From assembly GCF_030028105.1 (NCBI RefSeq), contig NC_092383.1, positions 86,509,921 to 86,573,920 on the forward strand: a stretch of 64,000 bases of DNA, written 5' to 3'. How positions within the stretch are numbered: position 1 is the first letter of the stretch; every line of letters begins with the position of its first letter. A program made the position numbers and the translations under genes. This DNA comes from Mobula birostris. Taxonomy: Eukaryota. Shown here one piece after another: positions 1-64,000 of this stretch. The notes beneath the pieces are model-generated. The model saw only the letters and a list, made by a program, of their open reading frames with translations, made no database searches and was not told where the DNA came from.

Positions 1-2924
1 ATGAGCTTCAACTGCTATGCTTAAATTTTTAAATAATTGGGGAAGAGAAATTTTTCTTTGATCTCAGGCTTGACGCATGTTCAAGAAAATCAGGAATGCT
101 CAGTTTCCAAGATATGAGTTTGTTGAAGTTAATCATGTCAAATATGATAAACACTAGTTGAAGAGAAACAGATTTCTCTCCCAACTGGCTCTACTTGGAA
201 GCAGTAGCAGTGAAACCACCCGCAGCGAAAACCTTATACTTTACATTTGGGCTGGAGTAGTTTCTTACCTTTGTGCGGTTGTCATCAATTCTGTCACAGT
301 ATTTTCACAGAAATCAATTCTCCCTGTTAAAAGAAAATAAAATAAAATTTCAGCTGCTTTGTACTTGCAAGAACAAGAGAGCACAGTTATTAGACCAATA
401 GGTACTTGAACATGGTGGACCAAAGGTGATCTATTACCTGATGCACATTTAAAGATTAAAGATGAGCTTTATTTGTCGCATGTACATCTGATCATACAGT
501 GAAATGTATCGTTTACAACAGTTACCAACAGAGTTTGTGCTGGGGGCAGCCTGCAAGGGTTCCATGCTTCTCGCACCAAAATGGCTTCCATAGGACTTAC
601 TCATCCTAACCTGTGCATTTCTGGAACGTGGGAGGAAACTGCGGCCCCAGAGGAAATCCTCGCAGTCACTGGGAGAACATACAAACAACTTGCAAACAGT
701 GGTGGCAATTGGACCCTGATCGCCGATCGCTGGTGCTGTAATAGTGTTACAGTTAATTGCTGTGCTCCTGTGCAGCCAATTACATTTACTGGCAGTTTGG
801 ATACAGGGAGATAATCCAACAGGATAATGCAGGAGGTTTTCTCAATGAAAAAGCAAGGTCTTTTGTTTCTCACATCTCTTGATGTCTCTACCTCTGAGAA
901 AAATAACTCAATCTTTCTTGAATACTGGTTCACCACATTCTGGGAGAAGAAATCTTTCCTAATCCCAGTCTTAAATGTCTCACCCTTCAGATAATTTCTA
1001 AGATTCCAAGCTTACTTACTTACTGTCCGTTACACCACTGGTGTTTAGGGCAGCAATGAAGGTGTCCTATCTCTGGCAGTGTTCGGGGCTTCCTTCATTG
1101 TGTCAGTTGGTTCCTCTCGGTTTTCACTGCTGTCAGTCATGCAAGTCCCAGGTAGAGACTGAGCAATACCGTCAAACTCTGATGGAGAGGAATTTTTCAT
1201 TTCTGTTTCCATGACAATTTTGTTGAACCAATCAGGCTTGTCAGTCCTGAGTGAACCCCCCGAACGTGGAGGATTGGGGGACCACTCTAAGTCTGGCCCC
1301 TACCCTCTGACCTGTTCGGCATGGGTGACCCGATGAACTGCCAAAGCATAAAGCCCTCACTCCAGCCAACGTAGCTCTCTGCGTCATTGAGGCATGCAAA
1401 CCTCCAAATCTAACGACAAATTTGTGGTTCTCTTGGAGGTAAGTCTCATTAGACTATCCTGTATTCCCTGGCATTTGAAGCATCCTACCTGCATCTGTAT
1501 CACCCTGCTAAAATATTGCTCATTTCTATGTGATCACCTCTCAGCCTACTGAACTCCATCAAATAAAAACCAATTACATTTGCTCTCTGATCTTGTGTCA
1601 CTTGTGGCATTCCAGAAATCAGTCTGCTGATCCTTTGCTTGCCTTCTTCCTTAACAAGAACATCTTTCATTGAACCAAATCTGCTGACAATGCTGGTGGC
1701 CCAAGACTGAGGCTCGAGTCAATGTCTGATCGATTTAAGCTTCAGGCCAGAAAGGAAAGATCGGGTATGGGCCAAATCGAGGCGGTGAGTCCTGCGTACA
1801 AGAGCGTGTCAAAGCAGCAAGAACCCCTACCATCCAAGCTATGCTGTCTTCTTGCTGCTGTCAGTACGAAGGAGTTGCAGGGGGCTTAGATCCCATATTA
1901 CCAGGTTCAGGACCAATTATTATCTGCAACCTGTAGGCTCCTGAAACATCATGGATAAATTCACTCACCAACACTGAACTGATTCTGCAACCGATGGACT
2001 CACTTTCAAGGATTCTACAGTTCATCTTCTCAGTATTTATTTGTTTATCTCCTTCACCTTTCCCCTTTCCCTCTCTCACCATTCTCCTAACCTGCCCATG
2101 ACCTCCCCCTGGCGAGCCTCCACTTTCCCTGCTTTCCATGGCCTTCTGTCCCCTATCAGATTTCCCCTCCTCCAGCCCTTTATCGCTTTCACCAATTGAC
2201 TTTCCAGCTCTTTACTTCAACCCTCCCACTCTCTCAATTTCACCTTGTACTTCTCCATCTCCTCCCACCGACTTTCTTACGTTGACTTCTAATCTCCTTT
2301 CCTTTCCAGTCCTGATGAAGGGTCTCAGCCCGAAACGATGACTGATGACTCTTTTCAATAGGTGTTCCCTGGCCTTCTGAGTACCTCCAGCAATTTGTGT
2401 GTAGTGCTTTGCTTTCCAGCATCTGCAGGTATTCTCTTGTTAATTATTTATCTATTATTTGTTTCTTTTGTATTTGCACAATTTGTCTTATTTTGCACAT
2501 TGATTGTTTGACATTTTTGATTGTGTGTAGTTTTACATTGAGTCTGTTGTATTCATTTGTATCTACTGTGAATGCCTGCAAGAAAATGGATCTCGGGGTA
2601 GTATATGGTGACAAAAACTTAATTTTCTTTCAACTTTGAAGTGATTTATCTTGGAAGGACTATCTTAATGAATGGCCAGAAATATTACCAGATGAGATAC
2701 ATTCACACCCAGCCAGCGAGAGTCAGATCAGAGACAGGAGACCCTGTGCTGAGAGACTCACATTTAAACGGCTGTGCCGAAAAGCTTCTCATTCTCTGAA
2801 ACGTGGTGACAACATACACTTAATGCTCCTGTGTGAAGTTCCAACAACACAATATCCAGCACACATCAGTCATTCAGTTGTACTCCATTGACCATCATAA
2901 AGAATCAAACCCTCCAGCACTTAC

Positions 2925-3245
2925 CCATGCTGTTGACTTCAATCATATTTCTGCAGCTGCTGACACTGTTGGACATGGACACACTGACCACTTCACTGGA
3001 CTTCTCTCCATTAATATTTGAGGCTTTGCAATAATACAGATAATTTTTGTATTTTATGGATTGGCAATGTAGATCAAGTTTATTTGTGTCAGAGATCTTT
3101 GAATCCTCAGATGGCGTCTTTTCATACCATGAGTACTGAATGGGAAGGGATCCATGGACAGACTCACAGGACACTGACACGGAGTCCCCACAATTTGAGC
3201 CATTTGTTTGTGGTGAAAATCGAAGCAAAGGAAGAGACACAGGTT
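2925..3245 (-). CDS. Gene A exon: C2-type Ig domain (C2b class), MDIR/FcR-like
   Basis: Acceptor ttctgttccacag|AACCT, donor ATGG|GTAAGT; 321 nt, phase 1-1, open: EPVSLPLL...VSVSCESVHGSLPIQYSWYEK...LDLHCQS...YYCKASN. Paralogous to 62448-62768. Confidence 0.9.
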
Positions 3246-3840
3246 CTGTGGAACAGAATTAGTGAACATCTGAAAATCAAACACAAAGATTTCAGCAGTT
3301 CTGTATCTCAACCAGGAGCCACCAGTTTGGAATCTCAGCAGCTCATCTACTCCACTGTGTCTCGTCATCCTCACAGCTGCCAGAACGTACATGTCTGTCA
3401 GTACCTCCAAAAACAGCAGGACTCCTCATCAGATCAACAGTGGTGACACAGAGTATGTGTCAGTATGAAATTCAGGGCTTCAGTCTCTCTCAGCAGTGGG
3501 GAAACAGTCTAAAGTGAGACCAAACAGTTTGACTCTGGAATAGCAGCATTTGTGGATGTTCTGGAAAACTCTCCATAGGTTGAAAGCAGGAAATTGTCAG
3601 ATACATACAAAATGAATGGTGACTTCATTTTGTGAAGTCAGAAAGAGATGAGTTATACAGCTCTCGTTACATGCACGTGCAGTTCAACTCTTTGAGTGAT
3701 AATGCATTATGCAGAAAGTTTAAAGTTAATAACTCATCTCCTTCTACTTTAGGCCACGAACGTATCAATCACCTCTGATGTGGACCACTTTCTGGAAGTC
3801 CAAAATGCCGGCTTCTACAAAGAATGGATCTGTATGCTCC

Positions 3841-4483
3841 ATGACTCTTTAGATGCTGGATTAGTTCCTGAGGATTGGAGGGTGGCATGTAACCCCACTT
3901 TTTAAGAAAGGAGTGAGAGAGAAACTGGGGAATTATAGAATGGTAAGCCTGACATCGGTGGTGGGGAAAATGCTAGAGTCAGTTATCAAAGGTGTGATAA
4001 CAGCACACTTGGAAAGCGGTGAAATCATCGGACAGAGTCAGCATGGATTTGTGAAAGGAAAATCATGTCTGACGAATCTCAGAATTTTTTGAGGATGTAA
4101 CTAGTAGAGTGGGTAGAGGATAACCAGTGGATGTGGTATATTTGGATTTTCAAAAGGCTTTTGACAAGGTCCCTCACAGGAGATTAGTGTGCAAACTTAA
4201 AGCATACGGTATTGGTGGTATGCTATTGATGTGGATAGAAAATTGGTTGGCAGACAGGAAGCAAAGAGTGGGAATAAATGGGACCTTTTCAGAATGGCAA
4301 GCAGTGACTAGTGGGGTACCGCAAGACTCAGTGCTGGGACCCCAGTTGTTTACAATATATATAAATGACTTAGACAAGGGAATTAAATGCAGCATCTCCA
4401 AGTTTGCGGATGACACGAGGCTGGGCGGCAGTGTTAGCTGTGAGGAGCATGCTAAGAGGATGCAGGGTGACTTGGATAGGTTA
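3841..4483 (+). mobile_element. CR1 LINE RT fragment (young family)
   Basis: [12 protein letters not shown]...FADD; close to the 38476-41696 element; absent from the paralogous intron near 63.2 kb. Confidence 0.9.
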
Positions 4484-5489
4484 GAAGCGGGCAATTCAGA
4501 AGTTTTCCAGATGTTCCTCTGTACTCTCATGTCCGTCTCAATCAAATCAGAATTGTGCACGGTCCCCTACTTAACAGATAACAGACATCACCATCGAAGT
4601 GGTTGTGCGTGCTGCTGTCGCGCCGCCATCTTATCCTTCTCATTAGTAAAGGCTTCATCTCCCTCTGGCTGAAGAAGTTCCTCCTCATGTCTCTTTTAAA
4701 GGGACATCTTTCCATTCTGAGTCTGTGCTTTCTGGTCCTAGATGCCCACACTGTAGGGAACCTCTCTTCACATCCACTGGGGTTTGCAATGCTCGATAGC
4801 TTTCAATAAAATCCACCCTCATTCTTCTAAACTCCAGCACGCACAGGCCCAGAGCCTTCAAATGATGTTCATACATTCAGGGAGTTTAACATCACCTGGA
4901 ATTTAACAGATGGATCCCTTTAGAATTGATATACCGAGAGTTCTTGGGAAACAAGTCCATTGCTCCCTGAAAGTGGCAACACAAGTGGACATAATGGTAA
5001 TGAAAGCATTCAGCACCTTTGCCTTCTTTACTCTACATGTTGGAGGGTGAAGCTGACTGGGCATCTTGTAGCTTCATAAAACACTGATTAGGTCACATTA
5101 GGAACATAATATGTATTTCTGGTTGCAACACTATAGGAAGGATGTTGTCATTTATCAGCCTATTTTTCAATCTATTGTAGATCTCTCTGCAAGCCATGAT
5201 TGCCCCCCTGACTGTGCAATACACACACAATCTTGGTGTCATCTGCAAATTTGCTGATTCATTTTACCATATTATCATCCGGATCACTGATACAGATGCA
5301 AACAACAACAGACCCAGCACCAATCCCTGCGCTAAGCATCATTGTTGCTAAATATATTTTAATTATGTTTGCCAGCGCCCCAGTAATTTCTGTACTTGCC
5401 TCCCGTGAGGTCCGAGATAACACGTTAGCAGGCCTTGGGGATATATTCACACTGATTTGCCTCAGGAAAGCAAACACCTCCTCCTTTAA

Positions 5490-8400
5490 CAGGGTGACGT
5501 CTCATAGAGTTCAGAAGCAGGAAAATATACTGAGCCTTCCACTGGAAACCAGTATCCCAACAGTGGATCAGAACTCACAGTGGATGAGAGTATTATGAGC
5601 GAGGTCTCCCCATCTTTGCACACTCGCCACAGGGTTCTGCACTGCTGTGGAGCCTCCGGATATTCCTGCTGCCCTGACTCTTCCCAGAGAAAAACTGAAT
5701 CAGACATTTCGGTGGAGACAACAAATCAATCAATGAGAAACCTACCATCAGATACTTGGAGATGCACATCAAACACTGGATCATTGCCAAAGGTTGTAAT
5801 TCCACATCTGTAAGGTCCTGTATCATTAGAGACAAGATTCTCCATAGTAACAGTAAATATTCCTAGGGATGTGTTATCTCTGATTGTCATTCTTCCATAC
5901 TGCTCATTTGTCCCATTTGTATTCACTAACGATGTGCATTGGCGACCCCACATGCGGCACAAATACTTTGTGTGTGAACGGTACATTGCTGCATAGTGAC
6001 AATCGATTGTGACCGCTCTTCCCACAACTCCTCTTCCTTCATCTTCTGTCCATAAAGCACCTGAAACTGAGGGAGAAAATCTTCAGAAAATGGACAGGTA
6101 AAATCAAATTTACACAAGCAGGCTCAAGTTTCAAGATTATTTAATGTCATTTCCTGTACAAACGTGTAAACTGGAATTAAATCGTTGTTATGCTGGATCT
6201 AAATGCAGCAGAAAAAAACACAAAAGATAATGAATACAATTAAAATAGCTAAAGATGTTTTATTTACAACTGACACTGTGTTACAAGGAATCTGCCACAG
6301 TGTCAATTGATATAAATAAATTCCTCACAGACAGAGAAGACAATAACATCGTCCCTCCTCACGTGCTCCCAGCTCTTCACAAGTAGCAATTTTTATTTGA
6401 TTGGAGTCATCATTGTCACTGCCCACTAATGTCTCAGTGTGTTTCCATATTTCTGAGTCAATAGATTACTGATCCAGTCCCACTCCTGGCAGGTGAGCCC
6501 AAGATCAGTGGGGGGTAACTTACTGGAGGCAGGATCGACCTGAATTTGCAAAGGCAAGATCTGATTTGGGATAGTCAACATGATCTTGTGCATTGGAAAT
6601 CCTCCCCCAAAACTATTTGACTGAGTTTTTTTTGAGAGACGATGAAAGGACAGGACCTTAGAGATTAGCAATTTTTGTTTAGCAAGGTTTATGACCATAC
6701 CTTGCATAGCAGACTGATCTGTAATGTGAGATCACATGGTAAGCTACCTGGATGGATATTGAATAGGCTTGGTGGAAGGATACAGACTGTGGTAGTGGAG
6801 TGTTGGTTTTCTGACAACATCAGACTTTATCACCAGCAATGTGCCATCAGGATCGTTGCTGTTATTTGTTAACCACTCTTATTGTCATCAATATTAATAA
6901 TCTGGAATGAAACTGTAGGTGGCATGATTAATAAGTTATGGGTGAGACAGCAGTGTGGTAGACAGTGGCAAGAGTTGTGTAAGTTTACACGAGGATCTTG
7001 AAAATGAGCCGGTGTTCAGCCCCATTATTCTGTGCCAGCAAGCTGCCCCCTCCCCACCTGCGCCTGTATTGTCTGCTTGCATTTGACCCGTCTCCCTCTC
7101 TTCTCGGTCCAACTATCAGGTGGAAGGTGCAGGAGCCTTGGGGCCCACACCACAGGGTTCGTCAACAGTTGTTGTCCTGCAGCTATCAGGCTCCTGGATT
7201 GGTTTCACTCGCCTCAGCACTGAACTGACTCCGCAGCTGTGGACTCACTTTCAGAGACTCTGCCTCTCATGTTCTATGTATTATTTGTTTACATAGTTTT
7301 ATTATTTGCACGATTCATCATCGCTTGCACATTGATTTTTTGTCAGTCTTTGTTGTGTGTGGTTTTACATGGATTCTATTGTGTTACTTTGTTTTGTGGG
7401 CAAAGGTATGGTGGATAATCACAGTCTTTATCCCAGGGTGGGGGAGTTGAAAACTAGAGACCCTCGGCTTAAGGAGTGAGGGAAAATTCTTAGAGAGCCC
7501 GGAGCAGCCGTGTTTTACACACACAGCCGTGTGTGCATGGAAAAGGCTGTCAGAGGAAGTACTAGAGATGGTTACAAATACACTATTTAAAATACATTTG
7601 GACAAGTTCATATATAGGCAAGTTTTAGAAGGATACGAGACAAATGCAGTGAAATGGGAGAAGCTCAGGAAGACACTGTGGTCAGCACAGATGATTTGGG
7701 GTGAAACTCCTGCGTCCATAACCTATAACTCCCTGACTCTGCAGCATCCTCTCTAAACTGGAACATGCTTTTAAAAGGATAAATTCAGAATTCTATTTCA
7801 TTGCATAGATGTGACAGCTCATGGGATCACAGCCTATCAGATTGCACTTCAATCTCAACAATCAAAGTTCAAAGTATACTTATTATCAAAGAATCTATAC
7901 TATATACAACCTTGAGATTCACCTCCTTCCAGGCAATCACAAAAAAATAGAACATCCCAATATACAGAAAAAAGAGCAAATCAAAGTAAGCAAATAACAT
8001 TTGGAACTGAAATTCACAAAACTGAGGCCACAGCCAAGAAGCCAGTCATCACTGTAGTCAATTCATGAGGCCATTAATTGCCAACCACAGCCTCAGTTCA
8101 GCGTAAAGACACGTAAACCTTCTGTGCAGCAAGCTGAACACCAGCCCATCCCTCGCCTTGGACTGACATTCCTTTAGTGATTAAAAGGGAATTGAAGGTT
8201 TATTATCCTTGTTGTAATCATGAAATGCAGCAGCCTTGTTCATAGAAGGAATGGATTTCCTTCTCATGTCTCAAAGCGAGTGAGGTTTTTTATTTAACAT
8301 ACAAAAACCCAATTTCAGCGGTTAGTAATTTACCTGGGATGCTCAGACATTCAAAAGCTAGAGACGACCAAAGACAATGAGACCATTAGACATAGGAGGA

Positions 8401-8900
8401 GAATTAGGCCATTTGGCCTATACAGTCTGCTCCACTATTCCATCAAGGCTGACTTATTATCCCACTCAATTCCATCCTTGGCATTTCTCCCCATAATCTT
8501 TTGATGCCTTTCCTAAACAAGAAACTATTAAGTACGCTTTAAATATACTCAATGTCTTGGCCTCAAAAGCCATGTATGGTATTGAATTCCACAGATTCAA
8601 CACCCTCTGGCTACAGAAATTCCTCCTCATCTCTGTTCTAATGTACGGAGTCTGCACATCCTCCATGTGGAATGTATGGGGTCTCCCCGAGTGGTCCTGT
8701 TTCCTCCCACAGTCCAAAGACATACTCATTAGGATAACTGCTCTTTGCAGGTTGCCCTGTGATTATGTTACAGTTAATTGGGTTTGTCGAGAGTTCGATC
8801 GGTGTTGTGACCCAAAGGGCTGGAAGGGCCTATTCTGTACTCTATCGGTAAATAAATAAAATAAAGGGATGCCCTTGCATTCTGAGGCTGATTTTTCAGG
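5490..8900 (+). repeat. Segmental duplication, paralog of about 55372-58450
   Basis: Colinear match across the Vb exon and both flanking introns. Confidence 0.85.
5746..6060 (-). CDS. Gene A exon: V-type Ig domain (Vb class), CD300/pIgR-like
   Basis: Acceptor ccctcagtttcag|GTGCT, donor GATG|GTAGGT; 315 nt, phase 1-1, open: VTIDCHY...HTKYLCRMWGRQC...FTVTMENL...DTGPYRCG. Four Cys, including the C-C' pair typical of the CD300/pIgR family. Confidence 0.92.
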
Positions 8901-9635
8901 ATGATTTCCCCATAAGGAAACCACTTTTGATCATATACCTCCAAGTACCCCAAAATCCTGTTCTTAATAATAGACTCCCACATCTTCACAACCACTAAAG
9001 TCAGGCTAACTGGTTGACAATTTCCTTCCTTTCGCCTCCCTCCTTTCTTAAAGAGTGTGGTGATACTTCCAATTTTCCAATCCTTTGAACATTCCAGTCT
9101 AATTATTCTTGAAAGATCACCACTAATGCCTTCATGATTTCTTTAAATAACTCTTTCAGAAACTTGGGATGTAGTACATCTGGTCCAAATGACTCATCTA
9201 CTTTCAGATCCCTCAGCTTCTCAAGCACGTTTTGCTTAGTAATAGCAACAACACTCATCTCTGCCCCTGCCATTGCCAAATTTCTGTCATTCCCACTAAT
9301 ATTTGCAATATTATAAGTCCTTCCTTTTGCTTTTATGAGAATCAGAAGTCGATACCAGTCTGGACTTTTCAATGTAAAGCCAGAAGTATTAATGGAATGC
9401 TCTCAATTTGTCGAGATGCGCAAGTCCAACTATGTTTGAGATGCTCCATATCTTCCAGGAGCAAGTGACAGACTTAACTGTTCACTGCACTTTAGTTCTA
9501 CCCCATGGATGCTGCAATGTGCAGCTTCTACAAATGCAAAGAAATTCCTTACCCTCACTAGAGGTATAAGAGCAGCAGTAACAGAGTAATAAAAAGAAAT
9601 ATTTAAATGTATCCTCCCTTGAAATTAGAACTTAC

Positions 9636-9956
9636 CGCTGCCATTGATTTCTGTCACGTAACTGCAGATATCTCTGTTGTTGAAGACTGTCGCATTAACC
9701 ATTGCACTGGATCTCGCTCCAAGCCGATTTGAGGCACTGCAGTAATATTGCTGGTGTGTGTGCTTGAAGGATTGACAATGCAGAGTCAGTTCATTGGTAT
9801 CTGAGATCTTCGGATACCCAGATGAGGTTTGTTCATACCATCTGTATTGAATGGGATGGGATCCCTGGAAGGACTCACAGGAAAGTGACACTGAGCCCCC
9901 GAGACGTGAGACATTTGCTGGTGACAGATATCGAATCACAGGAACAGACACGAGTT
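9636..9956 (-). CDS. Gene A exon: C2-type Ig domain (C2a class)
   Basis: Acceptor tctttcccacag|AACTC, donor AGCG|GTAAGT; 321 nt, phase 1-1, open: VSVPVIRY...SVSLSCESFQGSHPIQYRWYE...YYCSASNRLG. Confidence 0.9.
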
Positions 9957-10019
9957 CTGTGGGAAAGAATTAAACATTCAGACACTGAATGAACATCTGA
10001 AAATCAGACACTCTTCTGT

Positions 10020-10560
10020 CACTTTATTACGTACAAATATTAACCTGATCATTAATACAAATATCTAATCAGTCAATCAGACGATCAGCAACTCAACTCA
10101 TCAAAGCATGCAGAAATATTCAAGAGTTTCAGTCAATGTTAGGCCAAAGTCAGAATGCGGAAGTATTGTGATCTAAGTACCTTTGAGCATGCAATTATTG
10201 CTGGTGCCAGACGGGGTAGTAAATATCTAAGGCACTACTATCCTCCTGGGATTTTCACACACAACTGTCTCTAGAGTTTAGTGAGAATGGTACGAACAAC
10301 ATGAAAAAACATCCAGAGAGCAGCAATTCTGTGAACAAAAGTGCTTTATTAATGAAAGAGGTCAGAGGAGAATGGCCAGACATGTTCATGCTGACAGAAA
10401 GGTGACGGGAATTCAAATAACCGTGGGTTATGACAGCGGTGTGCTGAAGAGCATCTGAAGGTACAACACGTCAAAGCTCGAAGTGGATGAGCCACAGAAG
10501 CAAGAGACCATGAACATCCACTCAGTGGCCACTCTGTTATGTTCAGGAGGTTTAAAGGCA
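10020..10560 (+). mobile_element. Tc1/mariner-like relic in the Va-C2a intron
   Basis: Degenerate transposase N-terminus-like sequence and actttattaggtac-type ends; orthologous copy in gene C (23170-23238 and 24334-24548). Confidence 0.5.
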
Positions 10561-10760
10561 GCAACTTGTGAGATATCTGTCACATGTTTGGAGGCTTTCA
10601 GGAGAGAATGAAATTGTAACTGGGTTCAGTGACCTGCCGTATAGAGGGAGACATTTGGTACTGATATTAATGCAGAGATAGTGAGGGATGGACAGTGTCT
10701 GGCAAATATCATGAGACTTTTATTTTATGGAAGGCACAAATCAATCACTGAGAAACCTAC

Positions 10761-11075
10761 CATCATTTACTGTTAGTTCTAAATTAAATCTTGTATCGAG
10801 ACCTGGTGTTGTAATTCCACAGCCGTACCATCCTGAATCTCCAGAGTGAAGATCTTCCATAGTAACAGTAAATATTCTCCGTTCCGGGTTATCTGTGATT
10901 GACACTCGTCCACTCCGTCTGTGCTGCTCATTTGTTTGCACTAAAACTGAACAATAGAGAGTCCATCCATGGCACCAATACTTTGTGTGTGAGCGGTACT
11001 TTTCTTCATAGTGACAATCGATTGTGATCGCTCTTCCCACAACTCCTCTTACAGATTTCTCTGCCCACAATGCAC
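10761..11075 (-). CDS. Gene A exon: V-type Ig domain (Va class), CD300/pIgR-like
   Basis: Acceptor ccctcagtttcag|GTGCA, donor GATG|GTAGGT; 315 nt, open: ALWAEKSVRGVVGRAITIDCHY...KYWCHGWTLYC...DSGWYGCG. Confidence 0.93.
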
Positions 11076-11507
11076 CTGAAACTGAGGGAGGCATTGTCAG
11101 ATGTGAGGGAAAGGAACAATTTAATACAACAATTATTTTTCAACATGACGGTAAAAGCAGGTGCAGGTCATGTACAGCATGTGGTCCATGACAACACAGC
11201 CAATGATTTTTGTGTGAAGTGCAGTCAGTGCTGTTACTGTGTCAGCCGTGTCAGTGATCTCTCTTCCCTGTGTCGGTACATTGTGGGTTCACTTCCCACT
11301 CCAGAATCCTGAGCAGAAACCCAGGGCTGATCTTCCAGTGCACTGCTGGGGGAGAGCCGTAGTGTAGCCAGAGGGTGTTGACTCTATGGAATTCAATACC
11401 ATACACAGCTTTTGAGGCCATGAAAGTGTTCAACTTTCAGTTGCTTCAGAATATGTCAGCCTTTGAAATGTCCACAGAGCTTCCAGCTATTTCATAAGAT
11501 GCTCCCA

Positions 11508-11511
<4 letters not shown>

Positions 11512-11569
<58 letters not shown>
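11512..11569. repeat. (TG)n microsatellite, about 29 units, in intron 1 of gene A
   Basis: Direct reading. Confidence 0.97.
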
Positions 11570-11572
<3 letters not shown>

Positions 11573-12465
11573 CTGTGTGTGTTCAGACAAGGTTCTGAAG
11601 CAATTTGTAAATATTGTACCTATCAAGTATTTCTATGTGTAGTTAGAAGGTGGCGCAACAGTGGTCATTAGTGCTTCTGTGTCTAGAAACTCAGGTGAGA
11701 TTTCAATAACTGTTGAGATACTTTGAGTATGAAAATCCAATTTATTATTTCTGGTATTTAAAAAACAAGTATCAATAATAATAATGATGAACTGTCAGAT
11801 TGTAAAGATCCCATCTAGATTGGAAAGACTTTTAGGGAGAGAAATTTCTTATCCCTACCACCCTGGTTTACCTTTGACTCCAGATCTAGTAACGTTCTAT
11901 GCTAACTGCACCACTGAAGTGGCCCAGGAAGGACTCTGATTTCAAGACAATAACGTCAAATGTCGCAGTGATCCCTGCAGAGAGAGAACAGATCCCAGCA
12001 ATGGTAGATCTGATGTTCTCGCTTAACAGGTTGCAGTAGATTTCTCCAGCTGGACATATTCTCCCCAAACCTGGCTCTACACAATTCTTCTTTTCTCCTT
12101 ATCTGCTTCCACCTCTCACCCACCTCCAAACACCATCCCTTTTCCACCCCATTCCATTTGCCTGTTGTGCTTCACTATTCCTCAGCCCCGACTAACTTGA
12201 GGACCCAGTTTCACACTTCCCCCTCTCCTATTTAACCCTCTCCCGCTCTACTCACACATGAGGCAGGGTCTCGACCCGAACCATTGACATTTCCTCTGCC
12301 CCTGACAGAAGCTGCTTGACCCATTGAGTTTCTCCATGAGTGAACTCTGAGCTCCAGTTTCCGACAGCTTTAGTGTCTACGGGTATCAAGCATTCTTGTG
12401 GAAACGTTGTACGACCCCCAATCCAACACTGATTATGCAGTTGTCCAGTGCTGTCTGTAACTCAC

Positions 12466-12505
12466 CAGGTAGGAAACCAGTCAGAAGGATCAACGTCCAC
12501 AGCAT
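12466..12505 (-). CDS. Gene A leader (signal peptide) exon
   Basis: ATG at 12505, MLWTLILLTGFLP+G, donor CCTG|GTGAGT, phase 1; completes in frame with ALWA of the Va exon. Paralogs at 21471 and 25922. Confidence 0.88.
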
Positions 12506-12564
12506 TTTATTCACGGAGACACAAGCAGGACCTGTCTGTCCTCAGAGAGAAATGACTGAAATAA

Positions 12565-12607
12565 AATAAGGAAGAAGTCAGTCGGAAGTTTGATCAAAAA
12601 AACTACA
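12565..12607 (-). promoter_or_regulatory. Putative proximal promoter of gene A (ETS-like GGAA motifs)
   Basis: cggaagt at 12583-12589 and ataaggaag 60-85 nt upstream of the ATG; block conserved upstream of leaders B and C. Confidence 0.45.
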
Positions 12608-15600
12608 GTAACACAATTGGTGTGTGGTACATGACAATCTGAAAAGCTTTTAGTTATATTTAGCAGAACAGGAACACTTAAACTATTCTCAAAGAGTGAA
12701 TGAAGTGATGAGAAGTGTTAAAATATTAGAGACAAGCAACAGGAAACGTTTTAATCTGAAGTCAAAATAAACGACTGTAGGTGTCCTGAAGCAGGGAATT
12801 AAGCTGAAATGTTGACCACCTGACTCCTGAAGTTCAATTTATTTTTTGCATGATTTATAGTGTTAGCTGTGGTGCGTCATTGGGAACAGTGTTCATGGTG
12901 AAAAGTTAACGATGGAAAGAGAAAGAGCCCATGTAGAGTGTTGTGAGTGTGAGGAGAAAGTTTGATGGCTCTAGGCGTGTACTCACTGGAGATTAGAAGA
13001 ATGAGGGGGAGAGGGGGAATCATATTCAAACCTATTGAATATTGAAAGGACAAGACAGAGTGGATGTGGAGAGGATGTTCCCTGTGAGTTCTAGGATCAG
13101 AGGGCAGTGCCTCTGAGTACAAGCACATTCCTTTAGAACAGAGATGAGGGAAAATTGTTTTAGCTGGATGGTGGTGAATCTGTTATATTCACTGTCACAG
13201 ATGACCGTGGAGGCCAATTCACTGGGTATATTTAAAGTGGAGATTGATAAATTCTTGAATAGTAAGGGCATGAAAGATTATGGGGAGAAGGCAGCAGAAT
13301 AGGGTTGAGAGAGAAAATAAATCAGGCACAATGGAATGGTGGAATAGACTCAAAGGGAAGAATGGCCTAATTCTTCTCTCTGCCTTTTGGTCCTATGGTC
13401 TTCTGATACAGGCAGCAATCTGCTGAACCTCTTCTGCAATCCCTCCAATGTTTCCACATCTTTCTTGCTATGCTGCAAACACAACTACACACTGACCTGA
13501 AGTGTGTCCTAATCATATTTTTATACATTTGCAACCTGAATTTTCATATGCACATTGCTGGCTCATTGCCATTAGCGGAAACACATCTCCCTCTGTTCCA
13601 AATTTCAGGGAGTTATGGACTTACACTCCAAGCTTTGTCCGTCATTCCGGATCTTGCCTTGGTACCCCCAGCACTCAGGGCAAACCCTTTTCTCATTGTT
13701 ACCATCAGTAGGGAGATACAGAAGCCTGAAGGCACACACTCAGCAATTCAGGAACAGCCTTTTCCCCTCTGTCATCCAATTCCTAAATAGGTATTTTATG
13801 CATAAAGACTACCTCACTTTTTTAATGTATATTATTTCTGTTTGTGCATGATTTTAATCCATTCAGTATATGTATACTGTAATTTATTTTTTTCTCTTCT
13901 TCTATATTATATATTACATTGAACTGCTGCTGCTAAGTTAACAAATTTCATGACACATGCCAGTGATAATAAAAGTGATTCTGATTCGGGTTCTGATTTT
14001 GATTCTGATAATTCAATGTTTTGGGGAGCTTGCTGCTGAGGAGGGAGCAAAGTAGGAAATAGGTGTGATGTAGAAGAGGCTTTTCACGCAAACTCAGCAT
14101 ACAGTACTTCACTTCATTCCCTCTCCTCTCTGAAAACCGTGTCTGCTCTTTGAAGGAAACTTTAAAGCACACCTTTTCTGAATTCTATTCCATCTGTCAG
14201 TGCAATTTCAAGAACTCTGATGGATTTTCACTTTACTCTGGTTAGATGTGAGAGGAAACCAAGTGAATGGAATTACACAGTCACAATGGAGTAAAATCCA
14301 TATCAGATCTGTTCTTAAACCAAATCAACTCAATTTTGACAGGAAATGATCTGTGTTAAGTAGACAACCCCTGTAGTTTCTATTTCTCATAGAATCACAG
14401 GGCACAGTTAATGGGCTGGACACACTTGTCCAAGGAGAAGACATTTCTGTCTTACCTAGCTCAACTCCATGGTCTCCCTTTCCCCTAACCCTGCATATCT
14501 TTGCTGAGATTCTCAGTCTCTAGCATCACAGTATCTCTGTTCACCAGGTTAGATCTTCCTATGTTAGTCGAAGTGTGATCTATCCACATTCATGCTGTGC
14601 AATTATCTGGGACAGATGAAGTCTGAGGAGAGCTTCAGTGCAAGGAATAACAATTCTCACATGTCACACATATTGTAGAAGTAATACAGAATCATAATCA
14701 AAATCAGTCTTAATATCACTGACATAATGTATGTTGTGAAATTAAATGTAGCAGTCCTAAATGGGAATGTTTGATGATTACCATTGGAGCTCTACACAGA
14801 GTCACGACTTCTCGGTGCCATCTTGAATTTTATCTGAACAATGTTAATTGTTCAACCTTGATTTCATTGTAAACACTGGAAAATCTGCAGATGCTGGAAA
14901 TCCAAACCAACACACAGAAAATGCTGGAGGGAACTCAGCAAGTCAGGCAGCATCTGTGGAAATGAATAGATAGTCGACATTTCAGGCTCAGGCTCTTAGT
15001 CAGGTCTGAGAAGAAAGTGAGAAGTTGCCTGAATCAAAAGATGGGTGAGGGGCGGAAGGCTATCTGGAAGGTGATCAGTGATGCCAGCTGGATAGGAACA
15101 GGTGTAAAGGCAGTAAAAGAAGGAATCTGACGTGAGAGGAAAGTGGACCATAGGAGAAAAAGGAGGAGGGGCCTAGGGAGAAGAACCAGGCTGGTGAGAA
15201 CTGGTAAAAGAAGGGCCTCCGACTGAAACCTTGACTGTCTATTCACCTCCATAGATTCTGACTGACCTGCTGAGTCCCTCCAGTATTTTGTGTGTGTTGC
15301 TTTTGACCTCATTGTAGTATGAGGGTTGAGGTGATTCAAGAATGTAGCTCATTTATATTTTCCTGAATTTTTGTTGCTGACTTTGCAATTGTTTATAAAC
15401 ACTTAATTTCACATTGTATATCAAGAGATAAATCATAAAATAATTCAGTATAGATGGAGAGCTGTTGTAATTTTGGGTTTGTTACATTTGCTTTAGGGGA
15501 AAGCAGTGCAGTATATTAGCCATGAATGTATATCTGCTTAAATTCTGTACATTGTATAGTATGAGTGCTGGCTCTATTGCATCAGTCACTGCTGTCATCA

Positions 15601-15769
15601 GTCTAATGTTCACCCTCAGCGAATGATGTGGTTAGAACTTCTGTCTTCTTTACTTGTCTTACCAAACAGAATATAGAGAAGTAACAGCAGATGCTACACA
15701 TTGACAGATTGTTCTGGCCTCTTCCTGCATTGCACCATCACTTCTTGGAAAACTTCTCAAAGGTCATTT

Positions 15770-16712
15770 TCATAAATAACCTGGATGAGGAAGTGGAGGG
15801 ATGGGTTAGTAAATTTGATGACACAAAGTTTGGGCGTGTTGTGGATAGTGTGGAGGGCTGTCAGAGGTTACAGCGGGACATTGATAGGATGCAAAACTGG
15901 GCTGAGAAGTGCAGATGGAGTTCAACCCAGATAAGTGTGAGGTGGTTCATTTTGGTAGGTCAAATATGATGGCAGTATACAGTATTAATGGTTAGACTCT
16001 TGGCAGTGTGGAGGATCAGAGGGATCTTGGGGTCCAAGTCCATATGACACTCAAAGCTGCTGCGCAGGTTGACTCTGTGGTTAAGAAAGCATGCGGTGCA
16101 TTGGCCTTCATCAATCGTGGGATTGAGTTAGGAGCCAAGAGGTAATGTTGCAGCTATATAGGACCCTGGTCAGACCCCACTTGGAGTACTCTGCTCAGTT
16201 CTGGTCGCCTCACTACAGGAAGGATGTGGAAACCATAGAAAGGGTGTAGAGGAGATTTACAAGGATGTTGCCTGGATTGGGGAGCATGCCTTATGAGAAT
16301 AGGTTGAGTGAACTCGGCCTTTTCTCCTTGGAGCAACGGAGGATGAGATGTATAGATAGAGGTGTATAAGATGGTGAGAGACATTAATTGTGTGGATAGT
16401 CAGAGGTCTTTTCCTAGGGCTGAAGTGGCTAGCATGAGAGGGCATAGTTTTAAGGTACTTGGAAGTAGGTACAGAGGAGATGTCAGGTGTACGTTTTTAA
16501 TGCAGAGAGTGGTGAGTGCATGGAATGGGCTGTCAGCAATGGCGGTGGAGGTGGATAGATAGGGTCTTTTAAGAGACTCCTGGATAAGTACATGGAGCTT
16601 AGAAAATCAGAGGGCCATGGGTAACCCTTGGTAATTTCTAAGGTATGAACATGTTAGGCACATCTTTGTGGGCCAAAGGGCCTGTATTGTGCTGTAGGTT
16701 TTCTATGTTTTT
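15770..16712 (+). mobile_element. CR1 LINE 3' portion (second family)
   Basis: FDDTKFGRVVDSVEGCQRLQRDID..., RPHLEY-type tether region, ttctatgttt tail. Confidence 0.88.
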
Positions 16713-19700
16713 AACTGTGGGTCAATATCCTGATGAGAACAAGTGCAGAGATACAAAACATCTTCAGCAAAGTATTTTTGTTTCAGCAGCTAGATCACTG
16801 AACAACAATAACAATTTGGTGAAGAAAAGTGAAAAGGTCATTTAACCATCGTGTTTAAACTGGATCCCAATCCTGTGCATACCTCTAAATACAATGGTGG
16901 GATTGTAAAACATTTTCCATTCGGTTGTTGAGAAGTCATACAAAAAGAGCAGCTTCATGAGGTATTGGTCAGACTGCATGTGGAAGATGGTGAACAGTTT
17001 TTGGCCCCTTATCTTTGAAAGGATGTGCTGTATTTGGAGCGGATCCAGAGGAGGTTCCCGAGAACAATACCAGGCATGAGAGGGTAAATATGTGAGGAGT
17101 GCTTGATGTCTTGGGGTCTGTACTCGCTGGAGTTTAGAAGAATTGGGGAAGGGTTCTCAATGAAACCTCTTGAATAGTGAAGGGCCTAGACCTGGGTTGG
17201 TGTCTATGTGGAGAGGATGTTTCCTCTGGTAGAAGGGTCCCTGACCAAAAGGTACTGATTCTGTGGAATTTATTATCACAGATGGCTGAGGAGGCTAAGC
17301 CCTTGGACATATTTAAAGCAGAGGTTGATAGGTTTTTGTTTAGTAAGGGTGTCAAAAGGTACTGGGAGAATAGGGTTGAGGTGAACAATAAATGAGCCAT
17401 TATAGAATGGTGATACAGTCTCAATGGGCTGAATGGCCTTCTGCCACTATGTGTCATCGTCTTATGATCTGAAGTGATAGGGCAATGCAGGGAAAGGTTG
17501 CAACAGTTAGTTTACGTGAGGCATCCATTGATACTTAACTATATTCTATTTTTACAGAATAAGACAAGTAAAGAATACGGAAGTCCGAACACAGACTCAG
17601 GGCAGTAATTGTTGCCAAAAGTGCATCTACGAAGTACTGACTTGAAGGGGGTGAATACTTATGCAATTAATTATTTTGCATTTTATATTTCAAATAATTT
17701 ACATCACTATGTAGAGATCTGTTTTCATATGCAGAAGTGTCCATAAATCAGGGCTTCATCACCTGGGACTGAACTGTATTGTCTTTGTCTTACACCTCAT
17801 TCCTCTGAGCAGATCTGCTTTCTAAACTGACAGTGTTCCATTATTTATCCAGATCTGAGGAGGGGTCCCTGACCTGAAACTGGGTTCAATGGCCCAAAAC
17901 GTTCAGTGCTAATTCCTTTACAGAGATGCTGCCTGATCTGTTGAGTTCCTTCAACACTTGTGTGTGTTCAATCAGTATACAGGAGGACGTTTGAAAATCT
18001 GGTTGTATAGTGTCACAACAACTATCTCTCATTTAACATCATCAAAACCAAAGTGCTGATTATTGACCACAGTATGAGGTATCCAGAAGTCCACGAGCCA
18101 GTATTCAGCAGGAAATCAAAGGTGGAAAGAGTCAGTAACTTTAAATTCCTTGGCATTATCATTTTAGAGGATCTGTCCTGGGTCCAGCACAAAGAAAGCT
18201 GACAGCGCATTATTTACTTAAAAATTTGCAAAGATCAAACTGTCATCTAAAACTTTGACAAAGTTCTATAGATCCACAGTGGAGCATATTCTTACTGGTT
18301 GCATCATGGCATGGTATGAAAACACCAATGTCCTTGAATGGATAAACCTATAAAAGGTAGTGGATAAAGTCCAGTTGATCACAGATAAACCCCTCCTCAC
18401 TGTGGAGCACATTGTCACACTAAAAACAGCATCTATCATCAACTAGGCCATGCTCTCTTCTTCCTGTTGCCGTCAGGAAGCAGGTACAGGAGCCTCATGT
18501 CCCACACCAGCAGGTTCAGGAACAGATATTACCCCTTAATCATGGGGCTTCTGAACCAGAGTGGATAATTTCACCTATCACTGAACTGATTTCTCAACCT
18601 ATGGACTCACTTTCAAGGATTCTACAATTCATGTTCTCAAATATTATTTAGAACTTATTTACCTATTACTATGATTATTATTTTGTTTTTCTTTTAGTAT
18701 TTCCATTTTTTTTTACTCATTGGTTATTTGTCTTTGTGTGTAGTTTCCACTGATTCTATTGTGTTTCTTTGTATTTACGGTGAATGCCTGAAAGTAAATG
18801 AAATAGTATATGGTGACATATACAGTATGTCCTTCAATAATAAATTGAAGTTTCTTTTCTGACAATTATGCAATCATTTGATCAGAATAAAATAAAAGTT
18901 AATTGAAATTGGGTATATTTCCAGTCAATATTCAGGGGTATTAAAGACGAATGAACAATGGAATTAAAAGTTGGGTGTTGAACAAAATGAGTGATTGCCT
19001 TGTTGCAGCTTGCAATGGTCAACGGGGTGTGAATCTGCAAATAGAAGTTGCTACTTTTCTCAGAGTTGACATGTAACTGTAACCCGTCGATGTACAATTC
19101 GCCTCGGAGCTGCTACATGAAGGGAGCTGTTTGCAGATGTAAAGATCATCACTCATGATAACAAAACGCAAAATATTAGAAGATTCTTTGTAATCAGATA
19201 ACGATGTGGTATAGCACAAGTTTTTTTCACACAGTGGATGAGAAAGAGAATAAGTAAGGCAAAAGGCCAGCATTACATTGAAAACTGCAGCAGGTCACTC
19301 TTATGCAGCGAGTTTCAACCTGGAATAAAACTGCAACCTACACACCAATTTTGAGCTTATTATAGTTGTATATCTTTCACCTTTGATTGAGATGATGTCA
19401 GTTTCTTTGATTAATATGACAGAGGATTCACATATTAAGGTATCAAGTTTCAGTAACTGACAGACTATAGTTTCAAGATCAGGCACCTGAATCAGCATGG
19501 ATAACTTCACTCACTCAACACTGAACTGATCATGACACAGAAACCTAAGGGCTCACTTTCAAGGACTCCATAACTCGTGTTCTCAGTATTTATTTATTTG
19601 GAGATTCAGCACAGAACAGGCTCTTTAGGCCCAATGAGCCACACTGCCCAGTAACCCACCGATTTAACCCAGCCTAATCCCAGCACAGTCTTCACTAATT

Positions 19701-19811
19701 CATTTGACACAAGAAGATGGATTTCACTGTATGCTTCGAAGTTTTGATGTAAATTTGATGAATATAAAGCTAATTTTTAAAAATAAAACAGAATATACAT
19801 GCAATATTTCC

Positions 19812-19986
19812 TTCCCGACCCTGTAGCCCATTGGTTTCTACTGAAACTGAATATTGGTGACCAATATTCCATGGCACCAATACATTGTGTGTGACTGATT
19901 TACTGTTGCATAGGGGCAATCATTTATGATCACCTTTCCTACAACTCCTCTTACCCCATCTCTCCATCTCCACAATCCATCTCTCT
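19812..19986 (-). pseudogene. Gene B relic V exon (5' part only)
   Basis: Reads GVRGVVGKVIINDCPY...SHTMYWCHG, then frameshift and TAG; 3' half and donor are absent. Confidence 0.8.
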
Positions 19987-21470
19987 CTAACCAAAAGTAA
20001 ACTGAAATTGAAAGCAAAATTCTTGAGGATCTGAAGAGAATTCAGAATTGAAGCGAATGAGGGTGAGAGACAACATGATAGAGATGTATAAGATGATCAG
20101 AGGCAGAGATCAAGCGGAGATCCAGAGAATATCTCAGGGCAGAAATGGCCAATGTGTGGGGGAATAATTTCAAGGTGATTGGAGGAAAGGATTGAGAGGG
20201 TGTCCGAGGCATGTTCTTTACACAGAGTGGTGGGAGCATGAAAAACCTTGCCAGGAGTGATGGTAGAGGCAGATACACTTAAAAGACTCTTAGATAGGCT
20301 TATGGATTATAGGAGAGCTTTAGAAGGGATGGATTAGATTGATCTTATAGTAACACACAAATGCCAGAGAAACTTAGCAGGCCAGGCAGCACCTATAGAA
20401 ACAGGTACTGTCCACGTTTCGGGCTCAGACCCTTCAGCGTCTACTCCCCAATTTTCAGGAACAGTAATTACCCTTTCATCATCATACTCCTGAACCGATG
20501 TGGATAACTTCACTCACTTGAACTATGAACTGATTCCACAACACATGGAATCAGTCTCACTTTCAAGGATTCTGCAGCTCATACTCTCAGTATAAAAATA
20601 ATGTATTAAAATATGTGTATTTTTATCTGCACTATTTGTCTTCTTTTGCACCTTGGTTGTTTGTCTGACTTCATTTATGTAGGTTTACACAAATTCTATC
20701 ACATTGCTTTATTTTTCTCTAAACGCCTGAAAGAAAATGAATCTCACTGTAGTATATGCTGACATGCATGTACTTTGATAATAAATTTACTTTGACTTTG
20801 ACTAGTGCAGCACTTTGTCAAAAGGCTTTTGAAAATCCAAGTAAACAACATCCACTGATGGACAAAGTCTCGTTCCTCTATGCAGCCTGTTAATTCTTTA
20901 AGGAGTTCTAACAAATTTGGCAGGGTAGATTTCTCCTTAAGCAGATTATGCTGACTTCAGCCTATCTTACCATATACCTCCAAGTACTCTGAAACCTCAT
21001 CCTTAATAACAGATTCTAACATCTTAGCAAACACTGAAGTCGGACTAATTGTCCTATAACATCCTGCCTTTTGTCTCCCTCCCTTCTTAAAGAAATGAGT
21101 GACATTTGTAGTTTTCCATTCCTCTGGAACCATACTTGAAAGATTATTACTCATGCCTCTACAATCTCTTCAGTTAGCTCCTTCAGAACCATGGGGTGCA
21201 GTCCAAGTAACTGATCCTATTTCACAATGTCCTCTCTCCTATTTACACCATCTTCCCTCTCCACTCAGGTTCAATGCAGAGTCTCAACCCAAACCACCAA
21301 CAATTCCCTTCCCCCAGACAGATGCTGCTTGGCCTGCTGAGTTCCTCCAGGAGATTTCTCTGAACTCCAGTTTCTGACATCTTTAGTGTCTACACGTATT
21401 CAAGCTCTGTTCTGGAAACAATGCAAACCAAAACTGATTATAAAAATACCCCATGCTGGTTGTCACTCAC

Positions 21471-21507
21471 CGGGTAGGAAACTAATCAGAAGAATCAAAA
21501 TCCACAT
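21471..21507 (-). CDS. Gene B leader exon (intact, orphan)
   Basis: ATG at 21507, MWILILLISFLP+G, donor CCCG|GTGAGT, phase 1. Confidence 0.75.
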
Positions 21508-21569
21508 TGTTTTATTCACTGAGACCCTGTCAGCACTTGTCTGTTCACAGAGTGAAATTGCTGTTGAAT

Positions 21570-21614
21570 AAAATTAAGGAAGAAGAGGGCAGGAAGTCCA
21601 ATCGCGAAACCACA
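21570..21614 (-). promoter_or_regulatory. Putative promoter of gene B with ETS and RUNX consensus sites
   Basis: caggaagt at 21590-21597 and aaccaca (TGTGGTT on minus) at 21608-21614. Confidence 0.45.
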
Positions 21615-22124
21615 GTGAGCTAACTTAGGCTGATATGTGAACATATGAAAAGCAACACACACAAAATTCTGGAGGAACTCAGTAAGTCAGGAAGCATCTA
21701 TGTAAATGAACATACAGTCGATATTTTGGGCCGGAATCCTTTATCAGGTCTGAAAAGGAAAGGGGAAGACACCAGAATGAAAGGATGGGGTGAGGGGATG
21801 CAGGCTAGCTGGAAAGTGATTGGTGAAGCCAAGTGGGTGGGTAAGGTAAAGGGCTGGAGAGGAAGGAATCTCGTAGGAGAGGACCGTGGAACATAGGAGA
21901 AAGGGAAGGAGAAGGGGACCCAGGGGGAAGTGATAGGAAGGTGGGATGAGGTAAAAGGCCAGAATATCAAAAGCTCTTAATTATATTTGTCAAAATTAAA
22001 GACAATTCCCAATAACAGATAGAAATAATGAGAAAAGTCGAATTGTTAGACGCCAGCGACAGCAGATGTTATAATCTGCAGCAAAAATAAATTGCTGGAG
22101 GAGTCATGATGCAGCAGCTTAATC

Positions 22125-22503
22125 TGCAATGTTGACCATTCTGCCGGACATTAAAAGTGACAGGTGCGTAAAAAGGACCCGAAGGATTATTGGCAAACCA
22201 AGTTACCCCGACCACAAACTGTTCCAGCTGCTACGATCCGGGAAACAGTATCGCAGCATAAAAGCCAGGACCAACAGGCTCCGGGACAGCTTCTTCCACC
22301 AGACCATCAGACTGATTAATTCACACTGACACAATTGTATTTCTAAGCTATATTGACTGTTCTGTTGTATATCTTACTGTTCATACTCTTTATTACAAAT
22401 TACTGTAATTTGCACATTGTACATTCAGATGGAGATGTAACGTAAAGATTTTTACTCCTTATGTGATGGATGTAAGAAGTAAAGTGAATTCAATTCAATT
22501 CAA
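22125..22503 (+). mobile_element. Rex1/Babar-like LINE 3' fragment
   Basis: Same family as 23240-24333, with (aattc)n tail. Confidence 0.7.
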
Positions 22504-22865
22504 TCTGCAGATGCTATCTGACTCCCTAAGTTCCTCCAGAAGCTTTTTCTCTTGCTTGAGTTAAAATGTTATCCATGATGAGTCATCAAGTAAAGGGTTG
22601 ATGACAAAAAGTTAACTGAGGAAGGAAAAGGAATGAGAGGAAGAGAAAAAACCATGGTCAAGACGTTCAGTTGTTCTTCAGAACAAACATCAGAATGGGA
22701 AGAAATGTGTTCTAAGTGACTTTATTGTGGAATGGTTGTAGGTGCCAGATGGAGTAGTTTGAGTATCTCAGAAACTGATGATCTCCTGGGATTTGTACAC
22801 ATTACAGTCTCTAAAGTTCACAGAGGATGGAGCAAAAAATTGAAAAAAGGAAATCTTGTGAGTAG

Positions 22866-23107
22866 TGGTTCAGTGCCAATTCCAGGCACTGCAGTAATAT
22901 TGATGGTACTTGCATTGAAGGATTGACAACGTCGAGCCACTTCATTGGTGCCTGATACCGTTGGATACCCAGATGAGGTTATTTCAGACCATGTGTGCTG
23001 AATGGGAAAGGATCCCTGCAAGGACTCACAGGAAACTGACACTGAGTCCCTGAGACGTGAAACATTTGCTGTTGACAGATATCGAAGCACAGGAGAAGAC
23101 ACAGGTT
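22866..23107 (-). pseudogene. Gene C disabled C2a-like exon
   Basis: Acceptor intact; VSSPVLRYLSTANVSRL...SCESLQGSFPIQ; net 1-nt frameshift after CQSF, then TGA and truncation with no donor. Confidence 0.85.
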
Positions 23108-23239
23108 CTGTGGAAAGGAATTCAACAATCAGACACTAAATGAACATATGAAATCAAAAACTCCTCTACCACTTTATTAGGTACACCTGTTCACCTGTTT
23201 GTAAATGCAAATATCTAATTAGCCAATCATGTGGCAGCG

Positions 23240-24333
23240 TACTTACACACCTGGAGAAGAGGGATGCTGATGTGAGAATACTGTTCTTGGACCACAGTTC
23301 AGCATTCAACACCATAATTCCCTCCAGGCTTGACAAGATACTCAGAGACCTCAGCCTTCACCCTGCCTTGTGCAGCTGGATCCTGGACTTCCTGTCAGTT
23401 CGCCGGCAGGTGGTAAAAGGGGGGTTCCCTCATCTCTGCCCCTCTGACCCTCAACACAGGAGCCCCTCAGGGCTGTGTCCTAAGCGTCCTCCTTTACTCT
23501 CTGTATACTCATGACTGTGTTGTCACCTACAGCTCTAATCTGCTAATTGTATTTGCAGATGATACTATATTGATTGGCCTTATCTCAAATAATAACAAGA
23601 CAGCCTACAGGGAAGTCATCACCCTGACACTGTGGTGTCAAGAAAACAACCTCTGCCTCGATGTCGCAAAAACAAAGGAGCTGGTTGTGGATGACAGGAG
23701 GAATGGACACAGGCTAACCACTATTGACATCAATGGATCTGAGGTTGAGAAGGTAAACAGCATCAAGTTCCTTGGCATACACATCACCAAGGATCTCAAG
23801 TGGTCTGTACATACTGGTTGTGTGGCGTAAAAAGCACAACAGCACCTCTTTCACCTCTGATGGTTGAAGAAGTTTGGCATGGGTCCCCAAATCCTCAGGA
23901 CTTTCTACAGGGACACAATTGAGAGCATTCTGACTGGCTGCATCACTACCTGGTATGGGAACTGTACCTCCCTCAATCACAGGACTCTGCAGAGAGTGGT
24001 GCGGACAGCCCAGCACATCTGTGGATGTGAACTTCCCAATATCCAGGATATTTACAGTGATAGGTGCATAAAAAAGGCCTGTAGGATCATTAGGGACCCA
24101 AGTCACCCTAACCACAAACTGTTCTGGGACAGCTTCTTCCATCAGGCCATCAGACAGATTAATTCACGCTGATACAATTGTATGTCTATGCTACATTGAC
24201 TGTCCTGTTGTACATACTATTTATTACAAATGACTATAAATTGCACTTTGCAGGTTCAGACAGAGATGTAGTGTAATAATATTTACTCCTCATGTATGTG
24301 AAGGATGTAAGAAATATAGTCAATTCAATTCAA
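23240..24333 (+). mobile_element. Rex1/Babar-like LINE, RT C-terminal half
   Basis: RILFLDHSSAFNTIIP, FADD, GCITTWYGNC motifs and (caatt)n tail; inserted into the Tc1 relic of gene C. Confidence 0.8.
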
Positions 24334-24569
24334 CACAGTCCATAAAAGCATGCAGACATGGTCCAGAGATTCAGTTGTTGTTCAGGTCAAACATCAGAAT
24401 GTGGAAGAAGTGTGATCAAAGTAACTTTACGCATGAAATGATTGTAAGCGGTTGTTTGAGTATCTCAGATAATGCAGATCTCCTGGAATTTTCACACTGT
24501 CTCTAGAGTTGGTAGAGAATAGTGCAAAAAACAAAAAAAAAAACATCCATGGAGCAGCAATTCTATAAG

Positions 24570-24861
24570 CATAAAATCTCGTATCAACACCTGTTGCTGT
24601 AATTCTACAGCCGTACCATCCTGTATCTCCCGTGTGAAGATCCTCCATAGTAACAGCAAATACTCCCCATTCCGGGTTATCTGTGATTGACGCTCGGCTA
24701 CTCCGTCCGTGCTGCCCATTTGTTTCCACTAAAACTGAACATTGTTGACTCTATCCATGGTACCAATACTTTGTGTGTGAGCGGTACGTTGCATCAGTGA
24801 TAATCGATTGTGATCGCTCTTCCCACAACCCCTCTTACATCTTTCTCCTCACACAATGCAC
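24570..24861 (-). pseudogene. Gene C disabled Va-like exon
   Basis: Acceptor intact; Cys>Tyr at DCH and at WC, frameshift with TGA after DYH, TGG>TAG; 3' end and donor deleted. Confidence 0.88.
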
Positions 24862-25921
24862 CTGAAACTGAGGGAGGCATTTTCAGATTTGAGGGAAAGG
24901 AACAACTTCATGCAAACAAATATCTTGGAACACGAGTGTAAAAACAGGTCCAGGTCACGTCCAGAATGTGAACCATGATGAGCAACCAATAATTCCGGTA
25001 TGAAGTGCAGCCGAACGTACACAAATATAACAGCCGTTTCATTTAGGATGCTGCTCTAATTTCTGATGGAAATCTTATATTTTGCATCTGTAAGGTATTT
25101 CTATGTGTAGTTGGAAGGTGGTGTAACAGTGGTCATTACCACTTCAGTGTCAAGAACTCCAAGCATGATTTCAATTTCCATAAGGATATATTATGTGTTT
25201 AAATCCTATTTATTAATTATTTCTAGAATTTATAACCACATATCAATGATGGTAATAATCAACTACCAGATTTTCAAAATCCCATCTGGATCAGAAAAGC
25301 CTTTAGGGACAGAAATCTCTCATCCCTACCCACCCTGGCTTATCTTTGACTCCAGATCTAGTTGTATTCTTTACTTAATTGCCCCAGTGAAATGGCCCAG
25401 GAAAGACACTGATATCAAGACAATGTCAGCGTGTTCCCTGCAGAGTGAAATCAGATTCCAGCGATGGTAGACCTGATATTCCCACTGAACAGCCTCCAGG
25501 AGATTTCAGTAGCTGGATATATTCTCCCCCCACTTGGCTACACACTACTCCCTTTTTCCCTTTATCTGCTTCCACCTCTCAGCCATCTTCAAAATCCACC
25601 CCTTTTCCTCCCCATTCCATTTGCCTGTCATGCTTCACCCCTCCTCAGTCCCTGACCACCTAGTAGACCCAGATTCACATCTCCCCCTCTCCTATTTACA
25701 CTATCTTCCTCTCCACTCAGACTTGATGCAGAGACTCAGCCTAAACTGTCGACAGTTCTCTTCCCCCTAACAGATGCTGCTTGGCTCATTGACTTCCTCC
25801 GGAAGTTTGCTCTGAACTCCAGATTCAGTCATCTGTAGTGTCTGCACGCATCAAGTTCTGTTCTGCAAATGGTGGACGACCTCCAAACCAACGCAAATGG
25901 CCAGTGCTTGCTGTCACTCAC

Positions 25922-25958
25922 CAGGTAGGAAACCAATCAGGGGAATTGAAGTCCACAT
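25922..25958 (-). pseudogene. Gene C leader exon (degenerate signal peptide)
   Basis: MWTSIPLIGFLP+G with GTGAGT donor; hydrophobic core broken by Ser and Pro; downstream exons disabled. Confidence 0.8.
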
Positions 25959-27449
25959 TGCTTTATTCACAGAGACCCAGCCAGGACCTGTCTGTCCTCA
26001 GCAAGAAGTAACAGTGAAATAAAAATGAGGAAGATGGCAGCAGGAGGTTCAATAAGAGAACCACAACAGGGGTATGGTATGTGACAATCTGAAAAGCTTT
26101 TAGCTATATTTAGCAAGACAGAAACATTTAAGCAATTCCCAAAAACTGAATGAAATGTTGAGAAGAGTTAAAATGGTAGATACAAGAAACAGCAGTTGGT
26201 CTAACCTTCAGCAAAAACAAACTGCTGCAGATGTCCTGAAGCAGAGCATTAATCTAAAAATGTTGCCTCTGGGGATCCCACCTCTCTCCCCACATTTCTC
26301 CAGAAGTTTTATTTTTTTACTTGATTAAATATGTTAGGTGCATTGAGTTATTGGGGAAACTGCTGATGTTGAAAACTAAATGGTGGAAAAGGAAAAAGCC
26401 CATGTTGAAGGTTGTCGTGATTGTGAGTTGAAGTTACGATCTGGGCTTCGTGTCTACGGGTTCCATGTGCTGATTTGAGGCTGAGGGAGTGACCCTCCCC
26501 ACTGCTCCAGTCTTTTCTTCTAAATGCTATTTGCTTCCTTTTGTTTTTGATTTGTTCTTTTCTCTCGCTGTACATTGGGTGTTTGGAGGTCTTCTTTTAT
26601 TTGTGGGTTATTTTGGGTTTCTTTGATTTGTGGCTGCCTGTAAGGAAGCTAACCTCAGGATTGTATAATGTATGCATACAATGATGATAAATGTACATTG
26701 AACTATTGAATATTGAAAGGCCTAGATAGAATGGATATGGAAGGGATGTTGCCTGTAGAAAAGGAGTCTAAGACCAGAGGGTACAGCCTCAGAGTACAGG
26801 ATGTTCCTTTAGAACAAAGTTGAAATTGAGAGTGATGAATCTGTGGAATTCACTGCCACAGATGGCTGCAGAGGCCAAGACACCAGGTGTATTTCGAGTG
26901 GAGATTGATAGTTTCTTGATTAGTAAGGACGTCAAAGGCTACGGGGAGAAGTCAGGATAATGAGATTGAGAGTAAAAATAAATCAAACATGATGAAATGG
27001 TGGAATAGACCCAAGGGGAAGATTGGCCTAATTCTTCTCCTATGCCTTTTGGTTTAATGGTCTTCTAATACATTCACCAAACCTGTGAACTCTTATACAC
27101 CCCTCCAATATTTCCATATTCAGTATCTGCCATGATGATAATTCAATCAAATCTGTTTTGCGAACTTGCTGCTGAAGAAGCAACAAACTAGGAAATAGGA
27201 GTGATGTAGAAAGAGCTTTTCATGCAAACTTAGCACACAGTACTTGGCTTAATTCACTCTCCTCTCTGAAGACTGTGTCTGCTCTTTGAAGAAACTTTAA
27301 AGCTCCACTCTTCTGAATTCTATTCCATCTGTTTGTGCAATTTCAAGAGCTCTGATGGGATTTCACTTTGCTTCAGTTATATATGAGAGGACAAACTGCT
27401 CAATGGAATTAACCATTAACAATAGGCAAAATCCATGTCAAATCCTGCC

Positions 27450-28150
27450 TCTGTAATTCCCTTTACTCCGCTGTAATACTGATACATCTGACTTCAGCTT
27501 CTCCTTCTCAAACTTCATGCTGAATTTGATTATATTATGATCACATTGCCCTAAGGGTTATTTTGCCTTCAGCTCTCTAATCAATTCCGGTTCATTGCAC
27601 AACACCCAATCCAGAATAGCTGATCCCCTTGTGGGCTCAGTCACAAACTGCACTAAAAAGTCATCTTTTAGCCATTCTAGAAATTCCCCCTTTTGGAAAC
27701 TAGCACCAATCTCATTTTCCAAATCTACCTGAATATTGAAATCCCCCATGAGTATTGTAACATTGTCCTTTCAGCATGCATTTTCTATCTTTATTGTAAT
27801 TTGTAGGCCACATCCTTACTACAGTTTGGTGGTCTGTATACAACTACCATCAGGGGCAATGTCAACATCAATATCTTCCAACCCAATGTCACCTCTTTCT
27901 GATGATTTGATTTCATTTTAATAAACAGAGCAATGCCACCCTTGTTGCCTTCTTGTCTGTTCTTTCGATACAATGTGCTCCAAGCTATAATCTTCTTTCA
28001 GCCATGACTCAGTGATGCCTACAACATCATACAAGCCAATCCATAACTTTGTGACAAGTTCCTCTACCTTATTCTGTATACTGCACATATTCAAATTTAA
28101 CGGTGTATCCACCCTGTTCAATCTTGTCTGCCTTTTATGTTGAAGCTCAT
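27450..28150 (-). mobile_element. Degenerate CR1 endonuclease-region fragment
   Basis: GGIALFIK, VVYRPP, MGDFN motifs in broken frames. Confidence 0.8.
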
Positions 28151-28179
28151 CCTATTGACTGCTATTTTGCCAAATCAGA

Positions 28180-28790
28180 ATCAGGTTTATTAACATTGGC
28201 ACTTGTTAACTTAGCAGCAGCAGTTCAATGCAATACATAATCTAGCAGAGAAAATAATAATAATAAATAAACAAGTAAATCAATTACAGTATACATATAT
28301 TTAATAATTTTTTTAAAAAGCGTGCAAAATCAGAAATACTGTATATTTAAAAAAAGTGAGGTAGTGTCCAAAGATTCAATGTCAATTTAGGAATCAGATG
28401 GCAGAGGGGAAGAAACTGTTCCTGAATCGCTGAGTGTGTCTCTTCAGGCTTCTGTATCTCCTACCTGATGGTGACAGTGAGAAAAGGGCATGCCCTGGGT
28501 GCTGGAGATCCTTAATAATGGATGCTGCCTTTCCATGACACTGCTCTCTGAAGATGTCCTGGGTACTTTGAAGACTAGTACCCAAGATAGAGCTGACTAG
28601 ACTTACAACCTTCTGCTGCTTCTTCTGGTCCTGTGCAGTAGCCCCTCCATACAAGACAGTGATGCAACCTGTCAGAATGCTCTCCACGGTACAACTATAG
28701 ATATTTTTGATTGTATTTGTTGACATACCATATCCCTTGGATCTCCTAATTATGTACAGCTGCTGTCGTGCCTTCTTTATAACTACAACA
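28180..28790 (-). mobile_element. Rex/L2-like LINE 3' fragment
   Basis: VESILTGCITVLYGG...SGRRYRSL...RFRNSFFPSAI. Confidence 0.7.
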
Positions 28791-29449
28791 GCCTCGCCTC
28801 AGCACACATTGCCTATTTGTAAATGATACCTTGTATAATATGAGAGCTGACTCTATTGTATCAGTTACTGCTGTCAGTTGTGTAGTGTTCACCCTCAGTG
28901 AAGGATGTGGTTAGAATGTCTGTCTTCTTTACTTGCCATAGCAAACAGAATATGGAGAAGTACAAACAGCTGTTGGTACTTCTCTATAGATGACAGATGT
29001 TCTGGTCTCCTCCTGTGTTGCCCTATCACTTCTTGGAAAACATCTCAACAACTATGGTGCAACATGCTGATGTGAACAAGTGCAGAGAAACTAAACATCT
29101 TCAACAAAACTATTTTGTTTCAGCATCTAGATCATTGAACAACAATAACAATTCAGCGAAGTGAAAAGGCCACTTAACCATTGTGTTGAAACCTAATCCC
29201 AATCCTGTGCAGCCCCGTAAATACAATGGTGGGATCATAAAATGTTTACCAGTCAGTTCTTGGGAAGTTATCCAAGAATTGAGGCTTTATAAGGTATAGG
29301 TCAGATTCAACGGGCTGAGTGGCCTAATTCTGTTCTGTTTTATTGTCTTCTGGTCTATGGTCTTAACTGATGAAGCAATGCAGGAAGAGGATGCAACAAC
29401 TAGTTGACTTGAAGCATCCATTGGATCCACCCTGAATACTGTCTTCTGA

Positions 29450-31350
29450 GCACAGAAGTTCTAAACTTACTCATTGAGCATTACTTTGGGATGTCCTCGG
29501 AAAAGGAAAGGGTCCCTTTCAGAATCAGGATCAGTTTATTTTCACTGTCTTCTGATGTGAAATGTGTTGTTTTGCCGTAGAAAAACTAAGTAAGTTCCTT
29601 GCCTCAGAGCATTAATGAACTCCAGTTTAACAGGTCCAGGTCCACAAGTGGGACCACTGCTTCTGGAATTATCCCCAGGCAATCAACACCCATCAGATAA
29701 CCCTGAGCTGAAGAGGGCAAGAGCTTCATCAGATTCCGGTGTTATTGTGTCACATCGTCACACAGCAGGCAAAGGTTATTATGCCATATTCCTACCTGCC
29801 GATGAGGCTTTTCAAAGTTCAAAATTCAAATTCAATTTATTATGAAGGTACATACATGTCAGCATAAACTATCCTGATTATAATGACGATAATGCAGTTC
29901 ACCTTCTCTCATTTTCAAGACCGTTTATTGTACATTCATGGGTTACAGTCACAGATCAGTACTGAGAAAAGTTACACCTTCTAGTTGCAGATTCACACCC
30001 TGATGACCAATGTAAGCTGCAATAATTTGCAGCTCTCTCATTTTATTCAGCACCCAACTTTTATTTCCATTGCTTGTTCTCCTTTAAGGCCTTTGTACAG
30101 TGACTGGAAATGTTCATGCTGTGTCTCTTTCTCACTCCATTTCGACAAAATGTGTTATGAAAAGTCAGTAACCTTGTCAAACTTGAAAATCTTCATAGTA
30201 ACTTTAGTAGCAAAGTTTGTATGTGTTGCCATATTCTATCCTCAGTTCCATTTTCTTACAGGCATTCACAGTAGAACAAAGAAGTACAATAGAATCAGTA
30301 AAAACTACACACAAGAGCTGACAAAATATAATCTGCAATGGAAGGCAAACTATGCAAATACAAAAAAATTATTGATTGTAAATATAAGACTGAGACATGA
30401 GTTGTGGAGACATTGAAAGTCAGTCCATAGGTTGTGTTCAGCGAGCACTTCACTGTTGAGCTGAGTGAAGTTATCAATACCTGGTTCAGGGGCCTGATGG
30501 CTGAGCTGTTCCTGAAGCTGATGGTTTGGGACGTTCCAAAGGGAGCAGTGAGAAGAGAGCATGTCTGGATGATGAGGATCCTGGATGATGGATCCTGCTT
30601 TCTTGTGGAAACCCTCCTTTGTCGGTGTGCTCATTGTATGGGAGGGCTTTACCTATGATCTGATCAGTCTTGACCAATTTCCACACGGACCGTCTCTGAG
30701 TCATGAATGGCTCTGTTTTTTATAGAAGCCTGTAAGTCAATATTGCCCATAAATTAGAAAACAGACAAATATCATACAATGTGGTATCCATACCTCCATG
30801 GTATTCTAATGAAGGGCATCAACTGCATATAAAACTAAAAAGGAGTAATTCTGAAAAGAGATGAGAACGAAAACTCATTATGTTATTTGTAGGAACAGAG
30901 AACATAGAACAGTACAGCACAGTACAGGCCCTTTGGCCCCCAGAGTAGTGCTAAATTGTATTCCATGATCAAGCTAATCCTTCCCTCCTACATTGCACTT
31001 AACACTCTATTTTAATACATATATGTGTGTAGCTCTCTCAGAGCTTCTTAAATGTCCCTGTTGTATCAGCCTCTATCATCAAGCCTACAGTGAATTCCAG
31101 AGAGCTGCCACTCACTGTGTGGAAAAAAAAACCTACCTCTTACATCTCCCCTAAACTTTCCTCCACTCACCTTAAATGCGTGTCCTCTGGTACTGGTCTT
31201 TGTCATGATGAGATCGGTGTGCTGCCTATCCACTCAACCAATGCTTTATACTCCACAATACTCCACGTGTGATCGAACCAGAGCTGCAATATTTCCTTGT
31301 GGCTCTTGAACTCAATCACATCAACTAGTGAAGTTTAGCACATCATACAC
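29450..31350 (+). repeat. Direct duplication, paralog of about 34300-36260
   Basis: Colinear match, e.g. aggtccagg..caagtgggaccactgc and gcagattcacaccctgatgaccaatg in both. Confidence 0.8.
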
Positions 31351-32165
31351 CTTCTTTAAGTATCTGAGAATGGGCAAAGAAATGGCTGATGGAATACAGT
31401 GTCGGGAAGTGTTTGGTCATACACTTTAGTAGAAGAAATGAAAGGATGAACTACTTTCTAAATGGAGAGAAGATACCAAAAACTGAGGCACAAAGGGACT
31501 TGAGAGTTCTTGTGCAGGATTCCCTCAAGGTTATTTTGCAGGTTGAGTCTGTGGTAAGGAAGGCAAATATGATGTTAGAATATAAAAGCAAGGATGTAAT
31601 GTTGAGACTTCATAAAATACTGGTGAGGCCTCATTTGGAGTATTACGAGCAGCTCCTCATCTTGAAAAGGATGTGCTGAAACTGGAGAGGGTTCAAAGGA
31701 ATTTCACGAAAATGATTCCAGGATTGAATGGCATTTCATATGAAGAGCATTTGATGGCTCTAGGCTGTATTCAATAGAATTCAGAAGAATGAGTGGAGAC
31801 CTAATTGAAACCTATCACATGCTGAGAGGCCTTGATAGAGTGGATGTGGAAAGGATGCTTCCTTTGGTGGGAGAGCCTAAGACTAGACAACATAGCCTCA
31901 GAATAGGGGTGTGTCAATTCAGAATGGAGATGAGGATGAATTTCAAAGTTGGAGATCGGTGAACCTCTGGAATATTTGCCACATGCAGCTGTGGAGGGTG
32001 AGTCTTCATGTATAATTAAGGCAAAGATTGATAGCTTCTTCATTGGTCAGAGCATGAAGAGATATGGGGAGAAAAGCAGGAGATTGAGGCTAAGAGCAAA
32101 ACTGGAGTTTCCATGATGAATTGGTGGAGCAGGCTCAATGAGCCAAATGGCCTAATTATGCTCCT
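31340..32165 (+). mobile_element. Degenerate CR1 3' portion
   Basis: MEYSVGKCLVIHF...LVRPHLEY. Confidence 0.8.
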
Positions 32166-32780
32166 ATATCTGAACTTCTCAGCCACAAGCAATAGCAGAT
32201 ATTTTAACTTGAAGCAAAAATAAAGATTTGGATTTGTCCTGAAGCAGAGGATTAATCTGAAATGCTGACCACTCTGCCTATGTAGAACACACCTGTCTCC
32301 CTGGGTTCCTCCAGAACTTTTATATTTTGCTTGATTAAAAAAGTCAGGTGTGTTGAGTCATTGGGAGAAGTGCTCATGGTGGAAAGAGAAAGAGCACATG
32401 TTGAGTGTTTTTGTGATTGTGAGTAGGAAGTTGTGGGCTTCGTGTTTACAGGCTCCACGACATTTACCATGCCGTGCTCTAAATTCAGGCTGATTCTATA
32501 GCCTGCTCAGGCTGCTCCAGGCTTCGAGTCTGAGGACGTACTTTCATTCTAAATACTATTTGCTTACTTTTATTGTTTGCACATTTCTCTCTGTCTCTGC
32601 ACATCAGGAGATTTTTGATCTTTTATTGATGGGCTACTTTGGGCTTCTTTGTTTTGTGGCTACCTATAAAGAGATGGATTTTAAGAGTTGAAAATAAATG
32701 TACATTGCACTTTGAACTTTTGAATGATGAAATGGTGGAATAGACCCAATGGGAAGGATAGCCTAATTCTTCTCCTATGT

Positions 32781-33307
32781 TGTTGTGATGGAAATGAGAC
32801 AGATTCTTTGGGTCTCAAAGGCAAGGATTCTGGACACACAGTTTTAACAATAAGGAGTTTATTTACAAGGGGAGAAGAGCTTGAGGACAACACAAGTGGC
32901 TAAAATATTCGCACAAACACGCTTAGGATAGTCAAGCATGGGAAAAGTTGGGTTGGCAGTACGCTCCCAAAACCCTATTCAATGCACAGCTCACCACGTG
33001 TCTCCAGCGCTGTTCTGTAGTCTTCAGCCTGGAGTGAAGCAGGGTGGTCCCTCGAGGATGGCAAAAAAGAGAGCTGGCCAAGCACATGTAGCACCCTTTA
33101 TAGGTCAGGGGGCTGGAGGGTCCAGCCCAGGTGATTCACTGGGGGGCCAACGGCTTGGTACTAGATGGGTTAATCCAATTAAGGTGGCCAATGGTTAAGT
33201 GTGCATTGATTAGTTGGGAGGGGTGAAATGTTGACTGGCATGTGGTGTGCCTTCCGACCAGGTAGAGGGCAGTGCTGAGCCATGACAGGCACGGCTCTCT
33301 GGATATA
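32781..33307 (-). mobile_element. Solo LTR (527 bp)
   Basis: 5-bp TSD tatgt (32776-32780, 33308-33312), begins tgttg; TATA-like and AATAAA motifs on the minus strand; interrupts an older CR1 tail. Confidence 0.72.
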
Positions 33308-36300
33308 TATGTCTTTTGGTTTTATGGTCTTCTTATACAGGCAACAAACTGGTGAACCTCTTCTGCAATCCCCAAGTGTGTTCTAACTGTATTTTTATAC
33401 ATTTGTAACATAAATTCTTGAGTGATTAATGCTGGCCCAATGCCATAAGCTCTCTTTACCACCTACTTTACCGTCTCCCTCGATTCCAAAGTTTGGGGAA
33501 TTATGGACTCCAAGATTTGTGCATCATTCTGGATCTGCCTTGATGATAATTCAATCAGACGTGTTTTATAGAACTTGCTGCTGAGAAAGAATAAAAATAG
33601 GAAATAGGTGTGACGTGGAAGGGTTTTTCATGCAAACTCAGCAGACAGTACCTCACTTCATTCTCTCTCCTCTCTAAAGGCCATGGCCGATCTTCGAAGG
33701 AACCTTAAAAGCTTACCCTTCTGAATTCTATTCCAGTTGTCGGTGCAATTTCAAGAGCCCTGATGGGATTTCACTTTGCTTCAGTCCAATATGAGGGGAA
33801 AACCCACTGAATGGAATTACCCATTCACAGCGGGTAAAATCCACGTCGGATCTCTTAAACCAAATCAACTCCATTTTGAAAGGAAATAGTCTGCATATGT
33901 AGACAGCTCCTGTAGTTTCTTTTTCTCATAGATTCATGGGGCACAGTTAATGTACAGGTCACATTTGTCCAAGAAGAAGACATCCCTATCTTACCTTCTG
34001 CACTTCTTTCTATGTTAGTTGAACTGTGATCTATCCAGATTCATGCTGTGCGATCCCCTGGGGCAGATGAAGTCTGAGGAGAGCTTCAGTCCAAGGGATT
34101 AGAATTCCCACATGTCACACATATTGGAGAATAAACACAGAATCAGAATCAGAATCAGGTTTAACATCACCGGCATACCGTATGTCATGAAATTAACTAT
34201 AGCAGTCCTAAACAGGAATATTTGATGATTCCCATTGGGAAGGAGAAGCTTGTTTACAGAAGGCATTTATTAGTTCTTCCCTAAATTCTGTTTTGTAAGA
34301 GAAGTAAACAACACAGAAGTTCTAACAATATCCTTTGAGAACTGCTTGAGACAGCCTGGGACAGGGAAGTGTCCATTTCAGAATCAAAATCAGCTTTGTT
34401 TTCTCTGTCTTCTGATGTAAACTGTGTTGTTTTGCAGCAGAAAAAAAATAAACAAGTTCCTTCATTCAGACTATTAACGAGCTCAGGTTTAACAGGTCCA
34501 GGTTTACAAGTGGGACCACTGCATGTGGAATTACCTGCAGATAATCAACCCTCATTAGCTAACCCTATCCTGAGGAGGTCATGAGCTCCAAACAGACTCT
34601 GGTGTTATTGGTGTTATTTGGTGTTTTTGCTTCACATCCTTGCATCGGAGGTGACGGATATTGTGCTGTATTGCTCCTTGTCAGTGAGGCATTTTAAAGT
34701 TCAAAACTCAAATTGAGTTTATTATTGAAGTGCATATATTTCAGCAAAAAAACTACTCTGGTTATAATTACAATAATGAAGTTCACCCTTTGTTCGATTT
34801 TCAGGATGTTCTATTCTATGTATGTACATTAATGGGTTACAGTCACGTGTTAGTTCTGAGAAAACTTACACCATCTATTTGCAGATTCACACCCTGATGA
34901 CCAATGCAAACTCCAATAATCAGCAACTGACTCATTTTAATCAGCACCCAGCTTTTATTTCTACTGCTGGTCCTTTGGTACATTTGTGCAATGACTGGAG
35001 AGCTTTATGCTTGAGTCTCTTTCTCACTCCATTTCTACAAAATGTGTTCTGATGGGTAAGTAATCACGCACTTTATCACAGCTCAAAAAATCCAAAGCAA
35101 ATTTATTTTCAAAATACATATAAATCACTATATACTACCCAGAGATTCATTTTCTTGCAACCTTTCATTGGAGAACAAAGAAAAACAATAGAATCAATGA
35201 AAAACTACACACAAAAACTGATAAACGACAAACATGCAAAGGAAGCCAATCTGTGCAAACACAATAAATAAGAAATTAATTAATACTGAGAACATAAAAT
35301 TGTAGAGTCCTTGAAAGTGAGTCTATAGGCTGTGTTCAGTGATCTTTGCTGTTAAGTGACCAAAGTAAACCACTCTGGTTCAGGAGCCTGTTAGCTGAAG
35401 TGTTCCTGAATCTGTGGGCTTTGGGCCTAAGGCTTCTCTGTGTCCTTGCCAGTGAGAAGAGAACATGTTTGTATGATGGACGTCCTTGATGATGGATTCT
35501 GCTTTCTCATGGCAATACATCGCTGTAGATATGCTCGTTGGTGTGCTGGGCTGGGCTTTGCCTATCAATTGATCAAATCAGTATTAACCAATCTCCATAC
35601 AGACTACCCCTGAGTAACGAATGGGTCTGTGTTTACAGAGGCCAGAAAGTAAATATTGCCGATAAATCAGAAAACACAGAAATATCACTCAATGTGTTAC
35701 CCATACCTTCATGGTATTGTAACGAAAGGATCAACTGCAAATAAAACTGAGGAAAAACAGTAATTTTGAAAAGTGGAGAGAAAGTAAACCAGTTTTGTTA
35801 TAACATAGAACATAAAACAGTTCGGCCCACAGTATTGTGCTGATCTATACTCCATGATCAATCAAATACTTCCCAAATGCATAGCCCATGAGACTCTGTT
35901 TCGTACATACATGTGTAAGCCCATCTAGGAGTCTCTAAATGTCCCTATTGTATCAGCCTCTACCCCCATGCCTGCAGTGCGTTCCAGGGACCCACCACTC
36001 TCTGTATAACAAAAAACTTACTTCTTACATCTCTGCTAAACATTCTTCCACTCACCTTAAATGGATCTCCTCTGATATTGGTCATTGTCACCATGAGGAG
36101 GGGGTGCTGGCTATCCACTCAATCTATTCTCCACAACGCTCCAAGAGTGATCAAACCAGAGTTTTCGAGAGCTGCGACATTACTTTACGGCTCTTGAACT
36201 TGATCCCCTCAACCGGTGAAGTCAAGCACCTCATTCACCATCTTTAACACCGTTTCAACTTGCTCAACAACTTTAAAGGATCTACACATTTGATCCCAAT

Positions 36301-37015
36301 GTCCCTCTGTAACTCCTCACTGTTAAGAATCCTGCCATGAACCTTGTAATCTGGCTTAAAGTTCAATTACCCAAAGTGTATCACAACATATTTTTCAGTG
36401 TTAAACTCTATCTACCACTTCTCCACCCAGCATTGCATCCTGTCGTTGTCTGTTTGTAACTTATGACAACCTTCTGTACCACCCACAACACTGACAATCT
36501 ACATGTCAGGTGCAAACATATGTATATACAGTACTGTGCAGAAGTTGTAGGCATATGTAAAAATATTTTATAAAGCGAAGAGGCTTCCAAAAATAATGAA
36601 ATGTCAAGTTACCGAATATCAGATATTTACTATAAAGTGCAGTAAACAGAAAAAAGCTAAATAAAATCGATATTTGGTGTGACCACTCTTTGCCTTTAGA
36701 ACGGCATCCATTCCCTTAGGCACACAGTTGTGCAGTTTTATAAGAAAATCAGCTGCTTTTTCCAAGCAACTTGGAGAACTTGCCACTGTTCTGCAGACTT
36801 GGGCTGTCTCGTTTGCTTCTGACTTTCCAGGTAATCCCAGGTAACCTGGATAATGTTGAGATCAGGACTCGGTGAAGGCTATGCTATCTTGGGATGCCTA
36901 AGAATTTTGCACGGTAATGTACATTGGAAATTTGAATTAAGTAACATTACAGAGGTTCATTTGTGTGTACAAGTGACATTAAGTCAAGTGATTATAACTT
37001 GGGAATGAGCTTGTC

Positions 37016-37545
37016 CTGTCCAGTTGTCCTGTCCAAGACCGAAAGAAGCTGCAGAAGATCGTGAACACGGCGCAGCACATCACACAAACCAATCTTCCGT
37101 CCTTGGAGTCACTTTACACCACACGCTGTCGGAGCAGTGCTGCCAGGATGATCAAGGACACGACCCACCCAGCCAACACACTTTTCGTACCTCTTCCCTC
37201 CGGGAGAAGGCTCAGGAGCTTGAAGACCCATACGGCCAGAGTTGGGAACAGCTTCTTTCCAACTGTGATAAGACTGCCGAACGGATCCTGACCCGGATCT
37301 GGGCCATACCCTCCAAATATCTGGACCTGCCTCTCAGTTTTTTTTGCACTCCCTTACTTTCCATTTTTCTATTTTCTATTTATGATTTATAATTTAATTT
37401 TAATACTTTTTTTTACTATTTTTAATATGTTTAATATTTCATATTTGTAATCCAGGGAGCGGGAACTGCAGAATCAAATATCGCTGTGATGATTGTACAT
37501 TCTAGTATCAATTGTTTGGCGACAATAAAGTATAAAGTATAACTG
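37016..37545 (+). mobile_element. Rex-like LINE 3' fragment
   Basis: LPSGRRLRSLKTHTARVGNSFFP and (aaagtat)n tail. Confidence 0.7.
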
Positions 37546-37782
37546 TATCCTCTTTTATCTTAACATTACTCCTCCTACCAGATCAATTCTTTAAACTAAC
37601 ACTCTTCCATTTTTAACTCAGATCTGATGAGAAATCCCTGACCTGAAACTGGATTTAATGAAAAGTTCCTGTTATGATTTGCAGCTTCAAAACAGTGAAC
37701 GAATTCAAAGCAAACAACAGAGCTGGGAAATGAGAATCTTAGACTGTGTTTCTACTTTAAGTGAGGTGCACATGTATCACGT

Positions 37783-38007
37783 AGAAACATAGAAAATAGG
37801 TGCAGGAGTAGGCCATTCGGCCCTTCGAGACTGCACTGCCATTTATTATGATCATGGCTGATCATCCAACTCAGAACCCCGCCCCAGCCTTCCCTCCACA
37901 CCCCCTGACCCCCGTAGCCACAAGGGCCATATCTAACTCCCTCTTAAATATAGCCAATGAACTGGCCTCAACTGTTTCCTGTGGCAGAGAATTCCACACT
38001 TTCACCA
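37783..38007 (-). mobile_element. Young CR1 3' tip inserted in the Gypsy 3' LTR
   Basis: Reverse complement of the 3' end of the 38476-41696 element, including the ctatgtttc tail. Confidence 0.9.
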
Positions 38008-38373
38008 TGTTGGTGTCATGACATATCAATTCATTTCATTTACTTATGAACCATATTTAATTACTTAAACAAACAAGAATACTTAATCAAACAATATTTA
38101 CAATATTACTCGAATACTACTGAAATATTAAATACACAACACTCCTTGCAACTTAAGTATAAATTCCATCTGAATAGAAAATGCATCTCTCTATATATAC
38201 AGTATACTATATGAAGGATTTCATACTCGTGGCATATCATCCTTCCTGAAACAGAGGATCACTCTGCTTAACAGATGAGACTTGTAGCTGTGAAACCATC
38301 TTAGGTTCTGGGGCCTCCTCCACAGTGGGTTGTAAGAGCTGTTGACCCTGAGACTGCAGGAAGTGGTTCTGAC

Positions 38374-41300
38374 TGCGATGGACATCTTTCTTCTCTTTCC
38401 CATTTCTTCTTCTAGTTCATGCATTTAGTTCACTGGAGTATTCTCTTATTAATCCTTCTATTGCTCCCTTTACAAAAGGACGGGTTGCACTTGAATCCTA
38501 GGGGGACCAATATCCTGGCAGGGAGATTAGCGGGGGCTACTGAGGTGACTTTAAACTAGAATGGTTGGGGGGTGGGAATCAAATTAAAGAGGCTAGGCGT
38601 GAGGAGGTTAGTTCACAACAGGGGGATGGGAACCAGTGCAGAGAGACAGAGGGGTGTAAGGTGAGGGTAGAAGCAAAAAGTACTATGGAGAAAAGTAAAA
38701 GTGGCAGGCCGACAAATCCAGGGCAAGCATTAAAAAGGGCCACTTTTCAGCATAATTGTATAAGGGCTAAGAGAGTTGTAAAAGAGCGCCTGAAGGCTTT
38801 GTGTGTCAATGCAAGGAGCATTCGTAATAAAGTGGATGAATTGAAAGTGCAGATTGTTATTAATGATTATGATATAGTTGGGATCACAGAGACATGGCTC
38901 CAGGGTGACCAGGGATGGGAGCTCAACGTTCAGGGATATTCAATATTCAGGAGGGATAGACATGAAGGAAGGGGAGGTGGGGTGGCGTTGCTGGTTAAAG
39001 AAGAGATTAACGCAATAGAAAGGAAGGACATAAGCCGGGAAGATGAGGAATCGATATGGGTAGAGCTGCGTAACACTAAGGGACAGATGACACTGGTGGG
39101 AGTTGTGTACAGGCCACCTAACAGTAGTAGTGAGGTCGGAGATGGTATTAAACAGGAAATTAGAAATGTGTGCAATAAAGGAACAGCAGTTATAATGGGT
39201 GACTTCAATCTACATGTAGATTGGGTGAACCAAATTGGTAAAGGTGCTGAGGAAGAGGATTTCTTGGAATGTATGCGGGATGGTCTTTTGAACCAACATG
39301 TTGAGGAACCAACTAGAGAGCAGGCTATTCTGGACTGGGTTTTGAGCAATGAGGAAGGGTTAATTAGCAATCTTGTCGTGAGAGGCCCCTTGGGTAAGAG
39401 TGACCATAATATGGTGGAATTCTTCATTAAGATGGAGAGTGACATAGTTAATTCAGAAACAAAGGTTCTGAACTTAAAGAGGGGTAACTTTGAAGGTATG
39501 AGACGTGAATTAGCTAAGATAGACTGGCAAATGACACTTAAAGGATTGACGGTGGATATGCAATGGCAAGCATTTAAAGGTTGCATGGATGAACTACAAC
39601 AATTGTTCATCCCAGTTTGGCAAAAGAATAAATCAAGGAAGGTAGTGCACCCATGGCTGACAAGAGAAATTAGGAATAGTATCAATTCCAAAGAAGAAGC
39701 ATACAAATTAGCCAGAGAAAGTGGCTCACCTGAGGACTGGGAGAAATTCAGAGTTCAGCAGAGGAGGACAAAGGGTTTAATTAGGAAGGGGAAAAAAGAT
39801 TATGAGAGAAAACTGGCAGGGAACATAAAAACGGACTGTAAAAGCTTTTATAGATATGTAAAAAGGAAAAGACTGGTAAAGACAAATGTAGGTCCCCTGC
39901 AGACAGAAACAGGTGAATTGATTATGGGGAGCAAGGACATGGCAGACCAACTGAATAATTACTTTGGTTCTGTCTTCACTAAGGAGGACATGAATAATCT
40001 TCCAGAAATAGTAGGGGACAGAGGGTCCAGTGAGATGGAGGAACTGAGCGAAATACATGTTAGTAGGGAAGTGGTGTTAGGTAAATTGAAGGGATTGAAG
40101 GCAGATAAATCCCCAGGGCCAGATGGTCTGCATCCCAGAGTGCTTAAGGAAGTAGCCCAAGAAATAGTGGATGCATTAGTGATAATTTTTCAAAACTAGT
40201 TAGATTCTGGACTAGTTCCTGAGGATTGGAGGGTGGCTAATGTAACTCCACTTTTTAAAAAAGGAGGGAGAGAGAAACCGGGGAATCATAGACCGGTTAG
40301 CCTAACGTCGGTGGTGGGGAAACTGCTGGAGTCAGTTATCAAGGATGTGATAACAGCACATTTGGAAAGTGGTGAAATGATCGGACAAAGTCAGCATGGA
40401 TTTGTGAAAGGAAAATCATGTCTGACGAATCTCATAGAATTTTTTGAGGATGTAACTAGTAGAGTGGAAAGGGGAGAACCTGTGGATGTGGTATATTTGG
40501 ATTTTCAGGAGGCTTTTGACAAGGTCCCACACAGGAGATTAGTGTGCAAACTTAAAGCACATGGTATTGGGGGTAAGGTATTGGTGTGGGTGGAGAGTTG
40601 GTTAGCAGACAGGAAGCAAAGAGTGGGAATAAACGGGACCCTTTCAGAATGGCAGGCGGTGACTAGTGGGGTACTGCAAGGCTCAGTGCTGGGACCCCAG
40701 TTGTTTACAATATATATTAATGACTTGGATGAGGGAATTAAATGCAGCATCTCCAAGTTTGCGGATGACACGAAGCTGGGGGGCAGTGTTAGCTGTGAGG
40801 AGGATGCTAAGAGGATGCAGGGTGACTTGGACAGGTTGGGTGAGTGGGCAAATTCATGGCAGATTCAATTTAATGTGGATAAATGTGAAGTTATCCACTT
40901 TGGTGGCAAAAATAGGAAAACAGATTATTATCTGAATGGTGGCCGATTAGGAAAAGGGGAGGTGCAACGAGACCTGGGTGTCATTATACACCAGTCATTG
41001 AAAGTGGGCATGCAGGTACAGCAGGCGGTGAAAAAGGCGAATGGTATGCTGGCATTTATAGCGAGAGGATTCAAGTACAGGAGCAGGGAGGTACTACTGC
41101 AGTTGTACAAGGCCTTGGTGAGACCCCACCTGGAGTATTGTGTGCAGTTTTGGTCCCCTAATCTGAGGAAAGACATCCTTGCCATAGAGGGAGTACAAAG
41201 AAGGTTCACCAGATTGATTCCTGGGATGGCAGGACTTTCATATGAAGAAAGACTGGATGAACTGGGCTTGTACTCGTTGGAATTTAGAAGATTGAGGGGG

Positions 41301-42160
41301 GATCTGATTGAAACGTATAAGATCCTAAAGGGATTGGACAGGCTAGATGCAGGAAGATTGTTCCCGATGTTGGAGAAGTCCAGAACGAGGGGCCACAGTT
41401 TGAGGATAGAGGGGAAGCGTTTTAGGACCGAGATTAGGAAAAACTTCTTCACACAGAGAGTGGTGAATCTGTGGAATTCTCTGCCACAGGAAACAGTTGA
41501 GGCCAGTTCATTGGCTATATTTAAGAGGGAGTTAGATATGGCCCTTGTGGCTACGGGGGTCAGGGGGTATGGAGGGAAGTCTGGGGCGGGGTTCTGAGTT
41601 GGATGATCAGCCATGAGCATAATAAATGGCGGTGCAGGATCGAAGGGCCGAATGGCCTACTCCTGCACCTATTTTCTATGTTTCTATGTTTCTATGTTTA
41701 CAACCTGATCTGCCCTCTAGGTTTCCTCATCCACAACCTGTGGCAAATCCTCTGTTTTTGTCTCTCCTTTGACTCTATTTCTTTTTGGCCTTCCTTTCAT
41801 CGATCTGGTCTTTGGTCTTTGGTCTTTGCATCTACTTTTACAAGCAATTTTTTCTCCTACTTGACATTCCTGCAACAACCATAAAACACACAGAGTAGGT
41901 TTCAGTTCTTTACAGGCACAAAAGCCAAATGCTTGCAACTTTCCTGAAGATCCTTAAACTCTCCTCCAGCTTAAAACCAAGCCACATTTCACAAGTATCT
42001 GACTGATTAACTTATCAGAAGCTTTCTCAGACATGTTGCCTATAAAAACTGTTGTAGTCCAACTAGTGCTTTCATCATTTTCACTCTTCCTCTGAGCAGC
42101 GTGGCCCTTCCTTACAGGAATATGCTTTCCAATCAGAGGTATAGAAGTTGGAACCAACAC
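38374..42160 (-). pseudogene. RBM25: Processed RBM25 fragment (N-terminal RRM region), split by the CR1 insertion; pieces 42160-41697 and 38468-38374
   Basis: VLVPT..IGKH...ENDE..TTTVFIGNMSEKASDKLISQILVKCGLVLSWRRV*GSSGKLQAFGFC...DEET*RADQVVKGAIEGLIREYSSELNA matches my recollection of vertebrate RBM25 (TTTVFVGNISEKASDMLIRQLLAKCGLVLSWKRVQGASGKLQAFGFC...IKGAIEVLIREYSSELNA). Intronless, with stops and frameshifts. Confidence 0.9.
38476..41696 (+). mobile_element. Near-intact CR1 LINE: ORF1 tail plus complete ORF2 (APE endonuclease + RT) with one nonsense codon
   Basis: GLHLNPRGTNILAG (ORF1 esterase end); GITETW, GDFN, SDH, FADD motifs; TAG at 40197-40199; (ttctatgt)n tail; 7-bp TSD tttacaa at 38469-38475 and 41697-41703. 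Confidence 0.96.
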
Positions 42161-42671
42161 ATGTTTGTTCTCAGTTAGGCAATGGTTTATGATGTATGTC
42201 AAAGAGGCAGTTGTGGCATTATCTAGTACCTTTCTTAATTTGGTTTCAGTCGGCTTCATTGCAAGGGATGTGGCATGCAATTGGTGGATGGATCTCCAAT
42301 CGAGTAGCAGTTGTCTCAGCAAATGAAGTCCCCACAATGCTGGTCCTTCTGTTTTTACCACATACAAGCTCAATGTGGCTCACAGTTCTGCATGTCATTC
42401 CCACAGGAGTTATCCTTTTACCAGTATAAGTTCTCAGTTGAATATTTGCAGGCTTCACTTTGGTATCTTTCAAATGCTGTTTAAACTCATTTTGTGGGAT
42501 GACTGAAACAGCTGAACTAGTGCCTAATTCCATTTTACTAATTTGTCGTTTACTCCTGGTGTAAGCCACATTGCTTGTTTGTTGTTAATTTTCATACAGT
42601 AAAGCTCAAGGCTACACAGTCCTGTGTCACTCTCATCATAATCAGATTTTTCATCTACAGCATGCAGATTT

Positions 42672-44117
42672 GAAACATAGAAAATAGGTGCAGGAGTAGG
42701 CCATTCGGCCCTTCGAGCCTGCACTGCCATTTATTATGATCATGGCTGATCATCCAACTCAGAACCCCGCCCCAGACTTCCCTCCATACCCCCTGACCCC
42801 CGTAGCCACAAGGGCCATATCTAACTCCCTCTTAAATATAGCCAATGAACTGGCCTCAACTGTTTCCTGTGGCAGAGAATTCCACAGATTCACCACTCTC
42901 TGTGTGAAGAAGTTTTTCCTAATCTCAGTCCTAAAAGGCTTCCCCTTTATCCTCAAACTGTGACCCCTCGTTCTGGACTTCCCCAGCATCGGGAACAATC
43001 TTCTTGCATCTAGCCTGTCCAATCCCTTTAGGATTTTATACGTTTCAATCAGATCCCCCCTCAATCTTCTAAATTCCAACGAGTACAAGCCCAGTTCATC
43101 CAGTCTTTCTTCATATGAAAGTCCTGCCATCCCAGGGATCAATCTGGTGAACCTTCTTTGTACTCCCTCTATGGCAAGGATGTCTTTCCTCAGATTAGGG
43201 GACCAAAACTGCACACAATACTCCAGGTGTGGTCTCACCAAGGCCTTGTACAACTGCAGTTGTACCTCCCTGCTCCATCCTCTCCCTATAAATGCCAGCA
43301 TACCATTCGCCTTTTTCACCGCCTGCTGTACCTGCATGCCCACTTTCAATGACTGGTGTATAATGACACCCAGGTCTCGTTGCACCTCCCCTTTTCCTAA
43401 TCGGCCACCATTCAGATAATAATCTGTTTTCCTATTTTTGCCACCAAAGTGGATAACTTCACATTTATCCACATTAAATTGAATCTGCCATGAATTTGCC
43501 CACTCACCCAACCTATCCAAGTCACCCTGCATCCTCTTAGCATCCTCCCCTCCTCACAGCTAACACTGCCGCTCAGCTTCGTGTCATCCGCAAACTTGGA
43601 GATGCTGCATTTAATTCCCTCATCCAAGTCATTAATATATATTGTAAACAACTGGGGTCCCAGCACTGAGCCTTGCAGTACCCCACTAGTCACCGCCTGC
43701 CATTCTGAAAAGGTCCCGTTTATTCCCACTCTTTGCTTCCTGTCTGCTAACCAATTCTCTATCCACATCAATACCTTACCCCCAATACCATGTGCTTTAA
43801 GTTTGCACACTAATCTGTGTGGGACCTTGTCAAAAGCCTTTTGAAAATCCAAATATACCACATCCACTGGTTCTCCCCTATCCACTCTACTAGTTACATC
43901 CTCAAAAAATTCTGAGATTCGTCAGACATGATTTTCCTTTCACAAATCCATGCTGACTTTGTCCGATGATTTCACCACTTTCCAAATGTGCTGTTATCAC
44001 ATCTTTGATAACTGACTCCAGCAGTTTCCCCACCACCGACGTTAGCCTAACTGGTCTATAATTCCCTGGTTTTTCTCTCCCTTTTTTTTTAAAAAGTGGG
44101 GTTACATTAGCCACCCT
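42672..44117 (-). mobile_element. 5'-truncated young CR1 inserted in the Gypsy gag-protease linker
   Basis: Near-identical to the 3' 1.45 kb of 38476-41696; flanks rejoin as gcagattagtgc. Confidence 0.94.
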
Positions 44118-44262
44118 TAGTGCTTTTTCGAAACTGCAAGTTGACTTTTTAGCTTTTTTGCTTCCTAGTACCATGCATTTATTTTTGTCTGGCTGGCAAG
44201 TTCTTTGTATGTGTCCTACTTTGTTGCACTTTCTGCAAGTTTCAGCTTTAAACCTGTATTTG

Positions 44263-44975
44263 TGTCACAATGGGGTGCTGGGAATGGACCCAAATACAAG
44301 AAACAGACACTGAAGTACAAGGAACAGGACTTGACTAGAGTAGGGACGTGACAGGATACAGACAAGGAGCAGGGACAAGAACGCAGACTAGGGCTTGGAT
44401 CCCAAGCCAGAGACTGGACAAGGACCCAAAACCTGGGTTTTGTCTCGGACTCAGGCCCCAGAACCAGGCATGGACATGACATGACTGCAGGACTGGAGGT
44501 TGGGGTCTTGAGGCTTGAGGCTTGGAGACAGGCTAGGGGTCTTGAGGCTGGAGGCTTGGAGACAGGCTAGGGGTCTTGGTCTTGAGGCTTGGAGACAGGC
44601 TTTGGGTCTTGAGGCTTGGAGACAGGCTTGGGGTCTTGGTCTTGAGGCTTGGAGACAGGCTTGGAGTCTTGGTCTTGAGGCTTGGAGACAGGCTTGGGGT
44701 GCTGGTGTTGAGGTTTGGGGTCTTGGTCTTGAAGTGAGCAGGCAGAGAGTCAGGCAAGGTATCCAGGCAGAGAGTCAGGCAAGGGGGAAACAACAGGGAG
44801 GGGAGCAGGACAGTCCAGCAGGGAATTCCTGGTTTGTAGAAGTATTTATGTCTCAGCCCCAAAACGAGAAACATGTGACCCAAACAGAAACTGGGGAATA
44901 TCAGAAACCCTGGAACGAGGAACCATGGACCGGACCGTGAAGCGGAACACGGACTTTACGGACCGGACTATGACA
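44263..44975. mobile_element. Solo LTR-like element (713 bp) inserted in Gypsy gag
   Basis: tgtca...tgaca termini and 5-bp TSD atttg (44258-44262, 44976-44980). Confidence 0.8.
44502..44732. repeat. Minisatellite of 27-33 bp units (ggtcttgaggcttggagacaggct...)
   Basis: Direct reading; about six full units inside the solo LTR. Confidence 0.92.
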
Positions 44976-46622
44976 ATTTGTTTGGTGAACATGAGCCCCT
45001 GACACAATGGTAACACAATTTGTTCAGCCAGGCCAGTTTATGTTTGGACAATGTAATTTGTCTACACTCACTTTCATTCCTGATTGCAATTTAATTGTAT
45101 CTCTGTGTGTGGTTTCCATTGAAACAGCAATTTTACCTGCTCTCTTGAATGTAAGTTGTGCTACAGTTAGGAATCATTTGTGAATGCTTTCTTGAAAGAT
45201 TCCACAAAATAAATAATCTCTCAGTACATCTTTAAGCCTATTGTTGAGGTGACAATGGTCAGGCAATCTCTTCAATTCAGCCATGAACACTGAAGTGGGC
45301 TCCCCTTCTTTTAGATTTTGCTTATGAAACCTAAAGCTTTCTGCAACAAACAGTGGCATTGTTTCTAAATGTTCTTGAGAATATTAGCAAAGCTAATTTC
45401 TGCTGGTTTGTTTGGAGCAGTCAAACTTTGAAGCAAACTATATGCCTTTAAAGGCAAAGTACTTGGAAAAATTTGCACTCATTTCTTGATGTCTATTACA
45501 TTTTCTTCAAGCTAGTGTTGAATTAGTTCAGTATACATATTCCCCTGCCACGTACATGATTTCCCAATATGTCTGAGCGGCGTGGAGGGAAATTTTCCGC
45601 CAAATGGAAATTCCAGATGCGACCTAACAACGACGATACACATTCCAATTATCTGCTATGGAATCAGACAAGCCAATCTTTCTGATGTAGCCATCTGTGT
45701 CTGCTGTTTTAAATGATGATTATCGCCCAGTACTCACTCTTTATGAATGGATGAATTCTTCTGATATCTGACTTTTTTAATACTTGATCGTGTTCTCCCT
45801 TCAGAAGAACATGTGCTGTGCTGTTTTTTAATTAAACTTGACCATCTTTCTATGTGCTGGGCTACGATTTTTTTAACTTGCAGTGTTTTTTTTTAGTTCA
45901 AATATTTCTCTGCGTTTCAACAGGTTGACAGCTACCTAACATTCATTTTAAAGATACGTCATCGCCAATGTATGTTTTGTAACTTCAAAACATCAAACTA
46001 ATTCAAAAGGAAATACGGGAGTCGGGGAATATTCTTCACTTCATTCTTCACTTCAAGTGAGGCATGTATGTATCATGTAAATTAAATATATCTTCATTCT
46101 AGCTCACATGTAACCCATAATTTATTATTTTCACACACACACAAACACACAAGATGACTCATATAGAACTGAAATACTAAATACAGCTTCCACTAGTAGG
46201 GGAGCCAAGGACAAAAGGGCAGTCTCAGAATGGACGGACATCCCTTCAGAACAGAAATAAGGAGGAATATCCTTCATCAGAGGTGGTGAATCTGTGGAAT
46301 TCATTATTACAGATGGCTGTGGAGACCAAGTCATTGGGTATATTCATTAGTGAGGGCATTAAAGCTTACAGGGAGAAGGCAGGAGAATAGAGTTTACTGG
46401 GATAATATATCAGCTATGATAGAATGCCGAAGCAAACTTTACGGGCCAAATGGCCTTACCCTGCTCCTGTGTTTATGGCCCTATGGTCTTGATTCCATCA
46501 AGAAAATCCAGGAACCTGAATGTGATCTGTTCACCATGTTTGAATTTTCATTCTCAACTAAGCCAAGAGGATAAATTAGTTATTAGCATCAACAATTTGT
46601 TAATAAGAATATTAGCTGATTG

Positions 46623-46628
46623 TTTATT
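46623..46628 (-). terminator. Candidate polyadenylation signal of gene D
   Basis: AATAAA on the minus strand downstream of the candidate stop codon. Confidence 0.35.
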
Positions 46629-46879
46629 AATTATTGAAACATACAACAACAACCTCAGGCATTTGAGTCCATAGAACAGCATTTAATAGAGTAAACTGGT
46701 CTTAAGCAGTTCACAGCCATGACAGGGTTAAAAATCGTTGCTTGCACAATGAAAAGAAAACATTGTGAAAAGGTGCCATACAGTTGAGATCTGTGAAGGT
46801 GACATGTTGGAAATGGAATGCTAAAAAAAGTCAAAGTCCTTACGTATGGTAACATTATTTTTTCACCTTCATGAAGTTG

Positions 46880-46930
46880 TTAATGAATGACAAGAGAGGT
46901 TAATTCACAGATGTTAAATTTGTCTATATT
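46880..46930 (-). CDS. Gene D candidate terminal cytoplasmic exon
   Basis: Acceptor catactttttcag|AAT after a 75-nt intron, phase 0, NIDKFNICELTSLVIH*; AATAAA about 250 nt downstream. Confidence 0.5.
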   Translation of the reverse strand, partial: NIDKFNICELTSLVIH

Positions 46931-47005
46931 CTGAAAAAGTATGACTATTTCATCTTGGTGTGAAATTCCAGCAGAATCTGTGTGATCCAGAAGCCTTCAC
47001 TTTAC

Positions 47006-47044
47006 CTTATAGACCAGTCTGGGAGGATCTGATTCATCGCGTCT
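47006..47044 (-). CDS. Gene D cytoplasmic exon 1
   Basis: Acceptor ccatttccttttgcag|AGA, donor AAG|GTAAAG; 39 nt, phase 0-0, RRDESDPPRLVYK. Confidence 0.65.
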
Positions 47045-47262
47045 CTGCAAAAGGAAATGGTCAAATCATCAGACTCATCAACACTGGGAACTCTGATTTA
47101 GAGTTGTATCTGGAGCTTGGACTCCAATATATTCACATCAAGCATTCTGCACACATAGTATGTCAACATCTTGTCAATATCATCTGCAAATAGCTTTGGA
47201 TTGACCATCCTCAAATGATCAATATATTTGAGTGCAAATTCTATTGTTTTCCATAAGCCTAC

Positions 47263-47350
47263 CTTGGTTTCCCTTGTGAACCACGTGACCGAAATAGTGC
47301 AGATCAGGAAAGCGAAGAGCAGCCAACAACCAACCTTCCATATCATGAAA
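47263..47350 (-). CDS. Gene D transmembrane exon
   Basis: Acceptor cccctttacgcag|T, donor AAG|GTAGGC; 88 nt, phase 2-0, FMIWKVGCWLLFAFLICTISVTWFTRETK. Confidence 0.78.
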
Positions 47351-47422
47351 CTGCGTAAAGGGGAAGAGTAACAGAACTGATGAGATACAGAAACGAGATG
47401 GCTTTGTGTTTGAAATATTTAC

Positions 47423-47496
47423 CTCCTGTTTCCTCTGTAACATTAGTGGAGTGGGGTGAGGTAAATAAGCAGAGCTGGAGGAGTAAATAATGTTGA
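47423..47496 (-). CDS. Gene D candidate stalk exon (frame unresolved)
   Basis: Donor GGAG|GTAAAT, 72-nt intron to the TM exon; acceptors at 47496 and 47474. The frame that joins the TM exon contains TAA. Confidence 0.4.
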
Positions 47497-48229
47497 CTGA
47501 ATGAAAGGGAGAAAAACATCATCAGTTGGAATAAAACCATATTTTCTCGAGGCAATGGCAACATCTTGCAATGCAGTCATTCACTGATACTATTATGGTT
47601 GTTGGAATTACAGTAGATCCGCTAGAAAATGAATCTCAGGGTTGTATAATAAATTTACCTTGATAATAAATTTACTTCGAGCTTTGAAATCTTTTCTGCA
47701 CTACATCCAGTTGAATAACAATTCCCTTTTGTAACAGAGTACCAGATTCTCTACTCTGACTAATACCAGAAACCTTCTTCACTATAGTGACTCCACTTTC
47801 AAGGAACCATGTACCTGAATTCCAAGATCCCATTGTTCTTTAACACTTCCCAGGGCCCAACCAATCACTTCGAAAGACTTACTTGATTTGTCTTTTGAAA
47901 ATGCAAGACTTTGCACAATTCTGAATTAAACTCCATTTGCTATTCCTCAGCCCAAAAACTCAGCTCATCAAGATCCTCTGTAATTCTTCAAAATCCTTTT
48001 CACCAGGGACATGAGATGTACAGGTTGGAAAGGTGACAGCAAACTTCTCCATTCTCAGAGGTGAATGAAACTAGATGACATGGATTTAGATTTGAAGCGA
48101 TTGTTTTCACCCAGAGAGTGGTGGAAAAAGTGTCACAGTCAATGTTTGTGGAGTGTCTGAATGAGATCTCAAGTCACATCTCCATGGTAGGCTTTGGACC
48201 TTGTTCTGGAAGATAGGGTTTAGATACAT

Positions 48230-48700
48230 TACTGTGCAAAATACAGGTGCATTTAAAAGAATTCTGTAAAGTGACGATGCTTTCAAAAGTAATGAAATGA
48301 AAAATATTTAAATATTTAAAAATATTATAATGTGCATTAAGCAGCAATAAACTAAATCAAATCAAAGTTGGGTGTCACCACACTTTGCCTTTAAAACTAC
48401 TTCAATTCTTTCGGGTACCCTGTCATGCAGTTTTATAAGAAAATCATCTGCTAGGTTGTTCCAAGTGTCTTGGAGAACTTGCCACATTTCTTTTTCAGAC
48501 CTTGGCTTCTGCTTCTCCAAGCAATCACAGACAGCCTCGGTGTTGTGATCAGGACTCTGGAGATGATACCACCTGAAACTAAATAAGAATCGAAGGTGCC
48601 TAAGGCATTTGCAGTATACTGTAGATGGATGTGCAATGGAAATCCACATGGTCTTTGTCTGTGTTGTACGACTCTGGGACCAGATGAACCTGTTACACAA
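48230..48700. mobile_element. Tc1-like relic (related piece at about 36525-36900)
   Basis: Minus-strand QDTWNNL...LIKLHDRVPERIEVVLKAKCG resembles a Tc1 transposase C-terminus. Confidence 0.6.
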
Positions 48701-48861
48701 CAGCATTATCTGAACCCTGAAGCTTAAAGTTCAAAGTGGATTTATTACCAAAATACATATCTGTCATCATATACAACTCTGAGATTCAATTTCTTGTGGG
48801 CATACTCAGTAAATCTATAGATTAATAACCACAACAGAATGAACAGAATGACCACAACAGA

Positions 48862-50279
48862 ACAAAGGTTCTGAACTTAAAGAGGGGTAACTTTGAAGGT
48901 ATGAGACGTGAATTAGCTAAGTTAGACTGGCAAATGACACTTAAAGGATTGACGGTGGATATGCAATGGCAAGCATTTAAAGGTTGCATGGATGAACTAC
49001 AACAATTGTTCATCCCAGTTTGGCAAAAGAATAAATCAAGGAAGGTAGTGCACCCATGGCTGACAAGAGAAATTAGGGATAGTATCAATTCCAAAGAAGA
49101 AGCATACAAATTAGCCAGAGAAAGTGGCTCACCTGAGGACTGGGAGAAATTCAGAGTTCAGCAGAGGAGGACAAAGGGCTTAATTAGGAAGGGGAAAAAA
49201 GATTATGAGAGAAAACTGGCAGGGAACATAAAAACGGACTGTAAAAGCTTTTATAGATATGTAAAAAGGAAAAGACTGGTAAAGACAAATGTAGGTTCCC
49301 TACAGACAGAAACAGGTGAATTGATTATGGGGAGCAAGGACATGGCAGACCAATTGAATAATTACTTCGGTTCTGTCTTCACTAAGGAGGACATAAATAA
49401 TCTTCCAGAAATAGTAGGGGACAGAGGGTCCAGTGAGATGGAGGAACTGAGCGAAATACATGTTACTAGGGAAGTGGTGTTAGGTAAATTGAAGGGATTG
49501 TAGGCAGATAAATCCCCAGGGCCAGATGGTCTGCATCCTATAGTGCTTAAGGAAGTAGCCCAAGAAATAGTGGATGCATTAGTGATAATTTTTCAAAACT
49601 CGTTAGATTCTGGACTAGTTCCTGAGAGTTGGAGGGTGGCTAATGTAACCCCACTTTTTAAAAAAGGAGGGAGAGAGAAACCGGGGAATTATAGAACGGT
49701 TAGCCTAACGTCGGTGGTGGGGAAACTGCTGGAGTCAGTTATCAAAGATGTGATAACAGCACATTTGGAAAGTGGTGAAATGATCGGACAAAGTCAGCAT
49801 GGATTTGTGAAAGGAAAATCATGTCTGACGAATCTCATAGAATTTTTTGAGGATGTAACTAGTAGAGTGGATAGGGGAGAACCAGTGGATGTGGTATATT
49901 TGGATTTTCAAAAGGCTTTTGACAAGGTCCCACACAGGAGATTAGTGTGCAAACTTAAAGCACACGGTATTGGGGGTAAGGTATTGATGTGGATGGAGAA
50001 TTGGTTAGCAGACAGGAAGCAAAGAGTGGGAATAAACGGGACCTTTTCAGAATGGCAGGGGGTGACTAGTGGCGTACCGCAAGGCTCAGTGCTGGAACCC
50101 CAGTTGTTTACAATATATATTAATGACTTGGATGAGGGAATTAAATGCAGCATCTCCAAGTTTGCAGATGACACGAAGCTGGGTGGCAGTGTTAGCTGTG
50201 AGGAGGATGCTAAGAGGATGCAGAGTGACTTGGATAGGTTGGGTGAGTGGGCAAATTCATGGCAGATGTAATTTAATGT
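48862..50279 (+). mobile_element. Young CR1 internal fragment in a gene D intron
   Basis: Near-identical to 39462-40879; own stops at 49501 and 50269; lacks the 3' tail. Confidence 0.94.
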
Positions 50280-52974
50280 GTTTTTCCATTATCCATTTCA
50301 ATAATCTACTTACAAGGTAAAAACATATATCAACTTTCATGTCAAAAGTTATTGCAGAATATTTGGAGAGATTAGTTTATCTTGAACTCCTGGGATTAAA
50401 ACATGTTGTCGAGCGTTGGTTGTACTACTGGTTGTGAAAATGAAAACAATATTCTCACAGGCATTCAGTACAAGTAAATGAAATTATAAATTTCCCCTGA
50501 ATTATCTCTCATATGGCGGGGGGGGAGGCAATCATAGCACCAGCAATGAGAACATTGTACATTTAAGCAGGACTGGATCAAGTGACTTACCTTGCAGTTG
50601 ATACTGTTGTAAATGTTTCACATGAATATTCACGTCCTGTTGAGGCAAGGAAAGAAAATTCAGTCTCGCATGTTTACCCAGTGCAGTCAAGCAAGAGTAC
50701 ATGATTGGCAGGTGGAAACTCATGGTTTGAGTAAAAGGCTGATTGGTTACAGGGAGGTGAGTAATTTCTGTTTCTTGTGCATATTTGAACACCTGTTGCT
50801 GGGGAAATTACGAGGCTTGAGTTGGAGGGTTTGCAAACCATAATCCTAAGCAGACAGAAGTGGAAGTTCCAGCCAGGCAATTGACATCTGCCAGCTCTGG
50901 GAGATCTGTTGTTGGGGCCACAACACCCACCGGAAAGACATACACATCTCTGCACTGAGTGTATGTGGAGATATTGGACCAAGTACAGTTGTTGATACAA
51001 CAGGATAATGCTTCTGTTCTCAATGAAAAAACAACTTGTATAATGCAAGATGCTGGAGGAACTCAGCAGTTCAGGCTGCATCTATGGAAAGAATAAACAG
51101 TCGACATTTCAGACCAAGACCTTTCTGATGAAGGATCTTTGCATGAAAAATTGACTGTATACTTCTTTGCATAGATGCTGCCTGGCCTGATGAGTTCTTC
51201 CAGCATTTTGTATATGTTGTTCTTGTTCTCCAGCATCTACAGAATCTCTTCTGTTCCTGTTTTAATAGTGGGATGACAAATGTCATTGAACATCATAGAG
51301 TTATACAGTATGGGAACTAGCCCTTCAGCTCAATTCATCCACACTAACCAGCATGAGCTAGTCCCATTGAGTCTACTCCACCATTTCAGCACAGCTGATC
51401 CATTTCCCTTTCAACCTCGTTTTCCTGCCTTCTCCCCATTACCTTTCATGTCCTGACTAATCAAGAACTTATCAACCACAGCCATAAAGGTATCTGGTGA
51501 TCTGACCTTCACCACCACCTGTGGCAACAAATTCCTGTCTCACCTCCCTCTGGCTAAAGAGTTTCCTCCTCATCTCTGTTCCAAATGGACATCACTCTCT
51601 TTTGACTCTGTGCCCTCTGGGTTTTGACTTTCCCACCAATGCAAACATCCTCTTCACATCCACTGTATAAAGGCCTTTCACCATTCGATCAGCTTCAATC
51701 AGATCTCCCCTCATTCTTCTAAATTCCAGTGAGTACAGGTCCTGAGCCTTCAATTGCTATTCATATGATAATCTTTTCATTCCCGGAATCGTTCTTGTGA
51801 ACCTCCTTTGAACTATCTCCAATGCCAACACATCTTATTTTAGATAAAAGGCCCAGAAATACTCACAATATGGACGTCCCTGTAAAGGACAGGCCTTCAT
51901 TAATCAGAGGATTGAGATCAAGAGTTGTGAGGTAATTGTGTAATACCAGTGGTCACCATCTCCTGGCAGAATATCTATTGCAACCCTCTGCCTTCTGTAA
52001 GAAAACCAATTTCTATTATTAGAATATCTCAAATGAAGAGGCACTGTAACAAGATAAGGATCAGGTAATTTAAAATTGGATTTAAATTCACAATCCTTAG
52101 AATCCTACACCTGGATGGTGGTGGAGGCTGGATCAGTGGGGATCTTTAAACAGAAAGTACCGTAGATATTTTTTGATAAAGATCAGGAAATGGCGAACTG
52201 TAGGAAAATGATGCAGAAGAGCTAAGAAAGCCTAGTACAGATCAGCCAAGATGATATTGAATAGTGGAGTAGTCTTGAGACACCAAACAGCCTGCTTGGT
52301 TTCTTGAGTTCAGTCCTTACACCTATTGCATGTGACTTCCATTGCTTCTTTAGCCTGTATAATTCTCTCTATTTGCCACGAAACAAACTACTGGAAACTG
52401 TTTATAAATCCAGAAGGTGTGAGTTTGGGTATTTGCTGGTTCTCAAAGATGAGAAAATCTCAGTCAGCAACTAGAAATGTCAGCAATTTAGACGCAAAGC
52501 CACCATGCACAGCAAGAGCAGGCTGCAGGCAGGAAACTCTCTGGTGAGGGACTCACTTCTCAGCTACCGAACAGGGCATGCCGTTCCCTGCAAGATTTGT
52601 CACAATGCAGCTTAAAGAACATAACAGATGAACACTCCCACCCACTAACCCACCCCTCCACAACCCCCACCACCACTACTTTATCATTTCATGTCAGGCA
52701 CCTCAGGTAGATACACTATTGTGCCTAGCAGCAATTTACTTACATACAACCAATGTATATAAACAATTTTATGTATTTATATGTATCATGTTTATTAACG
52801 ATTGTGTTCTGTACCTTATTGTTATTTTTTATGGGTGCATTAGATCTAGAGTAACAATTAGTTTGTTCTCCTTATATTTGCATATTGGAAATGATATTAA
52901 GCAATCTTGAATCTTGAAGACGGTACATGATACTCAATCAATCTCCCTAATGATTCGCACCCTCCACCACTTAC

Positions 52975-53295
52975 CAGTGCCAGTGAACTGAATCACAAAG
53001 CTGCAGTTGTCTCCTCTGTTGTCGATGGACACGTTCACTATTTCACTAGACTTTGCTCCATGAGTATTGGAGGCAGTGCAGTAATATTGATAGTGTTGGT
53101 GTTTGAAGGATTGACAACGTAGATCCAGTTGACTGTTTTCAGAGACTTTTGAATCCACAGATGAGATATTTTCATGCCATGTGTACTGAATGGGAAGGGA
53201 TCCCTGGACAGACTCACAGGACACTGACACGGAGCCCCCAACACACACGATATTTGCAGAAGACAGATATCGAAGCACAGGAACAGACACTGGTT
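52975..53295 (-). CDS. Gene D exon: C2-type Ig domain (C2c class, membrane-proximal)
   Basis: Acceptor tctttcccacag|AACCA, donor ACTG|GTAAGT; 321 nt, open: VSVPVLRY...SCESVQGSLPIQYTWHE...YYCTASN. Confidence 0.9.
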
Positions 53296-53609
53296 CTGTG
53301 GGAAAGAATCAGTCAACATATTGAAATCAATATGTGGGCATCTGAACTCCACATCAATCCCAGATGCCTGAACCCCGCGTCTGCCACTATTCCAAAACAC
53401 AGCAGGAGTCCAGATCAGAACAGCAGCAATGACAGTGAGGATGTGATGTGTCAGCGTGAAAATCAGGGTACAATCTCTCACAGCTACAAGGAGACAGTCA
53501 CCACTGGTGTTTGAAAAAAAATAATGCAAGCGTTGTTTGAAGGTGATAGTTTAATGGAAACTTGTGAGACAAGCTCTTTAGCTACAATGATTGTGGCGAC
53601 TCCCTGTAA

Positions 53610-55345
53610 CACACAGAAATTACTGGAGGAACTCAGCAGGCCAGGGAGCACCTACAGAAAAGAGTACAGTCGACATTTTGGGCCAAGGTTTTTCAGCAGA
53701 ACAGGAAGATGAGGACTCAGAGTCTGAGGGTGGGAGGAGGGGAGGGAGAAACGCAGGGTGATAGGTAAAACCAGTAGGGGGAAGCATAAAGTGACAGGGA
53801 GGGGAGAGGTAAAGGAAGGAGTTGGGAAGTTGATTGGTGAAAGAGATACAGGGCTGGAGAAAGCAGAATCGAATAGGGAAGGACAGAAGGCCATTGAGAA
53901 AGAAAAAGGGGGAGGAGCACCCCGAGGGAAGTGATGGGCAGGCAAGAAGATAATGTGAGAGAGGGAAATGGGAATGGGCAATAGAGAAAGGGGGGGGGAG
54001 GAACATTACTGGAAATTCGAGAAATCAATGTTCATGCCATCAGGCTGGAGGCTACACAAACGGAACAAAAAGTGTTGCTCCTACAACCTGAGTGTGGCCT
54101 CATCACAGCAATAGAAGAAGCCAGAGACTGACAGGTTGGGATGGGATTGGGAAGTGGAACTAAAATGGGTGGACACTGCAAGGTCCCGCTTTTTCTGGTG
54201 GATGGAGTGTATATGCTCGGCAAAGTTGTCTTCCATTCTACTTTGGGTCTCACTGATATACAAGAGGCCACACCGGGAGTACCGGATACAATAGATGACC
54301 CCAACAGACTCACAGGTGAAGTGTCGCCTCGCCTGGAAGGACTGTTTTGGACCCTAAATGGTAGTGAGGGAGGAGATGTAGGGGCAGATGTAGCAGTTGT
54401 CCGCTTGCAAGGATAAATGTCAGGAGGGAGTCTGTGGGGAGGTGTGAATGGACATGGGTGTTGTGCAGGAAGTGATCCCTGTAGAAAGCAGAAAGTGAGG
54501 GGAAAGGAAAGATGTGCCTGGTGACGGGATCCCATTGGAGATGGCAGAAGTTTCAGAGAAATATGTGATGGAGTTGCAGCTTAACGGGGTGGTAGGAGAC
54601 AACAGGAGGAACCCTAACACTGATGGGGTGGTGGGAAGATAGGGTGAGGGCAGACGTGTGTGAAATTGAAGAGATGTAGTTGAGGGCAGTGTTGATAGTG
54701 GAGAAAGGGAAGCCCCTTTCTTTCAAGAAGGAGGACATCTCTATCCTCCTGGAGTGAAAAGCCTCATCGTGAGAGCAGATGCAGTACAGAAAGAGAAATT
54801 GAGGGAAGGGGTTTGGTATTTTTACAAGTAACAGGGTGGGAAGAGGTATAGTCCAAGTAGCTGCAAGAGTCATTGGGGTTTGTAGCAATCTTCAGAGATA
54901 AACTGTCTCCTGAGATAGAGACAGACAATTTGAGGAAGGGAAGGGAGGTGCTGGAAAAGGACCTGGAAATTTGGAGTCAAAGTTGATGTAGTCAATTAGA
55001 TCGGCATGGGTGCAGGAAGCAGCACCAATGCAGTCATCAACGTAGCATTGGAAACGTGAGGGAGAGACACCAGTATAGACTTGGAACGTAGATTGATCCA
55101 TGCAGCCAACAAAAAGGCAGGCATAGCTGCGACCCATGCAAGTACCCATAGCTATTGTTTGAAGGAAGTGGGAGGAGCCAAAGGAGAAATTATTGAGAGT
55201 GACGATAAGTTCCGCAAGATGGAGGAGAGTGGTGATGGAGGGGAACTGGTTGGCTCTGGTGTCCAGAAAGCAGCAGAGACCTTTGAAGCCTTTCTGGTGG
55301 AGGATAGAGGTATGTAGGGAATGTACATGCATAGTGAAAATAAGA
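53610..55345 (-). mobile_element. Penelope-like element (RT C-half + GIY-YIG endonuclease + terminal repeat)
   Basis: LNNFSFGSSHFLQT.AMGTCMG.SYACLFVG...YVDDCIG, then YISETQSRMEDNFAEH. Short terminal pieces of the family recur at about 2040-2420, 14870-15300 and 21650-21960. Confidence 0.85.
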
Positions 55346-55606
55346 TGCTCGGGGCCAGAGAACCGGAAATCAGGGTGGCATTTCATACAGTTCAGAGGCA
55401 GGAAAATGTACTGAGCCTTTCCACTGGAAATTGTTGGCCAGTCAGTGGGACGGACAACATGTGGGGTTCCCAAACCTTGCCCACTCCCCACAGGGCTCTG
55501 CACTGCTGAGGAGCCTCAGGATATCCATGCTTCTCTGACACTTCCTCGAGCAAATATGGATCAGACATTTCACTGGACACATAAAGGTAATCAAGGAGAA
55601 ACCTAC

Positions 55607-55920
55607 CGTCAGATACTTGTAGATACACGTCAAACACTGGATGATTGCCAGATGTTGCAATTCCACATCTGTAAACTCCTGTATCTTGAGAGACAAGATT
55701 CTCCATAGTAACAGTAAATATTCCCTGGGATGTGTTATCTCTGATTGTTATTCTTCCATACTGCTCATTTGTCCCATTTGTATTCACTAATGATGTGCAT
55801 TGGCGACCCCACATGCGGCACAAATACTTTGTGTGTGAACGGTACTTTGGTCATTGTGACAATCGATTGTGATCGCTCTTCCCACAACTCCTCTTACTTT
55901 GTTTTCTGCCCATAAAGCAC
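55607..55920 (-). pseudogene. Gene D disabled Vb exon
   Basis: Close paralog of 5746-6060. Acceptor cag>tgg, and 314 nt long (1-nt loss after DCHN); donor GACG|GTAGGT intact. Confidence 0.85.
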
Positions 55921-58900
55921 CCAAAACTGAGGGAGAAATTCTTCTGAAAATGGACAGGTAAAATTCAAATTTACACAAGCAGATTCAAGATTGCTTCATG
56001 TCATTTCCTCTATACAAATATAAAGGAGAACAAAACCATTGTTCCTCCGGATCTGAAGCAGCACAGAAAAAGCAAATGATAAAGAAAGCAATAATAATAA
56101 AAAGAGATGTTTTATTTAAAGCTGTCAGTGTGTTCTAAGGAATCTACCACACCCTCAATTGGTGTAATTGAATTCCACATTGTCTGAAAAATGCTACCGC
56201 ATCGTCCCTCATCACAAGATCACGGCTCTTCACAAGTAATGATTTTTATTTGATTGGAGTCATCATTATCACTGCCCAGTGATGTCTCAGTGTGTTTCAA
56301 CAATTCTGAGTCAATAGATTACTGATCCAGTCCTATTCCAGGCAGGTGAGCACAAGATCGGTAGTGGATAAATTACCAGAGGTAGTTCTCTGAGACAGGG
56401 TCTACCTGAATTTGCAAAGGCATGATCTGGTTGTGGATAGTCAACGTGATTTTGTGCATGGGAAATCTACTCTCAAGAAATTGACAAGGTTTTTTTTTGA
56501 AGGGATGAAGAAACGGACTGATGAGGGCAGGAGCAGTAGCATGTAGCACATGGAGTTTAGCAAGGCCTTTGAAAACATCTCACATAGCAGACAGATTTGT
56601 ATTGTGAGATCACATGGTAAGCTAGTTGGTTGGATACAGAATAGGCTGAAGGGATCTCGAAAGAGAACTGGTGTTCAGCCCCATTACTCTGTGCTAGCCA
56701 GATTCCCCCACATGAGCCCAACCCGTCTGCCTGCATTTGATCCATCTCCCTCTCTTCTCACCAGAGCCATCTATTCAAGTTGAATTTCAAGTTTAATTGT
56801 CATTCAACCATATATGGATACTGCCAAATGTAACAGCGATATTCCTGGACAAGGACGAAAAATACAGTAACAACGGTGAAACATAGCAGAAGGCTCATAT
56901 AAAATAGCAGTCAAGAAAAAATTATATGTAGTTTGTTTATGGTACACATAATTTCATAATTAGTTTACTTTGAATATTGAACTTGGAAAGTGGCTAATGG
57001 AATGACTGATGTATGGAACTCAGGCAGTGTGAAGTAATGAATTTTGGGAAGTGGAACAAGGACAAAACGTACACAGCAGAGAACCAGGTTTGCAACTACA
57101 CAGGTCCCTGAATGTGGCAACACAGGTGGACAAACTGCTGAACAAGGAATATGACCAGTTGCCTTCATTGGATGGGGCATTAAGTAGAGCTGGGATGGCA
57201 TGTTACAACTATAAAGGACATTGACAAGACCTCATCTCGACTACTCTGTGCAGTTCCAGAGGAAGAATGTGATTAATTAGAGAAGGTACAGAAAGCATTC
57301 ACAAAGATGCTTCTGAAACTGGACGGTCTGGGTTTTGGATAGGCTGGGACAGTTTTCCCTGAAGTGAACACAGCTGAGGTTTAAAAATTAAGAGGGGCAA
57401 AGATATGCTGGATAATCACAGTCTTTATCCCAACTTTGGGGAGTCGAAAACTAGAGAGCCAAGACTGACGGTGAGGGTGGAAAGTCTTTGAGGGCCTGGA
57501 GGGGCAGTGTTTTCCACACAGAGCAGTGTGTATGTGAAAAGGCTGCCAGAAGAAGTACTAGGGGGTGGGAATAAATTCACCTTTAAAATACTTTTGGACA
57601 AGTTCATGAAATTTGCTGAAGTTAGTCCATAGCCACAAAGTGAGTCATCACTGCAGCACATTAATTGCAGGCCACAGACTGAGTTCAGCGCAGAAGTGAG
57701 TAAACCTTGTTGACAAACTAATTAAACACCAGCCCATCCCCTTGCCTATGACATGCATTCCTTTAGTTTTTCGCACAGGTTTCGAAGGTATATTATCTTT
57801 GTCACAATCACGAAATACAGCAGCCTTGTTCATATCAGTATAGAAGGAATGGGTTCCCTTCTCATTTCTGAAGGTGAGGAAGGTACTTTAACCAGCAACC
57901 TGAAACTCAGTTTCAGTAGTCACAATGTTAATTGGGCTGCTCAGGAAATCCTAAAGCTGGTGATGATCATAACACAATGAGATCATAAGACATAGGAGAA
58001 TTAGGCCATTCGACCTATATCGACTGCTCTGCCATTCCATCTTGGCTGATTTATTATCCCTCTCAATCTTATTCTCTTGCCTTTTCCCTGTAACCTTTAA
58101 TGCCCTCACTACTCAAAGACCAATCAAACTCAGCTTTAAATAAACCCGATGACTCGGCCTCAACAGCCATCTGTGGTAATAAATTCCACAGATTCACCAC
58201 CATCTGGCTAAAGAAATTCCTCCTCATCTCAGTTCTAATGCTGTCTGTTAGGGGTCTGTACTTCTTCCACGTAGAATGCATAGGCTTTCCCCGGCTGCTC
58301 CAGTTTCCTCCCACAGTCCAAAACCATGTTAATTGGTCCCTGTTAATAGTCCTGTGATTATGTTAAAATTATCAGCTTTGTCGAGGGTTAATGGGGCAGC
58401 ATGGCTTGAAGGGCCAGAATGGCCTATTCCGGGCCAAATCTTTAAATAAATAAAAAGAAAGAATGTTCTTGTAAGGAGCAAGCCCAGGTACATTACAAGA
58501 TCAAGAGCTCATTTTATGATACTAGGAGACCATCCAATAGTTTCACAACAGTGAGAAAGAAGCTGTCCTTGAAGTTTGTAGTACATGCTTTCAGACTTTT
58601 GTAATTTCTGCCCGATAGGAGGTGAGAGGAAGAGAATATGTCAGTGAAAGTTGGATCTTCAATTAGATTGGCTGCTTTACCAAGTCAGTGAAAAGTATTA
58701 AAAACAATAAAAAATATAAATTACTGCAAATATCCAAAAAGTATAATTTTGTATGTATGCACACTTGTGTGTAACAATCAGGATGTGGGGAGAAGCTGAG
58801 GTAAATATCTAGAGATTCCACTGCACTCACAGTTGAAGGATCTAATAAAGGAAAGATTGCATTTGCTTAAAACCAGCTCTCCTATAAAAATCAATTCCCG

Positions 58901-61900
58901 CCAAATCCCACACTGGTTTGGACATTGATTGCTGAGCTCTTACTAGTGTCATGTCAAAATTTTTTCTCATCTGAACTGTGGAATATCTTCAACAGACCCA
59001 GCAGAAGACCTACAGTGAATGTCTTAGGGCAAGCAGTTTGACAATCACATGAGCTCATTACAGACAGAGAGCGGATTAATGAGAGCAGGGCAGTGGATGT
59101 TGTCTATCTGAAACTCAATAAGGCCTTTGACAAGGACCCATTAGTTCAAGATGGTCTAGCAAATTGAATATAACATTGGCTTGATGGGATGAGTTAGTGG
59201 ATTGTCATGGGGGGTTTTCAAATTGGAGGTTTTGCATTTTGGCAAGTTAAACCACTGCAAGACGTACAGTAAATGGTCGGAGGATGCTATGGAGAATGTT
59301 GCAAAAAAGTGATCTGCTCTTCCAGGTACATTGTTACCTGAATATGATGACACAGGTAGACAGGATGGTGAAGAAGGCATTTGGTACACTTACTTTGTTA
59401 GTCAGGGCACTGCGTACAAGATTATTATATTATGTTATGGCTGTACAAGATGTTAGTGAGACTACTCTTCAAATACCATGTGCAGATGTTGTCTCCTGAT
59501 AATAGGAAATATATCATTGGACTGGAAAGGGTGCAGCAGAAAAATCATGAGGACATTCCTGAGAATGAAGGGATAGAGTTATAATGGAGGGTTGGAAGGA
59601 TGAGACTTTTGCCCTGGAGCTTAGAATGCTGACGGGTCATTTAACAGAGGTATATAAAATCATGAGGGGCACCTATAAGGTGAATGGTCACTGTCTTTTT
59701 ACAAGGGGAGGGGACAGTAAAGCCAGCAGGTGCAGGCTACAATTTAGCGGTGAAAGGTCCTAAAGAGCAATTTTATACACAGAGGGTCTTAGGTATATGG
59801 AACAACCTGCCATAGCAATCCATAGGAGTGGGAGCATTTACAACATTCAGAAGACATTTTGACAGATACATGAGTAGCAAAGGCTTAGAACAAGGGTTCA
59901 CAAACGTTTTTGCCATGTCCCCCTACCATTAACTAAGGGGTCCATAGAGTCAGTGTCACTGGTTAATTTGCTCTGTAGTTTACAGAACTGAATTTATGCA
60001 CCTCAGTTTGTTTATTTATGTGTAATCCATTTGCAGATCTCATCCCCACTTTCATAAGTTATTATGTGTTATGCGTGTTACACCCTGGTTTGGAGAAACA
60101 TTGTCTCGTTTGATGGCATACATCTATATAGTTATATGACAATAAAATTCACTTGACTTGACTTGACTGGTCTTGACCGCAGGTTGGGAATCTCTGGCAG
60201 AGAAGGATATGGGATAAATAAAATTACAGGTGCTCTACCTAGATGAAAATCTCGGTTGACTTGGACGAGTCAGGCTGACGGGCCAGTTGTTCTAGTAAAC
60301 AACAAGCACTTTATGACTCAGAACATGAGTTTCAATTGCTATGCTCAAATTATTAAATATTTGGAAAAATAAATTTATCTTTGATCTCAGGCTTGACGCA
60401 TGTACAAGAAAATCAGGAATATTCAGATTCCAACACATCATTTCATTGAAGTTAATCATGTCAGATAAGTTTAACACCAGTTAAAGAGAAACATAGTTCT
60501 CTCCCAGCTGGCTCTATTTGAAAGCAATTACAGTGAAATCCCCTGTAGAGAGAACCTAATACTTTACATTTGAGGTGATGTAGTTTTTTTCCTTTCTGCA
60601 GTTGTCATCGATTCTGTCACATTATTTTTACAGAAATGATTTCGCCCTGTTAAAAGAAAATAAAATTCAATTTCATCTGCTTTGTATTTAAAAGAACAAA
60701 AGAGCACAATTGTTAGACCAACAGGTAGTTTAGTGTGGTGGACCAAAGGTGATCTATACTGAATGCACATTAAAAGTTGAAGATGACATTTTTTCCTCAC
60801 ATGTACATCAGATCATACAGTGAAATGTGTTGTTTACAATGACCAACACAGAATATGTGCTGGGGGCAGCCTGCAAGTGTTCCATGTTTCCAGTGCCAAA
60901 ATAGCTTCCCTTTGACATACCAATACTAACCTGTGCGTCTCTGGAATGTGGGAGGAAAGCGCGACACCCGGAGGAAACTCATACAGCTACTAAGAGAACG
61001 TACAAACAACTTGCAATAGTGGTTGGAATTGGACCCGGATTGCTGATTGCTAATTGCTGTTCTACTGTGCACCCAATTACATTTACTGATGGCTTGGATT
61101 CTTTCCCATACTCAGTACCTGATGGTGTGGAGATGCAGCTGGGAAAGTTAAAGGACTTGGATTGAGGAAACTGTAATTCTATCTAATTAGGGAAAGGTCC
61201 ATCTAGGGAGATGGCCTCAGCCGGCATGGCGAGATCACTTTCCAGGGCCCCATCACCCTCTGCAGAGTTGGTGATAGCTGTACTTGAATATACAGGGAGA
61301 TAGTGGTTCAAGTACACTTTTTGTCCAAAAGGATAATGTAGGAGATTTTTTCAATGAAAAGTCAAAGTCTTTTCCTTCCCATATCTCTTGATCTTTCTAC
61401 CTCTGAGAAAAATAACTCAATCTTTCTTGCATATAGGTTCAGCACATTCTGGGCGAAGAAATCCTTCCTAATCCCAGTATTAAATGTCTCACCCTTTAGA
61501 TTATTTCTAAGCCTCCATGCTTACTTACTTACTGCCCATTACAACATTGGCATTTAGGGCAGCAATGAAGGTTTTCTATCCCTAGCATTGTTCAGGGCTT
61601 CCTCCATCATGTCAGTAGATTCCTTTCGGTTTTCACTGCTGTCAGTCATGCAAGTCCCAGATGCAGACTGAGCAATACCATCAATCTCTGATGTAGAAGG
61701 ATTCTTCATTCCTGTTTCCATAACAATTTTGTTTTACCACTCAGCTTTGTTAGTCCTGAGCTGAACCCCCAAACCTGGAGGACTGGTGGATCACTCTAAG
61801 TCTGACCTCTACACTTTGACCTATATAGGCATGGGTGAGCCTACAAAGAGCCAAAGTATAAAGACCTCACTCCAGCCAACAGAGATCTCCAGGTTATTGA

Positions 61901-62447
61901 GGCATGCAAGACTCCAAATCCAACAGCAAGGTTGTGATCCTCTTGGAGGTAAGATTCCATAGACTGTCCAGTATTCCCTGGTATTGGAAGCCTTCTAACT
62001 GCATCTGTTTCAGCCTGGTAAAATATTGCAGCTTTCTATGAGATCACCTTTCAGTCTGGTGAACTCCAGGAAATAAAAACCTGATCAACCAATTCTCTGT
62101 TCTTGTGTCACTCATGGCATCCCAGAAATCAGTCTGCTGATCCTTTGCTAGCTTCCTTCCATAACAAGAACATCTTTCATCAGACCAAAACTGTTGGTGA
62201 CATGAGAGTGAGGATGAAGAGATTGTCTGACTGATTTAAGCTTTAGGCCAGAATGGAAAAGTGGGGTATGCGCCAAATTGAGGCAGCGAGTCCCAGGCAC
62301 AGGAGCGTATCGAAGCAGCACGAACCCCCTACCATCTAAGCCATGTGTACTGGATATTGTGTTCCAACAATACAATATCCAGTACACATCAGTCACTCAG
62401 TTGTACTCCATTGACAATCATAAAATATTAAACTCTGCACTACTTAC

Positions 62448-62768
62448 CCATTCTGTTGACATCAATCACATTTCTGCAGTTCCTGACATTGTTGGAGATG
62501 GACACGCTGATCATTTCACTAGTCTTTTCCCCATTATCATTTGAGACTTTGCAATAATACAGATATTTTTTGTATTTTAAGGATTGACAATGTAGATCCA
62601 GTTTATTGGTAACAGAGATCTTTGAATCCACAGTTGGGGTCTTTTCGTACCATGAATACTGAATGGGAAGGGATCCATGGCCAGACTCACAGGACACTGA
62701 CACATAGTCCCCACAACCTGAGCCACTTGTTAGTGGTGAAAATCGAAGCAAAGGAACAGACACGGGTT
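62448..62768 (-). CDS. Gene D exon: C2-type Ig domain (C2b class)
   Basis: Acceptor ttttccacag|AACCC, donor ATGG|GTAAGT; 321 nt, open; paralog of 2925-3245. Confidence 0.9.
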
Positions 62769-64000
62769 CTGTGGAAAACAACCAATAAACATCTGAAAAT
62801 CAAACACAGTAAAGATTTCAGCAGTTCTGTATCTCAACCAGGACCCACACGTCTGGAATCTCAGCAGCTCCTCTACCTCTCTGTGTCTCTGCATCCTCTT
62901 ATCTGCCCGAACTGCCATATCTGCCATTATCCCTGAACACAGCAGGTCTCCAGATCAGGACAGCAGTGATGACACTGAGTATGTATCTGTGTGAAAATCA
63001 GAGTTACAAACTCTCTCAGCAGCAAGGAGACAGTCTAATGTTGCAACCAACAGCTTGACTCTGAAAAGGCAGCACTTGTGGGTGTCCTGGAAACCTATCA
63101 ACTTCTGCTTTAAATATATCCAATAATTTAGTCTCCACAGACTGTGGCAATGGATTCCACAGATTCACCAGCCGCTGGCTAAATAAATTCCTCCTCATCT
63201 CTCTTTTTTTCTGAGTCTGTGCCCTCTGGTCTTAGAGGTCCACACTACAGGAAGCATCCTCTCCACAACCATCAGCTTTTCTGTGCTCATTCTTCTAAGC
63301 TCCTGCAAGTGCACGCCCAGAGGTTTCAAACACTCCGCATACATCTGGGGAATTTAATATCTGGAGCCCTTTAGAGTTGATGTACAGAGAGTTTTTGGGG
63401 TTCAAGTCCATTGCTCCCTGAAAGCTGCAACACAAGTGGAAATAATGGTAATGAAAGCATTCAGCACATTTGCATTCTTCATTTTACATATTGGAAACTA
63501 AAGCTGACAAGGCATTTTGAAGCTTCATAAGACTTTGTTTAGGGCACATTTGCAACATACAATAATTTGTGATTCTGATAGCGACAGTATAGAAAAGATG
63601 TGGAGGTTTTAGAGAGGGTAAAAAGGTCATCAGGGTGTCACCAGGGCAGCATTGTAGACTAATGGTTAGCACAAGGCTTTACCGTGGCAATTTCTGCTGC
63701 TCTGTGTAAGGAGTTTGTGTGTTCTCCCCATGTCCACGTGGGTTTCTTCCAGGTGCTCTGGTTTCCTCCCACAGTCCAAAGACCTAGAAGTTGGTAGGTC
63801 AATTGGTTGTTATAGATTGTCTGAGTTTGAGGCTGGGGTTAAGTCTGGGGGATTACTGGGTGGCACGTCTCAAAGGGCGTGAAAGGCCTCTCCACGCTAT
63901 ATCTCAATCAATGAATAAATCAAATAAATGAATAAATGTTACCTGGATTGTAGCTATGGGGAGAAGTTTGACAAACTTGGATCATTTTCGCTGCAGTATA

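Follow-up and report, generated by a model that had tools for sequence, protein, structure and literature searches.

A probable intact and transcribed MDIR5-type receptor gene with two V-C2 domain pairs in the giant manta ray, Mobula birostris

Introduction

The MDIR family was reportedly described from skates in 2006, and the abstract of that year is said to present MDIR5 as lacking characteristic signalling motifs. The deposited MDIR5 protein (Rostroraja/Raja eglanteria) consists of a leader, four Ig domains in the order V, C2, V, C2, a Cys-containing stalk, a WKVGRWLLF transmembrane (TM) segment and a short acidic tail, all of which recur in the manta gene described here. Several other families share parts of this plan. 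CD300 receptors have one V domain. That number ranges from two to five in pIgR, which also has a long sorting tail; to our knowledge, no CD300 or pIgR protein has a C2 domain. FCRL proteins, unlike the manta protein, have no V-type domain and carry ITIM/ITAM-like signalling tails. Ly9 (SLAMF3) and CD4 have a V-C2-V-C2 ectodomain, thought to derive from duplication of a V-C2 pair; their Ig subfamilies are unrelated to those of the manta protein, and the architecture is analogous only. FcalphaRI, LILRA/PIR-A, NKp46 and GPVI pair with FcR-gamma via an arginine in the outer leaflet of the TM segment.

Here we describe a locus of Mobula birostris, the giant manta ray, which overlaps a window of 64,000 nucleotides (the whole stretch of DNA analysed). 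We put at roughly 85% the probability that it is an intact, transcribed gene of the MDIR family, of the MDIR5 type. Its product would be a 505-aa type I membrane protein with a signal peptide, V, C2, V and C2 domains, a short Cys-containing stalk, a TM helix and a tail. As a further member of a known family, whose protein RefSeq already lists as a prediction with a different name, the gene is largely ordinary.

Gene structure

The gene comprises eight coding exons spread over ~21.6 kb of the minus strand, with its 5′ two-thirds inside the window, and the joined translation of the eight exons is an exact match to a 505-aa RefSeq prediction, P0172 ('polymeric immunoglobulin receptor-like isoform X1 [Mobula birostris]'). 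Starting from the 5′ end, the leader (signal peptide) exon (12466..12505, 40 nt, minus strand, as for all exons below) opens with an ATG at 12505-12503 and ends in phase 1 at a GT donor (12465-12464); the joined coding sequence is identical to P0172. Four Ig exons, each of 321 nt and phase 1-1, follow: Va (10761..11081), a V-set domain of CD300/pIgR type (Ig domain 1; Pfam V-set, E 2.4e-13); C2a (9636..9956), an FCRL-like C2/I-type domain (Ig domain 2; Pfam Ig_3, E 5e-9); Vb (5746..6066), the second V-set domain (Ig domain 3; Pfam V-set, E 4e-9); and C2b (2925..3245), the membrane-proximal C2 domain (Ig domain 4; identical to P0172 residues 335-441). Pfam assigns both C2 exons to Ig_3/Ig_2.

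The leader and Ig exons are open, flanked by AG...GT and joined in frame, and the leader-V-C2-V-C2 series with canonical splice sites and phase 1-1 exons, which an initial annotation of this DNA had proposed, was recovered in all five exons on the minus strand. That annotation had identified the same exons but placed the V acceptors at 11075 and 6060; they lie 6 nt further upstream, at 11081 and 6066. Va and Vb each have tandem acceptors (cag/tttcag/, slashes marking the splice positions), either of which keeps phase 1-1; position 6066 is given by spliced contigs and the RefSeq model, and position 11081 by the RefSeq model. The gene also extends beyond 2925. A stalk exon follows (269..323, 55 nt, phase 1 to 2, donor AG/gtaaga), which the RefSeq model joins to a TM exon of 91 nt outside the window, ~9 kb past its start (G000:C18:86501139-86501229 = L001 1219-1309), and then to a last coding (tail) exon of 48 nt, also outside the window (G000:C18:86500837-86500884 = L001 917-964).

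Between 2925 and 12440, blastn-short returned no leader-like sequence and tblastn no TM-like exon, in agreement with the earlier observation that the Ig exons are not interrupted by either. Leader-like copies occur closest at 21465, at 25901 and in the next gene downstream, and the nearest TM exon is past the window start. A hydropathy scan of 30 kb downstream gave no convincing TM exon; the TM exon was missed in this way, and found via homologues only, because its basic residues depress its score. ITIM-type cytoplasmic exons were absent from the window and its flank. One domain per exon in phase 1 is the ordinary IgSF layout and is already captured by the RefSeq model.

Relation to the skate MDIR proteins

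The predicted protein is colinear with clearnose-skate MDIR5 (P0202), with 59% identity over 504 columns and 3 gaps (E 0.0), and it also matches MDIR3 and MDIR2, which bears out the proposal of an MDIR-type gene; with a close ray homologue as query, MDIR3, MDIR5 and MDIR2 (UniRef names) are recovered at E 1e-234 to 1e-106. Its full-length similarity to skate MDIR proteins thus argues for membership of the family, as does the predicted ectodomain, in which four Ig domains related to CD300/pIgR/TREM and FcR homologues fall within the one to six of MDIRs. The family was, as the initial annotation held, already known: the four-domain architecture of MDIR5 is found in a deposited skate protein. The manta differs from the source of MDIR5 in belonging to another batoid order, and the alignment shows its stalk to be shorter by 2 residues. 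RefSeq names the manta gene 'pIgR-like' rather than MDIR, and it lies within a ~105-kb unit present as four tandem repeats.

MDIR3 and MDIR2 of skate, together with the manta paralogue P0162, share with the present gene the V and C2 subfamilies and the type of gene cluster; unlike it, they have a hydrophobic TM segment and long ITIM-bearing tails, and are thus inhibitory. The order of domains varies, with V-V-C2-V-C2 in MDIR3 and V-C2 in MDIR2. Strict alternation, claimed for the present gene, therefore holds for its V-C2-V-C2 and breaks down in the V-V-C2-V-C2 of MDIR3 and several ray proteins: alternation of V and C2 is common in the MDIR family, not obligatory. The V+C2 pair as the repeating unit is supported, with (V-C2)1-3 found in 30 chondrichthyan proteins and the V and C2 trees running parallel.

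On C18, at least 40 related C2 exons lie at 85.9-87.5 Mb, a 1.6-Mb cluster. The ITIM forms include P0162 and P0013, and the charged-TM forms include P0172 and P0200; like the MDIRs, these genes make up a large and complex multigene family in which activating-like, inhibitory and motif-less members occur.

Stalk, transmembrane segment and tail

The TM helix opens with W-K-V-G-R-W, and the 15-residue tail that follows has no tyrosine signalling motif. Two basic residues, K465 and R468, fall within the TM segment IWKVGRWLLF... and are conserved across batoids; the WKVGRW motif is conserved in 20 predicted proteins of mantas, stingrays and skates, MDIR5 included.

The stalk donor sits on a TAA, present directly after it in all four tandem copies, so that transcripts reading through it would specify a shortened product that might be secreted. 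On that basis the 3′ end might differ from the model, with read-through into the TAA yielding a V-C2-V-C2 protein that is soluble, or a transcript targeted by NMD, and this copy being a decaying or secreted derivative. The sequence past the donor, which has the look of stalk/TM sequence in decay and contains a second stop, would fit such a reading, as would the broken V exon between the stalk and TM exons and the pseudogene debris around the gene, and the basis for the stalk-to-TM junction is the automatic RefSeq model. Against this, the donor AG/gtaaga is a good consensus, and both the TM exon and the tail exon are intact; their sites are canonical, and the frame matches exactly (phase 2 out, phase 2 in). 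Two predicted paralogues, P0242 and P0243, have the same stalk sequence up to the donor and continue into sequence that is present as a mini-exon in the flank, a small extra exon that would be hard to predict without transcripts. The combination of this stalk type with a WKVGRW TM segment recurs in Hypanus P0156 and P0175, whose stalks are longer; that of the manta seems to be shortened by the donor on the stop codon. We therefore consider a soluble or decaying product unlikely, and read the locus as encoding the membrane protein.

A separate idea was that an inhibitory-type stalk+TM exon had recently been fused to an activating TM, making the stalk exon a chimera. It was rejected because in the ITIM paralogue, too, stalk and TM lie on separate exons, with the same TM-like remnant after the stalk, and because the Hypanus proteins likewise pair this stalk type with a WKVGRW TM segment. 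A third V-C2 pair was also considered. The V-like exon at L001 1659-1907 has no acceptor, contains an in-frame TAG, is truncated and is followed by no C2 exon; as this exon is broken, the present gene is not a six-domain receptor.

The paralogue P0162 is 99% identical to P0172 in domain 1 and 97% in domain 2, and carries the ITIM motif IVYADL, which P0172 lacks. The predicted protein thus combines the features of paired activating receptors: its TM helix contains basic residues, its tail is short, and its ectodomain is nearly identical to that of an inhibitory paralogue. Together, the WKVGRW TM segment, short tail and ITIM paralogue suggest that the present gene may be the activating half of a paired receptor. 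In such a scheme, the N-terminal V domain would be the putative ligand-binding domain, the Lys/Arg in the outer TM helix would recruit an ITAM adaptor bearing a TM aspartate, and the protein would act as the activating partner of the cluster's ITIM-bearing paralogues with almost identical outer domains. The receptors that pair with FcR-gamma offer a parallel, with basic residues in the outer third of the TM segment, a short motif-less tail and ITIM paralogues with near-identical ectodomains, a likeness drawn for the manta from its sequence. The manta TM segment differs from theirs in having two basic residues (K, R) instead of one, and its use of an adaptor is a prediction. When the stalk-TM-tail segment was modelled in complex with two copies of the FcR-gamma-like TM exon, the score was 0.02, a value that speaks neither for nor against the pairing.

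Domain folds and relatives

Both V domains are of the CD300/pIgR type by sequence (PDB matches to pIgR and CD300) and by predicted fold. Va has the Cys36-Cys101 pair and an extra pair, Cys50-Cys57, matched by 264/271 in Vb; the V-set fold with an extra C-C′ disulfide is shared with CD300 and pIgR. The modelled V fold aligns with CD300lf at TM 0.88, rmsd 1.9 Å and 38% identity, and the top match is a teleost pIgR; over CD300lf, CD300a and IREM-1 the range is 36-39% identity and TM-score 0.83-0.89, with pIgR as the top sequence match. C2a contains Cys147-Cys193 as well as Cys181 and Cys218. FCRL5 is the closest of the solved chains to the C2 domains, with E 1e-32 for C2a when summed over the FCRL5 repeats and a modest 4e-4 to 0.1 per domain, and the pattern of FCRL5 D4-D9 (CE..GS.PI.Y.. 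and YYC.A.N) is common to the manta C2 domains. Of two-domain structures, the V-C2 of Siglec-5 fits the model best.

Within the protein, Vb is 57% identical to Va, and C2b 50% identical to C2a. In the trees, the batoid domains form four position-specific clades: Vb lies among stingray and manta domains of the 'second V' type (support 99) and C2b among the membrane-proximal C2 domains (support 99). V-C2 alternation is also found in predicted proteins of rays, sharks and a chimaera, and the two V-C2 pairs are of old origin.

Given these relatives, the gene could instead be a genuine orthologue of pIgR or FCRL, an Ig transport or Fc receptor of cartilaginous fish and not part of a separate MDIR lineage. 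The best solved relatives are indeed pIgR/CD300 for V and FCRL5 for C2, and its chromosome also carries FcR-gamma/NDUFS2 and an IL10-family exon, which are all markers of human 1q; there, NDUFS2/FcR-gamma and the IL10 family lie close to FCGR/FCRL and PIGR. However, the pIgR ectodomain is all V and that of FCRL has no V, whereas the manta protein mixes both. It has the extra Cys pairs of pIgR and CD300, but its V domains alternate with C2 in place of a V-only ectodomain. Its predicted tail, at 15 residues and without transcytosis or ITIM/ITAM signals, is unlike the long tail with transcytosis signals that, with polymeric Ig binding, characterizes pIgR; we know of no report of Ig binding, which we also count against orthology. 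FCRL and classical FcR proteins are defined by a C2/I-only ectodomain and an ITIM/ITAM-like tail or FcR-gamma association, a description that does not suit the manta protein, with its V domains and a tail devoid of tyrosine motifs. Of the 119 V-domain relatives that are distant (V identity below 50%), only one, a shark protein, has this C2 type; the ten that were looked up, nine of them from bony vertebrates and one from an electric ray, are named pIgR-like or uncharacterised. Direct orthology to pIgR or FCRL is thus improbable, and the assignment to the MDIR family is preferred.

Splice junctions and transcripts

In public runs, exon depth far exceeds unique intron depth, and both junctions of the C2a exon are supported by contigs. 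Junction 10761>9956 is present in spliced contigs of four runs, and the C2a-to-Vb junction 9636>6066, with GT..AG ends, in those of three (X2, X3 and X4); a single 326-nt contig bridges the latter with 84 + 242 nt on either side and 3 mismatches. The gene type is therefore expressed as spliced mRNA, as MDIR genes are, at two junctions in three to four runs. The runs come from one study in which the RNA label is guessed and tissue and species labels are coded, some contigs contain intron, and the tandem copies are 99-100% identical, so that contigs are assignable to this set of copies and not to the present copy alone. Of the junctions first proposed, 10761>9956 and C2a-to-Vb (the latter at 6066) are thus seen in contigs, and leader-to-Va and Vb-to-C2b are given by RefSeq identity; the basis for 12466>11081, 5746>3245, 2925>323 and 269>TM is the identity of the joined coding sequence to the RefSeq prediction.

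The passage from C2a to Vb, where the initial annotation had considered that its single-gene reading might fail, is bridged by these spliced contigs. A split of the four Ig exons into a pair of neighbouring two-domain genes or separate transcripts, one leader-V-C2 and the other V-C2-TM, is extremely improbable: two-domain V-C2 members such as MDIR2 (P0232) do exist, but contigs in three runs span the junction, the stretch from C2a to Vb contains neither a leader-like nor a TM-like exon, and skate MDIR5 has the same four-domain order.

Genomic context

Reviews of 2014 and 2026 hold that cartilaginous fish have no pIgR, FcRL or FcR gamma chain, and ask how they manage opsonic phagocytosis and antibody secretion (PMC4016189, PMC13337447). 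The 1.6-Mb cluster of receptors with pIgR-like V and FCRL-like C2 domains, in activating and inhibitory forms, shares its chromosome with an FcR-gamma-like gene and provides concrete candidates for that question. MDIRs are mentioned in a single paper of the literature searched, and the RefSeq names of the cluster genes ('pIgR-like', 'Fc receptor-like 5' and 'CMRF35-like') do not make the MDIR link. It is conceivable, if doubtful, that in cartilaginous fish the MDIR cluster corresponds to two lineages at once, FCRL/FcR and pIgR/CD300, stemming from an ancestral receptor with pIgR-like V and FcR-like C2 domains of which bony vertebrates kept V-only and C2-only descendants. If so, MDIR-type receptors that use FcR-gamma might be the Fc or Ig-transport receptors described as 'missing' from sharks and rays. 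The present gene, by itself a routine family member, offers an intact, expressed, charged-TM example open to cloning.

The FcR-gamma-like TM exon lies on C18, on the arm that carries the receptor cluster, 18 kb downstream of NDUFS2 exons, and an IL10-family exon is on the same arm. A CD3-zeta-like TM exon is also present in the genome.

Domain architecture and full gene model

The minus-strand receptor gene has the domain order V-C2-V-C2. An open 40-nt leader exon (12505-12466, with the ATG at 12505) joins in frame to four open Ig exons with AG/GT flanks: Va (11075/11081-10761; Ig domain 1, Pfam V-set, E 2.4e-13), C2a (9956-9636; domain 2), Vb (6060/6066-5746; domain 3, V-set, E 4e-9) and C2b (3245-2925; domain 4), the two C2 exons matching the C2-like Pfam models Ig_3/Ig_2. 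A single reading frame runs through all five, so that exon joining and Pfam bear out the leader-V-C2-V-C2 arrangement of open, canonically spliced exons proposed in the initial annotation. The cysteines are separated by 65 residues in the V domains versus 46 in the C2 domains, and both V domains carry an additional cysteine pair spaced by seven residues. Leader-like copies, sought with the leader exon as query, were found only at 21465-21525, at 25901-26001 and in the next gene approximately 37 kb downstream, and a search with homologous transmembrane (TM) segments found no TM exon between the Ig exons; both agree with the earlier statement that neither kind of exon interrupts the Ig series.

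The 3′ end was located through homologues. It comprises, on the minus strand, a 55-nt stalk exon (323-269) and, outside the window on the same chromosome (C18), a 91-nt TM exon (86501139-86501229) and a 48-nt last coding exon (86500837-86500884). The eight joined exons total 1518 nt, and their translation equals at every residue the 505-amino-acid RefSeq prediction P0172, ‘polymeric immunoglobulin receptor-like isoform X1 [Mobula birostris]’. Because the donor of the stalk exon, AG|gtaaga, falls on a TAA, read-through would give a truncated protein. The stalk-to-TM junction is a prediction, taken solely from the automatic RefSeq model. Two further pieces lie between these exons, in the flank beyond the window start (L001). 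The first is a broken V exon (L001 1659-1907, window −8093 to −8341), omitted by RefSeq, that has lost its acceptor, contains an in-frame TAG and is truncated after approximately 83 codons; it may be the relic of a third V domain or of an older gene fused there. The second is a 42-nt mini-exon (L001 about 9828-9869, window −131 to −172) encoding GSQPGIKSSPVQ, present in the predicted paralogues P0242 and P0243 and absent from P0172; directly after the exon in this copy, TT takes the place of GT.

Spliced transcripts and tandem acceptors

Four public runs from one study, presumed to be RNA, contain parts of 5700-11100. Contigs aligned to this interval carry the joint 9956|10761 in all four runs, skipping 804 nt, and the joint 6066|9636 in three, skipping 3569 nt, in each case with GT..AG ends. 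One 326-nt contig bridges the latter with 242 nt on the C2a side and 84 nt on the Vb side, with 3 mismatches. Contig depth in exon bins is tens to hundreds of times that in unique intron bins, and a few intron-containing contigs are also present in the same runs. Because copies of the gene elsewhere in the cluster are 99-100% identical, these contigs are not attributable to the window copy alone. The C2a-to-Vb junction, on which the reading of the four Ig exons as one gene turned, is real. The annotated 10761>9956 junction was seen as placed; the Vb acceptor is at 6066, 6 nt upstream of the annotated 6060.

This offset reflects tandem acceptors, cag|tttcag|, 6 nt apart, that precede both V exons (11075-11081 and 6060-6066). 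The upstream acceptor is used by the contigs at Vb and by the RefSeq model at both V exons; in the model of the paralogue P0162, the second V begins at the downstream acceptor. The frame is preserved in both cases. Use of the upstream site inserts Val-Ser, and this insertion may differ among copies or isoforms.

Assignment to the MDIR family

P0172 aligns over its full length with skate MDIR5 (P0202, named from UniRef): the two are 59% identical with 3 gaps, and the aligned region covers both the WKVGRWLLF motif of the TM segment and the short acidic tail. MDIR3, by comparison, has the order V-V-C2-V-C2 and carries ITIMs; MDIR2 has a single V-C2 pair and a long tail. Among solved structures, the V domain is closest to those of pIgR and CD300 molecules. 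Domains 1-2 were modelled with AlphaFold (pLDDT 88); the model has a teleost pIgR as its top structural match, matches CD300lf at TM 0.88, 1.9 Å and 38% identity, and finds its best two-domain match in the V-C2 of Siglec-5. For the C2 domain the best solved relative is FCRL5, six domains of which match, each with modest significance. Among 150 representative proteins matching the V domain, the same C2 type occurs in 22 of the 31 closest relatives (V identity 50% or more) and in 1 of the 119 more distant ones, a shark protein; ten distant relatives checked by name (nine from bony vertebrates, one from an electric ray) are mostly annotated as pIgR-like. Full-length MDIR5 alignment, pIgR/CD300-type V domains and FCRL5-like C2 domains support the MDIR assignment: the gene is real, was interpreted correctly, and adds one member to an already known family.

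The V-C2 pair as a repeating unit

The proposal that a V-C2 pair is the repeating unit holds for most members of a 30-protein set, predicted or cloned, that covers mantas, stingrays, sawfish, skates, five sharks and a chimaera: these are V-C2, (V-C2)2 or (V-C2)3, and a few V-V-C2-V-C2 proteins break the alternation. In the batoid trees the domains group by position, with support of 99 for second V domains, 99-100 for internal C2 domains and 96-99 for membrane-proximal C2 domains, and the two pairs of the manta gene therefore diverged before the stingray/manta split, possibly even earlier. The pairs are 57% identical in V and 50% in C2, and beyond the exons their DNA stays similar for only 25-55 nt of intron. 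Within single shark or chimaera proteins, the V domains are nearly identical to each other, as are the C2 domains, which points to recent duplication or homogenization of whole pairs, although merged gene models could produce the same pattern as an artefact.

Proposed signalling and candidate adaptor genes

P0172 has no tyrosine motif, and P0162, 99% identical in domain 1 and 97% in domain 2, carries IVYADL. The TM helix of P0172 begins I-W-K-V-G-R-W, a motif conserved among 20 predicted manta, stingray and skate proteins. Receptors with a short tail, a basic residue in the outer TM segment and an inhibitory twin usually signal via ITAM adaptors; FcαRI, LILRA, NKp46 and GPVI are of this kind and pair with FcR-γ. 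The manta genome contains a TM exon very like that of FcR-γ with clean AG/GT flanks (C18:98440460-98440546; L005, a separate piece, 1492-1581), which is 11.9 Mb from the MDIR cluster on that chromosome, and a CD3-ζ-like exon at C7:39292028-39292111 (piece L004). Because of these two exons, the inhibitory twin and the analogy with short-tailed, basic-TM receptors, we favour a function for the manta protein as an adaptor-dependent activating receptor.

NDUFS2 exons (C18:98420307-98422000) precede the FcR-γ-like exon by 18 kb, and FCER1G likewise follows NDUFS2 in human. An IL10-family exon (PF00726) at C18:93832095-93832304 is the sole match in the genome. Together with the NDUFS2/FcR-γ pair, it suggests that the C18:86-98 Mb arm corresponds to human 1q21-q32, the location of FCRL, FCGR and PIGR. 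Cartilaginous fish have been stated to lack pIgR, FcRL and the FcR γ-chain (PMC4016189; PMC13337447). This view looks outdated for the γ-chain and is open to question for the pIgR/FcRL receptors.

Tandem units and decayed relatives

The cluster, which spans approximately 1.6 Mb of C18 (85.9 to about 87.5 Mb), contains 40 or more related C2 exons, distributed over both strands. Within it the gene sits in a unit of approximately 105 kb present in four tandem copies: its exons recur every 103-110 kb at 86.19-86.62 Mb, window included, the TM and tail exons have four copies, and the C2b copies are 100%, 99% and 90% identical, a pattern that indicates four tandem segmental duplications.

The remainder of the window holds broken relatives, all on the minus strand. 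The stretch 19811-26001 contains pseudogene debris. Besides the two leader-like copies already named (25901-26001 and 21465-21525), it includes a V exon at 24862-24574 that is frameshifted, carries a stop and shows a Cys>Tyr change, a truncated C2 (23108-22917) and a V fragment interrupted by a stop (19978-19811). The family exons at 47263-62769 are probably one or two decayed genes: an intact C2 exon (62769-62449), a stalk/TM remnant with stops (60650-60522), a frameshifted V exon (55921-55608), a second intact C2 exon (53296-52976), a stalk (50649-50599) and a TM exon of the WKVG(C)W type with a gap (47352-47263). The Vb-C2b intron contains a reverse-transcriptase-like ORF (4127-4672, plus strand). 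In the public runs, contigs are stacked very deep over the intronic stretches 8234-8776 and 10225-10405, a pattern consistent with transposable elements that are either expressed or abundant.

Follow-up and report, generated by a model that had tools for sequence, protein, structure and literature searches.

The element described here is a decayed copy belonging to a non-autonomous LTR family of Gypsy type, whose reverse transcriptase (RT), RNase H and most of the integrase have been swapped for a spliced piece of RBM25. The family is real, ancient and genome-wide, and it represents a known mechanism operating at an unusual scale. We consider it likely, with a probability of about 0.92, that the family arose by a single template switch, spread to roughly a thousand sites by means of the enzymes of its relatives, and carried the RBM25 piece as a neutral passenger. 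Across the family we observed splicing over five to eight exon junctions, sequence common to host and element at the two switch points, a single 5′ junction, LTR pairs in dispersed copies, and considerable age.

Organization of the element in the window

The window is the whole stretch of 64,000 nucleotides that was analyzed. Within it the element reads, on the minus strand, as protease region, RBM25, integrase tail and 3′ LTR, the order that had been proposed from the letters alone. Its parts, listed from the 5′ end of the element, are as follows.

45969..46185, minus strand: 5′ LTR; first ~5 nt not recognizable (start damaged), ends CA; K2P 0.25-0.34 versus the 3′ LTR pieces
45957..45968, minus strand: sequence like a primer-binding site, TGG-type, directly after the 5′ LTR; same motif there in other copies
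44976..45694, minus strand: gag, decayed, with stops and frameshifts; 71-75% identity to dispersed and pol-bearing copies
44263..44975, minus strand: solo-LTR-like insertion of another family in gag, TG...CA, containing 33-bp tandem repeats; its 5-bp duplication, CAAAT, is perfect; a later event
44125..44262, minus strand: gag zinc knuckle, CCHC (Pfam zf-CCHC E=0.001, below cut-off)
42672..44120, minus strand: 5′-truncated CR1 LINE, a later insertion, 93-99% like the CR1 at 38476-41696; 5′ end approximate
42219..42671, minus strand: protease region, decayed, up to the 5′ switch; aligns with pol-bearing copies as far as 42212
42212..42218, minus strand: 5′ switch point, 7-nt microhomology TGCCACA common to the Gypsy pol frame and the host exon end; in frame
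41697..42218, minus strand: RBM25 piece A, spliced, including the RRM; exon ends at 42209, 42161, 41990, 41932 and 41765 from host exon alignment
38476..41696, plus strand: CR1 LINE splitting the RBM25 piece, a later insertion with endonuclease and RT domains; 7-bp duplication TTTACAA at 38469-38475 and 41697-41703
38387..38475, minus strand: RBM25 piece B, short form; 3′ switch 9-mer GAGAAGAAA at 38395-38387
38150..38386, minus strand: C-terminal tail of the integrase plus 3′ untranslated sequence; alignable with the region downstream of the integrase in pol-bearing copies L126 and L127
38142..38149, minus strand: polypurine tract; other copies have one in the same position
37670..38141, minus strand: 3′ LTR, interrupted by a CR1 3′ fragment at ~37784-38007

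Four later insertions, three CR1 pieces and one solo-LTR-like element, thus interrupt the window copy, and a Pfam search of its protease and RBM25 frames gave no match. The original prediction held in outline and needed correction in several details. It had placed an RBM25 segment of about 560 nt from 42160; the segment is there, but it starts at 42218 and the window piece is ~610 nt, the corrected start taking in another exon, of 48 nt, and 10 nt of the one before it. Excising the CR1 at its TTTACAA duplication had been expected to restore the frame. The duplication is present and dispersed copies are contiguous across the site. Stops and frameshifts also lie upstream of the CR1; the copy is indeed disabled. 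The integrase tail, given as SEPLPAV...EEAPEP, is likewise present, but in the window copy its two ends lie in different frames.

Three young CR1 copies in the window (38476-41696, 42672-44120 and 48829-50280) are 93-100% alike in their aligned arms; in the longest, one stop interrupts ORF2. On the minus strand, V-set and C2-type immunoglobulin exons recur at 2900-11200 and 52900-62800. The element therefore appears to sit within a tandem cluster of Ig-superfamily receptor genes, which we presume to be pIgR/CD300-like. The window locus is one of five 99-100% identical copies at G000:C18:86.23-86.66 Mb, spaced 104-110 kb (~105 kb) apart. Judging from these sequences, the C18 array is a recent tandem amplification of an Ig-receptor unit, and the five copies of the element in it appear to be the only ones to stem from this later duplication. 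An older tandem duplication (30000-31400 and 34900-36250, ~4.9 kb spacing, 72-88% identity) is also found in the window.

The RBM25 insert and its switch points

A PWI search of the host genome gave 5 matches, one of them of RBM25 type (G000:C1:154.487 Mb). Upstream of this PWI exon we mapped nine host RBM25 exons with AG/GT borders (C1 154,445,012-154,473,477). The RBM25 piece of the window matched the exons at C1:154.445-154.463 Mb free of introns, with 81% identity over 42218-41697 and 96% over 38473-38420. When a host exon was used as a protein query, 289 proteins were returned; most of the named ones among the 120 listed were RBM25, and the best among the matches listed was a shark RBM25 (89%). 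A full relative of the window copy had an RRM_1 Pfam match, while a PDB search with one host exon returned weak RRM matches only. Two matches to the tail and LTR of the element family were seen near G000:C1 154.379 and 154.406 Mb, 35-65 kb upstream of the first mapped RBM25 coding exon.

The proposal that the RBM25 capture was intronless proved correct. The window copy spans five exon junctions without an intron and the longest copies span eight, over ~1.07 kb; these five to eight intron-free junctions rule out a DNA-level capture, whether of a single exon or with introns retained. The eight junctions were contiguous in 100, 134, 138, 136, 126, 17, 16 and 28, respectively, of 140 distinct copies (160 gathered minus 20 duplicates), a set biased toward conserved copies because they were picked by similarity or exact patterns.

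One 48-nt RBM25 exon, at G000:C1:154450900-154450947, is present both in the host gene and in the captured mRNA. A shark RefSeq isoform and one protein without a name contain it as well, one isoform having 4 extra residues, and it was absent from the four bony-vertebrate RBM25 proteins displayed. In the 39 of 122 proteins to which a pattern check could be applied, it picked out a single insertion, which was unrelated. On these comparisons, the exon is possibly specific to cartilaginous fishes.

To find the parent element we took the protease end and required the next base to differ from the chimera's, which gave 399 matches. Of 30 examined, 25 ran on into RT, 3 were chimeras and 2 were neither. 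In the pol-bearing copy L126, a weak protease match (E=0.086) is followed by RVT_1, RT_RNaseH_2, Integrase_H2C2 and rve in order, then by the tail and LTR. The parent accordingly has the Ty3/Gypsy domain order of protease, RT, RNase H and integrase, with no env. Bel/Pao elements have the same order, and we take the single CCHC knuckle and the RT_RNaseH_2 match to favor Gypsy. Uninterrupted pol-bearing copies contain ~2.8-3.2 kb of pol between the switch points. This sequence is missing from the chimeras, in which the insert stands in place of the internal ORFs rather than interrupting a continuous one.

Microhomology, which had been suggested as a feature to look for, was found at both switch points and was far above random. 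At the 5′ switch, TGCCACA (7 nt) is common to the host exon end and the parent, and the fusion keeps the gag-protease frame. At the 3′ switch, GAGAAGAAA (9 nt) is common to the host mRNA and the parent, and the fusion is out of frame, as the host frame does not match that of the integrase. The chance of sharing at least 7 nt at a random switch is p ~0.0005-0.0008, and of sharing at least 9 nt p ~0.00003-0.0001. Twenty pol-bearing copies were fetched, and in the 10 that keep the relevant stretch GAGAAGAAA was exact in 3, had one mismatch in 5 and two in 2; the frequency of the 5′ 7-mer among pol-bearing copies is not independent because the selection pattern contains it. The marks of a LINE-made retrocopy that had been named beforehand, a poly-A tail and a target duplication flanking the insert, were looked for at both switch points, and neither was seen.

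Three pol-deleted relatives without RBM25 (L116, L128 and L132) return to element sequence at this same purine-rich site ahead of the integrase tail, where L132 has chimera-like sequence. This site may be a recurrent re-entry point.

Copy number, age and selection

The original prediction held that multiple copies would show the chimera to have been mobilized, and we found a genome-wide family of about a thousand copies rather than a single event. The first similarity search reported 2,636 candidates, and all 40 that were scored were near full length. Exact matching in the genome gave 122 matches for the 24-nt junction and 388 for an internal 18-mer, one of these being the host exon; reversed control patterns gave 0. 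By mark-recapture (three contigs: 33, 95, 11 shared; 11 recaptures), we estimated 1,100 ± 450 dispersed chimeric copies, a figure that is likely low because conserved copies get caught twice. Protease sequence lay upstream of the insert in 25/25 dispersed copies examined. Among 40 copies picked by the RBM25 18-mer alone, 35 had the protease upstream, 34 had the tail downstream and 39 had at least one of them. Chimeras make up ~34% of the copies keeping this protease end (23/30 of 228; 3/30 of 399).

The LTRs of other copies are ~255 bp long, TG...CA, and were paired in 19 of the 44 copies examined. Flanking sequences at the LTR ends were unrelated between dispersed copies. Both outer ends could be called in 13 of 80 copies, and 4 of these 13 had 5-bp target duplications matching at 4 or more of 5 bases (2 exact), versus 0.6% of mismatched pairs; the same flank test gave no signal for duplications of 4 or 6 bp. 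There are pol-bearing relatives whose LTR, gag and tail are the same, and the chimera was probably mobilized in trans by them.

The K2P distance between paired LTRs had a median of 0.23 and a range of 0.15-0.37 (19 of 44 copies examined). Copies were 87% like the host and differed from each other by 18%, and there was no sign of recent activity in the sample, because none of 122 copies was closer to another than 10%. Contigs bridging the 5′ junction by at least 31 bases on each side were found under five other organism labels, from five studies. Among the pieces shown, the junction was bridged in 3/8 for coded label B, 6/8 for D, 7/8 for F, 6/8 for G and 7/8 for H.

We could measure 111 copies for length: 64 were short, having lost the Arg/Glu-repeat exons, 31 were intermediate, 15 were long (some of them inflated by insertions) and 1 was anomalous. 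The window copy belongs to the short form. The long form is ancestral, since the host-like state at two marker sites was found in 11/15 long versus 1/64 short copies. Only 1 of 14,160 pairs of subfamily markers passed correction in a linkage test of 140 copies; because the markers assort almost freely, subfamilies look mosaic and are not cleanly definable from this set. Frequent recombination between co-packaged RNAs would account for such assortment.

A dN/dS below 1 had been offered as a possible sign of function, an expectation that was not borne out, and no protein-level selection was found. In 140 copies, the rare changes comprised 3446 nonsynonymous (N), 1061 synonymous (S) and 235 stops, against 469 N and 131 S sites, which is neutral, and the ratio was equal in the RRM core and its flanks. 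Changes common to many copies were mostly amino-acid-changing, and 50 copies had a 1-nt deletion in common; the amino-acid changes date from the element's own history, as the shark protein has the host residue at six such sites. Near-fixed differences from the host numbered 16 S and 3 N, or 18 S if two CpG-eroded sites are counted. Comparison with the shark protein assigned one of the 3 N to the host and two to the element. The simplest reading of the silent differences is that they represent host drift since the capture. In a clock test this reading fitted when silent sites of the host were given the rate of the copies (P=0.26), and fitted poorly at a slower rate (P=0.02). The insert was thus probably neutral, the 16-18 S versus 1-3 N near-fixed differences being placed in the host lineage on the strength of this clock. 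A codon-position test of gag-protease in 117 chimeric versus 33 pol-bearing copies found no periodicity, even in the pol-bearing control. We did not find the intact frame and purifying selection of a domesticated retrogene, the window copy being broken and N:S neutral among copies, and the RBM25 insert is most likely without present function.

In three runs presumed to be RNA (library type guessed, one flagged as probable DNA), the stretch is covered by contigs of the family, one of those listed (X22) spanning the junction; we give these runs no weight as evidence of expression. A 611-nt contig from a chimeric copy with an internal deletion, L092, recurred in runs X21-X23 (presumed RNA), was deeper than the other listed pieces in all three, and may be one transcribed copy.

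Origin of the family and its relation to known captures

We propose a single origin, in which a reverse transcriptase would have switched between element RNA and co-packaged RBM25 mRNA at two short shared sequences. The chimera would have spread using the RT and integrase of pol-bearing relatives, its shorter, cis-complete RNA simply being a good substrate. The purine-rich Arg/Glu-repeat part was likely lost stepwise by deletion and recombination, giving the dominant short form, and the RBM25 piece was most likely just carried along. All copies would then have decayed, the window copy gaining its four insertions and later being multiplied fivefold within the ~105-kb tandem duplication. The switch and the mobilization in trans are not observable in dead copies, and we infer both as likely events.

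It is conceivable, though unlikely, that the origin was the same and the captured piece was useful while the element was active, a Gag-protease-RRM protein or a host-like RNA having helped it to be packaged or exported or to evade silencing. The fusion at the 5′ switch keeps the reading frame, and all 23 of the chimeric copies picked by their Gypsy side alone kept the RRM part, while most copies have deleted the Arg/Glu part. Chimeras also account for about a third of the family, and the clear subfamily changes all lie outside the RRM core, where none was found. This gap is weak evidence, however, because the changes are few and clustered, with no clear synonymous ones in the core either. The 3′ fusion, moreover, does not keep the frame of the integrase tail, the copies have amino-acid changes and a frameshift in common immediately beyond the core, and repetitive purine-rich sequence is expected to delete unaided. 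Only 17/112 copies keep the core free of stops and indels. We hold it equally doubtful that the element gained from the host RRM, as an in-frame product or as host-like RNA, in reaching a third of the family, and that its thousand or so look-alikes may supply sense or antisense RNA acting on the RBM25 transcript.

Far less probable is an RBM25 retrocopy made by a LINE that landed in the Gypsy element, with pol then deleted and the product mobilized. CR1 LINEs are abundant and recent here, and a poly-A tail and target duplication could have been lost to subsequent deletions, but this account requires two extra events, and the insert does not look like a LINE-mediated processed pseudogene: it is an internal fragment that ends far short of the PWI exons, has no tail, and has both ends in host-element microhomology. 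Nor were 3′-anchored RBM25 retrocopies evident, because the PWI search had given a single RBM25-type locus. We give almost no weight to segmental duplication or an assembly artifact as the source of the many copies. Such a duplication does explain the five near-identical C18 copies, the window one among them, and is refuted for the rest of the family, whose members lie on many contigs, differ pairwise by 18% (minimum 10%, 122 copies), have unrelated flanks at their LTR ends with 5-bp duplications, and have their junction in other organisms' runs as well. A single template switch followed by spread in trans is the reading that we favor.

In the capture of oncogenes by retroviruses, a retroelement takes up host mRNA in a vertebrate. 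HERV-K captured FAM8A1 in a similar way, as cited in PMC5131818, with microsimilarity at the joints. The RBM25 family differs from both in being a Gypsy element and not retroviral, and comparable germline amplification is not described for them in the accounts cited.

The mechanism of LTR-mediated retroposition in animals was described by Tan et al. (2016, Genome Res, PMC5131818), whose retrocopies have microsimilarity at both switches (median 6 bp), are young, and number few per vertebrate, with two fly retrocopies at more than one site. The RBM25 family has the features of an LTR-mediated retrocopy: a spliced insert, replaced pol, microsimilarity, no poly-A or duplication, and both LTRs. As in the cases described there (PMC5131818), a partial intronless mRNA without poly-A stands in place of internal ORFs between LTR parts, there was further non-autonomous spread, and a purine-rich re-entry site was favored; the microsimilarity of 7 and 9 nt compares with their median of 6 bp. 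Unlike those cases, the RBM25 family is ancient, has about a thousand copies, makes up about a third of its parent family, occurs under multiple organism labels and has deletion subfamilies.

The Pxyfem retrocopies of PxyMasc in the diamondback moth are 11 tandem, W-linked copies making silencing RNAs, with a role that has been shown (bioRxiv 10.1101/2022.04.04.486979). They too join a spliced host mRNA fragment to LTR-element gag at microsimilarity and are multi-copy. The RBM25 family, in contrast, is dispersed, has ~100 times more copies, is ~13% diverged from the host and has a candidate role only. Maize Bs1 is an LTR element with transduced sequence from several host genes, cited as protein-encoding (PMC5131818, PMC7264820). 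It resembles the present family in bearing host gene sequence and differs in being from a plant and in holding several genes, versus one gene without an intact product here. Our literature search found no RBM25-carrying element and no vertebrate LTR family of this size carrying host mRNA; subscription journals, Repbase and Dfam lay outside the search and may bear on novelty. The main text of a ray-genome preprint makes no mention of RBM25 or retrocopies.

The family makes of the inferred last step of LTR-mediated retroposition, re-mobilization of the chimera, a large natural experiment in a vertebrate, in which a single capture was followed by a burst that can be dated, by some thousand copies and by deletion subfamilies. 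It is also a fossil of an ancient RBM25 splice form that includes the 48-nt exon of shark-type proteins, and its insertions, where shared, can serve as markers for the clade in which it occurs. In these genomes, the annotation of genes, the masking of repeats and RNA-seq counts for RBM25 can all be confounded by the thousand or so RBM25-like fragments.
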